A stretch of DNA of 64,000 nucleotides from Candidatus Zhuqueibacterota bacterium (GCA_029261995.1 JAJDAF010000010.1:196767-260766), one strand, 5' to 3'. Positions 1 to 64,000 are shown, counted from the stretch's first letter. Program-made: numbers and translations. Notes: generated by a model from the letters alone, not told the origin.

Positions 1-120
1 CATCAGACGACGGAAGACATCATCATTGCGCCGCAGGCCGAAACCAAATACGATACCATCATCAAAGTCATGGATCGGTGCCGCGAAAGCGGTTTCCCAA
101 ACATCTCGATTTCAGGATAA
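1..120 (+). CDS. exbD: Biopolymer transport protein ExbD/TolR, C-terminal fragment (gene starts upstream of window)
   Basis: Frame 1 is open from base 1 to TAA at 118-120. The tail ...IIAPQAETKYDTIIKVMDRCRESGFPNISI resembles an ExbD periplasmic C-terminus, and an ExbD paralog plus a TonB-like gene follow. Confidence 0.5.
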   Translation, partial: HQTTEDIIIAPQAETKYDTIIKVMDRCRESGFPNISISG

Positions 121-126
121 ACGAGC

Positions 127-654
127 ATGTACTTTAACTTCGACGATCAGGCCGAAAGCCAACTGTTTGTCATCAAGCCGCGGAGAAACAAATCGATCAG
201 TTCGTTTACGCTGCGCCTGACCTCCATGATCGATATGTTTACTATTCTGCTGGTATTCCTGCTCAAAAGCTTTTCCGTGGAAGGCGAGATTATGAGTGTC
301 GCCAGCGACCTGCGCCTACCGGAATCAACCGCGCAGACACCACCGAAGGCGGCGCCAATTCTCGTGGTTACCAGCGAATGGATCATTCTCGACGGCAAAC
401 CGATTGAAAAAGTGAGCACTATCGCAAGCCAGAAGCAAAATTTGATCGCGCCACTCAAAACGCAACTTGCTGCCATTCGGGCGTTTTCAGCAAATCTCAG
501 CGCATTGGACCGCAGTATGAACCTCAAGGGTGACATCACGATCCAGGGTGACCGCGAGATCCCTTTTGCCCTGCTGAAGAAGATCATGTTCACCTGCGGC
601 CAGGAGGGCTTCAACAATATGCTGCTTGCCGTCAACCAGGCAGACCAGGGCTAG
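127..654 (+). CDS. exbD: Biopolymer transport protein ExbD/TolR family
   Basis: 175 aa with a single N-terminal TM helix (MIDMFTILLVFLL) followed by a periplasmic domain, typical of ExbD/TolR. It lies in a Ton-system cluster with an upstream ExbD fragment and a downstream TonB-like gene. Confidence 0.65.
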   Translation: MYFNFDDQAESQLFVIKPRRNKSISSFTLRLTSMIDMFTILLVFLLKSFSVEGEIMSVASDLRLPESTAQTPPKAAPILVVTSEWIILDGKPIEKVSTIASQKQNLIAPLKTQLAAIRAFSANLSALDRSMNLKGDITIQGDREIPFALLKKIMFTCGQEGFNNMLLAVNQADQG

Positions 655-1993
655 CCGCATGGCGAGAACCAGGAAGCAACTCCTTCTAAGGATAGAGCAG
701 GGTGGCGCCGTCACCCTGCACAAGCTACTCGCCAATGAGTCTGTTTCCGTGGGCAGGCATCCTGGGAACGATGTCACTGTTTACGGCGAGGCCTACCCGA
801 AAAAACACATTCTGTTCGCCGGCAAGAAGAGCCATTTCCAGGTGAACTTAAAGGGATTCATGCAGGGCGAAGTCGTCTCCCGGGAAGCCCGACTGTCGTT
901 TCGCGATATGATTCTGCACGATCTGCTTGCGCGCAAGGGTGATTCATTTGTCTACGCAATCGGCGTTGGCAAAAAGGGAGTCGTGCACTTCGGCGACACC
1001 AAAATCGTTTTCCAATGTGAAGAAGTTTCAGCGGCTGCGGTCAAGGCCGCGCGCGTGGAAAAGTTCGCCGGCTTTTCCTGGGTCCGTGCAACCTTCCGGG
1101 ATCTTGGCAACGATCTGCCGTTCAAAGTGGTTCTGCTGTTTTTTGTCATTCTCAACACGTTTTTTGTGCGCTATTTGACGGGTCTACCAACCAGCCCGAG
1201 GACCAATGTTGACCTTGCCCGAGTGCCGGAGCGCCTTGCGAGAATCATTGTCCGGAATCCTGAGCCAGCCACCATCGAGCGAGCCCGCGTTAACGCCGGC
1301 GGGCAGGCAGAAGACCAGGCTGCCGGGGAGTCAGAAGAAAGCAGTGAAGCTGTCGAACGCAGCCGTCGTAACCGGCGGCCCGAAGCACAGGGCGTGCTTG
1401 GCCTGCTAACGGGAATTGGCGCTTCGAGTCAATCGAACAATCTGGCTGACTTTCTGCTGGATAAGGGCCTTGCCCGCGAGCTTGACGAAGCGATCTCGAG
1501 TACGGATCTGTCAGTTGGCCGCGGCAACGGCAGTGGAGATGATTTCGATGAGCTTTTCGCACTCGGGGATTCAGACACCGGAGGCGGAATTGACGACCTG
1601 CTGCAGGATGTCGGTGGCGGTGACGGGATTTCTCTCGGCGAAAAGGGGCAAATTCAGGTCGATAGAATCGGCGGGATGCGCGGCAATCAAGCGGCGCTTG
1701 GCCAGCGCTCGGAAGAGTCTGTGCGCGCGGTCATGCTTTCTTACACCGGCCGCCTGACCTACATTTACAACAAATATCTCAAAATTGAAGCCGGTTTGAA
1801 CGGCAAGCTCGTGGTGGAGGTGGAGATCGCCGCGAACGGTTCTGTCGCGCGGGCAAAACTTGTGTCATCCAGCGTCAATCATCCGGAGTTTGAGCAGGAG
1901 GTTCTCAGCTTCGTTCGCCGTTGGAAGTATGACGCAATCGAGCAGGGCACGGTGACGGTCACCTATCCGCTGTTTTTCAGTAAGGTGGGCTAG
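626..1993 (+). CDS. TonB family energy transducer (C-terminal TonB domain, acidic/Gly-rich linker)
   Basis: The C-terminal ~90 aa (RAVMLSYTGRLTYIYNKYL...GKLVVEVEIAANGSVARAKLVSSSVNHPEFEQEVLSFVRRWKY) matches the TonB_C fold. An N-terminal TM segment and a long low-complexity D/E/G linker precede it. It follows two exbD genes, and an alternative ATG at 659 is possible. Confidence 0.55.
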   Translation: MPSTRQTRASRMARTRKQLLLRIEQGGAVTLHKLLANESVSVGRHPGNDVTVYGEAYPKKHILFAGKKSHFQVNLKGFMQGEVVSREARLSFRDMILHDLLARKGDSFVYAIGVGKKGVVHFGDTKIVFQCEEVSAAAVKAARVEKFAGFSWVRATFRDLGNDLPFKVVLLFFVILNTFFVRYLTGLPTSPRTNVDLARVPERLARIIVRNPEPATIERARVNAGGQAEDQAAGESEESSEAVERSRRNRRPEAQGVLGLLTGIGASSQSNNLADFLLDKGLARELDEAISSTDLSVGRGNGSGDDFDELFALGDSDTGGGIDDLLQDVGGGDGISLGEKGQIQVDRIGGMRGNQAALGQRSEESVRAVMLSYTGRLTYIYNKYLKIEAGLNGKLVVEVEIAANGSVARAKLVSSSVNHPEFEQEVLSFVRRWKYDAIEQGTVTVTYPLFFSKVG

Positions 1994-2616
1994 CCCGCTT
2001 GCACCCGGTTGCCAATCTCTTCCAGAATTCCGTCCATCCAATGCAAATCTTCATACATATCAAAGTTGTCGGTATCGACAATCAGGACGTTCCAGCTATT
2101 TGAAATTTTCTTAATCCAACTCTCGTAGCCGATGTTGAGTTGTGCCAGATATTCGCGGTCCACGCCTTTTTCGTAATCCCGGCCACGTTTCCGGATACGA
2201 CTGATCAACGTCCAGGTCGAGGCCTTGAGGTACACGACAATGTCCGGCCTTTTCAGTGACTGCACCATGGCCTCGTAGATGCTGCGGTAGGAGTGGTAGT
2301 CGCGTTCGGGCATGAACTCACGCAGGTAGAGGTTTTGGGCGAAGATTTCCGCATCTTCGTAAATGCTTCGGTCCTGAATGCAGGTGCTGGTCTTTCTTTG
2401 GATGGCAAGGTGGTCTTTGAACCGTTCGGTGAGGAAGAACACCTGAGAATGGTACGCCCACCTCTGCATGTCTTTGTAGAAATCTTCGAGGTACGGATTT
2501 TTGGCCTGGGGTTCGTAATAAGTCTCCCAGCCAAAGCGTTCGTTGAGTAGCCTGGTTAGCGTGGTTTTGCCGACCCCCATATTGCCGGCAATGGCGATAA
2601 ACTTTGAATTGGACAA
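1990..2616 (-). CDS. Deoxynucleoside kinase (dAK/dGK/dCK family)
   Basis: P-loop IAIAGNMGVGKTTL is followed by an ERS-like and a DRY-like motif (DRSIYED). The ~208 aa length is typical of bacterial deoxynucleoside kinases. Confidence 0.8.
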   Translation of the reverse strand: MSNSKFIAIAGNMGVGKTTLTRLLNERFGWETYYEPQAKNPYLEDFYKDMQRWAYHSQVFFLTERFKDHLAIQRKTSTCIQDRSIYEDAEIFAQNLYLREFMPERDYHSYRSIYEAMVQSLKRPDIVVYLKASTWTLISRIRKRGRDYEKGVDREYLAQLNIGYESWIKKISNSWNVLIVDTDNFDMYEDLHWMDGILEEIGNRVQAG

Positions 2617-2870
2617 CCGTGCCTCCTGCTTTGGCGACTATTTTAGTCATTTCGGGCCACAAAAGGCAAGCGCTTTTTGGGCGCAATTGTGTTCAGTCGC
2701 GATTTTTTTCACGACTTACTGTCCGAATCAAGCTTCAATATCCAGTTTGCATCCCGCCCCGACTTGTGCGCCCATCTCATGGTTTCAGCAGTGCCCTTCG
2801 ATTTTTGTTGATTGCCAATGCAAACCATCTTAATTAGTAATGGTCTAACCTGGTGTGAAAAGAAACGGGA

Positions 2871-3446
2871 ATGAATAGCGACGAACGAGCAATTATTCAG
2901 GAAGCCCAGCGAGGGAATATCGTGGCCTTTGAATCGTTGGTGAAAAAATACGACCGCCAGGTCATGCAGATCGCGGCGAGCATGGTGAACAATGCCCACG
3001 ATGCTGAAGACATCTACCAGGAAGTCTTTGTGCGTGTTCACAGAAACTTGCGGCGCTTTCAGTTTCGCAGCGAGTTTTCGACCTGGCTCTACCGAGTGGT
3101 CGTGAACTACTGCATTAACTTCCAGAAGAAGCGTCGGCGCAACCGTGCTTTTTCTTTGGATAGTGATTTTGATCAGGAATCGATGGGTTGGCAGCTGACC
3201 ATCGCAGATGCGGAGAAGACGCCGGAGCAATCGATGCTCAATCAGGAACTCTCCAATGAAATCGATGCCGCACTCGATCAGCTTTCCAGTCAACAGAAAC
3301 TGGTCTTCGTTCTGCGTCACTACCACGGTTTCAAGCTCAAGGACATCGCCGCCATGATGGGCTGCTCGCTGGGGACCATCAAGAACTACTTGTTCCGGGC
3401 GACTCAAAAGATGCAAAGCCAACTGAGAGACCATTCTCACGCGTAA
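2871..3446 (+). CDS. RNA polymerase ECF-type sigma-70 factor
   Basis: Region 2 (DIYQEVFVRVHRNLRRFQ...FSTWLYRVVVNYCINF) and region 4 HTH (QQKLVFVLRHYHGFKLKDIAAMMGCSLGTIKNYLFRA) are both recognisable in a 191-aa protein. Confidence 0.85.
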   Translation: MNSDERAIIQEAQRGNIVAFESLVKKYDRQVMQIAASMVNNAHDAEDIYQEVFVRVHRNLRRFQFRSEFSTWLYRVVVNYCINFQKKRRRNRAFSLDSDFDQESMGWQLTIADAEKTPEQSMLNQELSNEIDAALDQLSSQQKLVFVLRHYHGFKLKDIAAMMGCSLGTIKNYLFRATQKMQSQLRDHSHA

Positions 3447-3457
3447 AGGAAGATGTT

Positions 3458-4399
3458 ATGAATTTGCCAAAGGACCTCGAGCAAGCCATCGTGCTCTATT
3501 TGTACGATGAACTCTCAGGACAAGAGAAGCAGGAATTCGAAACGCATATCGAATTCAACCAGGCCAGCCGCCGAAAGCTCGACGAGTTTCGAAAGCTGCA
3601 TGGCGTGCTAGGTAATCGCGCTCTCTTGACCCCATCGGAGCAAACGCTTGTCGGGGCGCGTGCTAATTTGCGAGACCGTCTGCGTGACGAGCGCAAAGCC
3701 GCCATGAAGGAGAATTGGTTTGACGGACTACGCTCTGCTGTGGCAATCACCGGACGCGGGATGCAGCTTGCAACGGGGTTCGCTTTGCTTCTGGCTGGCC
3801 TTGTCGTCGGACGCTGGACTGCCACTGGCTCCGAACTAGCTTCGTACGAGACCCGAATCGCCGGCCAACGTGGCCTGCCTGCCATCTCGGATGTCGGCAG
3901 CGTGCAGTACGACCCTGCGAGCGGGCTGGTGACGGTGCAGTATCAGACCGTCGATGAGGTTTCGCTGAGCGGCAGCGTTGACGACGCATCAATTCGCCAT
4001 GTCTTGAGCTACGCGATTCGTTCCGAGACACACCCAGGCCGAAGATTGGCGGCGGTGAAAGCCACGGCCGGCGGTTCGTTTGCCGACGACGAACTCGAAC
4101 AAGCGCTGGTAAAGGCGATGGAAGACGATGAAATCGATGGTGTGCGTCTCAAGGCGGCCAAGGTTCTGAAGGCGTTGCCTATCAGCCGGAATATCAAAAG
4201 AGCGTTCATTCGTGTCCTTTTCAAAGACCCAAACCCGGCTATCCGGATTGAGGCCTTGGACGCTCTGAGCCAGGTTCAGGAACAGGACGTGGTGCCGATC
4301 CTGAGAAACGCCGCGAAAGACGACGACAACGAATTCGTGCGCTTGCAGGCTTCGCGCACGCTCGAGCGTACCGAAAATCCCGAAGTCGTGGAGAGATAG
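3458..4399 (+). CDS. Putative anti-sigma factor: single-pass membrane protein with C-terminal HEAT-like repeats
   Basis: It starts 11 nt after the ECF sigma stop. The N-terminal cytoplasmic segment is followed by one TM helix (LATGFALLLAGLVVGRW). The C-terminal region carries HEAT/PBS-like repeats (RLKAAKVLKAL, AIRIEALDALSQV, FVRLQASRTL). Confidence 0.5.
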   Translation: MNLPKDLEQAIVLYLYDELSGQEKQEFETHIEFNQASRRKLDEFRKLHGVLGNRALLTPSEQTLVGARANLRDRLRDERKAAMKENWFDGLRSAVAITGRGMQLATGFALLLAGLVVGRWTATGSELASYETRIAGQRGLPAISDVGSVQYDPASGLVTVQYQTVDEVSLSGSVDDASIRHVLSYAIRSETHPGRRLAAVKATAGGSFADDELEQALVKAMEDDEIDGVRLKAAKVLKALPISRNIKRAFIRVLFKDPNPAIRIEALDALSQVQEQDVVPILRNAAKDDDNEFVRLQASRTLERTENPEVVER

Positions 4400-4514
4400 A
4401 TTTTTTCGGCGCCCAATGTGGGTGCAGAACAAAGCAATCGTGTTGGAAACACCAAACTAGATCCAAAGTGTTGACGGAATCTACCGAAATAAAATCAATC
4501 TTAGGAGATCGAAA

Positions 4515-5795
4515 ATGACAGCGAATAGTTTCACCAGGGCGAGCATGCTGGCAGTTGCGGTTTGCATTCTCCTGTCTGTTCAGCCTGCATCAGCGCAAAA
4601 GCTGACCAAGTCTGGAAGATACTATGTGGCGGATATCGAGAAGACGTTTAAGGTGACGGGAGCCGGAACTTTGACAATCCGGGGTGTTAGTGGCAGTGTG
4701 TTCGTGTCGTCGTGGGAGCGCTCTGAAGTCCAGATCAAAGAAATCAAGAAGATGGATGTTTTCACGGAAAAAGAAGCGGAAACGGTTTTGGAGCGCTCCG
4801 AGTCCAGCTATCGCCAGCAGGGCAATGACATCTTTGTTGATGGAGAGCATTCGCGCCGCGACTGGGTTAAAAGCAAGTTTGAAGTGTGGGCGCCAAAGTC
4901 GTTTAGCGTAGATCTCGACACCCGCGGTGGAGACATCCGGGTAAGCAATCTGACAGGCACGGCAAACATCCAAACCTCGGGTGGGGATATCGCCCTGAAC
5001 GAGATCGGTGGTGAAATCGATGCCCGCACCTCAGGAGGCGACATCGAGGTCTCGGGGGCCGAGAAAGAGGTCAGCCTGCGTACTTCTGGCGGAGATCTCG
5101 AGCTTAGACGGATTCTCGGGCCGCTTACCGGCCGGACTTCCGGCGGCGAGATCAAACTCACGGAATCGCAGGGGGAAGTGAAGCTGCACACCTCCGGAGG
5201 AAGTATCGAGATTGACCAGGTGCGAGGCGAGGTGGAAGCGCACACATCCGGCGGCGACATTGTCGTGACCGATGCCACTGCGAGTGTTGAAGTTCAAACT
5301 TCCGGCGGAGACATCGAATTCAGAAATATCGGCGGCTCCCTTGAAGCGGAGACTTCCGGTGGAGATATCGAGGGCAAGGCGGTAAGTGGAGATGCCAGAG
5401 TATCCACGGCGGGTGGCGATATCGAGATTCACGACCTGCGTGGCGGAGTGGAAGGCAAGACTGCCGGCGGCGACATCGAAGTTGAGATGACCCTGCAGGA
5501 CTTCTCGAAGAATCATGCTGTATTTCTCCGAACTGCCGGCGGGGAAATCCGGTTAACAATTCCGGAGAAACTTCCGGCGAGCATCCGTGCCGAAATCGAG
5601 GTTGAGGACCGTTGGGAATCTTATGACATCTATTCTGACTTTCCTTTGACCAGCTCTGACGGCTCAGAAGGCGTCAAATCACGCAGGAAAAGAGGGAGAA
5701 GAATCAGCAGCGAGGGGGCGATCAACGGCGGCGGCGACCCAATTGAGCTCTTCACACGAGACGGCAATATCTACATTAAGAAACTAGCCAGGTAG
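4515..5795 (+). CDS. Secreted DUF4097-family tandem-repeat protein (putative adhesin)
   Basis: A signal peptide (AVCILLSVQPASA) is followed by about 11 tandem ~20-aa repeats, each containing TSGGDI(E/V). The gene lies directly downstream of the ECF sigma/anti-sigma pair. Confidence 0.7.
   Translation: MTANSFTRASMLAVAVCILLSVQPASAQKLTKSGRYYVADIEKTFKVTGAGTLTIRGVSGSVFVSSWERSEVQIKEIKKMDVFTEKEAETVLERSESSYRQQGNDIFVDGEHSRRDWVKSKFEVWAPKSFSVDLDTRGGDIRVSNLTGTANIQTSGGDIALNEIGGEIDARTSGGDIEVSGAEKEVSLRTSGGDLELRRILGPLTGRTSGGEIKLTESQGEVKLHTSGGSIEIDQVRGEVEAHTSGGDIVVTDATASVEVQTSGGDIEFRNIGGSLEAETSGGDIEGKAVSGDARVSTAGGDIEIHDLRGGVEGKTAGGDIEVEMTLQDFSKNHAVFLRTAGGEIRLTIPEKLPASIRAEIEVEDRWESYDIYSDFPLTSSDGSEGVKSRRKRGRRISSEGAINGGGDPIELFTRDGNIYIKKLAR
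4924..5493 (+). repeat. Intragenic tandem repeat, ~60 bp period x ~11, encoding the TSGGDI modules
   Basis: The periodic protein motif TSGGDIxxxxxxxxxxxxxx is visible in the translation of 4515..5795. Confidence 0.6.
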
Positions 5796-5825
5796 ACCTG
5801 CAGCATTGGGCGCGGTTTGACCACA

Positions 5826-8267
5826 TCAGACCGCGCCCGCGGGGTTCAGAGGATCTCCCACCTTTATCACCACCATCGTGAAATCATCGTGCTGCTTGGT
5901 ATTCTTTGAGAACCTCGCCACGTCGGTGCTGATTCGTTCCAGCAGATGCGCTGCACTCTGTCCGTTTGCGCGGGCAATGCACTGGCACAGGCGGTCTTCG
6001 CCAAACTCATCACCGTTCTTACTGGTGGATTCAGAGATTCCGTCCGTGTAAAACACAAACGTGTCGCCACACTCAATCGGGATTTCAACCTGCTCGATCG
6101 TGCGTGAAAAAATATCGCCGGAGTCGAGGCCAATGGCCAATCCCGGCGGCAGAATCATTTCTGGCTTGCCGGTCGCCTTGCGGTTTACGATCAGGGGGTT
6201 GTGGCCGGCGCGTGCAAACCGAAGGACACTTTTTTCCAGGTCGAACTCTGCGAAAATCATGCTGATGAAGACCTCTTTGGGTACGTTTTCGTAGAAGATC
6301 GCATTCATCTCTGAAAGAATTCTCTTCGGATTGCTGCTACCCCTGCACAGCGTTTTGATGATGCCTTTTGCCATGGTCATATAAAATGCGGCCGACACGC
6401 CTTTGCCGGACACATCACCAACAATGACTCCAAGCGAATTGTTGCCGTTGAGAACAAAATCGTAGTAGTCACCGCCGACCTCCATGGCCGGCCGGCAAAC
6501 GCACGCGATATCAAGCTTCGGCAGGCTCGGTATCGTTTGCGGCAGGAATCTGGACTGCACACTGCGCGCAATTTCAAGCTCTTTGAGAAACCTCTCACGC
6601 TCGGCTATCCGGCCAACGTAGCCCGGGATGTAGTGCTCAAAGTCCAGGACAGAGCGTTCGCTCCTGGAGAGCAGCACGCCGGAACCCACGAGCAAGGCGG
6701 CGAACCCGCAGGCGAAAACACCTGATGGACTCAGCCATGGTTCGGCCTGCTGCCCGAGCAGTATCAGGTCAATGTATGCCACGATGGTGAACATTGAAAT
6801 AATAATGGTCACATAATCATAACAAAAAATGAAGTACGAGGCCAGCAACGCCAGCGGCAAAAACAGGAGAAAGGCAAGATATGTTGGCTGCGTGTTGAAC
6901 AGTTGCAGAATGACGGCGTCAAGAAACACAGCGAAGAGCAAAACCATTAGCGCGCGATTTTTCAGCTTTTCGCACAGATAAGAGGTGAAGAAGACCACCA
7001 GCACTATTCCGGCAAGCCCGGCGGAGACAGCACTGTCGAGCAACGTTCCGAGCAGGCCTCTCATGCCCGTGAAAATCTGCAGCACATCATCATCGAACTC
7101 TAAATAGCCTCCCAGGAAGTCGGTCACCCAATAGATGATGGCGAATCCCAGCAGAATTGAACCCGAAACAAAGACGGCGTTCAGTATTGCGAAGCCCAAC
7201 TCTCTCACTCGTATGAAGCCTCGGAACAGAACGTCAGTCAGAGCCATGCGTTCAGGCCAGACGTCCCGCACCATCGACTCGGATACCGGATGCGCGATGA
7301 GAATCGCGATGCCAGCCAGGATTGCCGAAGCGCCACCACCGAAAATTATTTCCGTCCATGATGGCCAGATGATGTTGGCCATAGCAGCCCAGGTGACGAG
7401 ACAGCCTGCAAACGCCAGCCAGCGCGCTCTTGTGAACTCGAGTTCATCGTGACGTATTTTTGCAAAGAAGCGAATCAGCAGCAAGATAGAGACAGCCAAC
7501 CAGAGCACCACCGATGTTATGTACGAAATATCTCGGGAGGTCTTGTGGCGTTCCGGAACGATCGGTTCGTCGGTGTCAAATGTAAGCCTTGCCAGATAAT
7601 AGGTAATCTGCTTGCCGCTAACGTTTATTTCGTAGCTCTCTCGCAAGTCCCGGTTGATGGGTGAGTCTTTTAGAAAGGCGAAGCTATGAATGCGGACACG
7701 ACCCTGGGTGTTGACGGTTGTGCTGACAAGCTCCATCGCAGTTGTGTCAACTTGCTGCTCGACCAGGAAGGCGCGGGCCAAACCCTCTGCTTCGCTTTCC
7801 TTGAGGTTTGGCGGTTTCAGGAGGCTGGCGCCCTGCTGCTCCAGCTTGATGAGATTACCGGAGAAATCGTAGTCGAGACCGTAAGCGACCTCCTGTTTGC
7901 CTTCCTTCCTAATCTCCACGACGCCTTCCCAGAAAATCGTCCAGGATGCCGCCGGGAAGAACGCGTCCGGGACATGGCTACCCAGGTGGGTTTGCGCATA
8001 GCTGAGCAGGTTATTGTTCAAATCAGGCGAGACCTTCCGGCGGAGATCGAGATCCGAAAGATCAGTAGTGCTGTAAAGTTGCTCCGCCCGCAACAATATC
8101 TCTTCCCGAGGCACGTCCTGGTGAATGATATTGGTCACTGGCAGGCGCTGAGCCAACTGAAAAAACAGGATCAAGCCAACGCAACCGGCTGAGGTCCTTA
8201 AGAGGAGAGAGTGGTATGAGTTGTCGTTCATTCGTCCATGGGTTGAATCGCTGGCAATATAGGACAA
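5826..8267 (-). CDS. Membrane-bound PP2C-family serine phosphatase (SpoIIE/RsbU-like) with N-terminal periplasmic domain and multi-TM region
   Basis: The C-terminal ~250 aa show PP2C/SpoIIE motifs (GGDYYDF, GDVSGKGVSAAFYM, FYTDGISE, DDFTMVVIKV). They are preceded by ~7 TM helices and an extracytoplasmic N-terminal domain, a 7TMR-DISM-like arrangement. The true start may be internal. Confidence 0.75.
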   Translation of the reverse strand: MSYIASDSTHGRMNDNSYHSLLLRTSAGCVGLILFFQLAQRLPVTNIIHQDVPREEILLRAEQLYSTTDLSDLDLRRKVSPDLNNNLLSYAQTHLGSHVPDAFFPAASWTIFWEGVVEIRKEGKQEVAYGLDYDFSGNLIKLEQQGASLLKPPNLKESEAEGLARAFLVEQQVDTTAMELVSTTVNTQGRVRIHSFAFLKDSPINRDLRESYEINVSGKQITYYLARLTFDTDEPIVPERHKTSRDISYITSVVLWLAVSILLLIRFFAKIRHDELEFTRARWLAFAGCLVTWAAMANIIWPSWTEIIFGGGASAILAGIAILIAHPVSESMVRDVWPERMALTDVLFRGFIRVRELGFAILNAVFVSGSILLGFAIIYWVTDFLGGYLEFDDDVLQIFTGMRGLLGTLLDSAVSAGLAGIVLVVFFTSYLCEKLKNRALMVLLFAVFLDAVILQLFNTQPTYLAFLLFLPLALLASYFIFCYDYVTIIISMFTIVAYIDLILLGQQAEPWLSPSGVFACGFAALLVGSGVLLSRSERSVLDFEHYIPGYVGRIAERERFLKELEIARSVQSRFLPQTIPSLPKLDIACVCRPAMEVGGDYYDFVLNGNNSLGVIVGDVSGKGVSAAFYMTMAKGIIKTLCRGSSNPKRILSEMNAIFYENVPKEVFISMIFAEFDLEKSVLRFARAGHNPLIVNRKATGKPEMILPPGLAIGLDSGDIFSRTIEQVEIPIECGDTFVFYTDGISESTSKNGDEFGEDRLCQCIARANGQSAAHLLERISTDVARFSKNTKQHDDFTMVVIKVGDPLNPAGAV

Positions 8268-8426
8268 TCGCAGCTAAAAAGCAACCAGCGCATGAAGCAG
8301 AAGACGACCGTTTCTCCTGGTTTCGGCTTGACATCTATGCAATTATTCACTAACATGATTAACGTCTATGTTGACATAATGTTGGCTTTTTCGTCCGCAA
8401 TCCAAAAAATACGATACGCAATCCGC

Positions 8427-8897
8427 ATGGTCTGCACTCTGGTCGAGAACGTTCGAAGTCTTTACAATGTGGGTACCATCTTCCGGACTGCCGATGGCGC
8501 CGGCATATCCAGGGTTCATCTCGCCGGCATCACCGGAAAGCCGCCGCATCGCGAAATCCGCAAAGTTGCACTGGGCGCTGAGGAGCACGTTCCGTGGCAA
8601 CATCACACCGACGCCCTTGGGTTGGTGAGGGAATTGAAAGGCCGGGGCGTCCAGATTGTGGTGCTGGAAACGACGGCTGCGAGCGTACCCTACGATCAGG
8701 CCAGCTATCAATTTCCGCTCTGCCTGGTGGTGGGAAATGAGTACGAGGGCGTCAGCGAGAAGGTTCTACGCGAAGCCGACCTGATTGTCAGCATTCCAAT
8801 GTCCGGCATCAAAGTTTCGCTCAACGTCGGCGTGGCGTTTGGTGTCGCTGCATATGAAATCGTCAAACACTATCAAAGAACACTTTCGGAGGGGTAA
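8427..8897 (+). CDS. SpoU/TrmH-family RNA 2'-O-methyltransferase (TrmL-like)
   Basis: Motifs NVGTIFRTADGAGI, LVVGNEYEGVS and SLNVGVAFGVAAYE fit the SPOUT knot. The ORF track starts at a TTG/ATG at 8292, but the ATG at 8427 gives the typical ~157 aa. Confidence 0.65.
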   Translation: MVCTLVENVRSLYNVGTIFRTADGAGISRVHLAGITGKPPHREIRKVALGAEEHVPWQHHTDALGLVRELKGRGVQIVVLETTAASVPYDQASYQFPLCLVVGNEYEGVSEKVLREADLIVSIPMSGIKVSLNVGVAFGVAAYEIVKHYQRTLSEG

Positions 8898-9610
8898 TGT
8901 CAACATTCTCGACGGTTCTACTGGTTCTGGTAATCGTGCTCTTGGGAGTTGCGGGATACTACTATCTCGATACGGTGCAGCCTCTTCAGGTTGCTTTCGA
9001 AGAGTCGCAACAGAGAAATCTTGAGCTTACCTACCAGGTTGAGCAGTTGGAGCACAGGCTCGCCGAGAAGGTCAGGAAAACACAAAAAGAAAAAGAGTCT
9101 GAGATTGCCAACGTAAAGTCCACCTACGAAGAGCTTGTTCTGAATCTACGGGAGCAGGTTGATAGAGGAGAGGTGACCATCACAAAAATGGCGGACCAAC
9201 TGAAGGTGAATATTGTTGATCGCATCATCTTTCCGACAGGATCGGCTGACCTGAGTGAGGCGGGTGTGAAGGTGTTGCAGCGCGTGGGTAGTGTCCTCAG
9301 AAATACCGAGAACAAGCGAATCCGAGTCGAGGGGCACACCGACAACGTGCCGATTCATCGTAATCTGCAGGAAAAATTTGAGTCGAATTGGGAACTGTCG
9401 GCGGCCCGGGCAACGAATGTTGTTCGTTTTCTGCAAGATGGTGTCAAGATCAACCCCAGAAGGCTCGAAGCGGCGGGACTGGGACAGTATCAGCCCATCT
9501 CCTCGAACAAAACCAGGGCGGGCAAGCGCCGAAATCGGCGAATCGAAATCCTGTTGCTGCCGACACAGCATCCCAATCGAGCCTCGGGACAATCTGCTGC
9601 TAGGAAGTAG
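8897..9610 (+). CDS. OmpA/MotB-domain protein with N-terminal TM helix and coiled coil
   Basis: An N-terminal TM helix (VLLVLVIVLLGVAGYYY) and a coiled coil precede an OmpA_C-like peptidoglycan-binding domain (IIFPTGSADL...RIRVEGHTDNVPI...NWELSAARATNVVRFL). Confidence 0.7.
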   Translation: MSTFSTVLLVLVIVLLGVAGYYYLDTVQPLQVAFEESQQRNLELTYQVEQLEHRLAEKVRKTQKEKESEIANVKSTYEELVLNLREQVDRGEVTITKMADQLKVNIVDRIIFPTGSADLSEAGVKVLQRVGSVLRNTENKRIRVEGHTDNVPIHRNLQEKFESNWELSAARATNVVRFLQDGVKINPRRLEAAGLGQYQPISSNKTRAGKRRNRRIEILLLPTQHPNRASGQSAARK

Positions 9611-9673
9611 TCCAGTTTACAGACCTGTTCGGCAACTGATTCTATCCATAACCAACTAACAGGGAGAACGCAC

Positions 9674-9988
9674 ATGGGGGCAACTCTGCTGGTCATCTCA
9701 GTGGGCGCCTTGTTGATGATGTGGTTCATCGATTTTTTCACCTCCTGGTACGCACGGTTCCTGAGCCGCTGGATGCCGTATCCTCGCATCCGAGTGTTGC
9801 TCGGGCAATTGGTTTGGGCCCTCTTGGCGGTCATTTTTTGGTATATCCTTTTCACCAGACATCTGCCGGACCTGCACAACCCCACCTATTTTTTCTTCGT
9901 CATTTTTATCTACAGTGTCCGCGGCCTGGTTGAGTCACTGGTCAAGGGCAGAAAGCACAGTTCATCCGCGGATGATTCGGCGGCGTAG
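9674..9988 (+). CDS. Hypothetical small membrane protein (3 predicted TM helices)
   Basis: ORF with hydrophobic segments and no recognisable motif. Confidence 0.3.
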   Translation: MGATLLVISVGALLMMWFIDFFTSWYARFLSRWMPYPRIRVLLGQLVWALLAVIFWYILFTRHLPDLHNPTYFFFVIFIYSVRGLVESLVKGRKHSSSADDSAA

Positions 9989-10061
9989 CTTCCAGCGAAA
10001 TTTGATTGCATTTGGAAGCAGCAGGTATTATCTTGTGCCAGTTGCTTAATGAAAATGCAGG

Positions 10062-11387
10062 TTGATGGAACAACTACTCCAAGTCTTCATAATTTTCCTC
10101 TTCGTCTTCCTAAACGGTTTCTTTGTTGCTGCCGAATTCGCGATTATCAAAGTGCGCGGCTCGCAAATCGAACCTCTCGCCCAAAAGGGCAGCGCCTCCG
10201 CAAAGACCGCCAAGCGCATTCTCGCGAACCTGGATGCCTATCTCTCCGCCTGCCAGGTAGGGATCACCTTTGCTAGTCTGGCGCTTGGCTGGGTCGGCGA
10301 ACCGTATGTGGCCGGGATGTTGGAACCGATTTTTGTCAGCCTCGGCATTTCCGCGGAAGCGGTGGTTCACAGCATTTCCTTTGTCGTTGCGTTTACCATC
10401 ATAACCTACCTTCACATTGTTTTAGGTGAGATGGCGCCAAAATCCCTTTCCATTCGTTTGGCTGAGAAGACGACTATTCTGGTCGCAATTCCGCTCGACA
10501 TCTTCTATAAGGTATTCAAACCGTTCATCATCTTTCTGAATAAGTCAGCCTTGATTATTCTCAAACTGGTCGGCGTCAACCCATCGGAAGAAGGGCAGGA
10601 TGCGCTCTCCGGTGACGAATTGAAGCTCGTCTTTGCCCATTCTGAAAAAAGCGGCCACTTGACCGAGCGGGAAGTTGAGATCATGCAAAATGTGCTGGCG
10701 CTGCATGATAAGACCGCGAAACAGATCATGATTCCCAGAACTGCCGTGACCTATCTGTCAACCACAAACACTTTTACAGAGAATCTCACGATCACGCAGG
10801 AGGACCAGCACACCCGCTATCCGCTCTGTACTGGTGATCTCGACCATGTCATCGGCATGGTGCACATCAAGGACGTGCTGGCCGCAACCGCGCGACGTGA
10901 AAAAGGACTGCGGATGGCAAAACTCAAGCGGGACGTAATATTTTATCCTGAGAGCATTACGCTGGACGCACTTTTTCGGGAATTCCAGCGTACCAAGCTG
11001 CACATGTCCGTCTTGATAGACGAGTATGGCGGAACCACTGGCATCGTTACCCTTGAGGACGTCCTTGAAGAGCTTGTCGGTGAGATCTATGATGAGTTCG
11101 ACCAGCCGGTCGCCTTTGTTCGCCAGGTAGGGCGGCGGGAGTTCAGCCTCGACGGCTTATGCCCGGTGAAAATGTGTGAACAGAAGTTGGGTGTGAAGCT
11201 GCCGGACTATGGCGTTGAGACGGTTGGCGGAGTCGTTTTCAGCCTGGCAGGTCACATTCCCAAATCTGGCCACAAGCTGGAATTCGACGGAGGTGTATTT
11301 GTGGTTGAGTCTATCGACCGGCAGAGAATAGCGCGCGTGCGGCTCATCCTTCAGGACGAAAAAACAGAAGTTGCCAATCCCGAGTAG
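10062..11387 (+). CDS. CNNM/HlyC/CorC-family transporter (DUF21 + CBS pair + CorC_HlyC domain)
   Basis: An N-terminal DUF21 membrane domain (FFVAAEFAIIKVR) is followed by a CBS pair and a C-terminal CorC/HlyC transporter-associated domain (TLEDVLEELVGEIYDEFD). Confidence 0.85.
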   Translation: MMEQLLQVFIIFLFVFLNGFFVAAEFAIIKVRGSQIEPLAQKGSASAKTAKRILANLDAYLSACQVGITFASLALGWVGEPYVAGMLEPIFVSLGISAEAVVHSISFVVAFTIITYLHIVLGEMAPKSLSIRLAEKTTILVAIPLDIFYKVFKPFIIFLNKSALIILKLVGVNPSEEGQDALSGDELKLVFAHSEKSGHLTEREVEIMQNVLALHDKTAKQIMIPRTAVTYLSTTNTFTENLTITQEDQHTRYPLCTGDLDHVIGMVHIKDVLAATARREKGLRMAKLKRDVIFYPESITLDALFREFQRTKLHMSVLIDEYGGTTGIVTLEDVLEELVGEIYDEFDQPVAFVRQVGRREFSLDGLCPVKMCEQKLGVKLPDYGVETVGGVVFSLAGHIPKSGHKLEFDGGVFVVESIDRQRIARVRLILQDEKTEVANPE

Positions 11388-11450
11388 AGAAGCGCGTTTA
11401 ACAAGCCGGCGTGGCTGGTTTACCTGGCCGGGCACTCTCCACTTCTACCC

Positions 11451-11969
11451 CTACTCATAGTACAAGTATTTTCTCCAGTAATGATTGTCGCGTGCTTTCG
11501 CGCGCACCAAATGTAGGTAGAAGTAGCTGCTCAGTGGCCGTGGCTTGTTTATCAGCACCATGTCAGCTTCCTTTGGCGTGCGGTCACCCTTGTTGCAATT
11601 GCACTTTTTGCAGCACGTGACCAGATTCTCCCAGGATGACTTGCCACCGCGCGACTGCGGCAGAATGTGGTCCAGCGTCAGTGACTGCGGCGGCTGCGTT
11701 GTACCGCAGTATTGGCACATATGGCTGTCGCGCTGGAAGATGTGACCCTTCGAGTAGGCTCTCTTTCGGTAAGGAATCTTAATGTAGTGAATGAGGCGAA
11801 TAACAGCTGGGACCGGGAAAGCGACTGAAGGGGAGTGCAACATCAGCGGCGTATTTTGCTCGCTCTGCGCAACACCTTTTACGATCAGCACAATGGCGCG
11901 TCTGGCATCACAAACGTGGATGGGTTCGTAGCTGGCGTTCAGTACCAGTACCTGGGTATACATGCGCAT
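11451..11969 (-). CDS. HNH endonuclease-family protein
   Basis: HNH/zinc motifs CQYCG...LDHILPQSRGG...WENLVTCCKKCNCNKG are present, with an N-terminal domain of unknown function. It is a stand-alone 172-aa ORF. Confidence 0.7.
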   Translation of the reverse strand: MRMYTQVLVLNASYEPIHVCDARRAIVLIVKGVAQSEQNTPLMLHSPSVAFPVPAVIRLIHYIKIPYRKRAYSKGHIFQRDSHMCQYCGTTQPPQSLTLDHILPQSRGGKSSWENLVTCCKKCNCNKGDRTPKEADMVLINKPRPLSSYFYLHLVRAKARDNHYWRKYLYYE

Positions 11970-12365
11970 CGACCTTCGGCTTGTGGTCTGAGTTGATACG
12001 AAATTTAAAGATTTCAGTCGTTTTAGTCAAGCCCTTCTTTTCGCTTGCAATTCTTAGTCGAAAGCAGTAAAATATACGCCTTTTATGAGCCGGGTAGACG
12101 CAATTTCGAGCGTAACTGACCTGGACGGCGCCCATTCACCTGACAGCGCGAGCTATTCTCGCAGCCAATACGGTGGCGACGACACGGTCGCAGTTTTATA
12201 GGGTTTACAGTCTGGTGTGCGATGGTTGCGGTTGGGCCGGCCCGCATCAGGGCTATCACGCACTTTGAAGTTACCCAATAAGATGTTTATGGCGGCCCTT
12301 ACCGTGGCCCTAAGCGTGTTCAGCGCTTGATGACGCCTGCGCACTGAACAACGGAGACTGTTAGT

Positions 12366-13712
12366 TTGCGGATTCTTGTGATCGGCTGTGGCGAAGTTGG
12401 ATTCCATCTCGCCAGGCTTTTTTCGCGCGAGGCCCACGACGTCGTGATGGTCGAGCCCAACAAAGATAAAATCGCCCGCGCCCGCGAAATGCTCGATATT
12501 CTCGTTATCGAGGGTAGCGGTTCGAGCGTCGAGACCTTGATCAAGGCAGGGATAAAGACCACCGATCTGGTCATCGCGGTTTCTGCGATTGATGAAGTCA
12601 ATATCGTGGCCTGCATGATGGCAGGCAAGCTGGGCGTGGGCAAGAAGATCGCACGCGTGCGTAACCAGGATTTTGCCCACCAGGATGCGATTCTGACCGC
12701 CGAACAGTTGGGAATCGATCTGATCATCAACCCTGAGCTTGAGACCGCGCAGGAAATCGTCTGGCTCATCCGCCGTTCGGCTGCGACCGATGTCATCGAG
12801 TTCGCCGACGGGGCCATCCAGCTTGTCGGCTTAAGACTTGACTCCAAAGCAGGTCTCAGCCACAAACAATTGCGCGATGTCAGCGTCAGCATTCCAGAAC
12901 TCACTTTTCGAACGGTTGCCATTGTGCGCAACGGCCGGACCATTATTCCAACTGGTGAAGACTATTTTCAGCCCGGCGACCAGATTTTTGCCGTGTCGAA
13001 AACTGAGTCAGTGCCTGAGTTGCTCGACCTTTGTGGTAAGACCAATGAGAGCATCGATAAACTGATGATTCTCGGCGGCGGAAAAGTCGGGCGGCATGTG
13101 GCCAGAGAGCTTGAGAATGACAAAGGGCTGTCCATCAAACTGATTGAATCGAACCAAAGCAAGTCAGAATTTGTTGCTGAACAACTTCGAAGGACGCTGG
13201 TGATTCAGGGAGATGGTACGGACGTAGACCTGCTGGCATCAGAGGGCATTATTGACCAGGATGCGTTCATCTCCGTCACTGATGATGAGGAGTCCAACAT
13301 CATTACTTCTCTGCTCGCACGACATTTGGGTGTGCGGCGCACTGTGACGCTGGTCCAGCGGGCGACTTACATTCCACTCATGAGCTCAATCGGTCTCGAT
13401 GCAACCGTTGACAAGAGCATCATTACCGCGAACGCCATCGCCCGCTTTATTCACCGGGCCGAAGTGGTTTCGGTAGCACGCCTGCGCGGCGTTGATGCCG
13501 AGGCAATTGAACTTGTCGCTCGCAGCGGCTCTGCCATCACCAGGAAACCCTTGCAAAAATTGAAATTCCCGGAAGGCGCCATCATTGGGGCGGTCAACCG
13601 CGGTGGTGATGTCTTCGTGCCGGTCGGAAACACGGTGATTCAACCGAAAGATAAAGTCGTCGTCTTTGCACTGCCGAGGTCCGTGGCCAGTGTGGAAAAG
13701 ATATTCGGATAG
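12366..13712 (+). CDS. trkA: Trk potassium uptake system NAD-binding subunit TrkA (tandem RCK domains), TTG start
   Basis: Two Rossmann/RCK_N repeats (ILVIGCGEVGFHLA and LMILGGGKVGRHVA), each followed by an RCK_C domain. trkH is adjacent. Confidence 0.9.
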   Translation: MRILVIGCGEVGFHLARLFSREAHDVVMVEPNKDKIARAREMLDILVIEGSGSSVETLIKAGIKTTDLVIAVSAIDEVNIVACMMAGKLGVGKKIARVRNQDFAHQDAILTAEQLGIDLIINPELETAQEIVWLIRRSAATDVIEFADGAIQLVGLRLDSKAGLSHKQLRDVSVSIPELTFRTVAIVRNGRTIIPTGEDYFQPGDQIFAVSKTESVPELLDLCGKTNESIDKLMILGGGKVGRHVARELENDKGLSIKLIESNQSKSEFVAEQLRRTLVIQGDGTDVDLLASEGIIDQDAFISVTDDEESNIITSLLARHLGVRRTVTLVQRATYIPLMSSIGLDATVDKSIITANAIARFIHRAEVVSVARLRGVDAEAIELVARSGSAITRKPLQKLKFPEGAIIGAVNRGGDVFVPVGNTVIQPKDKVVVFALPRSVASVEKIFG

Positions 13713-15155
13713 ATGGATATCAAGGCCGTTTTGCATGTTCTCGGCGCCTTGCTGGTTTCAATTGGCGCTTCATTGCTCATCCCCATTGGCGTCTGCCTCA
13801 TCTATAACGATGGCGGGTTGCACGCCTTCATCATTTCCTTCCTGATCATCGTGACTGTTGGCCTGCTGCTCTGGCTCAAGACCCCGGCCGACCGTGAAGT
13901 TCAGGTGAGGGAAGGGTTCGCGATCGTCACCTTTGGCTGGATTGCGCTGGCAGGTTTCGGCGCACTGCCGTTTGTGCTCGCCTCTTCGGGTATCTCCTAC
14001 ACTGACGCCTTCTTCGAGACCATGTCGGGGTTTACCACCACCGGCGCTACTATTCTGTCAGATGTTGAGGCCCTGCCGCATGGCCTGCTTTTCTGGAGAA
14101 GTTTCACGCACTGGCTTGGTGGCATGGGAATCATTTTACTCTCCCTGGCCATCCTGCCCATGCTTGGCGTTGGCGGCATGCAGCTCTTCAAGGCCGAAGT
14201 ACCCGGCCCGTCCGTCGATAAACTGAAACCGCGCATCCAGACCACGGCCAAGATTCTGTGGGGCGTTTACCTTTTCTTCTCGGTAGCAGAGACAGTTTTG
14301 CTTAGACTCGGCGGGATGAATCTATTCGACGCCCTTTGCCACACTTTTGGCACCATGGCGACCGGTGGCTTTTCCACAAAAAATGCTGGAATAAGCCATT
14401 TTGATAGCGCATATATTGAGTACGTGATCTCGATATTCATGGTCCTGGCCGGAGCCAATTTTGCGTTGCACTATCGCGCACTGCGCGGGCAGCTCAGCAG
14501 TTACCACAGGAACGCGGAGTTCAGGTTTTATGTTGGCATCATTGTCGCTGTCACGCTGTTCCTGACATTCAGTTTGCGTTCCAGTCATTTCGACAGTTAC
14601 AGCCAATCGTTGCAGAAGTCCGTGTTCCATGTCGTGAGCCTGATGACCACGACCGGCTTTCACTCTGCGGATTACGAAATGTGGTCGATTTCTGCTCAAT
14701 TCTTGCTCATCATGTTGATGTTTGTTGGCGGGTGCGCCGGTTCCACAGGTGGAGGCATTAAGGTGGTGCGAATCTTCATCGCAATCAAGTATTCGGCGAC
14801 TCAACTTAAGAAGCTCGTCCACCCTCATGCTGTGATTCCGCTACGGCTTGGGCAGACGTCAGTTGCTCGCGAAGCTGCTTCTGGGGTCATGGATTTTCTG
14901 TTGATTTACTTCTTCATCTTTGCCGCGGGGTCCTTCGCGATGACTCTGTTCGGACTCGACCTGGTGACATCGGTCAGTACAGTGATCTCGACTCTGGGGA
15001 ACATTGGGCCAGGCATCGGCACCATCGGTCCGACGGAGAATTTTGCCCACATTCCGGCGGCAGGCAAGTGGTTGTTGAGTCTGCTGATGCTGGTCGGGCG
15101 CCTTGAGATTTTTACCGTCCTGGTTATTTTCAGTCGACATTTCTGGATAAAATAA
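13713..15155 (+). CDS. trkH: Trk potassium uptake system membrane subunit TrkH
   Basis: 480-aa polytopic protein with TrkH/KtrB-type repeated M1-P-M2 units (MSGFTTTGATIL, TGGFSTKNAG, TTTGFHSADYEM). Its start abuts the trkA stop. Confidence 0.9.
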   Translation: MDIKAVLHVLGALLVSIGASLLIPIGVCLIYNDGGLHAFIISFLIIVTVGLLLWLKTPADREVQVREGFAIVTFGWIALAGFGALPFVLASSGISYTDAFFETMSGFTTTGATILSDVEALPHGLLFWRSFTHWLGGMGIILLSLAILPMLGVGGMQLFKAEVPGPSVDKLKPRIQTTAKILWGVYLFFSVAETVLLRLGGMNLFDALCHTFGTMATGGFSTKNAGISHFDSAYIEYVISIFMVLAGANFALHYRALRGQLSSYHRNAEFRFYVGIIVAVTLFLTFSLRSSHFDSYSQSLQKSVFHVVSLMTTTGFHSADYEMWSISAQFLLIMLMFVGGCAGSTGGGIKVVRIFIAIKYSATQLKKLVHPHAVIPLRLGQTSVAREAASGVMDFLLIYFFIFAAGSFAMTLFGLDLVTSVSTVISTLGNIGPGIGTIGPTENFAHIPAAGKWLLSLLMLVGRLEIFTVLVIFSRHFWIK

Positions 15156-15163
15156 ACCGCGCT

Positions 15164-16417
15164 ATGAGCACACGTTTCGGCGTTGGTCCAGCGTTGGTGG
15201 CCGGCGTCACAATTATGTTCGCTTTGTTTGCCAGAATCGATCCGGCGTTGGCGCAGAAAGTCGGCACAGATTCTCGGCGTCACGTGGTTGTCGGTGGTTT
15301 AGCCGGCAGGATAGACTTCAGGGAGTTGCGCCTGCTGACCAGCCAAGGTTATGTTCGTCTCACGGGCGAAGGAAATGGCAAGCCTTTCTCTCTCGGCATG
15401 AGAAATAAAAATCAGGTCACCGTACGATATCATGATTTTGGTTTGGAGGATTTCAACCCGAATACGGTAACCATCAAACTGTACGCGAGTGAGCGTGCTT
15501 TGATGTCGGCGCTCATCCTCGAAGATGTGGATGTTGCGGTTCTGGAAAGCGAGGCCTCCGCGCTAGAGATTCGCAAGTCGAACAATCACTACTTGACTCT
15601 GCCCATTCCCATGGAGCAGAACAACGTCAAGATGGTCCTCTACAACCATCGCAACCCGCTTTTCTCCTCATCGAAGATTCGAGGGGCCATTTCGCTGGGT
15701 ATCGACCACGGGTACATTATCAACAAGATCATTCAGGGAGGCAAAGCCACGATCGCCAAGGGGCCTTTTGACGAGAATTCATCGCTGTTTAACTCGGGCA
15801 TGAAATCGTACAAATACAATCCCCGCCTTGCGCTGCAAACGCTGGCCAATTTAGGATGGCGCGACAGCAACCGCGATGGCATCATTGAAAAAAACGGCCG
15901 GCCGTTTGTGATGGAGTTGTTTTATCAAAAGGGCGTGCGGCTCGATGAAGCCATCTCTCGGATCATCAAAATAAACCTGATCAGGCTTGGAATCGATGTC
16001 CATCCACGGCCTTTAACAAAGGCTGAACTCAACGACCGGATGGCCTCCGGCGATTTTGATGCGGTGCTGGCGGACCATGTGTTTGAGGCCGGCGTTGAGA
16101 GTCTGCGCGCTGTGTTTTCCACCGGAGGCAAGGAAAACTATGCCGGATATCGCAGCGTTACTTTCCAGCGCTATCTTGGCTTCTACGACAGCGCCTCCGA
16201 CCGAAAACGCAAAATAACTCTGGTTAAAAGTATGCAAAGCGTCCTGAACCAGGACCAGCCGGCGACTTTTCTCTATTTCAAGTGGAACACCCACTACATC
16301 GTCAACGTTCGGCGCTTTGCCAACTACCGGCATCTATCCGGTCAGAAGAGCGGTAAGATCCGTCCATTTGAACAGTGGATCGTCAAGCCCGTTTTTGATG
16401 CAACACGGGAGAAGTAG
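15164..16417 (+). CDS. Periplasmic solute-binding protein, SBP family 5 (peptide/nickel-type) fold, likely sensor-associated
   Basis: It has a signal peptide and SBP_bac_5-like segments, and is shorter than transport SBPs. A sensor kinase gene follows 14 nt downstream. Confidence 0.55.
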   Translation: MSTRFGVGPALVAGVTIMFALFARIDPALAQKVGTDSRRHVVVGGLAGRIDFRELRLLTSQGYVRLTGEGNGKPFSLGMRNKNQVTVRYHDFGLEDFNPNTVTIKLYASERALMSALILEDVDVAVLESEASALEIRKSNNHYLTLPIPMEQNNVKMVLYNHRNPLFSSSKIRGAISLGIDHGYIINKIIQGGKATIAKGPFDENSSLFNSGMKSYKYNPRLALQTLANLGWRDSNRDGIIEKNGRPFVMELFYQKGVRLDEAISRIIKINLIRLGIDVHPRPLTKAELNDRMASGDFDAVLADHVFEAGVESLRAVFSTGGKENYAGYRSVTFQRYLGFYDSASDRKRKITLVKSMQSVLNQDQPATFLYFKWNTHYIVNVRRFANYRHLSGQKSGKIRPFEQWIVKPVFDATREK

Positions 16418-16430
16418 CCTTCTCATTCCC

Positions 16431-18227
16431 ATGGCACGATATCGTCCAAATATAAGAATTCGACACCGACTGCTGACCAGGTTGCTGGTCTCGCATATCC
16501 TCATTGTCTCGCTTCCGTTGTTCATTACGGGGAAAGTACTCGTTGACACGGCGCAGGATTCTATCAAGAATACGATTCTTACCAGAAATTTTGAGTTCGC
16601 CAACCGCTCAACTCGGTTTATTGATCTGAAGCTAAACACCGCTCGGGATCTGGTCAAGAGCCAGGCGAAATTTCAATCCATGTTTGAGATGACACGCAGC
16701 AAGCAGGAACTGGCGATCAATACGCTGGTCAATGAGTTTGATCTTTTTGACCAGATTTCTGTCATCGACACTCTGGGCCACCTGATTGCCTCGACTTCTT
16801 TCGACGACATTGCTTCCAAGAAACTGGGCAGCAACGGCATGGTGGCCTCGATTCTGGCATCCTTCAAAGCTGGCGTCGGCTACCGCACGAGTGTATACAT
16901 CTCCGAGGCCGAACGACTGCCCATGCTGGATATCGCCGAACCCATAACGCTATTCAACGATGTCGTCGGCATTCTATACGCCATCGTCGATCTGAAAGCG
17001 ATGTGGGACATCGTGGACCAGAACAAGATAGGCAAGCGCGGTGAGTCGTTCATCTTTGACCGCAACGGTGTTTTCATCGCACATTCTGACCGCAAGAATG
17101 TCTACTCGAAGCGGCGATTTGTCAATCCGGAAATCGTGAGCAAGATCAGAGAAGGCGAGAGTGGCCAGCAAATCTACACACCGGCCGGCGGCGAGGAGAT
17201 GGTAGCCGCTTATGCGCCGATTGGCAATTTCGGCTGGGGCGCCATGTTGCAGCAACCGACTTCCGAGGCGTTTGAGCCAGCACGCCGCATGCGATTCCGT
17301 GTCATCCAGTTCATGCTCATTAGTGTCCTTTTCGCATCCATGCTTGCGTATTTCTACTCCAAACTCATCGTCACGCCTGTCAACCACCTGGTTTCCGGTA
17401 TCCAGCGTTTTTCGCGCGGCGAGCTGACCTACCGAATCTCTGAAGTCGCAGATGATGAGATTGGCGAGTTAGCAAAGAATTTCAACAATATGGCCGAACG
17501 CCTAATCGAATTTCAGGAGAAACTCAAACGCACGGAAGTACTGGAAGCACTGAGCAAGCTGGCATCGGTTCTGTCTCACGAGATTCGGAATCCCCTCAAC
17601 TCGATGGTTATTAATATGCAAATTCTCAAGCGCGAGTTGTCGCGTGAGCAAGTCAACAAGGAGAGGGTGGAGAAGTTATATGGAATCCTTGAGTCTGAGA
17701 TCCGGAGGGTTGATCAGCTTGTAACTGATTTTCTGCTCATCGCACGGCCACCGAAAATGGAAAAGAGCGAGATCGCAATCAATGAACTCATTGATGAGGT
17801 CGTTATGACCCAGGTGGCGGACTCGCTCAACAAGGGTATCAGAATCGAGCGGGAGTATAAAAAGACCCCGCTGCACGCATTTGTCGATGGCGCCAAGATC
17901 CGGCAGGTTTTTCTCAATCTAACCATAAACGCAATTCAGGCGATGCCGGGCGGAGGCCGCCTGAAGGTTGAGCTGCGTGAAGCCGCCAAGTCGTCAAGCC
18001 CGCTGCGACGCAAATCAGTGGTCATCCTGTTTTCCGATACCGGTCAAGGAATTGACAAGGCAGATTTGGATAAGATTTTCGATTTCTATTATTCGACGAA
18101 GACCAGCGGCACCGGAATCGGGCTGGCGATTGTGCAACGAATCATTGACGAGCATCAGGGTCGGATTACCGTGAAGAGCAGCCATGGCAAAGGCACGACC
18201 TTTAAGCTTTATCTGCCGGTAGATTAG
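16431..18227 (+). CDS. Sensor histidine kinase (dCache-like periplasmic domain, HAMP, HisKA, HATPase_c)
   Basis: The TM helix, Cache-like extracytoplasmic region, second TM and HAMP are followed by an H-box (LSHEIRNPLNSM) and N/G1/G2 boxes (LNLTINAIQAMPGGG, DTGQGI, GTGIGLAIV). The ATG at 16431 lies after the upstream stop; the ORF track start at 16317 overlaps the previous gene. Confidence 0.8.
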   Translation: MARYRPNIRIRHRLLTRLLVSHILIVSLPLFITGKVLVDTAQDSIKNTILTRNFEFANRSTRFIDLKLNTARDLVKSQAKFQSMFEMTRSKQELAINTLVNEFDLFDQISVIDTLGHLIASTSFDDIASKKLGSNGMVASILASFKAGVGYRTSVYISEAERLPMLDIAEPITLFNDVVGILYAIVDLKAMWDIVDQNKIGKRGESFIFDRNGVFIAHSDRKNVYSKRRFVNPEIVSKIREGESGQQIYTPAGGEEMVAAYAPIGNFGWGAMLQQPTSEAFEPARRMRFRVIQFMLISVLFASMLAYFYSKLIVTPVNHLVSGIQRFSRGELTYRISEVADDEIGELAKNFNNMAERLIEFQEKLKRTEVLEALSKLASVLSHEIRNPLNSMVINMQILKRELSREQVNKERVEKLYGILESEIRRVDQLVTDFLLIARPPKMEKSEIAINELIDEVVMTQVADSLNKGIRIEREYKKTPLHAFVDGAKIRQVFLNLTINAIQAMPGGGRLKVELREAAKSSSPLRRKSVVILFSDTGQGIDKADLDKIFDFYYSTKTSGTGIGLAIVQRIIDEHQGRITVKSSHGKGTTFKLYLPVD

Positions 18228-18541
18228 CCCTTTTTTTCATTCCCTATTTTTATCGATAGACTGCCGCAATCCGACAATCCGGTCATGATGGCGACGCTCC
18301 GGAGTCTCAATCCCCGAACGCTTACTCAGATCGCAACTCGTCAGCCAGCTTGAGATTGATTTCAGATGTCTTGGTATAAAATGTTCGCTATCGTCACATT
18401 TCGCCTTGATCGGAAAAGCGGCGATGCTTAGTTTAGTGAGCTATTGTGTTACGTGTTGGACGGGTCCGTTACGATTTCGGCTGACCCATAAACCCAAATC
18501 CATCAACTTGATTATTGGAGAACTGAGGAGCGGAGACGATC

Positions 18542-21487
18542 ATGACGAAGCGTGAATTATGCCTGGCAGCAACCGTTCTGCTATTTGGCGCCAGCCTGCA
18601 CCTTGTGCGGGCATCGGACGATGCGGTGGACGAGACGCGTTTTCTCAGCAACGTGCGTCAACTCATTTACGAAGGGAACCGCTCCGGGGAAGGTTACTTT
18701 TCCCCGGACGGCAATGCACTTGTCTTTCAGAGTGAACGCGAGGCAGACAACCCATTTTTTCAAATCTACATACTCGATCTGGAAACCGGAGACAGCCACC
18801 GGGTTTCGACTGGCAGAGGCAAAACTACCTGCGCATTTTTTCGAAGTGGTGGCCAGCAGGTGCTGTTCGGCTCTACACATCTCGACCCACAGGTCGTGAC
18901 ACACGAGAAGGATGAGTTGGATTTTCGTGCGTCAGGAAAGAAGAAAAGATATTCGTGGGACTACGATGTGCACATGGATATCTTTGGCGCCCAGCGCGAC
19001 GGCAGTGCTCTTTCCCGACTGACTGATGCCAAAGGCTACGACGCGGAGGGCTCCTACTCTCCGGACGGCAGCAAGATTGTCTTCTGCTCATTGCGTGATG
19101 CCTACACGGAAGAACTATCATCCGAGGATCAGAAGCGGTTGGAGGTGGACCCATCATACTTTGGCGAAATCTACATCATGAACGCCGACGGGTCAAACCA
19201 GACCAGACTCACCAACTCGCCGGGCTACGATGGCGGCCCGTTTTTTACCCCGGACGGTGACCGGATTGTCTGGCGCCGTTTCGACGAAAGCGGTATGATC
19301 GCCGATGTTTACACCATGAAGCTTGACGGTTTGGACGTGCGCAAGATCACCGAGTTCGGGTCCATGTCATGGGCGCCGTATTTTCATCCATCCGGCAAGT
19401 ACATTTTGTTTGCTTCGAACAAGCACGGCTTCAGCAATTTCGAAATTTTTATGGTCGATGCTCTGGGTGAGCATGAGCCTGTTCGGGTGACTTTTTCGGA
19501 CGGGTTTGACGGCCTGCCGGTTTTTTCTCCCGACGGTATGAAACTGACCTGGACCAGCGGCCGTACCGGCGACAAGAAATCGCAGATTTTTATCGCTGGC
19601 TGGAACCACCCGGAGGCGCTTGCCGCGCTCAAGGGGTCACCAGCACGTGTCAATGGTATGACAAAGGCCAGCTCTTCGGCTCCGACGCAATCAGGCGCCA
19701 CCGCAAACGGCCTTTCATCTCAAATCGCCTCCAGTGATTTTGAAAAAACAGTAGGCTACCTCGCCTCTGATAAACTCGAGGGCCGGATGTCTGGCTCAAA
19801 CGGCACCAAGCTGGCGGCAGACTACATCGTGGAACGGTTCAAAGATGCCGGGTTGCAGCCGCTCGCCGGTTCTGAATCTTACCGTCAGGAATTCGAATTC
19901 ACCGCAGGCATGAAGCTCAGGAAAGGGCAAAACCACCTTGAGTTGACCTCCGACAACGATGCCCAAAGCTTCCAGGTAGACACGGACTTTCGTCCTCTCG
20001 CCTTCTCCAGCGAGGGCGAAGTGGAAGGAGATGTCGTTTTTGCCGGCTACGGCCTTTCCGTACCCGGCGATGGCGCTCAGGCTGCGGATTCCTATTCGGG
20101 CCTTGACGTCAAAGACAAAGTCGTTCTGGTTTTGCGCTACGTTCCAGAAGATGTCGAGATGGACCGCCGCCAGGAGCTGAATCGTTATGCGGGATTGCGC
20201 TACAAGGCCATGATCGCCCGTGAGCACGGCGCCAAAGCTCTTTTGGCAGTCACTGGCCCGAACTCGCCAAAACCCGGCAAACTCGTGCCGCTTTCCTACG
20301 ATAACAGCTCCGCCAATTCCGGAATTGTTGTTGCTTCCGTCAGTGGCGCGGTGGCTGACGCATTGTTTGCAAAATCCGGGAAAACCCTTGCTGAGGTCCA
20401 GACGGAGCTTGACCGTGAGAATCCGCACTACGAGGGTCATTTCGCTTTGCCTGAAGTCGGCGTGAAGATGCAAACCGGGGTTGAGCGCATCAAGAAGAAG
20501 GATTACAACGTGGTAGGTGTTTTGCCGGCTACGAACGGTGGAACCGGCGAGTCTATTGTGATCGGGGCCCACTACGACCACATCGGCTTCGGAGAAATCG
20601 GCTCGCTTGCCAGAAAGGGCGAGGAAGGTAAAATCCACAATGGTGCTGACGACAATGCTTCCGGCACCTCCACAGTGCTTGAGCTGGCGGCCTCGCTCGC
20701 GGAGATGCAGAAAACCAAACCTGATGCTTTCCGCCGGGACTTGGTGTTTGCGCTCTGGTCAGGCGAAGAGTTGGGCATTATTGGCTCGTCGGAGTTTGTG
20801 AAGCAGGCTGCTCTGCCCGTCGAACAGATTGCCGCCTATCTCAATTTCGACATGGTTGGACGACTGAAAGAGAACAGACTCATGTTGCAGGGCATGGGTT
20901 CGTCTTCCGCATGGCGTAAATTGGTAGAGAAGAAGAACGTCGTCGCCGGTTTCAATCTCGTGATTCAAGACGACCCTTACCAGCCTACTGACGTGACCGC
21001 CTTTTATCCCAAAGGCGTACCGGTGATGAGTTTTTTCACCGGCAGTCACGAAGATTATAACCGTCCTACGGATGACCCCGAGACGCTCAATTATGCCGGC
21101 CTCGAGCGCATCGGCAAGTTTGCGAAATTGCTGCTCACGGATCTACTCAAGGCGGAAGAAAGGCCGGACTACGTCAAGGTTGAGCGGGTCAAGAGCCGCG
21201 GCGGCAGCCGGGAGTCGATGCGGGCCTATCTGGGCACCATTCCCGACTATGTTGGTGAGGGCTCCAGCGGTGTCAAGCTGTCCGGTGTCAGCACCGGCGG
21301 GCCAGCCGATAAGGCAGGGCTTCTTGGTGGCGATGTCATCGTGGAGTTCGCGGGCAAAGAAATCACAAATATCTACGACTATACTTATGCAATCGATGCC
21401 ATTAAAATTGGCGTGGCCGTCGAAATGGTAGTACTCCGCGGCGACGAAAAAGTAAAGTTGACCATAGTGCCCGAAGCTCGGGAATAG
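18542..21487 (+). CDS. Secreted multidomain peptidase: TolB-like beta-propeller + PA + M28 Zn-aminopeptidase + C-terminal PDZ
   Basis: A signal peptide is followed by repeated PD40/TolB-like blades (YFSPDG, SYSPDGSKIVF, FFTPDGDRIVW, YFHPSGKYILF, VFSPDGMKLTW). Then come M28 motifs (HYDHIGFG, NGADDNASGTSTVLELA, SGEELGIIGS) and a PDZ domain (GSSGVKLSGVSTGGPADKAGLLGGDVIVEFAGKEI). Confidence 0.75.
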   Translation: MTKRELCLAATVLLFGASLHLVRASDDAVDETRFLSNVRQLIYEGNRSGEGYFSPDGNALVFQSEREADNPFFQIYILDLETGDSHRVSTGRGKTTCAFFRSGGQQVLFGSTHLDPQVVTHEKDELDFRASGKKKRYSWDYDVHMDIFGAQRDGSALSRLTDAKGYDAEGSYSPDGSKIVFCSLRDAYTEELSSEDQKRLEVDPSYFGEIYIMNADGSNQTRLTNSPGYDGGPFFTPDGDRIVWRRFDESGMIADVYTMKLDGLDVRKITEFGSMSWAPYFHPSGKYILFASNKHGFSNFEIFMVDALGEHEPVRVTFSDGFDGLPVFSPDGMKLTWTSGRTGDKKSQIFIAGWNHPEALAALKGSPARVNGMTKASSSAPTQSGATANGLSSQIASSDFEKTVGYLASDKLEGRMSGSNGTKLAADYIVERFKDAGLQPLAGSESYRQEFEFTAGMKLRKGQNHLELTSDNDAQSFQVDTDFRPLAFSSEGEVEGDVVFAGYGLSVPGDGAQAADSYSGLDVKDKVVLVLRYVPEDVEMDRRQELNRYAGLRYKAMIAREHGAKALLAVTGPNSPKPGKLVPLSYDNSSANSGIVVASVSGAVADALFAKSGKTLAEVQTELDRENPHYEGHFALPEVGVKMQTGVERIKKKDYNVVGVLPATNGGTGESIVIGAHYDHIGFGEIGSLARKGEEGKIHNGADDNASGTSTVLELAASLAEMQKTKPDAFRRDLVFALWSGEELGIIGSSEFVKQAALPVEQIAAYLNFDMVGRLKENRLMLQGMGSSSAWRKLVEKKNVVAGFNLVIQDDPYQPTDVTAFYPKGVPVMSFFTGSHEDYNRPTDDPETLNYAGLERIGKFAKLLLTDLLKAEERPDYVKVERVKSRGGSRESMRAYLGTIPDYVGEGSSGVKLSGVSTGGPADKAGLLGGDVIVEFAGKEITNIYDYTYAIDAIKIGVAVEMVVLRGDEKVKLTIVPEARE

Positions 21488-21546
21488 AGCGGACGGTACG
21501 GGTTCGCCGAAACTCAGTATTCTAAATTAACAACACGGAGGGAGTA

Positions 21547-21744
21547 ATGGCAGGACAAGGTTCTGGAGGCAACGTAATTGCAGCGCTGGCGAGCTTTTTC
21601 ATTCCCGGCTTGGGGCAATTGCTGCAGGGCAGGCTGATGATGGCCATCATCCATTTTGTTGTCGCGGGTGTGCTTTGGATTTTCCTGCTCGGCTGGATTA
21701 TTCACTTGTGGTCAATTCTTGACGCAGCGAGATTCAAAGGGTAG
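21547..21744 (+). CDS. Small membrane protein with GxGQ motif (TM2-like)
   Basis: 65 aa, two hydrophobic helices and the motif FFIPGLGQLLQGR. A good RBS (ggag) lies upstream. Confidence 0.3.
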   Translation: MAGQGSGGNVIAALASFFIPGLGQLLQGRLMMAIIHFVVAGVLWIFLLGWIIHLWSILDAARFKG

Positions 21745-21753
21745 GCCTGAACC

Positions 21754-22908
21754 ATGATCGAAAACCTTTCAACTTCGCAGTTCCTGACTCTACTCGAGAA
21801 AGTATTTGCACCTTCGGCGAGCGACCGCGTGTTTCGTATTCTGGTCGATTTGCCGAGTGGTTCCGTACCAGACACAGCGGCGTGGCGCGACCGGCGGCAA
21901 ATCGCGGGCGAGTGGCTCAAGCTGGTGCAGGAGGGGCTGGACAAGTTGCCCTTCTCGCAAGCACAAATGCTATACATGGAAAACAGTGGCAGCAACAACG
22001 CCCAATTTCGGACAGATGGATATTTTTGGGAAGGCGATGCGGAAGATGCTAGCTTCGACAGGCTCAAAACAGATGGGCGGAAAGTCGACCTCGCCGCGAC
22101 ACTGTCTGCTACAAACATTATTTTGGCGCCAACACAATTTTCTCCCACCGCGCCGCTCAAGCTGCTTGCGCGCGTGGCAGGATTCCGCGCTGCGTCGATG
22201 CCGGGATTTAGCCGCGACATGATTCCTGCTCTCGGGCTCGATTACGAAGTGGTGCACCAACGCGTCATGGCCGTGAAAACACGCCTTGATGAAGCGCAGG
22301 CCTGTCATATTCTCTTTGATGCAGATGGCAGCCGTTTTGAGTTGTTTGCGGATTTGCGCCACCGCCAGGGACACGCCAGCAGTGGTCTCCTGCGTGATGC
22401 GGCCACTGCAACCAATCTGCCGAGTGGAGAATCTTACATTGTGCCGTACGAAGGTGAGTTGCGGGATGCGAGCCTGACAAAAGGCATGCTGCCGGTTCAA
22501 TTCGGAGATGAGATCGTCATTTACCGGGTAGAGGCGAACCGGGCTGTCGATGTCACCAGCAGCGGAGAGGCTTCAGTGCGCGAGCGCAGCAGGTTGAAGG
22601 AAGAACCGGCCTATGGCAACATCGCCGAACTTGGTTTTGGCGTCCTGCGACCATTTGGCATCAAGCCGGTGGGTGTGGTTTTGCTGGACGAAAAATTGGG
22701 CCTGCACATCGCGTTTGGCCGTAGCGACCATTTCGGTGGCGCCACTTCGCCAGAGAGTTTCAAGGATGCAAAGAATGTCGTGCATATCGACCGAATATAC
22801 ATTCCTGACATGCAGGACAAGGTCGTGGCCCGTGAAGTTCGTTTTGCGTATCCGGACGGACGAGAAGAAGTGGTGATTCGGGATGGTGAACTGCTGCAGT
22901 TTGAATAG
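21754..22908 (+). CDS. Hypothetical protein, weak resemblance to M29 (AmpS/PepS) aminopeptidase family
   Basis: 384 aa. Motifs NLPSGESYIVPYEG and HIAFGRSDH recall conserved M29 aminopeptidase segments. This is not verified. Confidence 0.35.
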   Translation: MIENLSTSQFLTLLEKVFAPSASDRVFRILVDLPSGSVPDTAAWRDRRQIAGEWLKLVQEGLDKLPFSQAQMLYMENSGSNNAQFRTDGYFWEGDAEDASFDRLKTDGRKVDLAATLSATNIILAPTQFSPTAPLKLLARVAGFRAASMPGFSRDMIPALGLDYEVVHQRVMAVKTRLDEAQACHILFDADGSRFELFADLRHRQGHASSGLLRDAATATNLPSGESYIVPYEGELRDASLTKGMLPVQFGDEIVIYRVEANRAVDVTSSGEASVRERSRLKEEPAYGNIAELGFGVLRPFGIKPVGVVLLDEKLGLHIAFGRSDHFGGATSPESFKDAKNVVHIDRIYIPDMQDKVVAREVRFAYPDGREEVVIRDGELLQFE

Positions 22909-22967
22909 GTGAAGGTTCCGCCGGGCAGCACGAACCGTCCGGCGGAAAAAGTGGGCTCGCCGGCCAG

Positions 22968-24122
22968 TTAGGCCAGTGTTTCGCTAAGCTTCTGGATTAC
23001 GATGTCCAGCTCTTCAAAGGAAACGTTGAGCGGCGGAAACACGCGGACGACGGTTGAGCCTGCCGGGAAAACCAGCACGCCCCTATCCAGAAGCTCAAGA
23101 ATGACCGGTTGCGCTTTTACCTTCAACTCGATGCCGAACATTAATCCCAGATTTCGAATTTCGCGAACCTTGCTCAGGTTTCTGGCGGTCAGTTTCTCGG
23201 CAAGATAGTCACCCTTTTCCCTCGCCTGTTGCGCCAGGTTTTCTTCCTGCATTACCTCGATGGTTGCGAGCGCCGCCGCGCAGGCAAGCGGGTTGCCCCC
23301 GAAAGTCGTTCCATGGCGGCCGACGGGCACCTCGATTTTGTCTGAGCAAACCACGGCGCCCATTGGCATTCCGCCCGCGATCCCTTTCGCCACGCACAGC
23401 ATGTCCGGCTCCAAATCAAAGTACTCGCAGGCGAACATCTTGCCGGTCCTGCAAAAGCCCGTCTGAATTTCATCAACGATAAACAGGCAGCCTGCTTGAT
23501 CGCAGAGCGCTCTGACTTCGTGCAGGAATTCGGCATCCGCGATGTTGACGCCGCCTTCGCCCTGCACGAGTTCGAGAATCACGGCCGCCGTCTTGTCCGT
23601 GACTTTTTCTCTGAATTTTTCGATGTTGTTGAAGGGCGCAAAACTGAACCCGGAAATCAAGGGTTCATATGGCTGCTTGTATTCTGTTTTGAAAGTAGCG
23701 CTCATTGCGCCGAATGTTCGACCGTGAAATCCGCGCATGGCACAGACGAAGTCGGTCTTGCCTGTAGAGAATCTGCTGAATTTTAGCGCCGCTTCGACTG
23801 CTTCCGTACCCGAGTTGCACAGGAATGCGCGGGAAAGATTTTTCGGTGTAATGCCGATCAGTTTTTCGAGCAACTCCGCCCTTTTATCGTTGTAGAATAC
23901 GTTTGGACAAGTCACGAGCGTCTCAGCCTGTTGGGCAATTGCACGGCTAACCTTCGGGTGTGCGTGTCCGACGTTCGAAACACCGTGTCCGCAAACGCAG
24001 TCGAGATAAGTGTTGCCTGCTTCATCCCAGACCGTGGCTCCTTTGCCTCGAACGATGGCCACGTTGCGCTTGTGATAAACGTCGAACTCGTAGGCCTGCT
24101 GTTTTTCGATTGCGTTTTGCAT
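22968..24122 (-). CDS. argD: Class-III PLP-dependent aminotransferase, acetylornithine/ornithine aminotransferase-like
   Basis: Motifs DEAGNTYLDCVCGHGVSNVGHAHP, the PLP-lysine region IFIVDEIQTGFCRTGKMFA and TTFGGNPLACAAA fit ArgD/LysJ/RocD. Specificity is unresolved. Confidence 0.75.
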   Translation of the reverse strand: MQNAIEKQQAYEFDVYHKRNVAIVRGKGATVWDEAGNTYLDCVCGHGVSNVGHAHPKVSRAIAQQAETLVTCPNVFYNDKRAELLEKLIGITPKNLSRAFLCNSGTEAVEAALKFSRFSTGKTDFVCAMRGFHGRTFGAMSATFKTEYKQPYEPLISGFSFAPFNNIEKFREKVTDKTAAVILELVQGEGGVNIADAEFLHEVRALCDQAGCLFIVDEIQTGFCRTGKMFACEYFDLEPDMLCVAKGIAGGMPMGAVVCSDKIEVPVGRHGTTFGGNPLACAAALATIEVMQEENLAQQAREKGDYLAEKLTARNLSKVREIRNLGLMFGIELKVKAQPVILELLDRGVLVFPAGSTVVRVFPPLNVSFEELDIVIQKLSETLA

Positions 24123-24136
24123 AATATTCCTTTTGG

Positions 24137-24769
24137 CTAGAAAACCTTAATTGAACCGTTTGGAATGGATTGCCAGCCGCTCTCGCCTGGGTAAGGCTCG
24201 GAGCAGATAATGGTGGCGCCGTTCTGCTTACGACGCAAGGTGAAGTACTCGGGGTCTTCACCAAAAAATGAGGCGACGTAGACTTTGTGGCGATCCGTGA
24301 TGATGATGTTCATCGCGCGGACGTAATCAGTACGCTTTCGGATGACTTGCAGACCTTTCGTCAACGCCGCTTGCATGTCGCCACGGTCGAAACGCTTGAT
24401 CGTGTTGAAGACCTTCTCTGCCCCAATCCTGCCCTCAGCCTTGATCTTGACGCCGCGCAATTCTCCGTTAAACGCAAAAACGTACTTTTTGTCATGAAAC
24501 GGCATGTTGTTTTCGAGGGTGACATCGGTATCCTGAAACGCGCTACGGGCGTGTGCAAGGAATTGCGTGGTGTCGGGGAATTGCGAGAAATCGTCTTGCC
24601 AGATCGGCTGAATGTTCTTGTAGACTTGCCATTCGCCATTCTCCAGGTAAGCGCAACCCCAGCCATCGCCCTGATACTCCTTGCTGTTCTCGCAGATCTG
24701 GGAGAATCTTGAAAGATGGTCCGGCATGGCGATTTCGGTTTCTGACCGGATGAAGAGAAGCCTGCACAC
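24137..24769 (-). CDS. Class-II (Ntn) glutamine amidotransferase domain protein, YafJ-type
   Basis: The N-terminal Met-Cys (MCRLL) catalytic nucleophile and the DGWGCAY motif are present in a ~210-aa protein. Confidence 0.7.
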   Translation of the reverse strand: MCRLLFIRSETEIAMPDHLSRFSQICENSKEYQGDGWGCAYLENGEWQVYKNIQPIWQDDFSQFPDTTQFLAHARSAFQDTDVTLENNMPFHDKKYVFAFNGELRGVKIKAEGRIGAEKVFNTIKRFDRGDMQAALTKGLQVIRKRTDYVRAMNIIITDRHKVYVASFFGEDPEYFTLRRKQNGATIICSEPYPGESGWQSIPNGSIKVF

Positions 24770-24907
24770 TGGTATTAAGCCGTTTTGGTCATCAGTTTTT
24801 TTGTTTTCAAAACAGACCGGTAAGTATATGAAACAAACACGTTTTTCTCAAGAAGATTTTGCGAAAACTGTTTTGTGGGTAGGCTGAATGTGAGATCGCG
24901 AGTAGCG

Positions 24908-24960
24908 AAATAAAAAGCCGCTGAGAGGAAGGGTCCCTAAGGGCCCCTCCTCTCAGCGGC
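24908..24960 (-). terminator. Rho-independent terminator downstream of the 24991..26721 gene
   Basis: A perfect 13-bp stem (gccgctgagagga...tcctctcagcggc) is followed on the minus strand by a T tract (aaataaaaa on the plus strand). Confidence 0.7.
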
Positions 24961-24990
24961 TAGTTTCCTTGATGATTGAGTGCTTGCTGG

Positions 24991-26721
24991 TCAGTTCCCG
25001 CGATAAATCAGTTTGAATCCGAGGACCCAGACGCTCTCGGGACCAATGATCTTGCCGTTGATGAATTGCGGGTACCGTTTTGCTATCAGGCCGTAATGGT
25101 AGATGTTCACGTAATGCGTGCCCGGGCTCAGTACAAAGATCCCGCTTGCTCGCTTCGATGTGTGCGGGTCGCCTGGTTCGTCCGGTACGACTTTGTATTC
25201 TCCGGCATTAGGGTCGAGCGGCAGATTGAATTCATCGCGGATCGTGCTGATATCGAGAAAGAAACTCTCATTACGCTGCACGTCACCACTGTTATACCAT
25301 GCCTCTGAGACGACTTCATAACGACCAGCTTTTTCGACCTCAAAGGTCGCTGCCTTCATGAATTTCATCTTGTCCTTTTCCGCATTTGCACGCACGTGAA
25401 CGTTAGCTTCCACTAGAATATCATCCACGACATCGATGACAGGCACGACGACCTCAATCGTGTCACTTGCTGAGGCGTATCCCGATTGGTTGAACGCGGT
25501 CGCCGTCACAATTCGGATGCCAGGAGAGTGGAATGTCGTTTGGGCGCTGCCAGACAATCCCGGATTATCGACATAATCCACTACGATGTAGTCTGCGTTC
25601 TGAGAGTGCCAGCTTATCGATGCGGCAGTATCCACAGTGACCCGGCGCGTGGTTGAAAGCATGACCACCGGGTGCGGTGGTAACGCCGCCTCTTTGACGA
25701 AGACGGAGTCTTTCTTAACGGTCAGGAGATTGTTCTCACCGTAAGCCGTCGCTGCGATGACCTTTTTGCCGGGAGTCTGGAACAGGATTTCTTCCGATCC
25801 AGAGGGGCCTCGGCCACCGATGCCATGGTCGAGAACAACCTGGTGGCCATCGGTTTGCCACTCCAAAATGGCTGGTGTGCCAAAATCAACGCTGTCCGCC
25901 AGAATAGAGAAGTTTAGACTAGGCGGAAACGCCACCACTTCCGAGATGTAGACCGAGTCTTTGATTTCAGTGGTCAGATTGTCCAGACTGTATGCGGTCG
26001 CGGTAAAAATCTTCATCCCAGCCGATGAACACCTGACCCGCTCCTTGCCGTTTGGGCCGCGAACCCCAATTCCCTGGTCGATGATGACTTGAAAACCGTC
26101 CGATTCCCAGGTTATCTCAAAATCTTCGCCTACATTCACGCTATCCAGAGCTATGCCAAATGCCAAAGTAGGTGTTTGCCCGGGTTGAGCCAGAGTCAGG
26201 TTGACGACTGTGGTTTTGCCCGTCTCAATCTCGATGTTCGGCTGTTCGGCAACGACCCCGGCTTTCTCGGCGCCAACACGGTACCGGCCGATGTGCAGTT
26301 GATGCACGGAAGTCTGCTCTTCTGTCTCGAATATGACATTGTCGTTTGAGTCCATGACTCTGACCAGCGCAGAATCTTGATCGACTGTGACAATCAATTG
26401 GCCCTCTCCCGGTGGCAGCGGATCGAGTATCGCCTCGACCACGTAAACTCTGCCGAGCTCCACGAGCAACTGTTCCGCATGAGCCAGGTAACCATCTCGT
26501 GAAACTCTCAAGGCATGCAACCCGGGTTGAATATCTTGAGCGCTGAACGGAGTAAAACCTTCCCTGGAACCATCGACGAAGACGTTTGCCGAATCAATCC
26601 GGATGCCGGCTTGGGTAATCGCTGTCACTTGCAGCGTCGTGCGGGTGTTGGGTTCAATTGGCAAGTCAGCCTTGCTGCAACCCAGCGCAACCGCGAATAG
26701 GGTCAACAGTAATGTTCTCAT
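24991..26721 (-). CDS. Lipoprotein with PEGA-like domain and three internal ~100-aa Ig-like repeats
   Basis: A lipobox signal (LFAVALGCS) is followed by a PEGA-like segment (NVFVDGSREGFTPF...PGLHALRVSRDGY). Three repeats follow (ITWESDGFQVIIDQGIGVRGPNGKE, LEWQTDGHQVVLDHGIGGRGPSGSE, ISWHSQNADYIVVDYVDNPGLSGS). The ATG at 26721 gives a proper signal peptide; the ORF track start is 26760. Confidence 0.5.
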   Translation of the reverse strand: MRTLLLTLFAVALGCSKADLPIEPNTRTTLQVTAITQAGIRIDSANVFVDGSREGFTPFSAQDIQPGLHALRVSRDGYLAHAEQLLVELGRVYVVEAILDPLPPGEGQLIVTVDQDSALVRVMDSNDNVIFETEEQTSVHQLHIGRYRVGAEKAGVVAEQPNIEIETGKTTVVNLTLAQPGQTPTLAFGIALDSVNVGEDFEITWESDGFQVIIDQGIGVRGPNGKERVRCSSAGMKIFTATAYSLDNLTTEIKDSVYISEVVAFPPSLNFSILADSVDFGTPAILEWQTDGHQVVLDHGIGGRGPSGSEEILFQTPGKKVIAATAYGENNLLTVKKDSVFVKEAALPPHPVVMLSTTRRVTVDTAASISWHSQNADYIVVDYVDNPGLSGSAQTTFHSPGIRIVTATAFNQSGYASASDTIEVVVPVIDVVDDILVEANVHVRANAEKDKMKFMKAATFEVEKAGRYEVVSEAWYNSGDVQRNESFFLDISTIRDEFNLPLDPNAGEYKVVPDEPGDPHTSKRASGIFVLSPGTHYVNIYHYGLIAKRYPQFINGKIIGPESVWVLGFKLIYRGN

Positions 26722-26770
26722 GACGAATCCCCCACCTGGTAATACTATGATACTTCTCATCGGTGGTCGC

Positions 26771-27769
26771 TTAGAACGCCTCGTTGATGTTAATGGTCAA
26801 GCCCAATGTTGTACCGAACTTCCATTTAGAACTTTCAAAAATGGAGTTGGAATTGGAATAGCTGAGCATCGGGTTGAACTCAAAGACACCTTCCTTGATG
26901 ACGATGCCGCTGGACAGTCCGGTCGTCTTAAAGGACCAATCGTCGGTATCCGTAAAGAATTCCCAGCCGCGAAACACGCCTGCGGAGATGCCAAAGGTAC
27001 TGGTCTTCATGTGCTTAATGCCGATGTGAACGAATGACTCAGACTGGTTTCCACTGGTGGTCGAAATTGTCCAAGGTGTCACGCCGCCCTGCAAGATGAA
27101 AGATGTCTTGTTAATGATGATGCCGAGCGCGATTGACGGTGATAGCAGACCACCACCGGACGCTGATTTCCAGGTCCAAACCCCCCCCTGCAGAAACCAG
27201 TCGAAATGGCTGGTGCGTTCTTTCTGGAAGTAGCCGTTGGCGACTCCCGTACCCTGCGTTTCGATTATCGGGTGAATCGTCTTAAACTTATCTTCGAGTT
27301 TGGCCAGCTTATTGTTCAAGTCATTGTTTCGGTCTTTGATCTCGGTGAGATCTTTCTTGTATTGTTCGCGCGAGATTTTTCTTGACCACACGACTTTGAC
27401 ACCAGCAATATTCTCATGCGTCACGCCGACGTTCCCACGTTCATATCTTGCTCTCAGAGCTCTGGCACGTCCAAGTCTTTTGGCGTCGTTCCAGGCTTCA
27501 GAGATTTGCGTGTGAACGCTGCGTCCATTCATGACCCAACCGACACTGTCAGCCGCACCAAGAAATGTGACTTCGATGTTTTGGTTATTCATCAGTTGGT
27601 CCAGGGCTGCGAGTGCATCGTGATCTATCTGGGCAGTTGTCAGAGAAGTACTTCCTGGCTCAAACGTCTTGATCCAGAGCACGCCGGATGTTTGCGAAGA
27701 GGCTGTCCCAAACAAGACAAGGGCTAGAAGTACCGTTGCAGTTTGTATGAGCCGTTTCATTTCTATCAC
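26771..27769 (-). CDS. Secreted protein: N-terminal OmpA_C-like segment + C-terminal beta-barrel-like domain ending in Phe
   Basis: It has a signal peptide and an N-terminal segment with OmpA-like residues (EVTFLGAADSVGW...NDAKRLGRARALRARY). The C-terminal half is rich in alternating aromatic/Gly beta-strands and ends ...NINEAF. It is the first gene of a two-gene operon. Confidence 0.35.
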   Translation of the reverse strand: MIEMKRLIQTATVLLALVLFGTASSQTSGVLWIKTFEPGSTSLTTAQIDHDALAALDQLMNNQNIEVTFLGAADSVGWVMNGRSVHTQISEAWNDAKRLGRARALRARYERGNVGVTHENIAGVKVVWSRKISREQYKKDLTEIKDRNNDLNNKLAKLEDKFKTIHPIIETQGTGVANGYFQKERTSHFDWFLQGGVWTWKSASGGGLLSPSIALGIIINKTSFILQGGVTPWTISTTSGNQSESFVHIGIKHMKTSTFGISAGVFRGWEFFTDTDDWSFKTTGLSSGIVIKEGVFEFNPMLSYSNSNSIFESSKWKFGTTLGLTININEAF

Positions 27770-28606
27770 CTACCTTAGTTTGTGATTGCAGTCTTTGATG
27801 AACACGTTGTTTGACGCATTCACCCGCTGCTCAAGCAAGATCAGTGCCAGAAAGATCCGATTTATATGTAAATTTTTGTTATAAAAAGACTTATGGTGTT
27901 ATTCTATGTTCCATAATGAGCCGATTCGAAGTGTGGCACTGGTCGCCGGTGTTCATATCTGAGACATCCATAATGAATTATTCCACTGTTTATTTTAGGG
28001 GTTAGATGTTTCTCGCAAACCGGGTAGATTTTGTACACTTGCGAACGGCATTGCTTTACAGACATCAGTCGTTGTAGAAAAAAATGCGTTATATTGCAAA
28101 TGTTACCCATATTTAATAGAATCTTGCGATTTTTCAACAAAACCTACCTGAATGTTGCTTCTTTTGCACTATCTTTGGGGTAGTAGATTGGAGTTACCCG
28201 GTCTCGATTGTTCGGTTTTCATTCGGTTGAACCGCGTTTTGAGCAGGGTTGACATTTGTGGTTCACTGTATCTCAGTCTGGATCAGATCGGTACGAATGA
28301 TACAATTCCTGGCGTTCCCCCGGCTTTAATGACCAAGAATTGTGGAATTTTGCGGCCGACGTCCCGGCGCTCTGCTTAATTTCATCTATGCCAAAGTACT
28401 CGAAGTCTCCGGACAGATGGAACGGTCATTTCCCATGGCGTGAGGGAGTTGCCATTTGCCGGGACAGCACCAGATAGAACCGTACTTCAGTGACCGATTA
28501 AGATTTATTAACAAGTTTGCCATTTGAGGCAACTTTTGCTATATTGTGCCGGGGAAGACTTCAATCTTGTCAACTCATACTCAATAATTCCAACCGGGAT
28601 TTCACT

Positions 28607-29860
28607 ATGAGCGCACTCCTTATTGCCGATGACGAACAGACCTTCCTTGATTTTATGGTTCGCCTGCTGCAGAAAGACCACCAATTACTGATAGCCAAGA
28701 ACTGGAACGAGGTGCTTGAGAAATATGAAGCCAACCTTTGGCGGCTGAACGCTACCATTCTCGACGTAAACATGCCGGGGCTCAGTGGCGATCCGTTTAT
28801 GATGATAGACAAGCTTCTGAAGTCCAATCAGACCGTCCCCATGATTATTATCTCGGGACAGGATATCGTTTTGCGACATGAGTTCTTGAAAATGGGTGTG
28901 TTCCAGTACCATGGTAAGCCGATTGATATGGTGGATTTGAAACTGACCATCCAGAGTGCGCTCGACTACAATCGCGCCTTGCGCAAGCTGGAGAATTATG
29001 AAAAGGTAGATCGCGATTTGACGCGATACTATCAGCGCCTGCTCAAAATCGAGATCAGCGATTTGAGAGATCGGGTTCAGACGCAGGACACCAATACTCG
29101 CAAGTCGCCCGTACTTATTCGTTGCGAGCCTGGTTCGCGGCCGGACATGCTGGCCCGCATCGTCTGCGAAGATATTGACGGCAAACTGTTTTACAGCAAG
29201 GTGTGCAGTGAGTCACTAAAGAATATCGTACCTTACAATCTGCAAGACGGTGACACCCTTTATTTGGAAGGTATTGAAAACCTGGGACAGGAGGAGTGTT
29301 CCTTTCTGCTCAGCTTGTTCGAAAGTACCGAGCTTGATGGCGAGATGAATGGCGCGCAACTTCCGAAATTTCGCCTCATCGCCTCCGTTGGGCACGATGC
29401 CGCCCAAGCGGTTGCCGATGGCTCAGAGTTGGCGGCTCTGCTTGAGCATCTCTCTCGCATTGAGTTGCGCATCGAGCCGCTGCGGCTCCGCCAGCACGAA
29501 ATAAGGGAGATTGTCACGCTGATTTTCGAGCACAAAAAGAAGCGGCGTCTTGCCTATTCCGACACAATCTCTGAGGAGCTTTTTGAGTTGTTCACCGAAT
29601 ACAATTGGCCACTCAATTTCGAAGAACTTGACGTCATTCTCGAATGCCTGTTGCTGACCTGCCAGGACCGGCTCATTCTTCAAAAACATCTACACCAGCT
29701 CGACTTCTCGGATATTGCCAACTCGAAATACCCAACACTCGATGACATGGTGGACCAGCACATTCGTAAGGCCCTGCGTCTCACGCTCGGCAATAAATCC
29801 CGTGCGGCGAAAATGCTCGGCATCACGCCGAAAACCCTGTATTCAAGAATCCGCAATTAG
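28607..29860 (+). CDS. NtrC-like response regulator with degenerate (ATPase-dead) sigma-54 activator domain and Fis-type HTH
   Basis: The REC domain is intact (DDE...LDVNMPGLSG...SGQ...HGKP). In the central domain the Walker A position reads CEPGSRPD instead of GESGTGKE, there is no GAFTGA, and the Walker B region reads LYLEGIENL instead of LFLDEIGEL. The C-terminal HTH_8 is LGNKSRAAKMLGITPKTLYSRIRN. Confidence 0.7.
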   Translation: MSALLIADDEQTFLDFMVRLLQKDHQLLIAKNWNEVLEKYEANLWRLNATILDVNMPGLSGDPFMMIDKLLKSNQTVPMIIISGQDIVLRHEFLKMGVFQYHGKPIDMVDLKLTIQSALDYNRALRKLENYEKVDRDLTRYYQRLLKIEISDLRDRVQTQDTNTRKSPVLIRCEPGSRPDMLARIVCEDIDGKLFYSKVCSESLKNIVPYNLQDGDTLYLEGIENLGQEECSFLLSLFESTELDGEMNGAQLPKFRLIASVGHDAAQAVADGSELAALLEHLSRIELRIEPLRLRQHEIREIVTLIFEHKKKRRLAYSDTISEELFELFTEYNWPLNFEELDVILECLLLTCQDRLILQKHLHQLDFSDIANSKYPTLDDMVDQHIRKALRLTLGNKSRAAKMLGITPKTLYSRIRN

Positions 29861-29928
29861 CACCAGGTCTCCTGGCTGCCGGCTCGCAAGGCCTTGCTTT
29901 TGGGGGACACACATCTTATCTTGGCTTC

Positions 29929-30339
29929 ATGCCTACTCCAGATAACTCTGAAAAGAGTATCCGTCTTGACAAGTGGCTCAAACTCAGCCGCCTGTGCAAG
30001 ACACGCAGCATCGCCACCCGCGCTTGCGACGATGGCAAGGTCAAGGTCAATGACGAAAAGGCGAAACCCGCGCGAGTCGTCAAGATTGGTGACGTGGTGA
30101 CTATCAAGCGTCGTAGCCAATATCGAAAGTTTGACATTGTGGATATCGTTTACAAGAATATCTCGAACAAGGATGCTCCCGGCCTCTACCACGAGCATGT
30201 GCCAGAGGCCAAGATTGCGGATGAATCGAAGGAATTGTACCAACTGCTGCAGGATTGGGATACCGACGGCAGGCGCAAATACAAAGGCCGGCCTACAAAA
30301 AAGGAACGCCGGCAAATTGATAAGAATCGCGATCGGTAG
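29929..30339 (+). CDS. S4-domain RNA-binding protein, heat-shock protein Hsp15 (HslR)-like
   Basis: S4 motif IRLDKWLKLSRLCKTRSIATRACDDGKVKVN followed by a basic C-terminal tail; ~136 aa. Confidence 0.65.
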   Translation: MPTPDNSEKSIRLDKWLKLSRLCKTRSIATRACDDGKVKVNDEKAKPARVVKIGDVVTIKRRSQYRKFDIVDIVYKNISNKDAPGLYHEHVPEAKIADESKELYQLLQDWDTDGRRKYKGRPTKKERRQIDKNRDR

Positions 30340-30402
30340 GCAAGCGTAATTTATGGCGCCACGTGCTCAACCTCTGCCACACGACGCCATCATTCCGCCC
30401 GC

Positions 30403-31458
30403 TCAAATCAAGCCACTGATGTAATCGCCGACCTGGCTCGTGCCCAGGCTGCCTCCCAAATCTCTTGGCGTGTTGTCCGTTTTGATGGCTTGCTCGACCG
30501 CCTTTTCGACTTCAGCCCCTTCTTTTGAGAATCCCAAATAATCCAACATCAGCGCCAGAGTCAGAATTGCCGCCAGGGGATTCGCGACATTCTGCCCCGC
30601 ATATTTCGGAGCTGAGCCGTGCACCGGCTCGAACATCGAGGTGCCGGCCGGGTTGATGTTGCCGGACGCTGCCAGGCCCATGCCGCCCTGCAACTGGGCG
30701 CCGAGATCGGTCACGATGTCGCCAAACATGTTGCAGGTGACGATAACGCCGAATTGCTCCGGGCGTTTGATCATCTGCATGGTCAGGGCATCCACATACA
30801 AATGGTCCTTCTCGATGTCCGGGTATTCGGCCCCGATTTCTTCGAAGGCGCGCAGCCACAGATCATGGCCAAAGCGCAGGGCGTTGCTCTTGTCGGACAT
30901 GGTCACTTTGCCGCGCCCTTTTTGGGTCGCAAATTCAAAGGCGTATCGAATAATGCGTTCGACGCCTTTGCGCGTGTTGATGTCTTCCTGAGTCGCGATT
31001 TCGTCCGGTGTCCCCTTTTTGAAAATCCCGCCCATGCCCACGTACAATCCTTCCGTGTTTTCCCGAAACACCACAAAATCGACGTCTTTCTCAGTCTTAT
31101 TTTTGAGAGGGCAGAGCTTGGCGTCGGTCAGCTTGACGGGGCGGTAGTTGACGAACAGATCCAGCTTGAAGCGCAGCCCTAAAAGAATGTCGCGTGCGTG
31201 CGCCATATCGGGTACCCGTGGGTCTCCGAGCGCCCCAATGAAAATCGCGTCGTAGTTATTTCTGAAATCCTCAACCTGCGTTTCAGGCATCGTGGTGCCA
31301 TCACGTAAGTAACGCTCGGCGCCATAGTCGAATTCGGTCACATCCAGCGGCAAGCCGAACTTTGTCTGCACTGCTTTCAGAACTTTCTTGGCCTCAACCG
31401 TGACATCGACGCCAATTCCATCTCCCGCGATAACCGCGATCTGTTTCCTGTCTGACAT
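30403..31458 (-). CDS. leuB: 3-isopropylmalate dehydrogenase-family enzyme (LeuB/tartrate dehydrogenase-like beta-decarboxylating dehydrogenase)
   Basis: Family motifs are clear (IAVIAGDGIGVDV, FRENTEGLYVG, NMFGDIVTDLGAQLQGGMGLAASGN, HGSAPKYAGQNVANP). No other leu genes are adjacent, so substrate assignment is uncertain. Confidence 0.8.
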   Translation of the reverse strand: MSDRKQIAVIAGDGIGVDVTVEAKKVLKAVQTKFGLPLDVTEFDYGAERYLRDGTTMPETQVEDFRNNYDAIFIGALGDPRVPDMAHARDILLGLRFKLDLFVNYRPVKLTDAKLCPLKNKTEKDVDFVVFRENTEGLYVGMGGIFKKGTPDEIATQEDINTRKGVERIIRYAFEFATQKGRGKVTMSDKSNALRFGHDLWLRAFEEIGAEYPDIEKDHLYVDALTMQMIKRPEQFGVIVTCNMFGDIVTDLGAQLQGGMGLAASGNINPAGTSMFEPVHGSAPKYAGQNVANPLAAILTLALMLDYLGFSKEGAEVEKAVEQAIKTDNTPRDLGGSLGTSQVGDYISGLI

Positions 31459-31610
31459 AGTCTCTCCGTTAACGTGTCTTTCTGTCTTGACTTGAATCTA
31501 AGCAAGTATGCCGGGATTTGCAAGATACAGCTTTGTAAGATAGCCGCAAGCAATAATTTGCTGCATTATCAACTTGACTGCTCAAGTGTTTTTCCCTACT
31601 TTAGACGATT

Positions 31611-32300
31611 ATGTTTCGTGACCGCATCAAGACCATCTTTTTTGACCTGGACAACACTCTGTTCGACCATGCGCGTGCAGAAAGAACTGCCTTGGTTGAA
31701 ATCCTGAATTCGCATCTGCAGGACGGCGCCGTCGAATTGTTCGTGGCGGCGTACCACCGGGTGAACGCCATGCTCTGGCGGCAAATGGCGGAAGGCGAAA
31801 TCGCCGCGGAAGCTCTGAAAGTACAACGGTTTAAGATGGTGTTTGATGAACTAGGCCTACCGAGTCCCGACTGCGTGGCCCTCTCGCAGGATTACCTGGA
31901 AGTCTATTCCGGAATGGCATTCACCGTTCCCGGGGCTCGCGAAGTGCTGGCGGACCTGAGCAAGAATTACGTGCTTGGCGTTTTGTCAAACGGGTTTCCA
32001 CCCGTGCAACGCAATAAACTGGCTGCTACCGGGCTTGAGAGCTTTTTTGTTCATCAGGTTTTCTCCGGTGACGTGGGCGCCATGAAGCCCTCCCGCAAGA
32101 TTTTCGATTTCGCTGCCGACTTGAGTGCCGCGGCTCCTGGCCACCTGGCCTATGTTGGCGATTCGTTTGAGAGCGACGTAGTTGGCGCCAAAAATGCCGG
32201 CTGGCTTGCCATTTTTTTTGATCCCGAAAACACTGTTCCGTTGTCGAACCAGGCAGACGCAAGGATTAGCAGCCTATCTGAGCTGACGATACTTTTTTGA
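31611..32300 (+). CDS. HAD-superfamily hydrolase, subfamily IA
   Basis: Motif I FFDLDNTLFDH; motif II around VLSNG; motif III/IV K...YVGDSFESD. Confidence 0.7.
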   Translation: MFRDRIKTIFFDLDNTLFDHARAERTALVEILNSHLQDGAVELFVAAYHRVNAMLWRQMAEGEIAAEALKVQRFKMVFDELGLPSPDCVALSQDYLEVYSGMAFTVPGAREVLADLSKNYVLGVLSNGFPPVQRNKLAATGLESFFVHQVFSGDVGAMKPSRKIFDFAADLSAAAPGHLAYVGDSFESDVVGAKNAGWLAIFFDPENTVPLSNQADARISSLSELTILF

Positions 32301-32342
32301 GTGTCTGCGCGAGTTTTTTACGTTTAACCGGAGAAGTTCTGT

Positions 32343-33929
32343 ATGAAAAGGTTGGTCTTCTTGCTATGTGTTACAGCCACTGCTTCCGCAATCGGTCAGG
32401 TCACGCACCATGTCTCTTTGGTGGGCAATCTAAACACCGGACGCTATACAAATGATGTTTGGGGCTACGCCGACGATGCCGGCAATGAATACGCAATCGT
32501 CGGCCATCGAACCGGTACTGCGATTGTTCTCGTCACGCCAGACAGCCTGATTGAGGTCGATTTCGTTCCCGGCGTATCTTCGACCTGGCGCGACATCAAA
32601 ACGCACGGGAATTATGCTTACGTGACAGCCGACCGCGGTAACGAGGGCCTGCTTATTCTGGATTTGTCGCCTCTGCCGGACTCCGTGCGAGTTGTCGATA
32701 GATTCGCCAACGCCTTTACCCGGGCACACAACCTTTACATCGAAAACGGGCATGCCTACATTTCTGGCTCAAATAGCGCGCGCGGAGCCGACATCCTGGA
32801 TTTGGCGAATCCGGAAGTCCCGGTCGAGGTAGGCTCGATCACCTTCAATTATTTCCATGACATCTTCACCCGCAACGACACATTGTTTGGCAGCACCGAA
32901 CGCCGGGGCTCCCTCGCAATCTTCGATGTCACTGGTAAGGCGAGGCCGGCGCTTGTGGCGGAGATTCCGTTTCCCGGCGGCGGCATCTCGCACAACAGTT
33001 GGGCGACGCCTGATGGCCAGTTTGTCATGACCACAGAGGAGACCAGCGGTCAGTCGGTGAAGATGTGGGACATCAGCAACCTCGGCAATCCAACGCTGGT
33101 TGACGAATATCTGTCGGGTAGCAGGCTGGCACACAACACGCACATTCAGGGAGATTATGCTTATATCTCGCATTACGCGGATGGCGTGCGCATTCTTGAT
33201 ATTTCCGACCCCAGTCATATGGTAGAGGTTGGTGGCTTTGATACCAACGCCGGCACTTCCGGATTTGCGGGCTGCTGGGGCGCCTATCCATTTACGAACT
33301 CTGGCTACGTTTACGCCTCAGATCAGGACAATGGACTATTTGTGTTGGACTTCGACGGCACCCGCGCCACTCGAATAAACGGGCATGTTTTCGATTCTGA
33401 GACTGGCAAAATACTTAGTGGAGCCCAGGTTGAGGTGCTGGAGAATGGCATCTCTGCCATCAGTAACGTTGATGGCAAATACAAGCTTGGCCTGACCGCT
33501 GGCGGCATCTTCACCTTGAGGGTCAGCAACAATGGTTATGAAACCGCCAACGTATCGGTTATGGTGGGTGATGGCGAGACAGCCAACAAACTCATTTTTC
33601 TGAAGCCTTCCGTAACCACTGGAATCGCCGACGATTCAGGGTTGATTCCAGATGAGTTCAGCGTGGCGCAGAACTATCCGAATCCCTTCAACGGCGGCAC
33701 GACGCTGAGCTACAATCTACCGCTGACAGTCAGAGTCAAAGTGAGCATATTCAACACAGTGGGAAGCGAATTGCGAGTGTTGCAGGACGGCTTGCAACCG
33801 GCAGGACACCACCAGATTCAATGGGATGGCAGGAACGCACAGGGGCATGAGTTGCCGAGCGGGATTTACTATTATCAGATTGATGCCGCCGGTGAGGTGC
33901 TGGCCGGCAAAATGATCATGGTGAAGTAA
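32343..33929 (+). CDS. LVIVD-repeat (choice-of-anchor B) beta-propeller protein with carboxypeptidase-regulatory-like domain and T9SS C-terminal sorting domain
   Basis: A signal peptide is followed by LVIVD-like repeats (AIVLVTP, LLILDL, ADILDL, LAIFDV, VRILDI, LFVLDF). A CarbopepD_reg-like domain (GHVFDSETGKILSGAQVEV) precedes the C-terminal ~80 aa, which carry NYPNPFNGG...YYYQIDAAGE...K, matching the T9SS CTD (TIGR04183). Confidence 0.7.
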   Translation: MKRLVFLLCVTATASAIGQVTHHVSLVGNLNTGRYTNDVWGYADDAGNEYAIVGHRTGTAIVLVTPDSLIEVDFVPGVSSTWRDIKTHGNYAYVTADRGNEGLLILDLSPLPDSVRVVDRFANAFTRAHNLYIENGHAYISGSNSARGADILDLANPEVPVEVGSITFNYFHDIFTRNDTLFGSTERRGSLAIFDVTGKARPALVAEIPFPGGGISHNSWATPDGQFVMTTEETSGQSVKMWDISNLGNPTLVDEYLSGSRLAHNTHIQGDYAYISHYADGVRILDISDPSHMVEVGGFDTNAGTSGFAGCWGAYPFTNSGYVYASDQDNGLFVLDFDGTRATRINGHVFDSETGKILSGAQVEVLENGISAISNVDGKYKLGLTAGGIFTLRVSNNGYETANVSVMVGDGETANKLIFLKPSVTTGIADDSGLIPDEFSVAQNYPNPFNGGTTLSYNLPLTVRVKVSIFNTVGSELRVLQDGLQPAGHHQIQWDGRNAQGHELPSGIYYYQIDAAGEVLAGKMIMVK

Positions 33930-34704
33930 GCAGCCCACCCTCTATTTCCGCCGGCAGTGCGGCGATGGAATCCAGAAGATGGTCAGGCCGGATGTCAGAG
34001 GCCTCCAGGTTGTCGTGTTGATATTTGCCGGTTTTGACGAGTATCGTTCTAAGACCAGCAGCGTTGCCACCGGCAATGTCGGTAAAGATGTCGTCTCCAA
34101 CCATGGCGACCCGGTCTGGCGAGAGCGCCATGTCCTGCAAGGCCATCTGAAAGTAGGCTGGGTTGGGCTTCCCAACCACGGTGGCTTCAACTTCGGCCGC
34201 ATATTCCAGCGCTGCCACAAAAGCGCCCACGTCCATTGACAGGCCCTCGAGTGTCTGCCAGAACCGGTTCTTTTGCAGAGCGATGAGGCGTGTGCCCTCC
34301 TTTAAAAGGCGAAAGCCTTTGTTCAGAGTTTCGAAGGTGAATTGCGCTCCCAGGTCACCGACAACCACCGCTTGCGGGTTGCGGTCCGTGACCTCGAGTT
34401 CAGCAAAATCTTCTTGCGGCTCCTCAGGCAACATCAAATGCACCCGTTTGATGCCCTGCTTTTTCAACCACTGAGCGGCGACCGTGCAGGTGCTGAAAAT
34501 GTCCTGCGGCTTTGCCGGAAACCCCATGTTGGTGAGTTTTTCGGCAAGCGCGCGTTGGGAACGCATGGTCGTGTTGGTCAGGAAACGAAACGGTAGATCG
34601 CGCGAGCGCAGCCAGTTCACCGCCTCAATCGCACCCTCGATGGGTTGACTTTCAACGTACAGGACGCCATCCAAATCGATCAAGAAACCGCGCAGCCGTT
34701 TCAC
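33916..34704 (-). CDS. HAD-superfamily hydrolase, subfamily IIA (NagD/UMP phosphatase-like)
   Basis: Motif I FLIDLDGVLY, motif II LTNTT and the C-terminal GDDIFTDIAGG are present. It overlaps the convergent upstream gene end by 14 nt. Confidence 0.75.
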   Translation of the reverse strand: MKRLRGFLIDLDGVLYVESQPIEGAIEAVNWLRSRDLPFRFLTNTTMRSQRALAEKLTNMGFPAKPQDIFSTCTVAAQWLKKQGIKRVHLMLPEEPQEDFAELEVTDRNPQAVVVGDLGAQFTFETLNKGFRLLKEGTRLIALQKNRFWQTLEGLSMDVGAFVAALEYAAEVEATVVGKPNPAYFQMALQDMALSPDRVAMVGDDIFTDIAGGNAAGLRTILVKTGKYQHDNLEASDIRPDHLLDSIAALPAEIEGGLLTSP

Positions 34705-35213
34705 AGGCTCACCGGATGCTTTGCTTCAAGCAGCGCTTCCAGGTTTTCCAGAGCTTTTTCAAGTGTCTTGCTGACCAGTCTTTTCATAAATCTGTTCATG
34801 AGTCTGCCGGAAATACCCACCGGCACCCAGGTTCCAATCAGGCGTAGCGTGACTTTGCTATCGATGTTGGTCATGGTAAGCGTGGTTTTGATTTCTTTGG
34901 CGTAGTCGAGTTCTCTGTTGTCGACGACGTCTTTGAGATGCTGCCAGGTAATCCGGTGTGGCGGTTCCCAGGCGATCACTTCCAGAAGCGATTCTCCCTT
35001 ACCGAGCTTGAGATGGGTTTTCAAAACCTGCTGCCTGCCCAAGCCTGAGTTCTTCCTGGTCCGGCCTTTGACACGTGCTTCAACGACCGGCGGCATCCAT
35101 TCCGGCAGGCGATCGACATCGGTGGCCAGTTGCCAGAGCTTGTCAGGGGCGACTCGGATGACTCGACTTGCTTTAACGTTGAGCATTTTCCAAAAAGAGT
35201 TTGATGGTTTCAT
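34701..35213 (-). CDS. SRPBCC (START/Bet v1-like, polyketide_cyc2-type) domain protein
   Basis: 170-aa beta-grip-like profile (VIRVAPDKLWQLATDVDRLPEWMPPV...WEPPHRITWQ). A 4-nt ATGA-type overlap with the downstream HAD gene suggests translational coupling. The start is uncertain (35213 or 35186; ORF track 35285). Confidence 0.45.
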   Translation of the reverse strand: MKPSNSFWKMLNVKASRVIRVAPDKLWQLATDVDRLPEWMPPVVEARVKGRTRKNSGLGRQQVLKTHLKLGKGESLLEVIAWEPPHRITWQHLKDVVDNRELDYAKEIKTTLTMTNIDSKVTLRLIGTWVPVGISGRLMNRFMKRLVSKTLEKALENLEALLEAKHPVSL

Positions 35214-35381
35214 CAGAGCGGACTCTACGTAAATCAAAACCGCGGAGAATGTCAAGGTATTTTGCGGGATTTGTGGGGGCAGCAAATCAATTATTGCATG
35301 AGCTAGCAGAATTATCTAAATTGGCGCGGACAGCAGGTCCGTCGTTGAATTGACTCCGCACAACATGAGAAACCATCGAGA

Positions 35382-36140
35382 ATGTCAGAAATTATCTTTG
35401 GGCGAAATCCGGTTTTGGAAGCTTTGCGCGCGGGCAGCACTATCGAGAAGATTTTGGTCGATGACAATCTTTCACATCCTCGGCTCGGCGAAATTTTGAC
35501 ACTCGCCAGAGCCAGGAAGACCACCATTCAAAAAGTGCCACGCCAGAAGCTTATTGCCGTTGCCGGCCAGGAGAAAACGCAAGGAGTGGTTGCTTACATC
35601 GCAGACTCACAGTACGCGACCGTTGCCGATATTTTTCACGAAAGTTCGGTCCGCAATGAACCGCCGCTGATTGCCTGCCTTGACGGCATTGAGGATCCGC
35701 ACAATCTCGGGGCGATTCTCCGCAGCGCGGATGGCGCCGGGTTCCACGGCGTGGTTCTGCCAAAACGTCGCTCGGCTGGCACTTCGGGAATCGTGGCAAA
35801 AACCTCGGCCGGCGCTTCCGTTCACGTGCTGACAGCACAAGTGTCAAATCTAAACTACACACTGGATGCGCTGAAGAAACAGAACGTCTGGTGCGTCGGG
35901 GCAGATCAGGAAGGCACTCAAACCTACTATGAAGCTGATCTTACCGGCCCGCTGGCGGTCGTAGTTGGCGCTGAAGGCAAGGGACTCCACCGCCTGGTAC
36001 GTGAAAAGTGTGACTTTCTGGTCAGGATCCCGATGTTCGGCAGGGTGAATTCGCTAAATGCCTCCGTGGCGGCGGCGCTGCTATTTTTTGAAATAAGACG
36101 CCAGAGAGGGCTTGCCGGAGAAAGGTCAAACAGCGTTTGA
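35382..36140 (+). CDS. rlmB: 23S rRNA (guanosine-2'-O)-methyltransferase RlmB (TrmH family group 3)
   Basis: An N-terminal L30e-like substrate-binding domain (IFGRNPVLEAL) is followed by the SPOUT domain (LDGIEDPHNLGAILRSADGAGFHGVVLP, VVVGAEGKGL, NSLNASVAAALLFFE). Confidence 0.8.
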   Translation: MSEIIFGRNPVLEALRAGSTIEKILVDDNLSHPRLGEILTLARARKTTIQKVPRQKLIAVAGQEKTQGVVAYIADSQYATVADIFHESSVRNEPPLIACLDGIEDPHNLGAILRSADGAGFHGVVLPKRRSAGTSGIVAKTSAGASVHVLTAQVSNLNYTLDALKKQNVWCVGADQEGTQTYYEADLTGPLAVVVGAEGKGLHRLVREKCDFLVRIPMFGRVNSLNASVAAALLFFEIRRQRGLAGERSNSV

Positions 36141-36223
36141 CGAAAGTAAGGTTTTGCCAATTGAGAGGCAGGACCGGAGTCCGTTTGTGCCGCACCACTC
36201 AAGCCTGATCTGAAAACAAAAAT

Positions 36224-36252
36224 GGCCTGTATTTCTACAGGCCATTTATTTT
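36224..36252 (+). terminator. Bidirectional rho-independent terminator between rlmB and tRNA-Leu
   Basis: Stem ggcctgta/tacaggcc with a tttc loop, flanked by A-rich sequence upstream (aaaaat) and T-rich sequence downstream (atttatttt). Confidence 0.65.
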
Positions 36253-36260
36253 ACTTTGGG

Positions 36261-36344
36261 TGCCGAAGGTGGGATTCGAACCCACACGGGATTGCTCCCA
36301 CACGGCCCTGAACCGTGCGCGTCTGCCAGTTTCACCACTTCGGC
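36261..36344 (-). tRNA. tRNA-Leu (anticodon CAG), long variable arm, CCA not encoded
   Basis: The reverse complement folds as acceptor GCCGAAG/CTTCGGC, D arm, anticodon stem CACGG/CCGTG with loop TTCAGGG (CAG), a 15-nt variable arm (TGGGAGCAATCCCGT), T arm GTGGG-TTCGAATC-CCCAC and discriminator A. Coordinates may be off by a nucleotide or two. Confidence 0.8.
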
Positions 36345-36444
36345 TTGTTTAACGAACGACTAATTTAACGATCAGAAAATTCAAAGTCAAGATTTTTCAA
36401 ACCCGACTTGACTTTGATGGGCGAATGCAGTAATTTTCGCGGCT

Positions 36445-36903
36445 ATGAGTGAGAAGATTATCACAAAGAACCGGAAGGCCTGGCATGACTACCATATTGT
36501 CGATACGGTCGAGGCCGGCATTGTGCTGCTGGGTACGGAAGTGAAGGCCCTGCGCGACGGCAAAGCAAACCTGCGGGACAGTTATGCCAACGTGAAAAAC
36601 CAGGAGGTCTTTCTCTACAACGTGCATATCAGCCACTACTCGCACGGCAATCTCAACAACCACGAGCCGCTGAGGGAGCGCAAGTTGCTGCTGCACCGCA
36701 AGGAGATCAAAAAGCTCATCGGCAAGACTCAGGAAAAGGGTCTGACTCTGGTGCCGCTCAAGCTCTATTTCAAACGCGGCAAAGTTAAGGTTGAGTTGGC
36801 CATGGCCCGCGGCAAGAAGTTACACGACAAACGACATACCATCGCCAAGCGTGACGCCGACCGAGATCTGCAGCGGACTTTGAAGAGCAAAGACCAATAT
36901 TAA
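36445..36903 (+). CDS. smpB: SsrA-binding protein SmpB
   Basis: Motifs [24 protein letters not shown] and the C-terminal basic tail [16 protein letters not shown]. Length 152 aa. Confidence 0.9.
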
Positions 36904-36954
36904 TCGATCGTTAGTTCCCTCCTCTCAACAACTCATTGAGACAAGAACTCTACT

Positions 36955-38208
36955 TTGGAAGGCTGGAAGACATTGAGCAAGACTAACGTTTACGACACGC
37001 TGAAAGAGCGCGGTTTCATAAAACAGGTGACTGACGAAGATGCGGTTCAAGCCGCGCTGGGCAATAGCCAGGTAACGGCCTACGTTGGATTTGACCCCAC
37101 GGCGGATAGCCTGCACGTCGGTAATCTGCTTGGCTTGATGGCGCTGGCCCACCTTCAGCGCGCAGGGCATCGCCCAATCGCGCTTATCGGGGACGGCACC
37201 GGAATGATCGGAGACCCGAGCGGCAAGACAGAGATGCGTCAACTGCTCACGCGCGAAAAAATCGCATCGAATGCGGAGAGGATCAATGCGCAAATCAATC
37301 GCTACTTTACGATGGACGGACATGCCGGCTTTGCGGTGCGCAACGCCGACTGGCTGCTGGACCTGAATCTGGTGGAATTCCTGCGCGACATCGGCCGCCA
37401 CTTTAGCGTTAACAGAATGCTGGCCGCGGAGTCTTACAAGGTGCGAATGGAGACTGGTCTGTCGTTCATCGAGTTCAACTATCAAATTCTGCAGGCGTAC
37501 GATTTTCTGAAGTTGTTCAGAAGTCATGGTTGTACCCTGCAAATGGGCGGAGACGACCAGTGGGGCAACATTATCGCGGGCACGGATTTGATTCGTCGTG
37601 TGGAAAGCCAACCTGCTGAAGGGCTGACCTGGCCGCTCCTGACCACCGCCGGCGGCCAGAAAATGGGCAAGACCGCCAAAGGCGCGGTATGGCTCGACGG
37701 CAGCAAAACCTCGCCCTACGAGTACTACCAGTACTGGATAAACGTCGATGACCGAGATGTCGTCGCGCTCCTGAAATACTACACGTTTCTGCCAATGACT
37801 GAGATCGAGAAGCTGGCGCGGCTCGAAGGTGCTGAGATTCGTAAGGCAAAAGAGGTGCTCGCCTACGAAACCACCGAAATCACGCACGGCAAAGGTGAGG
37901 CCGATAAGGCGCGCGAAGCCTCCCGCAGCGCTTTCGGTGGCGGAGGACAGGACATCAGCGCCGTACCCACCACCGAAATGGCGTCCAGCCGTTTTGACGC
38001 CGGGGTTCTGGTGGTCGATGTGTTCGCCGAAGTGGGGCTGACTAAGTCGAAGGGCGAAGCGCGGCGGCTCATCCAGCAGGGTGGGGCTTACGTTAACGAG
38101 AAGAAGGTCGAGACAATTGACGATAGCCTGACCATTGCGAACGCCGTGGAAGGAGCACTCATGCTGCGAGCAGGCAAGAAGCGCTACCACCGTCTTATGA
38201 TCAAGTGA
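36955..38208 (+). CDS. tyrS: Tyrosine--tRNA ligase (class I, HIGH/KMSKS with C-terminal S4 domain), TTG start
   Basis: HIGH region (DPTADSLHVGNLLGLM), KMGKT (KMSKS variant), the tyrosine-binding motif GFDPTA...IGDPSGK and a C-terminal S4 domain. An alternative TTG at 36973 would give a more typical N-terminus. Confidence 0.9.
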   Translation: MEGWKTLSKTNVYDTLKERGFIKQVTDEDAVQAALGNSQVTAYVGFDPTADSLHVGNLLGLMALAHLQRAGHRPIALIGDGTGMIGDPSGKTEMRQLLTREKIASNAERINAQINRYFTMDGHAGFAVRNADWLLDLNLVEFLRDIGRHFSVNRMLAAESYKVRMETGLSFIEFNYQILQAYDFLKLFRSHGCTLQMGGDDQWGNIIAGTDLIRRVESQPAEGLTWPLLTTAGGQKMGKTAKGAVWLDGSKTSPYEYYQYWINVDDRDVVALLKYYTFLPMTEIEKLARLEGAEIRKAKEVLAYETTEITHGKGEADKAREASRSAFGGGGQDISAVPTTEMASSRFDAGVLVVDVFAEVGLTKSKGEARRLIQQGGAYVNEKKVETIDDSLTIANAVEGALMLRAGKKRYHRLMIK

Positions 38209-38560
38209 GTCAGTCACGCTGCAGAACCACCTGCAATCCAGTTGCGGCAGCGATCTGCGCCAGGAGCTATTTTTTCCTTGAATTCGTTGCAAAATATTCA
38301 TTTCTTCCCCAATCGTAATTGTAACTACTAGGATTGCACGTGGTTCATCTGAAGTTCCTGCGAAGATCTTCGATTGGCTTTGTGAGTTCACTCCGGGTGG
38401 CAGATGGGCTCTGGAGGGTTCGGAACAGGCCACTTGACATTGAACAAAGAGTTGTTGATTTGATGCAAATTGTTTGTATGGCCCGCTTGCCGTCTCACCG
38501 TCAGGTCTTCACGTCGCCATGTGTAAACAATCGATTTCTGCAAAAGCGAAGGAGAGAAAC

Positions 38561-39808
38561 ATGCGATTTGCGCAACGCAACATAATCACCCTGAACACGG
38601 TTTTCCTGACCACGCTCATACTCGCTGCTTGGGCCGGACGTGGCGTCGCCCAGGAGATTCCGGAGTCGGTGCTGGACATCTTCGATGAAAGCTGTGCGTT
38701 CTCTGGCTGTCATGCCGGTCCGAATTCCCCGAATGGCCTGGATTTGACGGAAGATTTTGCCTTGGCGTCGCTCGTAAACCGGCCGAGCCGCGACTTCGGA
38801 AACGAAATCTTAAGAGTGCAGCCGCGGAACCCGGCGCGTAGCTATCTCATAATGAAAATAAAAGACGACCCGGCTATCAAAGGCGGAAGTATGCCGCAAA
38901 ATGGCAAGCCCTTGCCATCGTCTCAAGTCAAAATTCTGGAAGATTGGATCAATTCACTACCGGCTGATTTGAAAGCAAAGTCGCCGGCGCGAGAATACGC
39001 CGAAGCGTTTGCCGGCGTGTCGCTCTCGACCCTGCCGACGACACAGACGCTCGAGAAAGGCTTTTTTGCCTACCGGATTTCACACAGATGGCGCGGCAAT
39101 GTCAAGAGCGGCTTCGCCAATTTCTACGGCCTCGATGGCGGCGCGAGCATCTTTACGGAATTGCTATTTGCTTTGAACAACGATTTGAGCGCGTCGGTTG
39201 GGCGTGCGAATCAGGATGCAACATTTGAGTTTGCCGGCAAGTGGCGATTCCTGAAGGAAAAGTCGAGTGGCGGCACGCCGATTTCGGCCGCACTCGTGGC
39301 TGGGCTCGACTGGAACACACGCAAGAATCCCATCGGCGTCACCGGACCGCTGGACCGTACGGACAGCGAACGATTTCATTGGTTTGCGCAAGTGCCTCTG
39401 TCAAAACAGGTGCACGATAAGTTTTCCATTCTGTTTGTTCCGGGCGTGCTCCTCAACGGCAATGTGCAACTGGATGATGAAGATGCTATCGTCACTCTCG
39501 GCTTCGGCGCCAGGCTTCACTTTGGGTCGGATTTCTCCCTGTTTGTGGAAGGCGTTCCCATCGTTGCCGGCTCAGACGGAGCCGCTGTAGTCGGAGGCCC
39601 TCGACCTGAAAGGGGGGACCGGGTGTTTAACGACGGCTTCACCGTGGGCCTCGAGAAGCGCGTCGGCGGTCATGTTTTTCATGTTTACCTGACTAACTCG
39701 CTAGGGTTGGCCACCAGCCACTCCATGAGCGGCGCTGACTTTGATTTCACCGAGCGCGATCTGCGATTGGGTTTTAACATTTACAGGACCCTGCGTTTGC
39801 CGTTCTAG
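38561..39808 (+). CDS. Fused PSCyt1-like domain (atypical C-x4-CH putative heme motif) + outer-membrane beta-barrel; Cyc2-like porin-cytochrome architecture
   Basis: The ATG at 38561 is preceded by an RBS (aaggagag). After the signal peptide (TLILAAWAGRGVAQE) comes a ~110-aa domain (IFDESCAFSGCHAGPNSPNGLDL...SMPQNGKPLPSSQVKILEDWI) that fits the planctomycete cytochrome C (PSCyt1) pattern but with CX4CH. The C-terminal ~250 aa are amphipathic beta-strands ending in the OMP-signature terminal Phe (...YRTLRLPF). The ORF track start at 38474 (TTG) is upstream. Confidence 0.5.
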   Translation: MRFAQRNIITLNTVFLTTLILAAWAGRGVAQEIPESVLDIFDESCAFSGCHAGPNSPNGLDLTEDFALASLVNRPSRDFGNEILRVQPRNPARSYLIMKIKDDPAIKGGSMPQNGKPLPSSQVKILEDWINSLPADLKAKSPAREYAEAFAGVSLSTLPTTQTLEKGFFAYRISHRWRGNVKSGFANFYGLDGGASIFTELLFALNNDLSASVGRANQDATFEFAGKWRFLKEKSSGGTPISAALVAGLDWNTRKNPIGVTGPLDRTDSERFHWFAQVPLSKQVHDKFSILFVPGVLLNGNVQLDDEDAIVTLGFGARLHFGSDFSLFVEGVPIVAGSDGAAVVGGPRPERGDRVFNDGFTVGLEKRVGGHVFHVYLTNSLGLATSHSMSGADFDFTERDLRLGFNIYRTLRLPF

Positions 39809-39888
39809 TCGGGAACATTCCACGCAACTAAAGTGTTGAGCAGGTCGCGGTCAACATGTGAGTACAGATTTTATGGAGATTCAGGGAC

Positions 39889-40305
39889 ATGAGGCACACT
39901 GCTTTCTTGAGCACGATTATTCTCGCCGTCAGTTTGATCGCGGCATGTGAGCACAGCAAGACGCTGGCCCCCGAGGCCGCTGAACCAACACTTTCCAACA
40001 TTCAGAATACCATTTTCAGTCAAAAATGTGCCACTTCGGGGTGCCATGTACCCGGCGGCAACGGCCCGATGCCGATGCGTACGAGCCAGGAATCGTTTTC
40101 CAATCTAGTGGGCGTGCCCGCAAGCCAAAGTACCGGCCTGAACCGGGTGACCTCGGGAGATCCCGACAACAGTTATCTGCTACAGAAGCTGGAAGGCGCG
40201 CCGGGCATTCAGGGCGAACGGATGCCTCTTGGCGGCGCGGCCCTCGCCGGTGAACAGATCGAGTTGATTCGCGACTGGATTTCGACCGGAGCTGCGAACA
40301 ATTAG
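39889..40305 (+). CDS. Lipoprotein with stand-alone PSCyt1-like domain (C-x4-CH motif)
   Basis: A lipobox (SLIAACEHS) precedes FSQKCATSGCHVPGGNGPMPM...ERMPLGGAALAGEQIELIRDWISTGA. This is paralogous to the N-domain of the upstream gene with the same CxxSGCH spacing. Confidence 0.5.
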   Translation: MRHTAFLSTIILAVSLIAACEHSKTLAPEAAEPTLSNIQNTIFSQKCATSGCHVPGGNGPMPMRTSQESFSNLVGVPASQSTGLNRVTSGDPDNSYLLQKLEGAPGIQGERMPLGGAALAGEQIELIRDWISTGAANN

Positions 40306-40353
40306 CCAGAATTACCAAGGTTCGAATAACAAAGAAAACTTGCGGAGGTTAAT

Positions 40354-40986
40354 ATGAAGAAGATGATTTTACTGATCGCGGCAGGCGCTGCATCACTCAT
40401 GTTTCTGGCCATTCAGGAGTCAAAACTGCCGGCAAAAACCAGCAATCTGCGTTTGACTCAAATCGCCGGCCTTGAGCTGTTTGAACTCAAGGGCTGCACC
40501 GCATGCCACACGCTTGCGGGCAAAGCAGAAGTAACGCGTACACCGGTTGCAAACAATCGAGATGATGTCTGGTTCAGCGACCACGTTGGGTCCGAGTCCG
40601 AACTTGTGCTCGGCCAGGCCAAAAAGAAACGCAAGAAAAAGAAGCTACTCAAGAAGGAAGTTGCAGCGCTCAATGATTTCCTGTTCGAGTCAGACAGTGC
40701 CGCCAAGAAGCAGATTTTCGGACTCGCAGCAAACCTCAGAAATGGCGCCTACCTGGCCTACCAAAATAACTGCATCGGCTGCCACAGGATCGCCGGTGGA
40801 GGGAAGGAAACCGCGCCCGATTTGACTTTTGCGGCTGACAAGAAAAGCGACCGGAGCTGGCATATCAAAAATCTCAAAAACCCGCAGCAGTTTTCCGCCG
40901 AATCCGTGATGCCGGCGTTTGATGAAAAACTGTCGGATGAGCAGCTTGGGCAGATTGCGGACTACCTGCTGACGCTCAGGAAGTAG
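40354..40986 (+). CDS. Diheme c-type cytochrome (two CXXCH), periplasmic, with poly-lysine linker
   Basis: A signal/anchor precedes the heme motifs CTACH and CIGCH, with a Met ligand candidate (SVMPAF). A K-rich linker (KKKRKKKKLLKK) separates the two heme domains. Confidence 0.7.
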   Translation: MKKMILLIAAGAASLMFLAIQESKLPAKTSNLRLTQIAGLELFELKGCTACHTLAGKAEVTRTPVANNRDDVWFSDHVGSESELVLGQAKKKRKKKKLLKKEVAALNDFLFESDSAAKKQIFGLAANLRNGAYLAYQNNCIGCHRIAGGGKETAPDLTFAADKKSDRSWHIKNLKNPQQFSAESVMPAFDEKLSDEQLGQIADYLLTLRK

Positions 40987-41213
40987 GAAATCTAAACTGG
41001 CATTTGCAACTGGACCAATGAGCGCACTGATGACCAGCTCTTCGATTCCATTTCCGGCGGCTCAGGCAAATGTCAAAGTTTAGAAAAAAACTTCCGCCGG
41101 ACGAAATAAACGCGGCGGTCAGGTTTGTTCGCAGATTTAGAGAAAGATGGACGAAGTTCCGACACTCGGAAGTGACACAACTTTTTTTCTTGACTCATCG
41201 ACCAGGAATTTGA

Positions 41214-41714
41214 TTGCAGATATTCGACAAACAGTCTGACACGGCTGTTCCGCGCAGGCGCTTCTTGAAGGTGGGAATTGCCGCGTTGAACGGTTTTATT
41301 GCTTTTGCACTTGCGATTCCTGGACTCGGCTACTTGCTGACACCAGTTTTGCGGCGTTCGGATGGCGCCTGGATTCCTCTGGGGAATGCCTCGAGTTTGC
41401 AGAGTGCTGAGCCCCGCAAAGCCAGCTTCAAATACACCACCACGGAAGGCTACTCGCGCAACGAGAAAAACGGATTCGCATGGGTCGTCACGGACACCGA
41501 AGAAGCCTCGGGTATTTCGGCTTTTTCGGCAGTTTGTTCCCACACGGGCTGCAATGTCACGTGGCAGTCAAGAGAAAACCATTTCGTTTGTCCCTGTCAT
41601 GACGGACGGTACGACAGACGCGGCGCCGTGGTCTCAGGGCCGCCGCCGCGACCGTTGAGCAAGCTGGCCTTGAAGATGGAGAATGGCCAGGTGTTTGTGC
41701 GTTTGCCGTCGTGA
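41214..41714 (+). CDS. petC: Rieske [2Fe-2S] iron-sulfur subunit of cytochrome bc-type complex (Tat signal)
   Basis: A twin-arginine motif (RRRFLKVGIAAL) and TM anchor are followed by Rieske box I CSHTGC and box II CPCHDGRY. Confidence 0.85.
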   Translation: MQIFDKQSDTAVPRRRFLKVGIAALNGFIAFALAIPGLGYLLTPVLRRSDGAWIPLGNASSLQSAEPRKASFKYTTTEGYSRNEKNGFAWVVTDTEEASGISAFSAVCSHTGCNVTWQSRENHFVCPCHDGRYDRRGAVVSGPPPRPLSKLALKMENGQVFVRLPS

Positions 41715-41768
41715 TGGTGCTAAAGATAGAAGACGTCCTGCGAACTCATAACTGACAAATGACCTGAG

Positions 41769-43430
41769 ATGGAGCCCAATAAAAAAGGATTGTTGCAAGC
41801 GTTCAATCGTTTCCTGAAGGAGCCGATGCCAAAGGGTGTGAATTGGCCGAACGCGCTTGGATCCTGCTTGCTGGCGCTGGTGGTGGTTCAGGTAATCACG
41901 GGAATCCTTCTCTCTCTTTACTACTCCCCAAATGCGGATGTCGCCCATGACAGCGTGCGCTTTATCGAGCAGCAGGTTGTGTTTGGCAGTCTGATTCGCG
42001 GCATCCACTATTTTTCCGCCAGCGCGATGATGGTGGTCATCTTTCTACACCTCGCCCGCACATTTTTTTCCGGGGCATACAAACCGCCGCGCCAGTGGAC
42101 TTGGATTTTCGGCGTGGCTCTGTTGCTGGTGGTGGTCGGTTTTGCCTTTACCGGTTACCTGTTGCCCTGGGACATGAAAGCCTATTTCGCAACCAAAGTC
42201 GGGCTCAACATCGCCGGGATGACGCCGATAGTTGGCGACAGTCTGAAGCGAATCTTGCAGGGCGGCAGCGAGTTGGGCATGCTGACGCTGTCACGCTTTT
42301 TCGCCTTGCACGTGGTCGTTTTGCCGCTGTCTCTCGTTCTATTGATTGCCTTGCACATCACTTACATCAGGATGCACGGTCCAACGCCGCTGGGTCGTGG
42401 GGGCGAGCCAGGCCAAGTTTCCGGTACCTTTTTTCCACAGCAACTTTTCCGAGATTCGGTGGTGGCGGCTGGCGTGATTGGCCTAATATTCGTGCTGGCT
42501 CTCAAGTTTGGCGCGCCATTAGAGGCGCCGGCGGATCCCAACGACACCAGCTACATTCCTCGTCCGGATTGGTATTTCTATGGCGCGTTTCAGCTTTTGA
42601 AATTGTTTGAAGGGCGATTCGAAGTGGTTGGCGCCATCGTTTTGCCCGGGCTGTTTCTGGCTGTCATGGTGTTGCTTCCATTCCTTGATCGCAGCCCCGG
42701 CAGATCCCTCAAAGACCGCCCGGCTGTGGCCTCGATTGGAGCCATTGCCTTGTTGTCAATCGTCATTCTGACCGCGGTTGGGGCCTACACCGGCGAGAAA
42801 CAAAAGGAGAGCCTGACCTCCGACCGGTCAGTCGTCGATGTTGAAGGCGAGATCGAAGAGACTTTTGTGGTCGATCCGGCCATTGGCAAGCAGCTTTACG
42901 ATGGGCTGAAGTGTGCTGAATGTCATGCCCTGGCCTCGGAAGGCGTTAACAATCCGCCGGGCCTGGAGTTTTCGGGAAACAAGTACCGGCAGTCCTGGCT
43001 GGTGGCCTATTTGCAGCAACCGCACCGCGTACGCTGGCAGGGCAAGAACCGGCGTCCGGTTGCGCGCATGCCCAATTTCGATCTCACGGATCGGGAAGCC
43101 CTCAATCTCTCAGTCTACCTGCTCGAACTGCGGCGGGATAACAAATTCCCCGAACCTGAATTTGACTGGGCGGAAGCGGACAGCGAAATGGTAGATTCCG
43201 GAAAAGAGCTGACCGTAGATTACGGCTGCATGGGCTGCCACCGCATCGGGGACGAAGGCCAGAACGTCGCCCCGGAGTTGAGTCATGCGGGTAGCAAGTT
43301 GCGGGAAGCCTACCTGTTCAGCATCGTTCAAGAGCCAGACAAAGTCGTGCCCGGAACCTCGATGAAAAACTTTCAGCTCGAAGTTGAGGATATTGAGGAT
43401 ATCGTGGCATACTTGCGGCTCTTGGAGTAA
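41769..43430 (+). CDS. petB: Cytochrome b (b6/subunit IV-like, PDWY Qo motif) fused to C-terminal diheme cytochrome c
   Basis: The N-terminal half has cytochrome b helices with conserved His pairs (FLHLARTFF, ALHVVVLP, ALHITYIRMH) and the PDWY motif (IPRPDWYFYG). The C-terminal ~170 aa carry CAECH and CMGCH and end in a typical cytochrome c helix (IVAYLRLLE). Confidence 0.85.
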   Translation: MEPNKKGLLQAFNRFLKEPMPKGVNWPNALGSCLLALVVVQVITGILLSLYYSPNADVAHDSVRFIEQQVVFGSLIRGIHYFSASAMMVVIFLHLARTFFSGAYKPPRQWTWIFGVALLLVVVGFAFTGYLLPWDMKAYFATKVGLNIAGMTPIVGDSLKRILQGGSELGMLTLSRFFALHVVVLPLSLVLLIALHITYIRMHGPTPLGRGGEPGQVSGTFFPQQLFRDSVVAAGVIGLIFVLALKFGAPLEAPADPNDTSYIPRPDWYFYGAFQLLKLFEGRFEVVGAIVLPGLFLAVMVLLPFLDRSPGRSLKDRPAVASIGAIALLSIVILTAVGAYTGEKQKESLTSDRSVVDVEGEIEETFVVDPAIGKQLYDGLKCAECHALASEGVNNPPGLEFSGNKYRQSWLVAYLQQPHRVRWQGKNRRPVARMPNFDLTDREALNLSVYLLELRRDNKFPEPEFDWAEADSEMVDSGKELTVDYGCMGCHRIGDEGQNVAPELSHAGSKLREAYLFSIVQEPDKVVPGTSMKNFQLEVEDIEDIVAYLRLLE

Positions 43431-43953
43431 GTCGGGCAGGCAGACTTCAGTTTGCGACTTAGAAAGGTCGCGTTAGGGCAGCCATTCAATATTCTCCATT
43501 CTCCTCTACACTAGACATGCGTGTAAAATGTAGCCTTTTCCCAAAGTCGTTGCTGAAATTCGTGCCGTGCCACGTTTTTCCTTTCCTTTTTCCGCACTTA
43601 TCCACATCTGCCGTATCTTAGACTAATGACTGAGTAAATTCTACTCAGAGCGCTCAGATGTTCAAGCCATGATCCCGCTTTTGTTGCTATGAGTGTGGGA
43701 AAATGGTAAGGGTTTTGTATCGGCATGTCGGGCCGGCAAAGCTGGCTGTGCAATGTGAAGGGACTCTCCATCTGCATTATTCCAGGGGCTGCAGCCTGCC
43801 ACGGTTGATAGCCTGACCCGCGCTCTGAGCACTCACGAACAAAATTTAGGGGAGTACCCACACATTTCACGAGCACTGCTGGTTTCAACTTGACATTTGA
43901 CCGGGGGAACTAAGCTACGTCTTGCTGTCATGCAGTGAGTTGAGGAGGTTCAT

Positions 43954-46900
43954 ATGCAGTATAAGCTACTAAGTTCTCTAGTTGTCCTGGTTATGTGCAT
44001 CGCGGCTTTTGGTCCCGCGGTTGCTCAACCTGCCAAGACGCCGCCCGTTGTTACCGGTCCGCAAACACTCTCAGGTTTCGGGGGCAACGCCGGCCTTTAC
44101 GAATTTTTGACCCAGGGAGAGACGGCGCGAGGCGACATCGGTGGCATCTCCACCGCTGAAGATTATTGGGTTTACATCGTCGGAATCGATGCCAGTGGCG
44201 TCACAGGACCCGACGGGCGTCAGATTCAATTCAATTTGCAGAATACGATTCAGGGCGAGACCGAACACCTTGGCATCAGTTTCTCGCTGGACAATCCTGA
44301 CATTGGCGGGTTTGACCTGCTGGAGTGCTACCAATCCAACGGCGGCGGATTGCTGACCCATGGCCTGGTGAGTGCTTCCCTCGATGTCACGGTTTTTGAC
44401 TTGCGTTTCAACTTCTCCAAAGACAACGCGGAAGACGGTTGGACCGTCACACCCTACTATCGCCTGTCGGGCGGTAGTTGGACCCCCTTCTCTGGTGGCT
44501 CGTTCACCGGCAACCCTGCCTTTGATTTCGACGAAGCCAAACTGACTGTCTTCTTTACGAATTCCATCGCAAATTCCGACGCCGCGGACGGCCAGGTCGT
44601 GTTCGACAACTTCTTTGTGCTCGGGCCAATTCCAGAGCCGATCACGGTCGTTTATGTTGATGATGCCTGGCAGGGTCTCGCACCGGGTGACGCAGTGCAA
44701 TTTCCCGGGGAGGACGACGTTCGGGTTATGGGGGTGAATGCATTCGCTACGATTCAGGAAGGCATCGATTCCTTTATCCAGATGCCGCCGGCAGCTCTCA
44801 GGGAAGACAGACTTTTGCCGCAGGCGGAAGCTGTTGAAGAAATCACGGTACTCGACTTAAATGTTGCGCCTGGAACCTACCAGGAAAATGTGGTCATTCC
44901 CTTTCCAGCACGGCTTCTCGGCTCTGGTAGCGGCAGCGACCCGCTGCAAGACACGATCATTGAGGCCGACCCTCAGAATACCGGATTTCCTGTCATCGAT
45001 ATTGCTGGTTTTGCGCCCGGCGGTGTTTCAGTTAATTCCCGCCTGGAGATTAGAGATCTCAGAGTCACTGGTGCGGTTGGCTCTGGAGATGCACCCAGCG
45101 GCATCTCCATCACCGCCGATGGATTTTTCGATGTCGCGGCCCAAGGCGCGTTGCAGGCCAGTGCCGCCGCCGGCGTATCGGTAATTCAATTCATGACGTT
45201 CAACAACGTCACCGCGGTCGATAATTCGGGCCACGGGATTGCTGTGAATTCTGACGGAATCGTGAGTGACCTACGCGTGGTCAATTGCGAGGTCTCGAAT
45301 AACAGCAACCACGGCATTTTCATCTCCTCCAGCATTGCATCATTCGACAGCCTGATTGTCGATAGCTGCACCATCGAGGACAACGGCATCACCGGAATTA
45401 CCTCAGGGCCGCAGGGTTCTCAGAATGTGGACAACATCCATATCAGTAATTCGACGCTTTCCAGAAATGGCGATGCACTCAGTCCTTCCGGTAGCGGTTC
45501 CGGCGATATCAGCCTGTTCGACTTTAACAGTGACGCTTCAATCACCAACGTTGATGTAACGGGGAACGGCGCGCACATCGGCATCCAGATTCGCGGTGTC
45601 GATAACGCAGGCACTTCTCCGGCGGGCAATGTCCAACTTGACGATGTCACCATTTCCGGGCAGTACCAGCATCCCAATACCTGGGTCGGCTCCGGACTTT
45701 TTATCGCCAACTTCAGTTCACTAAGCAGTGTCGGCCTGAACAATGTTCAGATCGATGTTTCGCCCGTGTCGCCCTCGAAGGATGTCATCAACCTTTATAA
45801 TGATAATATCGATGGCAGCCTGGACATTGGCAATATGCAACTGGGCGGCAATGCTGACCTGGATATTTTGAACAGCGCACCCGCTTCCGTGGATGCCAAC
45901 GATGCGGTGTTCACCAACGCGGCAGACAATTTCGAAATCGAGGACCGCATCTTCCATGGTCTCGATGACAATAGCGTCGGCTTGGTGCGCTGGACGGGCA
46001 ATCAGATTTATCTCACCGCGACAACTTTTTCAGCGCCGGATACCGCGGTAGTTCTCGACAATATCCTTTCTGTTGTGGATAACGGTGACACGCTGAACTT
46101 CGGCGCCGGCAATTACTACACAACTGCCGGGGCGGTGATCAGCAAGAGCCTGACCTTCTTCGGCGGCGCAGGCGTGATTTGCCGGCCACTTGGGGCCACG
46201 TCTGGCGCCTGGGTTACGGTGGATACACTTGTGACTCTGAATCTTGATAGCATCATCTTTGATGGTGCCGGGTACGACATCGGCATCGGCTGCCTGGTGA
46301 GAGGTCGCGGTTATTGCCGTAACCTGACCTTCAGGAACATAGTGGACGACAACGGCGGCGGCATTGCCCTGTGGCTACGCGGCGACCAGCCTGTTGAAGT
46401 TTCCGGCACCACCTTCAGCAATATTGGCGGCCTGTCCCCAGGTGGGTCGATCGCCTACGGCGCCTGCTTCACGGGAACTGGAGTTGTGGGGTCCACCTAT
46501 CGTGGTAACACCTACGTTGGCCGCGGTGCGGGAGCATGGGTTGAATATGGCCTGTTTCTCGATGCAGGTGCGCAGGTGAACATTGTCAGCAACACCTTTT
46601 ACAACCTGCTCGGTTTCACGAGTGTCGAGGGTGTCGTCGGGTCAGCCGGGATTTGCGTGGTTACCAATGGCGGTGGCGGCACATCTGCTTCCATCGACAG
46701 TAGCACAATCTACGACTGCTACAACGGAATCAAAGTTGGCGAATTCGATGGGGACCAGAGCTTCGCGATTATCAGGGATACGGAAATCTACCAGAGCACC
46801 GTTGGCCTTTGTATTGGCGGCGCGTTGTTTGTGAAGGCTGAGGACAACGACATCCACGGCAATGGCACCGGCGTTGTGGTGCGAAATGCCACGGTCTTTG

Positions 46901-48204
46901 ATCTCGACCGCGATCGCATCCAGGATAACGACGACGGCATCATTGTTGAAAATTCGTTTGGCGAAATTGACGAGTGCATCATTTCCAATAATTCAAGTGT
47001 TGGCTTGAGCATCTCGGATGAGTCCAGCACCGGCGTGACCGTGCACCGCAATGAATTCTGCACCAGCGGCGAAATGGGCATGGAGAATCTGGGCCAAACC
47101 ACGGTTGACGCCACCACCAACTGGTGGGGGGACTTCAATGGTCCTGGTGACCAGGGACCCGGCAACGGTGACGGCGTTGGCGTTGGCGTTGACTACAGTA
47201 ACTTCGAAACCAGTAGCCTGTTTGTGGATTCTCCGTGTTCGGAGTTGGCGTTGTGTGAGAACGATGGGGATGTGAATAACTCAGGCAGTCTAACCGCTCT
47301 CGACGCATTAGCAGCTTTCTCTATAGGATTGAACGGAGGCACATTGCCAGCTGAATTTGACGAGCCGGGATTCGAATGTGAAGTCTTGGCTGCAGACGTC
47401 AACTGCAACGGCAGTGTTACTGCGTTAGATGCGCTTGATATCTTCGAACGAGCCTTAGCCCAGTTACCGCCCTCTGCTTGTTTTGCGGGACAGTTGAAGT
47501 TGGACAAAGTAGTGGGCTCGCCACGAATCTCCTTGCTGGCGGTGGAGAGCGGCGCAGAAGAGACTGACAAAATCCGGGTAGCACTGGCTGCCTCCAACTC
47601 GAGTGGGCTTCGTGCCTTCAGTACAACGCTGAAGTTTCCGGCAGAGAGAGTTGATTTTCTTCGCGTGGAGCGCTCTGAAATGACCTCGGATTGGGCTCAG
47701 CTCGATGGTAAGGTACAGAAGGCAGGTGAATTGACGGTCGCTGGATTCAATGTCGAATTTGAAGAATCCAGCGAGTCAACGATTCTCTTTACCTTGGTTT
47801 TCAAGAAGAAGGATGAAGTTGGCCCCATTGAGATTGAATTGACCGGTGCGTATGATGAGCTAGCTGGAGCCATTTGGGAAAGGACCGTGGTCGATGGGAA
47901 TGTAGCTACTCCTGAGGTGTTTGCACTGCGCCAGAATTACCCCAACCCCTTCAATCCTGAAACTCTGATTGAGTACGATATCCCCAGTATCAGCCACGAG
48001 AAGGTGCCAGTGCGACTGACCATCTACAATGTAAAAGGACAGATCGTTCGAACGTTAGTAGATGCACAGAGATCGGTTGGTGCTCACAAGGTTAAGTGGG
48101 ACGGCAGAAACGACCATGGTTTGCAGGTTCCGTCCGGAGCCTACTTCTACACCATCAAAGCCGGAGATTTTAAAGACACAAAACGAATGATGCTGGTGAA
48201 ATAA
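43954..48204 (+). CDS. Giant secreted right-handed beta-helix (pectate-lyase/NosD-like repeats) protein with dockerin-like, cohesin-like and T9SS C-terminal sorting domains
   Basis: A signal peptide is followed by long arrays of parallel beta-helix repeats (NNSNHGIFISSS, IEDNGITGI, IHGNGTGVVVRNA, IQDNDDGIIVEN, ISNNSSVGLSI). A dockerin-like duplicated Ca-binding segment (DVNNSGSLTALDALAAF / DVNCNGSVTALDALDIF) and a cohesin-like module (aa ~1190-1310) follow. The C-terminus reads QNYPNPFNPET...YFYTIKAGDFKDTKRMMLVK, a T9SS CTD. Confidence 0.7.
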   Translation: MQYKLLSSLVVLVMCIAAFGPAVAQPAKTPPVVTGPQTLSGFGGNAGLYEFLTQGETARGDIGGISTAEDYWVYIVGIDASGVTGPDGRQIQFNLQNTIQGETEHLGISFSLDNPDIGGFDLLECYQSNGGGLLTHGLVSASLDVTVFDLRFNFSKDNAEDGWTVTPYYRLSGGSWTPFSGGSFTGNPAFDFDEAKLTVFFTNSIANSDAADGQVVFDNFFVLGPIPEPITVVYVDDAWQGLAPGDAVQFPGEDDVRVMGVNAFATIQEGIDSFIQMPPAALREDRLLPQAEAVEEITVLDLNVAPGTYQENVVIPFPARLLGSGSGSDPLQDTIIEADPQNTGFPVIDIAGFAPGGVSVNSRLEIRDLRVTGAVGSGDAPSGISITADGFFDVAAQGALQASAAAGVSVIQFMTFNNVTAVDNSGHGIAVNSDGIVSDLRVVNCEVSNNSNHGIFISSSIASFDSLIVDSCTIEDNGITGITSGPQGSQNVDNIHISNSTLSRNGDALSPSGSGSGDISLFDFNSDASITNVDVTGNGAHIGIQIRGVDNAGTSPAGNVQLDDVTISGQYQHPNTWVGSGLFIANFSSLSSVGLNNVQIDVSPVSPSKDVINLYNDNIDGSLDIGNMQLGGNADLDILNSAPASVDANDAVFTNAADNFEIEDRIFHGLDDNSVGLVRWTGNQIYLTATTFSAPDTAVVLDNILSVVDNGDTLNFGAGNYYTTAGAVISKSLTFFGGAGVICRPLGATSGAWVTVDTLVTLNLDSIIFDGAGYDIGIGCLVRGRGYCRNLTFRNIVDDNGGGIALWLRGDQPVEVSGTTFSNIGGLSPGGSIAYGACFTGTGVVGSTYRGNTYVGRGAGAWVEYGLFLDAGAQVNIVSNTFYNLLGFTSVEGVVGSAGICVVTNGGGGTSASIDSSTIYDCYNGIKVGEFDGDQSFAIIRDTEIYQSTVGLCIGGALFVKAEDNDIHGNGTGVVVRNATVFDLDRDRIQDNDDGIIVENSFGEIDECIISNNSSVGLSISDESSTGVTVHRNEFCTSGEMGMENLGQTTVDATTNWWGDFNGPGDQGPGNGDGVGVGVDYSNFETSSLFVDSPCSELALCENDGDVNNSGSLTALDALAAFSIGLNGGTLPAEFDEPGFECEVLAADVNCNGSVTALDALDIFERALAQLPPSACFAGQLKLDKVVGSPRISLLAVESGAEETDKIRVALAASNSSGLRAFSTTLKFPAERVDFLRVERSEMTSDWAQLDGKVQKAGELTVAGFNVEFEESSESTILFTLVFKKKDEVGPIEIELTGAYDELAGAIWERTVVDGNVATPEVFALRQNYPNPFNPETLIEYDIPSISHEKVPVRLTIYNVKGQIVRTLVDAQRSVGAHKVKWDGRNDHGLQVPSGAYFYTIKAGDFKDTKRMMLVK

Positions 48205-48244
48205 GGGCCAGCTTCATTCCTTGTTCAAAAAAGGAGATTTAGGT

Positions 48245-49285
48245 ATGATGAGCATTTTTCGACCGGCGAGTTGGCTGCTTTCCGCGACCACCTTTGTATC
48301 GCTAGCGTTTGGCCAGCCCCAGCTTGATCTTAGCCCGCCACTAAGCGTGGATGTGGAGCCACCGCCAGGACAGACGGTGATAATCCCGTTGACGTTGACT
48401 AATACGGGCGCAGAGCAAGTCAAAGCTGTCACTTTCGATTTCACCTTTCCGACTGCTAATCTGACGTATGTCGGGCTTGACACTGTTGGCACGCTGACTG
48501 GTGGCTGGACTCAAATGTCGGGACAGGAAAACACGCCGGGCGTGGTCTCAATACTGGGTTTCGGTAGTGTTGCTGCAGCTCAGACAGGTGTCTTGGTGAA
48601 TGTAACGTTTCAGTCGAAAGACCAATCTGGTGTTGGTCTTCTGCAACTTAGCAACTTCCAGGATCACGTCGCCGGCGCCACCACCACCGACGGCACCCTC
48701 AACAGCACCGTCCCAGTCGAGCTTGCCTCGTTCTCCGCCCAAATCGCCGACCAGGCAGTTGAGCTGAGTTGGCTCACCATCAGCGAAAGCAACAACTTCG
48801 GCTTCGATGTTGAAGAAAGCGCGGACGGCGAAGCTTTTACAAAGATCGGTTTTGTGAAAGGCCACGGCACCACGCTGGCCGAGCAACGCTACCAGTTTAT
48901 CGATAGCGACGTGCGGCCCGGCGCCCACTACTACCGGTTGAGGCAAATCGATTTCGACGGCGCCTTTGAATATTCCAGCACCCTGCAAGTGAACATGGCC
49001 GCGCCGCAGACGTTTGCCCTGGCGCAGAACTACCCGAATCCATTCAATCCGGAGACGGCGATTCAGTTTGCCGTGCCTGAAGCCGCGAGCGTGCAAGTGA
49101 CGATTTACAATGCGCTCGGCCGGGCAGTTCGAACTCTGGTAAACGGCGAGTTTGCTCCCGGCACCCACAGCGTCACCTGGGACGGCCGAGACGACAATGG
49201 CCAGCAGGCCGCGAGTGGACTCTATCTTTACACTGTCAAAGCCGGCAAGTTTGTACAGACGCGTAAGATGATTATGCTTCAGTAA
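48245..49285 (+). CDS. Cohesin-like domain protein with T9SS C-terminal sorting domain
   Basis: The ATG at 48245 has an RBS (aaggag). A signal peptide and a cohesin-like beta-sandwich (VIIPLTLTNTGAEQVKAVTFDFTFPTANLTYVGLD...VNVTFQSKDQSGVGLLQLSNF) precede a C-terminal CTD (AQNYPNPFNPETAIQF...LYLYTVKAGKFVQTRKMIMLQ). The ORF track start at 48221 is TTG. Confidence 0.6.
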   Translation: MMSIFRPASWLLSATTFVSLAFGQPQLDLSPPLSVDVEPPPGQTVIIPLTLTNTGAEQVKAVTFDFTFPTANLTYVGLDTVGTLTGGWTQMSGQENTPGVVSILGFGSVAAAQTGVLVNVTFQSKDQSGVGLLQLSNFQDHVAGATTTDGTLNSTVPVELASFSAQIADQAVELSWLTISESNNFGFDVEESADGEAFTKIGFVKGHGTTLAEQRYQFIDSDVRPGAHYYRLRQIDFDGAFEYSSTLQVNMAAPQTFALAQNYPNPFNPETAIQFAVPEAASVQVTIYNALGRAVRTLVNGEFAPGTHSVTWDGRDDNGQQAASGLYLYTVKAGKFVQTRKMIMLQ

Positions 49286-49552
49286 GAAACGGAAATGTCA
49301 TTGCGAAGGTCACGTTTTTTGTGGCCTGAAGCAATCTCTTCGAACCTGAAAGGAGATTGCCGCGACTCGCAATGACGCCTTTAGATCTAATTTTGAGAGG
49401 ATAAGCGACCAGCGAATTGATACCACACCTTTGATAGACACCACGTCGGGGCCAGGATCCCTGCCCCGGCGCGCTGGTCTGTTTTGTGTTGACAAGCCCA
49501 TCAAATCCTATATTAGTAGTAGCACATGTTATTTGGTGTTACGGACGGCTTT

Positions 49553-52500
49553 CTACCTCACCACTGCTAGTTTTCCTTTTCCGTTCTTCCCGTCGCCCTC
49601 AACATAGAAAATATAAATCCCTGACGCCATCGGAAGACCGTTCTCGTCATTGAGATCCCATTCGACACCACCGTTGCCGTCTGTCTCTTCGATGGTGCGG
49701 ATGAGCCGACCTGAAATATCGAGAATGCGAACCGTCGCTTGCGAGGTGAGACCCGCGATTGTGACGCCGGTATGACCAGCAGACGGACGGCAAGGATTTG
49801 GGTAAGCGTGCACATTATCGAGGTCGGTACTGCTGAAAATCAGCGCTGCCGTGTCGCCTTCGCCAAACCGGATGGCAATGCTATCCGCGCTACGGACATT
49901 GCGCACACGTAGAAAATACTCAATGCCAAACGGCCCAATCGGTGATTCTGGATCGATCTCCAGCAGCACCCGGTCGGGTGATTCAACAACCACAACGGCC
50001 GAGACAACGCGAACGTTGGGAGTGATTTCGTAATTGTCGATAGTGGAAGCCGATTCCGGGTCGAGAGCCAAACTGAATTGAATCTCGAGCCGGGTAGGCA
50101 AGACCAGGTTGACCGCCTCAAGGTAGGGCGACAGGGGCGCTTCCGTCACTTCGAATTCGACACCGCTTCTCGACGTATCAATGGGCGTGCCGTCCAGGTC
50201 GGCGACTCCCGCAACGCTGATCCGGTTTAAGCCCGGGAGCAGCCCCTGGGCGACGGTCAGGACAACCTCGCCATCCAACTTGTGTGAAACGGCTGACTCC
50301 ACAATTCCAGATTGGTTGACCGTGTAGCGGGTTTGATTGCGCACGGATTGGTTCATGCGCTCACTGAACTCTATCTGAATCTGATCGGGCGGCAAATAAG
50401 TCGCGCGCCGCAAAAAAGGCTTCGGTCCCGGCCGTACCCGGAGAGCGGTCGTTTGCCGGCTCTCCGTCTGCGCCGCTCCGCCGGCAACCGCTGAAACGGC
50501 ATACCAGTAGTCGATTCCAGTACTCACTGATGAATCGATGGCAGAGAATGCATCGGTTTGTGCGAAAAGGGCCAACCCATCCCGGCTCAATCCCCGGTAA
50601 ATGTTGAAGCCATCCGCGCCGCCGGCATGTTGCCAGCTCAGTTCAACCAGGGTAGAATCGAGAGGCCGCGCCCGGAAGGCGGTCGGCGTTTGCGGCCCTG
50701 CGAAGTCCGTGACAAACTCGAAGCCCGTTGCTTCCACGCCTGTGTTGAAGTAAAATTCATTGCCGCCGTTGCCGTTCCAATCTGCTACGATGGCAGTGTT
50801 GCTGCGGCTGGGTTTGGCGTGCCAGATGACCTGGTAGGATTCTGTCGCCTCGTTATAGTCCACGATATAAAAATCCGGGAAAATGCTGATGAGAATCTCG
50901 GGACGGCCGTCGTTGTCCACATCTCCCGAAGCAACGCCGCTGTCGAAATCACGCGGCGACTGGAAGCCGAAGAATGCTTGCTCCCAGACATGCGCGAAGT
51001 TATTGTCTGACTTGTTTTTGTAAATGCGAAAGCGCCAGTGGCGACTGTCAAACGCGCTCTCCAGGTTCAGACTCGGGTCGGAGTGGCAGCCGGCAACGAA
51101 TTCCTCCACGCCGTCGCCATCGTAATCACCGTGGGTGAGATAGTCCGTGGCATCCACCAGCGGCAGACGGTCTGACCAGGTGAATTCACTGCGGTTGTCG
51201 CCGCGATTCTCGTGAATAGTAATGTCGCCGTCGCCATCTCCCAGCAGAATTTCCAACTGGCCGTCGCCATCGAAATCGGCAATTTCAGAATGCGGAACTC
51301 CGGTTGTGTTGCTGCCTTGCGTAGGATTGGAGAAGGAATCGACAAGCGCGTATTTGCTCTCCGAGATGACTTCCCACAAGCCGAAGACATCATTTTGCCG
51401 CAGCACAAGCTCGCCTTGGCCGTCCTGGTCAAAATCCGCAAACCGGCTTGCCCACGGGCCGTCTGCATGCCATTTCGGCTGCGTCGGGTATTCGCCAGGC
51501 GCGGCGGCTTCGAAAATCCAGCTTTGTGAGCCGCGGCCCGTCAGGATTTCCAGCAGACCGTCACCGTCAGAATCGCCCCAGTCACGTGGGATAAAAACCT
51601 CGTCACCCGCAAATCGTTCCGTGAACGCGCCGTCTTCTAGCTCGAGGATTGTTAGCGGGCCGAAATTGAAATTGTCGTCGTATTCACTGAGCACAATTTC
51701 CGGCCGGCCGTCTCCATCGAAATCCGCGGGCCTGGCAAGCAGAAATCCGGAAGGAAATGTCAGCTCCGATTCGTCGGTCGCAATGCCGCCCAGCGGCGGC
51801 AAGTCAAGGTTGGCTGTCACCGGCGGGTCGGTGACAGCATTGAGCCCGGCGCCGTTTGCCGCCTCAATCAAGAATTCCATCTGACCCACGAAAATATCTT
51901 GCGTAAAGTGGAAGCGGTGCGTTGTTGTTCGGAATCCGAGTTTCTGTTCCGTGAAGGGGTGCGTAGACTCTTGCTTTCTGAAGAGAATGGCGGCATCGCA
52001 AACGTCGTCGGTTTCGAATTCGATCAGAAGGCTGTGGCGGTCGCCGTCCAGCATGGGCGTGTTGGTCACGCCGGTGATTTTCGGAGGTGAGCGGTCGATG
52101 AAGAACCGAATTTTATCTTCAACGTCGTTGGCACCCTGGTTTGTCGCCACCAGACGTAGGGTGTAAACGCTGTCCTGCAAAGCCGAGGTATCGAGATCGA
52201 ACAGATGCTGATTTCGCACCTGTCTGCCGGTCACTGTTTCGAGCATCTGCCAGCTTTCTGGCGTTTCACCGACCCCGATCTGCAATGAATAACCGGTAAC
52301 AAACGTGCCGCTCGCGGTTCCACGGATGGCGATCGGGCCCCTGGAGAATCCTTCATCGACCTGCGGCGAGATGAGTTCGGCCACTGAGAAGTAGGGTGAT
52401 TCCAGGCTGGCGGCAGCATCGATTCGGCCTGCGGCGAAGAAATTGTCCCAGCCCGGTGTCCCAAGGTCGGTCGAGGAAGTCGTCAGCAGTCCCTTGATAG

Positions 52501-53758
52501 ACTCGGGCGACAGTTGCGGTGTTTTCGAAAGAAGCAGGCCGGACAGTGCGGCAACGAACGGCGCTGAGGCAGATGTGCCACTGAAGCCGCCGTATTGGCC
52601 GTCACGTTTTGTCGTCAGGATGTTGACGCCTGGCGCTACCAGATCCACGGATGAACCGTAATTCGAGAAGCCTGCCAATCTGTCTTCCGAATTGGTTGCG
52701 CCCACGGAAATGGTTTCCGCGAAACCGGAGGGAAAATGAATCAAATCGGTTGCCGAATTGCCGGCCGACGCCACCAGAACGACTCCCCGGCTGTAGGCGT
52801 ATTTCATGACATCGCGCAGCAGGGGCGAGGCCACCGTGTCGCCGAAGCTCATGTTGATGATGCGGGCGCCGTTTTCCACGGCATAGACAATCGCCGATGC
52901 GACGTCGTCCTCTTCGAGAAATCCTAGCGCCGTGCCTGCGCGCAAGGCCATCACGCGGCAACCGTAGGCAAGCCCGGCAATCCCGCTACCGTTGTCGCCC
53001 GTCGCACCGATGATGCCGGCGACCGAAGTGCCGTGGCCATTCTCATCAAAGGGGTCGTTGTCCGGCGTTTCGAAATCACCGCCATCCGGGAAGCTTGGGG
53101 CGTCTGTGAAATCCCAGCCGCGAATGTCATCGATGAAGCCATTGCGGTCGTCATCGATGCCATTGATATCCGTGGAGTCCGCGCGGCCGTTGCCATCCAG
53201 GTCTTCGCCAGGATTGATCCAAACTGCATCTCGCAGATCGACATGGTCGTAGTCGATTCCCGTGTCAATCACACCAATAACGACATCGGGCGACCCCAGT
53301 TGCACCTCCCAGGCCTGCTCAGCACGCACGACCTGTAGGTTGATCTGCTCCGTGAACAGGGAATCATTTGGGACCCGCCGCAGCTTGAAGACGTGATTTA
53401 GCTGCGCATATTCCACTTCCGGCCGGTTGCGATAGGCCTGGAGGATTTCATCAAGATTCTGTTCAGGTGGGAAGTTGAGTTTGAATAGGTTGCTGAGGGA
53501 TGTTGCGCCGGGCGTTTGTGCAATGTTGGCGAGTTCGCACAGCGGAACAGCTTTCTGGAGGTTGAGTCTCTGATTGATGGTTGCGAGTGAATTCAGTCGG
53601 CCCGGGATTGCCGAGCCGTTCCAAGCTGCCGCCGACAGTGACTCGCCTTTGAGCTTGATTAGAATGGCGCCAGGCGTGTGTGTCGGCGTTTTGGAAAAGG
53701 TCACCCGCGCGAGTGTGAGCAGTGCGAGTAGAGCTAGCCGGGTTTTTGCTGTTGACAA
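49553..53758 (-). CDS. Giant S8 subtilisin-family serine peptidase with FG-GAP/VCBS repeat region, Ig/FN3-like domains and T9SS C-terminal sorting domain
   Basis: After the signal peptide the catalytic triad motifs are present: Asp (VIGVIDTGIDYDH), His (HGTSVAGIIGA) and Ser (GTSASAPFVAALSGL). At least 7 FG-GAP-like repeats follow (DFDGDGRPEIV, DSDGDGLLEIL, DFDQDGQGELV, DFDGDGQLEILLGDGDGD, DYDGDGVEEFV, DVDNDGRPEIL, DWNGNGGNEFY). The C-terminus is a CTD (AYPNPCRP...IYIFYVEGDGKNGKGKLAVVR). Confidence 0.8.
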   Translation of the reverse strand: MSTAKTRLALLALLTLARVTFSKTPTHTPGAILIKLKGESLSAAAWNGSAIPGRLNSLATINQRLNLQKAVPLCELANIAQTPGATSLSNLFKLNFPPEQNLDEILQAYRNRPEVEYAQLNHVFKLRRVPNDSLFTEQINLQVVRAEQAWEVQLGSPDVVIGVIDTGIDYDHVDLRDAVWINPGEDLDGNGRADSTDINGIDDDRNGFIDDIRGWDFTDAPSFPDGGDFETPDNDPFDENGHGTSVAGIIGATGDNGSGIAGLAYGCRVMALRAGTALGFLEEDDVASAIVYAVENGARIINMSFGDTVASPLLRDVMKYAYSRGVVLVASAGNSATDLIHFPSGFAETISVGATNSEDRLAGFSNYGSSVDLVAPGVNILTTKRDGQYGGFSGTSASAPFVAALSGLLLSKTPQLSPESIKGLLTTSSTDLGTPGWDNFFAAGRIDAAASLESPYFSVAELISPQVDEGFSRGPIAIRGTASGTFVTGYSLQIGVGETPESWQMLETVTGRQVRNQHLFDLDTSALQDSVYTLRLVATNQGANDVEDKIRFFIDRSPPKITGVTNTPMLDGDRHSLLIEFETDDVCDAAILFRKQESTHPFTEQKLGFRTTTHRFHFTQDIFVGQMEFLIEAANGAGLNAVTDPPVTANLDLPPLGGIATDESELTFPSGFLLARPADFDGDGRPEIVLSEYDDNFNFGPLTILELEDGAFTERFAGDEVFIPRDWGDSDGDGLLEILTGRGSQSWIFEAAAPGEYPTQPKWHADGPWASRFADFDQDGQGELVLRQNDVFGLWEVISESKYALVDSFSNPTQGSNTTGVPHSEIADFDGDGQLEILLGDGDGDITIHENRGDNRSEFTWSDRLPLVDATDYLTHGDYDGDGVEEFVAGCHSDPSLNLESAFDSRHWRFRIYKNKSDNNFAHVWEQAFFGFQSPRDFDSGVASGDVDNDGRPEILISIFPDFYIVDYNEATESYQVIWHAKPSRSNTAIVADWNGNGGNEFYFNTGVEATGFEFVTDFAGPQTPTAFRARPLDSTLVELSWQHAGGADGFNIYRGLSRDGLALFAQTDAFSAIDSSVSTGIDYWYAVSAVAGGAAQTESRQTTALRVRPGPKPFLRRATYLPPDQIQIEFSERMNQSVRNQTRYTVNQSGIVESAVSHKLDGEVVLTVAQGLLPGLNRISVAGVADLDGTPIDTSRSGVEFEVTEAPLSPYLEAVNLVLPTRLEIQFSLALDPESASTIDNYEITPNVRVVSAVVVVESPDRVLLEIDPESPIGPFGIEYFLRVRNVRSADSIAIRFGEGDTAALIFSSTDLDNVHAYPNPCRPSAGHTGVTIAGLTSQATVRILDISGRLIRTIEETDGNGGVEWDLNDENGLPMASGIYIFYVEGDGKNGKGKLAVVR

Positions 53759-53780
53759 TTGTGAGTTACTCCGTGGTCGG

Positions 53781-54710
53781 CTAAGGCAGAACCTCTTGCT
53801 TGCGCAAGTGCTGGTCGATCATCAGGGCCGCGACGTTTCCTGTGCCCATAGCAACGGCCACTTGCTGAGACATGGGCCGCAAATCACCTGCAATCCAGAC
53901 ACCGGGCACATTGGTGTCGCCGCGCTGTGATTTGGGTTGCGCATGGTTGCCTGTGGCTGCCATCTCGACACCCAGTTTTTGTGCCAAATCCGTTCTGCCA
54001 ATGGCCTGGCTGGATACAAAGAAGGCCTCCGCCTGCAAATGGGTACCGTTTTCGAGCTGCACAGCCGAAAGCACTCCCTTTTTGCCGACGAGTTCCATGA
54101 TCTTGCCTGCATGAACCGCAATGCCTTTTTCCTGCAACTGACCGGCGCGAGTTTCGGACAAATCAGTATCACCAGTCAATAGAACCCGGAGTTTGCTGGC
54201 ATAACGGCTTAGTCCGATAGCCATTCCGGCAGCCCAATTGGCTGGTCCGGCTCCGATGACAAGGGTGTCTTTGCCGGTAATTTCGGGTGCCTCGCAATCC
54301 GGGCAATAATACATATTGCCCTTGCCGGCATAGGCAAAACAGGGCTTGTGGTCACCATCGACGGTGGGGTGGTAGCGAGCAACGCCGGTAGCCAGCAAGA
54401 TGGTTTTGCTTTGGTACTCTTGGTCGTCTGTGCTGGTGACGACAAAGTCGCCTTCGTTACCAGAGGCGGCGGTCACATTGTCTTTGACGATTTCCGCGCC
54501 CATTTCTTCGGCCTGATTGCGCAGACGTTTCTGCAGTTCTGTGCCACGTACGCCCGGCATGCCGGGCACGTTGTACAATTTTTCCAGGGTGAAGAACAGC
54601 GGGCCTGTCCTGCGGTCGATGACCAATACCTTGCGATCATGCCAGGCCAGATGGATGGCGGCTGAGAGTCCGGCTGGGCCTCCCCCAATGATGATCGTGT
54701 CATACAGCAT
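53781..54710 (-). CDS. Thioredoxin-reductase-like FAD/NAD(P)-dependent pyridine nucleotide-disulfide oxidoreductase (CPDC redox motif)
   Basis: An FAD GxGxxG (IIIGGGPAGLSAA), a second Rossmann (LVIGAGPANWAAG), a redox-active disulfide position YYCPDCE, and the C-terminal GDTNVPGVWIAGD. The ATG at 54710 gives a canonical N-terminus. Confidence 0.7.
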   Translation of the reverse strand: MLYDTIIIGGGPAGLSAAIHLAWHDRKVLVIDRRTGPLFFTLEKLYNVPGMPGVRGTELQKRLRNQAEEMGAEIVKDNVTAASGNEGDFVVTSTDDQEYQSKTILLATGVARYHPTVDGDHKPCFAYAGKGNMYYCPDCEAPEITGKDTLVIGAGPANWAAGMAIGLSRYASKLRVLLTGDTDLSETRAGQLQEKGIAVHAGKIMELVGKKGVLSAVQLENGTHLQAEAFFVSSQAIGRTDLAQKLGVEMAATGNHAQPKSQRGDTNVPGVWIAGDLRPMSQQVAVAMGTGNVAALMIDQHLRKQEVLP

Positions 54711-54893
54711 GAGTATCTCTCCTCGTTTGGTTGAGAAAGTAAGCCGGGATTGCGACTTTGTCAACCAAAAGAAAATCGTTTTTTCGGACAATTTGCCCGC
54801 ACTTCGTCTCTTATGTCAGTAAAAGACCAATATCACATTCCTGGGCTTTGTTAGAAGGTCATCTTCGAGTATTACAACTTAGAGCAGACATCA

Positions 54894-55295
54894 GTGAAGA
54901 AGTCCGTCATCGCTACAAATGGCATTGCAATGGCCGGCGAGATTTCCGTCATACGGGTAAAGGGGTATCTTGACGTCGTTACGTCTGAGGAACTCGACGC
55001 CGCCATTGAAGAACTTGTCGCAGCCAGGCGCTACAACATAATCGTCGATTTGAATGACGTCGATTACATCAGCAGCATGGGTTGGGGGCTTTTTCTCAGC
55101 CGGATTAACGATCTGCGCGTTCGCGGTGGAGACCTCAAGCTGGCGCGCCTACAGATGAACGTTTACGAGGTGTTCAAAGTACTCGAATTTGAGTGGTTTC
55201 TTAACACTTATGCAACGCTTGAGGCAGCCGCTCTGGCATTCAGACACAATGGAAACGGTGTCAACCATTCGCATCAGTCCTCGCAACCGGCTTAA
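54894..55295 (+). CDS. STAS-domain protein (anti-sigma-factor antagonist, SpoIIAA/RsbV-like)
   Basis: 133-aa STAS fold pattern (VIRVKGYLDVVTSEELDAAIEELV...IIVDLNDVDYISSMGWGLF), with Ser/Thr in the phosphorylatable DYISS position. Confidence 0.65.
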   Translation: MKKSVIATNGIAMAGEISVIRVKGYLDVVTSEELDAAIEELVAARRYNIIVDLNDVDYISSMGWGLFLSRINDLRVRGGDLKLARLQMNVYEVFKVLEFEWFLNTYATLEAAALAFRHNGNGVNHSHQSSQPA

Positions 55296-55629
55296 ACTGA
55301 CTTGAGCTGTTTCAAATTGGGTCAGTTGTTCGAAAACTAGTGTCCTACATTCGAACAAACGCTCGTCACTCCTGTCCTTGTTCGATTTGTCTAATGTTAT
55401 AATAAACAATTACGTAGCTTACTAAATAGACAGTCGTTTTATTTTGGCCCGGTGATTGCAAAACGGAAATTCGATTTTGAAAATTTCGTTTTTGCAGAGT
55501 CAGTCGCACAGCATAGCACCCACATCTCACCAAGTCTCGATACCCTGACTCCGTACAATTGGACGACTTCTTGCTTGAGAGATTCGTTGTGGCGTTGGTC
55601 TCTTACGTAGCAGAATTTGATGGTAACAT

Positions 55630-56304
55630 TTGAACAGTGAGGAGACAATGAAGTCAGTACTCATTCCTTTTGTGGTCGGGCTTTTTTCGCTGAATTTTCT
55701 AGTACTGAGAAATGATGTAATGGTGCAACGGATTGCAGAGGTTGAAAGCACGATAAGCCACTTGCATGAAGTGCAGGGGATTGACCAGCAGCGCCAGAGG
55801 CTGCACCTGAAAATCGACAGAATTATTTCTAGGTTCAACCCCGAGATGCCACAGAACATGAGAACTCAGGTCGCGGATGTCATCTATGAGATGAGCGTCA
55901 AGTACCCAAATCTTGACATGGATCTCATCTGCGCCACTATTACGCATGAAAGCGGCCGTTCCTGGAATCCCAAGGTGCTGTCGAGCGCCGGCGCCATGGG
56001 CTTGATGCAAATCATGCCAAGCACTGGGAAATGGTTGGCGCGCTTTGACGATATCGAATGGACTTCCGCTGAGGAGATCCTGCACAACCCGGTATACAAC
56101 ATCCGAATGGGCACACGTTATCTTTCAACTTTGATTGAGTTGTACGGTTTGGAGGGCGGTCTGGCAGCATATAATGGTGGTGGCACAATAGCGAAACGCT
56201 GGCTGGCGAGCGGAAAAGCAGAGGGTGTGTTGTGGGATGAGACGCGGAGTTACATTCCGTTTGTGCTCAAACTGTACAAAGAGTTTCGTGAAATGATGAT
56301 ATAA
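55630..56304 (+). CDS. Lytic transglycosylase (SLT domain), membrane-anchored
   Basis: An N-terminal anchor is followed by SLT motifs: catalytic Glu (ATITHESGRSWNP), AMGLMQIMPSTG and the YNGG-like AAYNGG. Confidence 0.7.
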   Translation: MNSEETMKSVLIPFVVGLFSLNFLVLRNDVMVQRIAEVESTISHLHEVQGIDQQRQRLHLKIDRIISRFNPEMPQNMRTQVADVIYEMSVKYPNLDMDLICATITHESGRSWNPKVLSSAGAMGLMQIMPSTGKWLARFDDIEWTSAEEILHNPVYNIRMGTRYLSTLIELYGLEGGLAAYNGGGTIAKRWLASGKAEGVLWDETRSYIPFVLKLYKEFREMMI

Positions 56305-56392
56305 TCTCTTGGCCCTCCTTCACTTCAGGATTGGGCGCCGTTCGGTCGGGGCTGGTGTTTTGCCCTCCGCATGGCGTCCGTTCTGTAGCTTG

Positions 56393-57304
56393 TCATCCCC
56401 CAATTTTTTTTCGTTTCAACAGATACTCGATCAGAGCGCGGTCGAAGGTGGATTCGGTGGTGAGTGAGATCAGATCGATCTGGTGCTCTCGGCAAAATTT
56501 CTTGTAGGCCTCATTAAACTTCGTTACCTGGCCACGATAGTCGCTGCGGATGTGCCAGGGTTGCGTGTTTATTTCTTCGCCAGATTCCAGGTCGCGGAAG
56601 ATTGCGTCCTGGGTGAAGTCAAACGAAATCTCATAGGGATCAAGAATTTGGAAGACGATGACCTCGTTGTTCTGATAGCGAAAATGCTTCAGTCCTGACA
56701 TGACTTTTTCGGGCTCGTCGAGCAAGTCAGAGAAAAGCACCACAAGTCCACGACGCTGAATTCGGTCGGCCATCTGGTGCAGCGCGGAGGCGATGTCGGT
56801 TCTGGCGCTATGGGTAGTGCGGTCAAGTTCGAGCAGGATTTCATTGAGATAGGTGGTTACCGATTTCGGTGGAAGAAAGCGCCGAATTTGCTCGTCGAAT
56901 GTCACCAGGCCCACGGCGTCCCGCTGCCGCATCATTAAATAGGCGAGGGCTGCGGACAGGTAGGATGCGTATTGCAGCTTGCTCAGGCCATGCGATGAGT
57001 ATCCCATGGAGGCCGAAGCATCGAGCAGAATATAGGATTTGAGGTTGGTTTCTTCTTCAAACTGCTTGACGTAGAAGCGGTTAGTCTTGCCGTAAACCTT
57101 CCAGTCAACGTGCTTGATGTCGTCTCCGGGCATGTACTGGCGATGTTCCGCGAATTCAACGCTGAAGCCGTGATAGGGACTCTTGTGCAGGCCGGTCATG
57201 AAGCCTTCAACCACGAGGCGTGCACGCAGATCCATGGATGCCAGTTTGGAAACGACGTCAGGGTTCAGATACTTATGATAGTCAACACCACGCTGTTGAG
57301 CCAT
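56393..57304 (-). CDS. DUF58 domain protein (MoxR-associated, vWA-like fold)
   Basis: DUF58 signature region FAEHRQYMPGDDIKHVDWKVYGKTNRFYVKQFEEE. It lies immediately downstream of a MoxR ATPase gene with a 4-nt gap. Confidence 0.75.
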   Translation of the reverse strand: MAQQRGVDYHKYLNPDVVSKLASMDLRARLVVEGFMTGLHKSPYHGFSVEFAEHRQYMPGDDIKHVDWKVYGKTNRFYVKQFEEETNLKSYILLDASASMGYSSHGLSKLQYASYLSAALAYLMMRQRDAVGLVTFDEQIRRFLPPKSVTTYLNEILLELDRTTHSARTDIASALHQMADRIQRRGLVVLFSDLLDEPEKVMSGLKHFRYQNNEVIVFQILDPYEISFDFTQDAIFRDLESGEEINTQPWHIRSDYRGQVTKFNEAYKKFCREHQIDLISLTTESTFDRALIEYLLKRKKIGG

Positions 57305-57308
57305 GCTA

Positions 57309-58307
57309 CTATCCCAGGTCCATCAGTCGATTCACGATATCATCCGTGCCAATGCCTTCTGCGTCAGCGTTGAAGTTTGTCACCAGCCGATGCCGCAGCA
57401 CAGGCTTTGCTATGGCTTTTACATCGTCGATTTCCGGTGTGGGGCGTCCCTGCAGAATCGCACGCGTTTTAGCCGCTAGAATCAGATATTGCGACGCTCG
57501 AGGCCCGGCGCCCCAGCGCACCCACTCCCGGATGAATGCTGGACTGTCTTCGTATTTTGGACGGGTCTTGCGAACAAGGTCCACTGCGTAATCAATGACC
57601 TGGTCGGCCACCGGCACACGGCGGACGAGATTCTGAAGCTTCAAAATCTCGTCGGCGTCAAGCACTGGTTTCACTTCCGCCTGATAGGCGCTGGTCGTTG
57701 CTTTTACAATCTGCGCTTCTTCTTCGCGAGAGGGGTAGTCTACCCACAGGTTGAACATGAACCTGTCGAGCTGTGCTTCCGGCAGCGGATAGGTGCCCTC
57801 TTGTTCGATTGGGTTTTGAGTGGCGAGCACAAAGAAAGGTTCTTCGAGATGGTAGGTTGTGCCGGCCGCCGTGACCTCGTGTTCCTGCATCGCCTGCAGC
57901 AGGGCTGCCTGGGTTTTGGGCGGCGTCCGGTTGATTTCATCGGCCAGGACAATGTTGGCGAAAACTGGACCTTTTATGAACTTGAAGGCTTTGTGTCCGG
58001 TGGTGGCGTCGTCCTCGATGATCTCGGTTCCTGTAATATCAGAAGGCATGAGATCGGGAGTGAACTGGATGCGGTTGAACTCTAGGTTGAGTACCTGGGC
58101 CAGCGTGTTTATCAACAGGGTCTTGGCCAATCCCGGCACGCCGACCAGCAAACAGTGGCCCTTGGCCAGCATCGAGATCAGCAGTTCTTCAATAATCTTA
58201 TCCTGCCCGATAATAATTTTGCCTATCTCGGACGTGATTTCTTTGTTGGCTTGTTCGAGTTGTTCAACTATTTCAATGTCACTGCTTTTCGCCTCAGCGG
58301 CTGCCAT
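57309..58307 (-). CDS. MoxR-family AAA+ ATPase
   Basis: Walker A (GVPGLAKT), Walker B (VLADEINRTPPKTQAALLQAMQE) and the typical MoxR C-terminal helical domain. The ATG at 58307 gives ~332 aa; the ORF track TTG start at 58442 is probably too far upstream. Confidence 0.85.
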   Translation of the reverse strand: MAAAEAKSSDIEIVEQLEQANKEITSEIGKIIIGQDKIIEELLISMLAKGHCLLVGVPGLAKTLLINTLAQVLNLEFNRIQFTPDLMPSDITGTEIIEDDATTGHKAFKFIKGPVFANIVLADEINRTPPKTQAALLQAMQEHEVTAAGTTYHLEEPFFVLATQNPIEQEGTYPLPEAQLDRFMFNLWVDYPSREEEAQIVKATTSAYQAEVKPVLDADEILKLQNLVRRVPVADQVIDYAVDLVRKTRPKYEDSPAFIREWVRWGAGPRASQYLILAAKTRAILQGRPTPEIDDVKAIAKPVLRHRLVTNFNADAEGIGTDDIVNRLMDLG

Positions 58308-58537
58308 ATAACCTCCAATGTTAGTTGCCAGGTACAGGATTTGGTTCACGCCTGCCGCCTGACTGGTCCGGTGATGACGGAATTGGGTCCGAAAATTCGA
58401 ATTCAGAATGTCAAAATTAGCAAATCCGAACTCCAATGTCAATCTATTTGACGCCGACTCGCATGCAGGCCTGGTAGGAAATGGCGTGATAGCGCTTGTG
58501 CCTGTTCCCGGTTTTTCTTATCTTCGACTTCTTACAG

Positions 58538-59590
58538 ATGGAGAAAAAAATCTCAATGAATTTGAAAGGCCTCGATCTCCCGGAACTGCAGGGCTTTGTT
58601 GAGGCACAGGGCCAGCCGCGATTTCGTGGCCAGCAGCTTTTTCGCTGGCTCTACGGTGGGAATGCCCGCTCATTCGCCGATATGACCAACCTGCCAAAGG
58701 GTTTGCGAGAGAATCTGGCGTCCGCCGCTGACCTGAGCGCGGTCGAGGTTGTGGACAAGCGCCAGTCCCGGGATGGCCAATCCGTGAAATTTTTGTTCAG
58801 GCTCCAGGACCGCCAGGTCGTCGAATCGGTTTGGATGACTGATGCAGGCCGGACAACCCTCTGCCTCTCGACCCAGGTTGGATGCGCCATCGACTGCAAA
58901 TTCTGCGCGACCGGTTCGCTTGGGCTTAACCGAAACCTGACTGCGGGCGAAATTGTGGACCAGCTTCTGGTAACGCAACTTGAGACCGGGCAGCAGATTT
59001 CGAACATCGTTTTCATGGGCATGGGCGAGCCGTTGCAAAACTACGACAATGTTTTGAAGGCATGTTCTTTAATTTGTCATCAGGATGGCCCTGCCATGTC
59101 GCGGCGTCATATCGTGATTTCGACCAGCGGCATCATCCCAAAGATTCGCCAATTCGCAGATGAAGGTCACAAGTATAGGTTGGCCATCTCCTTGAACGCA
59201 ACTACTGATGAAGTCAGATCGCGCCTGATGCCGCTCAACCAACGTTGGCCTCTTGGCGAACTGTTCAAAGCGGCGAAATACTACGCTGAGAAATCTTCAG
59301 AACTGGTCACGTTCGAATATGTTTTGCTGCGGGGAATCAACGATTCGGTAGAAGACGCTTTCAGGCTCAAGAAGTACTTGGCTGGGTTGAAGTGTAAACT
59401 GAATCTTATTCCCTACAACGAGGCGGTCGGAGAGTTTCAACGCCCGGCAAAGAGATATATCGAGCGATTCTATGAGATGCTTTCGGGCATGCGGGCGCCG
59501 GTGATGATCCGTTGGAGCAAGGGAGACGATATTGAAGCTGGCTGTGGCCAGCTTGCAGCCAAAGCCACGCCGGCTCACTCTGCTGTATGA
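58538..59590 (+). CDS. rlmN: 23S rRNA/tRNA (adenine-C2)-methyltransferase RlmN (radical SAM)
   Basis: The radical-SAM CxxxCxxC motif (CAIDCKFCATG), the methyl-transfer Cys (GMGEPLQN...) and a C-terminal second Cys region are present. Overall RlmN/Cfr architecture. The start is at 58538 or 58556. Confidence 0.85.
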   Translation: MEKKISMNLKGLDLPELQGFVEAQGQPRFRGQQLFRWLYGGNARSFADMTNLPKGLRENLASAADLSAVEVVDKRQSRDGQSVKFLFRLQDRQVVESVWMTDAGRTTLCLSTQVGCAIDCKFCATGSLGLNRNLTAGEIVDQLLVTQLETGQQISNIVFMGMGEPLQNYDNVLKACSLICHQDGPAMSRRHIVISTSGIIPKIRQFADEGHKYRLAISLNATTDEVRSRLMPLNQRWPLGELFKAAKYYAEKSSELVTFEYVLLRGINDSVEDAFRLKKYLAGLKCKLNLIPYNEAVGEFQRPAKRYIERFYEMLSGMRAPVMIRWSKGDDIEAGCGQLAAKATPAHSAV

Positions 59591-60624
59591 TTGCTAGCGT
59601 GCGAGTCGGAACAGGTTTCCGCAAGTTGTTCAAGGACGACAGCACACCGCTTTTTTTGTTCTCCGCTCAATGTGATTCTGCTGACAAATCGACACTGCTC
59701 CTGTGCCTTTTGACGCTTTTCAAGTTTCATGTAGATTTGAGAAAGATTTTTGCGACAGGTTAGTTCGTTGACTGGCGACAGAACTCCGCCTGAATGCAGC
59801 GAGGCAAGAATTCGTTCATAGTAAAACGCGGCTTCATTCCACCGTTTCAATTTTTTGTTGAGTTTTGCTGCGCACCACAGGAAAATTCTGCTGTCAGGGA
59901 ACTCCGCAAGAACGTCATTGATTGTATTCAGTCCTTCCTGGTAGCGCTGCTCATCAATAAATATCCAGCAAATGCCGTTCATCGCACTGTACCGTGAGAA
60001 GCGGCTTCTGGTCATCGCAAGTTTGATGAGGCGTATTCCTTCCTCTCGTGAGTCTTCCACAAAAGGCAGCCACGTGAAGTGGCGGTTCAGTCGGCTCAGA
60101 TAGTATTTGTATGTGCCTAGTCCGAGGTAGGCATCATAAAGCGTGGAGTCTTTGGCAACCGCAGCTTCAAGGGCAGCAACACTTCGCTTTGCGGTTTGAA
60201 ATGCCTCCCAATACTTGTTTTGTTTGGCGCGATAGAAAGAGAGATAGCCGTAGCTTGCTCCCAGAAAAAAGTGGGTCCATGCATCGTCGCTGTCCTGCCT
60301 GAGTTTGCGTTTGGCCAAGCCGATGGTTTTGCGCAGCAATTCCAGGAATTCCTTTTCCTGCGTGTAAGACTCGTAGTCCATCATTCTTGTCTGCAGGATG
60401 GCAGCACGTAGAAAGTAGCCAACCGGATTGTCCACCTGCTCCTGTTCAAGTCGATTTGCAAGCAGCAACGCCTCATCATAAGATTGTTCGATGCTGAGGC
60501 GAATGCCCGCGGCGAGCAGGCTATCCGTGTTCTGCGACAGCAAAGACTGGCTCATGGCAGGCTCAGCAGTCAACGCCATAGATGTAAGGGCGAGAAGGTT
60601 CAACCATTTTGGCAAGGATTTCAA
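59575..60624 (-). CDS. Secreted tetratricopeptide-repeat (TPR) protein
   Basis: Signal peptide (LALTSMALTAEPAMS) and multiple TPR-like helical hairpins. It overlaps the convergent rlmN end by 16 nt. Confidence 0.55.
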   Translation of the reverse strand: MKSLPKWLNLLALTSMALTAEPAMSQSLLSQNTDSLLAAGIRLSIEQSYDEALLLANRLEQEQVDNPVGYFLRAAILQTRMMDYESYTQEKEFLELLRKTIGLAKRKLRQDSDDAWTHFFLGASYGYLSFYRAKQNKYWEAFQTAKRSVAALEAAVAKDSTLYDAYLGLGTYKYYLSRLNRHFTWLPFVEDSREEGIRLIKLAMTRSRFSRYSAMNGICWIFIDEQRYQEGLNTINDVLAEFPDSRIFLWCAAKLNKKLKRWNEAAFYYERILASLHSGGVLSPVNELTCRKNLSQIYMKLEKRQKAQEQCRFVSRITLSGEQKKRCAVVLEQLAETCSDSHASNHTAE

Positions 60625-60938
60625 GCCTGGATCCTCATAGAAATGATGGGGCCGATGTAATTAGGTCGTGCTGATCCTGCTTAAACCAGCGGGGAGTGTT
60701 TCGGTTTCAAATGTTGCAATAGTGACAATCGTGGACTCGCGCAAGGAAATATTTGCAATTTAGAAAAAACAAAGTATATTAGGCATAATCGTGCCAGCAG
60801 TGGCTGCAACGTCATACGGTTGCTTCAGATTTGGTCTGTGGCCACGCGTCCAAGTATGGTACTTTTCATCCAAGGTAGGTAAATTTCACTGATTTTCGTA
60901 AGAATTTTCCATCAACGATGGATATTGCTATTTTTTTC

Positions 60939-60967
60939 TTGACAAAAGAGTTCGAATTTATTACATT
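60939..60967 (+). promoter_or_regulatory. Candidate sigma-70-type promoter for the M23 peptidase gene (TTGACA-17-TACATT)
   Basis: ttgaca at 60939-60944, 17-nt spacer, tacatt at 60962-60967. This lies in an AT-rich 540-bp intergenic region ~195 nt upstream of the 61162 start. Confidence 0.35.
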
Positions 60968-61161
60968 CGAGTCATACTGATTGCTTCAGATAGTCCTGCC
61001 TTGCTTTGAGGAAACGATTTAATCAAATTTCGTTGTTTTCAACTGTGATTTTTGCTGATCTCGATGATTTGTGGTGCGCCTAGGATGGTGCTGTTCATTG
61101 CTACTGGTAAACTGCGAAGTTGAGTTGTCGCTCGTCTGTCTATTGAGGAAGGGCTAACGCC

Positions 61162-62082
61162 ATGAGTACCAAGAAAGTCAAACTAATATACTTTTCATTG
61201 AAGGATTCCAAGTCAAAACAATTGGAACTGACTTGGGGAAGCTTCTTTTCCATTCTGGCCGCCTTCTTCGTGCTGCTTCTTTTTCTTGTATCGAGTTCTC
61301 TCGCATTTTTTACAGACTTCTATCACAACCTCGAGATTTCTTCTCTGACTAAGACAAACCTTCATTTGATGAGTCAGTTGGGTGATATGGATGGCAAGCT
61401 TGCAGGGATTGAAGGCAGGGTGACGAATTTGGAGAGGGAAGATGACAATCTCCGAATCATAGCGGATTTACCAAAGATTGACGAAGACACCCGCGACGTC
61501 GGCGTCGGTGGTGTCATACCGGTAAACTATGAATTTCCAATGGCCGAGAAGGATCTTTCGGACCAAGTAGGCAACTATCAGGATATTCTCGCCAAGATGG
61601 AACGGCGCCTGGAGTTGACAAAGCATAGCCGCGAAGAGATAAGGACCAAGCTGGAACACAACAAGAACGTCATGAAACACACACCGTCAATCCGGCCGTT
61701 GCTGGGTGGGCGTCTCAAGGACAAATTCGGATTTCGCTTGCACCCGCTCTTGGAAAAAGTCAGACACCACAAAGGTATAGACATTGCCGCCGAACGAGGC
61801 ACTGAGGTTTTTGCAACAGCGGCAGGTAAGGTCGATAAGGTCGTGACTAAGTACAAGAAGAATCAAGGGTGGGGGAAATATGTCATGATCGACCACGGGT
61901 TCGGCATCAAAACCCTGTATGGCCATTTGTCGAAAGTCTTGGTTAGGCAAGGTCAGGAAATAGATCGTTGGAAACCGATTGGTTTGGTGGGTGAAACCGG
62001 GTTGGCGACGGGGCCCCATCTTCACTACGAAGTCAGGAAGGATGGCACGCACATCGATCCCCTGACTTACATTCTCAACTAG
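61162..62082 (+). CDS. M23-family (LytM-domain) metallopeptidase with N-terminal TM helix and coiled coil (EnvC/NlpD-like)
   Basis: An anchor (FFSILAAFFVLLLFLV) and coiled coil precede M23 motifs: HKGIDIAAERGTEV, the HxH (GPHLHYEV) and YGHLSK. Confidence 0.75.
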   Translation: MSTKKVKLIYFSLKDSKSKQLELTWGSFFSILAAFFVLLLFLVSSSLAFFTDFYHNLEISSLTKTNLHLMSQLGDMDGKLAGIEGRVTNLEREDDNLRIIADLPKIDEDTRDVGVGGVIPVNYEFPMAEKDLSDQVGNYQDILAKMERRLELTKHSREEIRTKLEHNKNVMKHTPSIRPLLGGRLKDKFGFRLHPLLEKVRHHKGIDIAAERGTEVFATAAGKVDKVVTKYKKNQGWGKYVMIDHGFGIKTLYGHLSKVLVRQGQEIDRWKPIGLVGETGLATGPHLHYEVRKDGTHIDPLTYILN

Positions 62083-62195
62083 TCAAGCCTCTTTTGATTT
62101 GACGCCCTGGCCTGTCCCGGGCGTTTTTTGTTTTGGCACGAATCTTCTTCCAGTGGAAGATTCGCGATTTGGCAAACTGCTGGAGGGATGTTGGG

Positions 62196-63569
62196 ATGAA
62201 ATGGTATTCGATTTTTCTGGTTGCGGTCTCAGCTGTTGCTGTGACGGGTGACACGTTTTCCCAGGTCGTTCTGTCGGAAATCATGTTCAACCCAACGGGT
62301 AGTGAGTCAAGTGACGAATTCATCGAAATCGTGAATTTGTCTGACGTCGATGCGGTTGATTTGAGCGAGTGGGAGATTGGTGACGGCAACGGACGTGACA
62401 ATATCATCGTCCACTTGGGCGGATCCACCTTGCAGCCGGGGCAGTTCGCTCTAATCCTCGACCCATCCTATTTCGGTAATTCCACTTCCTACGACAATTT
62501 CATTGCTAGCGACGCGCTGATTATTACCATCGACAATTCGACCTTCGGTTCAAGCGGGTTATCAAACAGCAGCTCCGAAACCGTTATGTTGTTTGAGCCC
62601 TCAGGCACTGTCGTTTCCGAACGGAGCTATGGCCTCTCCGGAGCGGCCGGGTTTCCTGAAGAGAAAATCGATTTGTTTGGCGACGATTCAGCCACCAACT
62701 GGCGTCCCGGAAGGGTGTTCCTCGGGACACCTGGCGGGCCCAATAGCTCGACACTGGCGGCGCCGCTTAGTGTTGATATCAAAGTGAACGAAATTATGTA
62801 TTCGCCCCTGGCCGGCGAGCCAGAATGGCTCGAGGTCACCAACGTCGGTCGCCTGCCTTTGGACCTGACGCGTTGGGGAATATCTGACTCCGACACTTCG
62901 AGCAGGAGTTTTCTCGAGCGCCCGCTGACGTTAGCGCCCGGCGATTTCCTGGTGCTTGCGAGCGACTCATCCGTAGCTGATATCTTCGGTGTCCCTGATT
63001 CCTCGGTTCGAGAGTTGTCGGGTTTTCCCAGCCTGAACAATGATCTTGACAGCATCGTTCTATTTGACCTCCTGTCCCGACCGGTTGAAAGAGTAGACTA
63101 CAGGCGTGTTTGGGGCGGCGCCGACGGTGTCTCGCTTGAGAAAATTCGGCCGGAATTTCCCTCCAACGACAGCTCTAACTGGGCGAGTTCTGTCGCGTTC
63201 GCAACACCCGGAATGCGTAACAGCATTTTTGTTGAGACGTTGCCACCGACCTCAACACTTTCCGTTTCCCCAGATCCTTTTTCACCCGATGCCGATGGGC
63301 GCGATGATTTCACCGTGATCAGCTACGACCTGCCCGTCGCGACAGCAACCGTCAACCTCAAAGTTTACGACCTTCGGGGCAGACTGATCCGGTTTCTGGT
63401 AAACAACCGACCTGCGGCGGCTCACAGTAGCGTCACGTGGAACGGCGAGGACGATCGAGGCCAGGTTGCCCGCGTTGGAATTTACGTTGTGTTTCTGCAG
63501 GCACTGAATGCCCAAGCCGGTGTCTTGACAGCCCAAAAGCAGGCAGTGGTGCTGGCCAAGCAACTCTGA
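62196..63569 (+). CDS. Secreted protein with two lamin-tail domains (LTD) and C-terminal FlgD-Ig-like/sorting-type domain
   Basis: After the signal peptide come LTD 1 (VVLSEIMFNPTGSESSDEFIEIVNLSDVDAVDLSEWEIGD) and LTD 2 (IKVNEIMYSPLAGEPEWLEVTNVGRLPLDLTRWGISD). The C-terminal ~90 aa form an Ig-like beta domain (FTVISYDLPVATATVNLKVYDLRGRLIRFLVNN...). The ATG at 62196 is chosen over the ORF track start at 62133. Confidence 0.6.
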   Translation: MKWYSIFLVAVSAVAVTGDTFSQVVLSEIMFNPTGSESSDEFIEIVNLSDVDAVDLSEWEIGDGNGRDNIIVHLGGSTLQPGQFALILDPSYFGNSTSYDNFIASDALIITIDNSTFGSSGLSNSSSETVMLFEPSGTVVSERSYGLSGAAGFPEEKIDLFGDDSATNWRPGRVFLGTPGGPNSSTLAAPLSVDIKVNEIMYSPLAGEPEWLEVTNVGRLPLDLTRWGISDSDTSSRSFLERPLTLAPGDFLVLASDSSVADIFGVPDSSVRELSGFPSLNNDLDSIVLFDLLSRPVERVDYRRVWGGADGVSLEKIRPEFPSNDSSNWASSVAFATPGMRNSIFVETLPPTSTLSVSPDPFSPDADGRDDFTVISYDLPVATATVNLKVYDLRGRLIRFLVNNRPAAAHSSVTWNGEDDRGQVARVGIYVVFLQALNAQAGVLTAQKQAVVLAKQL

Positions 63570-63689
63570 AGTTATTTTCCTTCCACAAATTCATACACCT
63601 TCATCTCCCTTTTCAACTCACTTGACTTACCATTTTTTTTGTTGGATTTTTGTAGGCGATCATGTATATTTATTACTTTTCGTAATTAT

Positions 63690-64000
63690 ATGCTGATCGC
63701 TGAGAACATAGAACGAGTCCGCGCCAGAATTGACCAAACATGCCGCAAAGCGGGGCGGAGCCTCGATGAAGTGACCCTCATTGCGGTCACGAAAACGGTT
63801 GGGATTTCACAAATAGAAAAAGCCCTGGCCGCAGGAATTACCAGCGTCGGTGAAAATCGTGTTCAGGAGGCCTGGACCAAATACAACCAGGTAGAAGTGC
63901 CGGCCGACTGGCACTTGATTGGACATTTGCAGACGAACAAAGTAAAAAGAGCCCTGCAGTTTGCGAACATGATTCATTCCGTTGACAGCATCCGGTTGGC
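63690..64000 (+). CDS. yggS: YggS-family PLP homeostasis protein (alanine-racemase-N-like fold), 5' fragment continuing past window end
   Basis: The N-terminus MLIAENIERVRARIDQTCRKAGRSLDEVTLIAVTKT (PLP-Lys region) and HLIGHLQTNKVK are both YggS/PLPBP signatures. The ORF is open to the window edge. Confidence 0.75.
   Translation, partial: MLIAENIERVRARIDQTCRKAGRSLDEVTLIAVTKTVGISQIEKALAAGITSVGENRVQEAWTKYNQVEVPADWHLIGHLQTNKVKRALQFANMIHSVDSIRL

Follow-up and report, generated by a model that had tools for sequence, protein, structure and literature searches.

Gene 1 and gene 2, adjacent in the 64,000-nucleotide stretch of DNA analysed here (the window), form a two-gene operon of type IX secretion system (T9SS) cargo in an uncultured bacterium of the FCB group. 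Gene 1 ends in a dockerin, a cohesin and a T9SS C-terminal sorting domain (CTD). Judged by profile matches, this Doc-Coh-CTD tail is a widespread and stereotyped module carried by hundreds of different cargo and not peculiar to gene 1. A cohesin-dockerin assembly at the cell surface appears plausible from the sequences. Our preferred reading, held with slightly less than even confidence, is that gene 1 engages in such an assembly, probably via gene 2, with the tail serving as a generic device.

Modules of the gene pair

Two open reading frames lie on the + strand, at 43954-48204 (gene 1, 1416 aa) and 48221-49285 (the gene 2 frame). The true start of gene 2 is the ATG at 48245, where the initial annotation had also placed a closely following gene; the public record of the 346-aa product (P0034) calls the same ATG, and gene 2 spans 48245-49285. 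The 40-bp gap between the two genes carries a strong Shine-Dalgarno sequence, and no terminator-like site was found between them. From N- to C-terminus, gene 1 encodes a signal peptide, a lectin-like beta-sandwich, two right-handed beta-helix domains, a dockerin, a cohesin and a type A CTD, and gene 2 a signal peptide, a cohesin, an unnamed beta-rich domain and a CTD:

43954..44025, + strand: gene 1 signal peptide, aa 1-24, MQYKLLSSLVVLVMCIAAFGPAVA then QP; by inspection (hydrophobic core and AVA motif)
44029..44628, + strand: gene 1 N-terminal beta-sandwich, predicted ConA-like lectin/glucanase fold, aa ~26-225 (AF2 and Foldseek)
44647..45933, + strand: gene 1 right-handed beta-helix domain 1, aa ~232-660 (AF2, Foldseek, PF13229/PF05048)
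46003..47208, + strand: gene 1 right-handed beta-helix domain 2, aa ~684-1085, ending in a conserved NWWG motif (AF2, Foldseek)
47236..47481, + strand: gene 1 dockerin, aa 1095-1176 (Pfam Dockerin_1, motifs, AF2 helices)
47269-47304, + strand: dockerin Ca loop 1, DVNNSGSLTALD, D1106-D1117
47395-47430, + strand: dockerin Ca loop 2, DVNCNGSVTALD, D1148-D1159
47515..47919, + strand: gene 1 cohesin of the 'post-dockerin' subtype, aa ~1188-1322 (BLASTP, profile, AF2, Foldseek)
47920..48204, + strand: gene 1 T9SS type A CTD and stop codon, aa 1323-1416 (TIGR04183, FlgD_ig)
48231-48236, + strand: Shine-Dalgarno AAGGAG, 8 nt 5' of the gene 2 ATG (sequence reading)
48245..48313, + strand: gene 2 start and signal peptide, aa 1-23, MMSIFRPASWLLSATTFVSLAFG then QP; P0034 starts here
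48347..48706, + strand: gene 2 stand-alone cohesin, aa ~35-154 (Pfam Cohesin, family HMM)
48710..49018, + strand: gene 2 middle beta-rich domain, aa ~156-258, without named family
49010..49285, + strand: gene 2 T9SS type A CTD and stop codon, aa ~256-346 (TIGR04183, Por_Secre_tail, FlgD_ig)

Both proteins start with a Sec signal peptide, recognised by inspection as a hydrophobic core followed by AVA/Q in gene 1 and AFG/Q in gene 2. Both also end in a CTD, as initially annotated, with matches that reach the last residues and identify them as T9SS type A cargo (TIGR04183 / PF18962). TIGR04183 scores 30.6 bits for gene 1 and 40.0 bits for gene 2 against a cut-off of 23, FlgD_ig scores 42.6 (cut-off 27) and 59.3, and Por_Secre_tail scores 29.3 against 27 in gene 2; the family CTD HMM matches gene 1 at 1e-40. 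None of the T9SS machinery components PorU/V/Z, SprA and GldKLMN was found among the window ORFs scanned. With Bacteroidota T9SS cargo such as the P. gingivalis gingipains (passenger, Ig-like domain, CTD), gene 1 shares the Sec signal, the C-terminal type A CTD and a beta-sandwich module ahead of it. However, this penultimate beta-sandwich is a cohesin in gene 1, itself preceded by a dockerin, and the host lineage lies outside Bacteroidota.

The duplicated dockerin-type Ca-binding segment proposed for gene 1 is recognised by Dockerin_1 (PF00404; gathering cut-off 22.9 bits) with 26.7 bits in the whole protein and 31.4 bits (E 2.2e-7) in the isolated segment, over aa 1105-1161. It consists of two tandem repeats of ~22 residues, each with a 12-residue EF-hand-like Ca loop (D-x-N/D-x-D/N/S-G...D12) leading into a helix. 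The repeats are identical at 13/22 positions in gene 1 and at 14/22 in the family consensus, and their two loop motifs are the only ones in all six frames of the window. Cysteines 1095, 1101, 1142, 1151 and 1176 are conserved according to statistics over 151 dockerins, and the dockerin also contains invariant residues. The AlphaFold2 (AF2) model places helices at model residues 31-42, 59-63 and 73-85 with pLDDT values of 90-97, of which 31-42 and 73-85 start inside the end of each Ca loop. The DVNxNG segments, for which a structural check had been suggested, are thus predicted to form loop-helix motifs within a three-helix module (pLDDT >90).

The following module of gene 1 is a cohesin by homology and predicted fold. 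The isolated segment gave no Pfam match even at E<=10, missing the Cohesin gathering cut-off, and 13/45 related tails reach Pfam Cohesin at 1e-5, which together point to a divergent subfamily. BLASTP relates it to the gene 2 cohesin (E 5e-11), and the best solved relatives of its family profile are all cohesins (4UMS, 5NRM, 2XDH, 2JH2). Its AF2 model has nine strands (pLDDT 84.5 for the dockerin-cohesin segment), and the top 50 Foldseek matches in the PDB are all cohesins with a probability of 1.00. The gene 2 cohesin reaches 36.0 bits with Pfam Cohesin (PF00963; gathering cut-off 24.1) and 3e-41 with the family HMM. Both regions had been described as cohesin-like, and their Pfam, profile and Foldseek scores are specific to cohesins as opposed to generic Ig/FN3 domains, the gene 1 module earning this on homology, profile and fold. 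The middle domain of gene 2 has no significant Pfam match; the unit it forms with the CTD is found in thousands of proteins.

The N-terminal beta-sandwich of gene 1 is all-beta in the AF2 model (pLDDT 65-80) and gives partial Foldseek matches to GH16, PL7, galectin and legume lectins; it has no Pfam match and is kept in the orthologs as well as in P0009, P0010 and P0013. The AF2 model of the passenger (pLDDT 82.7) shows a parallel beta-helix fold, with Foldseek matches to 7O7T, 5GKD, 5LW3, 2PYG and 1RU4 and also to GH87 and phage depolymerases. Domain 1 matches PL6 alginate lyases, the AlgE4/E6 epimerase A-module, tailspikes and NosD. Domain 2 is modelled mostly with pLDDT >90 and has N1056, W1057, W1058 and G1059 invariant. 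The tandem beta-helix fold is shared with the PL6 alginate lyases AlyGC (5GKD) and Patl3640 (7O7T) and with the A-modules of the mannuronan C-5 epimerases AlgE4 and AlgE6 (2PYG, 5LW3), with Foldseek E values of 4e-7 to 2e-4 and, for AlgE, TM-scores normalised to the target of 0.54-0.56, at 11-13% identity and without sequence-level family membership. PF13229/PF05048 are precomputed on the gene 1 protein and its orthologs; hmmscan of the gene 1 segment found no beta-helix family, and profile searches of the passenger against PDB and Pfam gave no family-level match. The fold accords with the polysaccharide lyase/hydrolase or adhesin function first suggested, in that it resembles polysaccharide lyases, epimerases and depolymerases. 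Since the likeness to beta-helix polysaccharide enzymes is at fold level only (8-15% identity), an adhesin role for the modelled passenger is equally open.

Conservation of the pair and distribution of the tail

In 8/8 loci examined (the window, L002, L004, L005, L006, L007, L015 and L016), a gene resembling gene 2 comes after one resembling gene 1, with other flanks that differ, and this conserved operon-like pairing supports a functional link between the two. All modules are kept in seven orthologs, full-length or nearly so at 38-54% identity, which is far beyond chance. Each cassette has exactly one dockerin. Cohesins are more variable: the ortholog P0035 has two in tandem, and three loci contain an extra third cohesin-CTD gene. 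By sequence count, cohesin dosage across cassettes varies like that of a small scaffoldin. In three loci the cassette has TonB-dependent receptors as neighbours. Among named lineages, Calditrichaceae and candidate division KSB1 are the closest, KSB1 being the source of P0155 and P0044.

Profile searches with the tail matched 1927, 706 and 223 cluster representatives at E<=1e-3, 1e-10 and 1e-30, respectively. In nearly all of the best 150, dockerin and cohesin are covered in one stretch ending ~90-100 aa before the C-terminus, and the architectures among the top 145 matches include Coh-Doc-Coh-CTD (74) and Doc-Coh-CTD (40). In 133/134 cases a cohesin of its own comes after the dockerin, across a narrow range of linkers of 17-40 aa. 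Tail cohesins fall into position-specific subtypes with 95% self-clustering. The 40 nearest neighbours of the gene 1 cohesin are all post-Doc cohesins, and the gene 2 cohesin clusters with free-standing anchored cohesins, apart from both tail subtypes. The dockerin is the most conserved tail module (mean distance of 0.48 versus 0.66-0.70), and in a mirror-tree comparison its divergence follows that of the pre-Doc cohesin (r 0.53) more closely than that of the post-Doc cohesin (r 0.39).

Tail passengers are very diverse (M10 and S8 peptidases, FG-GAP, CARDB, VWA, beta-propellers), and most of the tail-bearing proteins are proteases, propellers or adhesin-like repeats, not CAZymes. Because the post-dockerin cohesin accompanies the dockerin almost constantly on hundreds of unrelated cargo, the tail looks like a general device for surface assembly or display rather than a dedicated cellulosome or cellulose-degrading machine. 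The other Doc-Coh-CTD proteins examined have no stand-alone cohesin gene nearby. T9SS-anchored multi-cohesin proteins occur in related metagenomic sequences (P0251, P0155), P0251 being a T9SS-CTD protein with four cohesins of the gene 1/gene 2 family, and make trans assembly plausible in these lineages. Proteins with four or five cohesins were found only in such other metagenomic sequences, not in the window.

No description of the Doc-Coh-CTD tail was found in the searchable literature; we know of no report of a stereotyped Coh-Doc-Coh tail with position-specific cohesin subtypes, and the literature searched contained none. The tail would represent a new, disulfide-stabilised and Pfam-invisible cohesin-dockerin family with three or more specificity classes, whose modules at present carry no annotation beyond "FlgD Ig-like domain", "T9SS type A sorting domain" or "hypothetical". 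Cohesin-dockerin pairs, which have many uses in synthetic biology, rank with the strongest protein-protein connectors known. How T9SS cargo is organised at the surface outside Bacteroidota has, to our knowledge, hardly been described. The position of the tail, directly before the T9SS signal in proteins that number hundreds and are unrelated, suggests that the arrangement of secreted enzymes and adhesins follows a built-in rule, which would apply to the outer membrane of abundant polymer-degrading sediment bacteria. A broader proposal, tentative and in our view rather doubtful, is that (Coh)-Doc-Coh-CTD constitutes an undescribed lineage-wide surface network in KSB1, Calditrichota and uncultured bacteria related to them. 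Hundreds of T9SS cargo (proteases, adhesins, polysaccharide-active beta-helices) would then plug together or into small T9SS-anchored cohesins like gene 2, by means of a 'universal' dockerin that is conserved and disulfide-stapled and of cohesin subtypes specific to their position, as a modular, non-cellulolytic Gram-negative counterpart of the cellulosome.

Possible modes of surface assembly

In our preferred reading, both proteins would cross the outer membrane via T9SS, lose their CTD and remain at or close to the cell surface, where the Ca2+-loaded dockerin of gene 1 would bind a cohesin. The most likely partner would be the cohesin of gene 2, since its gene invariably comes directly after gene 1 and no other role is apparent for it; through this small anchoring cohesin, the polysaccharide-active beta-helix protein would be held or organised at the surface. 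The membership of the gene 2 cohesin in neither tail subtype counts against this pairing. Moreover, with a CTD on each protein, gene 1 would need no anchor from gene 2 if it is itself surface-attached. The lack of a stand-alone cohesin gene near the other Doc-Coh-CTD proteins and of T9SS machinery genes in the window also speaks against this reading.

The 133/134 adjacency and the AF2 pTM of 0.82 for the two-module segment suggest a fixed mutual arrangement, in which cis binding may already occupy the dockerin and keep it from gene 2. It is accordingly conceivable, if on the unlikely side, that the dockerin packs on the following cohesin of the same chain to form a rigid Ca2+- and disulfide-stabilised stalk before the CTD. 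Such a stalk would replace the Ig-like domain of Porphyromonas cargo and serve structure or secretion competence rather than assembly, and the gene 2 cohesin would bind a dockerin protein encoded elsewhere, or nothing. The subtype self-clustering fits this arrangement, as do the narrow linker, long enough for cis binding, and the presence of the tail on unrelated passengers without a cohesin gene nearby. However, a domain-swapping pair would also appear cis-packed in a monomer prediction, the dockerin tracks the post-Doc cohesin less closely than the pre-Doc one, the strictly conserved gene 2 partner (8/8) is left without a role, and free dockerins are implied by T9SS proteins of this family that have several cohesins (P0251). 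Even a purely intramolecular stalk would be a useful correction to the over-reading of cohesin/dockerin matches as "cellulosomes". The same modules could instead act in trans, the dockerin binding the post-Doc or pre-Doc cohesin of another tail protein, so that cargo polymerises head-to-tail into a mixed surface layer with gene 2-type cohesins as chain starters or anchors. We consider this improbable. The make-up of the hundreds of cargo, each with a single dockerin and one to two cohesins, would suit such a layer; the dockerin is the most conserved module, as expected of a shared universal plug, its repeats are highly symmetric, and an Archaeoglobus protein with both modules reportedly self-interacts. 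On the other hand, the short linker would let cis outcompete trans binding unless it is sterically blocked, and AF2 predicts a compact monomer.

A true cellulosome-like complex, in which a scaffoldin elsewhere in the genome collects dockerin-bearing polysaccharide-degrading enzymes including gene 1, seems very unlikely. It would agree with the polysaccharide-lyase-like fold of the beta-helix passenger, the multi-cohesin proteins of related metagenomes (P0251, P0155), the neighbouring TonB-dependent receptors and the precedent proposed in Cloacimonadota (PMC8542988). Against it, the 64-kb window holds one dockerin among five CTD cargo genes, regex and HMM searches finding no other, and no GH or CBM was matched by Pfam in the window genes scanned. 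The window also has no multi-cohesin scaffoldin, gene 2 having one cohesin and its orthologs reaching two (P0035). Tail-bearing proteins are mostly not CAZymes, and every tail, in contrast to cellulosomal enzymes, comes with a cohesin of its own. The term "cellulosome-like" in the initial annotation was therefore overstated; the surface-displayed assembly it envisaged is plausible. Dockerins on further T9SS-CTD proteins, which it had raised as a question, are absent from the other CTD cargo of the window and present on hundreds of cargo in other sequences.

Comparison with known cohesin-dockerin systems

Clostridial type I cellulosome pairs (C. thermocellum CipA/Cel48S; PDB 1AOH, 2VN5, 5NRM) share with the gene pair the duplicated 22-residue F-hand dockerin with symmetric repeats and the nine-stranded cohesin beta-sandwich, and their cohesins are among the best sequence and fold matches of the gene 1 cohesin. 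Nevertheless, identity is only 10-17%, and the family dockerin carries 5-7 conserved cysteines, unlike the clostridial ones. Anchoring is by SLH or sortase in clostridia and by T9SS CTD here. Cohesin and dockerin adjoin in one polypeptide in gene 1, and the window is without a multi-enzyme scaffold.

The novelty first implied for cohesins and dockerins on T9SS substrates is anticipated by a cellulosome-like complex proposed, by genomic inference only, for Candidatus Stygibacter of the Cloacimonadota, with a T9SS-CTD-anchored cohesin scaffoldin and dockerin-bearing enzymes with signal peptides (Williams et al. 2021; PMC8542988). Both systems belong to the Gram-negative FCB group, are known from MAGs only and combine dockerin proteins with a T9SS-type CTD on a cohesin protein. 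In Candidatus Stygibacter, however, the 3755-aa scaffoldin combines cohesins in tandem with CBM2/CBM3, and the only such module on the enzymes is a C-terminal dockerin (PMC8542988), whereas the gene pair has a dockerin followed by its own cohesin and CTD, a one-cohesin operon partner and no CBM or GH.

Non-cellulosomal cohesin-dockerin modules have long been known (Peer et al. 2009, as cited in PMC9012536), and a survey of ANME archaea describes proteins with one dockerin and several cohesins (PMC9012536). The proteins of Archaeoglobus fulgidus (2XDH), C. perfringens (NagJ/NagH; 2JH2, 2OZN) and ANME archaea likewise use these modules outside cellulose degradation, sometimes both in one protein, and none of them is linked to T9SS, unlike the gene pair. 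Among them, 2XDH and 2JH2 are also among the best structural and sequence matches of the gene 1 cohesin.

Module composition of the gene pair

The cassette consists of two ORFs on the same strand, separated by a 40-bp gap in which no terminator-like hairpin was found. The ORF of gene 2 is listed from TTG 48221, while its real start is ATG 48245, preceded at 8 nt by the Shine-Dalgarno sequence AAGGAG (48231-48236); this ATG also opens the public protein record P0034 (346 aa). Both products begin, by inspection, with a plausible Sec signal peptide. Five T9SS-type cargo genes lie in the 64-kb window, with a dockerin on gene 1 only.

Genes in the window bearing a T9SS C-terminal sorting domain (CTD)
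32343-33929, +, cargo gene with LVIVD, CarboxypepD_reg and CTD
43954-48204, +, gene 1, 1416 aa, with dockerin, cohesin and CTD
48245-49285, +, gene 2, with cohesin, middle beta-rich domain and CTD
49553-53758, -, convergent S8 subtilase cargo gene, 1401 aa, with fervidolysin-like propeptide, FG-GAP repeats, Big_5-like domains and CTD
62133-63569, +, cargo gene with lamin-tail domain and CTD

The S8 subtilase gene contains neither dockerin nor cohesin, and no T9SS machinery gene was found among the window ORFs scanned; the label "T9SS organism" is given because five CTD-bearing genes occur in 64 kb. Elsewhere in the window, two long ORFs overlap on opposite strands (36925-38433, -, 502 aa; 36955-38208, +, 417 aa), the 502-aa one having no Pfam match.

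The initial annotation had placed a dockerin segment, a cohesin-like module and a T9SS CTD in gene 1 and had read gene 2 as a small cohesin protein ending in a CTD, and all of these modules are real. Residues 1105-1161 of gene 1 match Dockerin_1 above its Pfam gathering score of 22.9: the whole protein gives 26.7 bits and the segment taken by itself 31.4 bits (E 2.2e-7). The two calcium-loop motifs, at 47269 and 47395, are the sole matches to the dockerin-loop pattern in the six frames of the window. In gene 2, the Pfam Cohesin model scores 36.0 bits vs 24.1 at residues 45-162 (ORF numbered from 48221), and the NCBIfam model of the T9SS type A sorting domain, TIGR04183, scores 30.6 bits for gene 1 and 40.0 bits for gene 2 (cut-off 23). 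Pfam returned nothing significant on the isolated N-terminal domain, beta-helix region and cohesin of gene 1 or on the middle domain of gene 2. The gene 1 cohesin nevertheless aligns with that of gene 2 over ~130 residues (E 5e-11), the two families share motifs, and the best solved relatives of the cohesin-family profile are cohesins (4UMS, 5NRM/5NRK, 2XDH from Archaeoglobus and NagJ from C. perfringens). The AlphaFold2 model of residues 1085-1325 (mean pLDDT 84.5, pTM 0.82) displays three helices followed by nine strands. A Foldseek comparison with the PDB places cohesin modules exclusively among its best 50 matches, covering types I, II and III and also the non-cellulosomal ones. With the full-length family profile, only FlgD was retrieved from the PDB sequences, via the CTD. 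Export and CTD removal are established for type A CTD cargo in Bacteroidota; by analogy, both products would be exported through Sec, then T9SS, and would then lose their CTD.

The AF2 model of the remaining N-terminal part of gene 1, hereafter the passenger (residues 26-1090; pLDDT 82.7, pTM 0.67), comprises a beta-sandwich followed by a first and a second right-handed beta-helix. The hmmscan search of residues 234-1099 gave no beta-helix family, while PF13229/PF05048 are precomputed on the gene 1 protein and its orthologs. The best Foldseek matches comprise the two-domain PL6 alginate lyases 7O7T, 5GKD, 7DMK and 8BWK and the A-modules of the mannuronan epimerases AlgE4/AlgE6 (TM 0.54-0.56 on the target), as well as GH87, NosD, Pel9A and tailspike depolymerases of phages. 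The N-terminal domain resembles ConA-like lectin/glucanase folds (GH16, PL7, galectins, legume lectins). Since sequence identities are 8-15%, the likeness holds at the fold level only. The fold matches support a role as polysaccharide-active enzyme or binder, but no specific activity.

Conservation of the cassette

Seven full-length or near-full-length relatives of gene 1 (38-54% identity), all from uncultured bacteria, keep every module. Their invariant positions include the calcium-loop residues and C1095, C1142, C1151 and C1176. Locus L010, at 51% identity, belongs to an "uncultured Calditrichaceae bacterium", and candidate division KSB1 is represented among the related proteins. Approached from either gene, the small cohesin gene directly follows the large one in 8/8 loci examined (the window, L002/L003, L004, L005, L006, L007, L015 and L016; modules confirmed with family HMMs). 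The operon pairing is real and conserved. Every cassette contains exactly one dockerin and two or three cohesins; in P0035, a gene 2 ortholog, two cohesins stand in tandem, and 3/8 loci, not including the window, have a further small gene downstream of gene 2.

Third gene with signal peptide, cohesin and CTD, lacking the middle domain
L004, 13597-14367
L006, 10076-10867
L015, 8106-8951

The flanks of the cassette vary: a TonB-dependent receptor gene adjoins it in L006, L007 and L015, and cytochrome c, Rieske and cytochrome b genes are found in the window, L002, L005 and L016. The products of these respiratory neighbors are a Rieske protein, a cytochrome c of FixO type and a cytochrome b of 553 aa that bears cytochrome c domains at its C-terminus. 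This neighborhood may reflect function or inherited gene order.

Respiratory genes adjoining the cassette
Window, 40354-43430
L002, 4424-7239
L005, 4889-5524 and 11660-12361
L016, 8498-9160

Where other dockerin-cohesin-CTD (Doc-Coh-CTD) genes carrying FG-GAP passengers were examined, the surrounding 5 kb contained no cohesin gene. Gene 2 was thus rejected as a general complement of such C-terminal regions, and the pairing is specific to the gene 1 family. A query alignment extending beyond the Doc-Coh segment retrieved only four GTDB loci, of which one has a named lineage.

A generic dockerin-cohesin tail

Using a HMMER profile of the Doc and Coh segment (8 sequences, 243 positions), we searched exhaustively 1.84 billion cluster representatives and obtained 1927 matches at E<=1e-3, of which 706 reach E<=1e-10 and 223 reach E<=1e-30. 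Among the best 150, which are 273-2419 aa long, nearly every protein matches over both modules in one stretch that stops ~90-100 residues short of the C-terminus. Architectures were mapped with family HMMs in the top 145.

Architectures among the top 145 proteins
Coh-Doc-Coh-CTD, 74
Doc-Coh-CTD (gene 1 type), 40
Coh-Doc-Coh-Coh, 12
2-4 extra upstream cohesins, then Doc-Coh-CTD, 6
4-5 cohesins, scaffoldin-like (P0251 has four cohesins and a CTD), a handful

The spacing from dockerin to cohesin is mostly 17-40 residues, and the passengers are very diverse (CARDB, FG-GAP, BACON, fn3, M10/S8 peptidases, beta-propellers, VWA, Calx-beta, beta-helix). The tail is generic. Its dockerin-cohesin subfamily is largely invisible to standard annotation, as Pfam at 1e-5 finds Dockerin_1 in 2/45 and Cohesin in 13/45 of the tail proteins. 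The reverse order occurs in P0029 (LRR-Cohesin-Dockerin-CTD), where the scores of both modules exceed the Pfam cut-offs. The Coh-Doc-Coh-Coh proteins (P0216, P0234, P0237, P0239, P0245 and others) have no CTD and may represent a variant of this tail that is not tied to T9SS.

Nearest-neighbor analysis of 308 cohesin domains revealed subtypes that follow position in the chain. For cohesins located after the dockerin (post-Doc), 95% of the top matches are post-Doc cohesins; self-clustering reaches 94% for those preceding it (pre-Doc) and 100% for the terminal cohesins of Coh-Doc-Coh-Coh proteins, a distinct subtype. The gene 1 cohesin is of the post-Doc subtype (40/40 outside its own family). 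The gene 2 cohesin groups with free-standing cohesin-CTD proteins, which rules out its origin as a split-off pre-Doc cohesin.

Three cysteines are near-invariant (90-95%) in the dockerins (window 47236-47481; 151 related dockerins). An additional pair covaries, column 50 being Cys in 92 dockerins and column 35 in 91 of these 92; its members lie in the helix 1 motif DALCAF and in the inter-repeat xxCD, and both are lacking in the window protein, P0003 and P0006. This pattern suggests that the domain is stapled by two to three disulfides, an uncommon feature among dockerins.

Passengers and tails have been shuffled independently, because P0009 and P0013, two relatives of gene 1, keep the beta-sandwich and beta-helix passenger with entirely different C-termini made of Asp/Cys-rich thrombospondin-type-3-like repeats, with no CTD. 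Another very common C-terminal tail is formed by the middle beta-rich domain and CTD of gene 2 (window 48710-49285, residues ~156-346). The middle domain has the motif VELxSFxA...L.W.T.SE.NNxGFxVE and no Pfam family; together with the CTD, it gave 4079 matches at E<=1e-3 among 8000 candidates, behind passengers that include C1 peptidase, GH10 and beta-helix domains.

Relation to cellulosomes and possible docking modes

Latescibacteria are said, at second hand, to possess "cellulosome-affiliated" enzymes. Non-cellulosomal cohesins and dockerins, also with both on single proteins, are established (PMC9012536, citing Peer et al. 2009 and studies of Archaeoglobus), and non-cellulosomal cohesin structures are available (2XDH, 2JH2). 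For Cloacimonadota, a 2021 paper (PMC8542988) proposed a cellulosome-like complex whose cohesin scaffoldin is attached via a T9SS-type CTD; among the papers listed by full-text searches, it alone links cohesin and dockerin directly to T9SS. Nothing relevant came from searches combining KSB1, Latescibacteria or Calditrichota with cohesin or dockerin, or from the genome paper on Caldithrix. The presence of cohesin and dockerin on T9SS substrates, as initially annotated, is confirmed, and the reading given to it is partly supported; the central idea is not new, given the Cloacimonadota proposal and the established non-cellulosomal modules. The gene pair is a variant of known non-cellulosomal cohesin-dockerin systems, carried by T9SS cargo. 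In the literature searched, we found no description of the stereotyped (Coh)-Doc-Coh-CTD tail, with its cysteine-rich dockerin and its cohesin subtypes specific to position, or of the operon-coupled stand-alone cohesin. While the locus alone is modest, the generic tail offers a concrete, testable and apparently undescribed organizing principle for the T9SS cargo of uncultured lineages that are abundant.

The dockerin presumably binds a cohesin. We tentatively favor docking of the gene 1 dockerin onto the gene 2 cohesin at the cell surface, since gene 2 is always co-encoded, has no other evident function, and the number of cohesins varies as in a small anchoring scaffoldin. The main rival, to which we give less credence, is an intramolecular dockerin-cohesin unit that would form a rigid stalk in front of the CTD. 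It is supported by the adjacency of both modules in 133/134 cases, by the dedicated post-Doc subtype and by the pTM of 0.82, which points to a possible cis interface; two independently placed domains of such sizes would give only ~0.5-0.55 by our own estimate. The mirror-tree correlation of the dockerin is 0.39 with post-Doc vs 0.53 with pre-Doc cohesins (bootstrap CI of the difference -0.21 to -0.04), a weak comparison that does not favor coupling of the dockerin with the post-Doc cohesin. A coat of proteins daisy-chained in trans is less probable. Least probable is a true cellulosome: the locus holds one dockerin only and no multi-cohesin scaffoldin, GH or CBM among the genes scanned, and the initial annotation goes too far in calling the assembly cellulosome-like. 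Among the modules of the tail, the dockerin is the most conserved.
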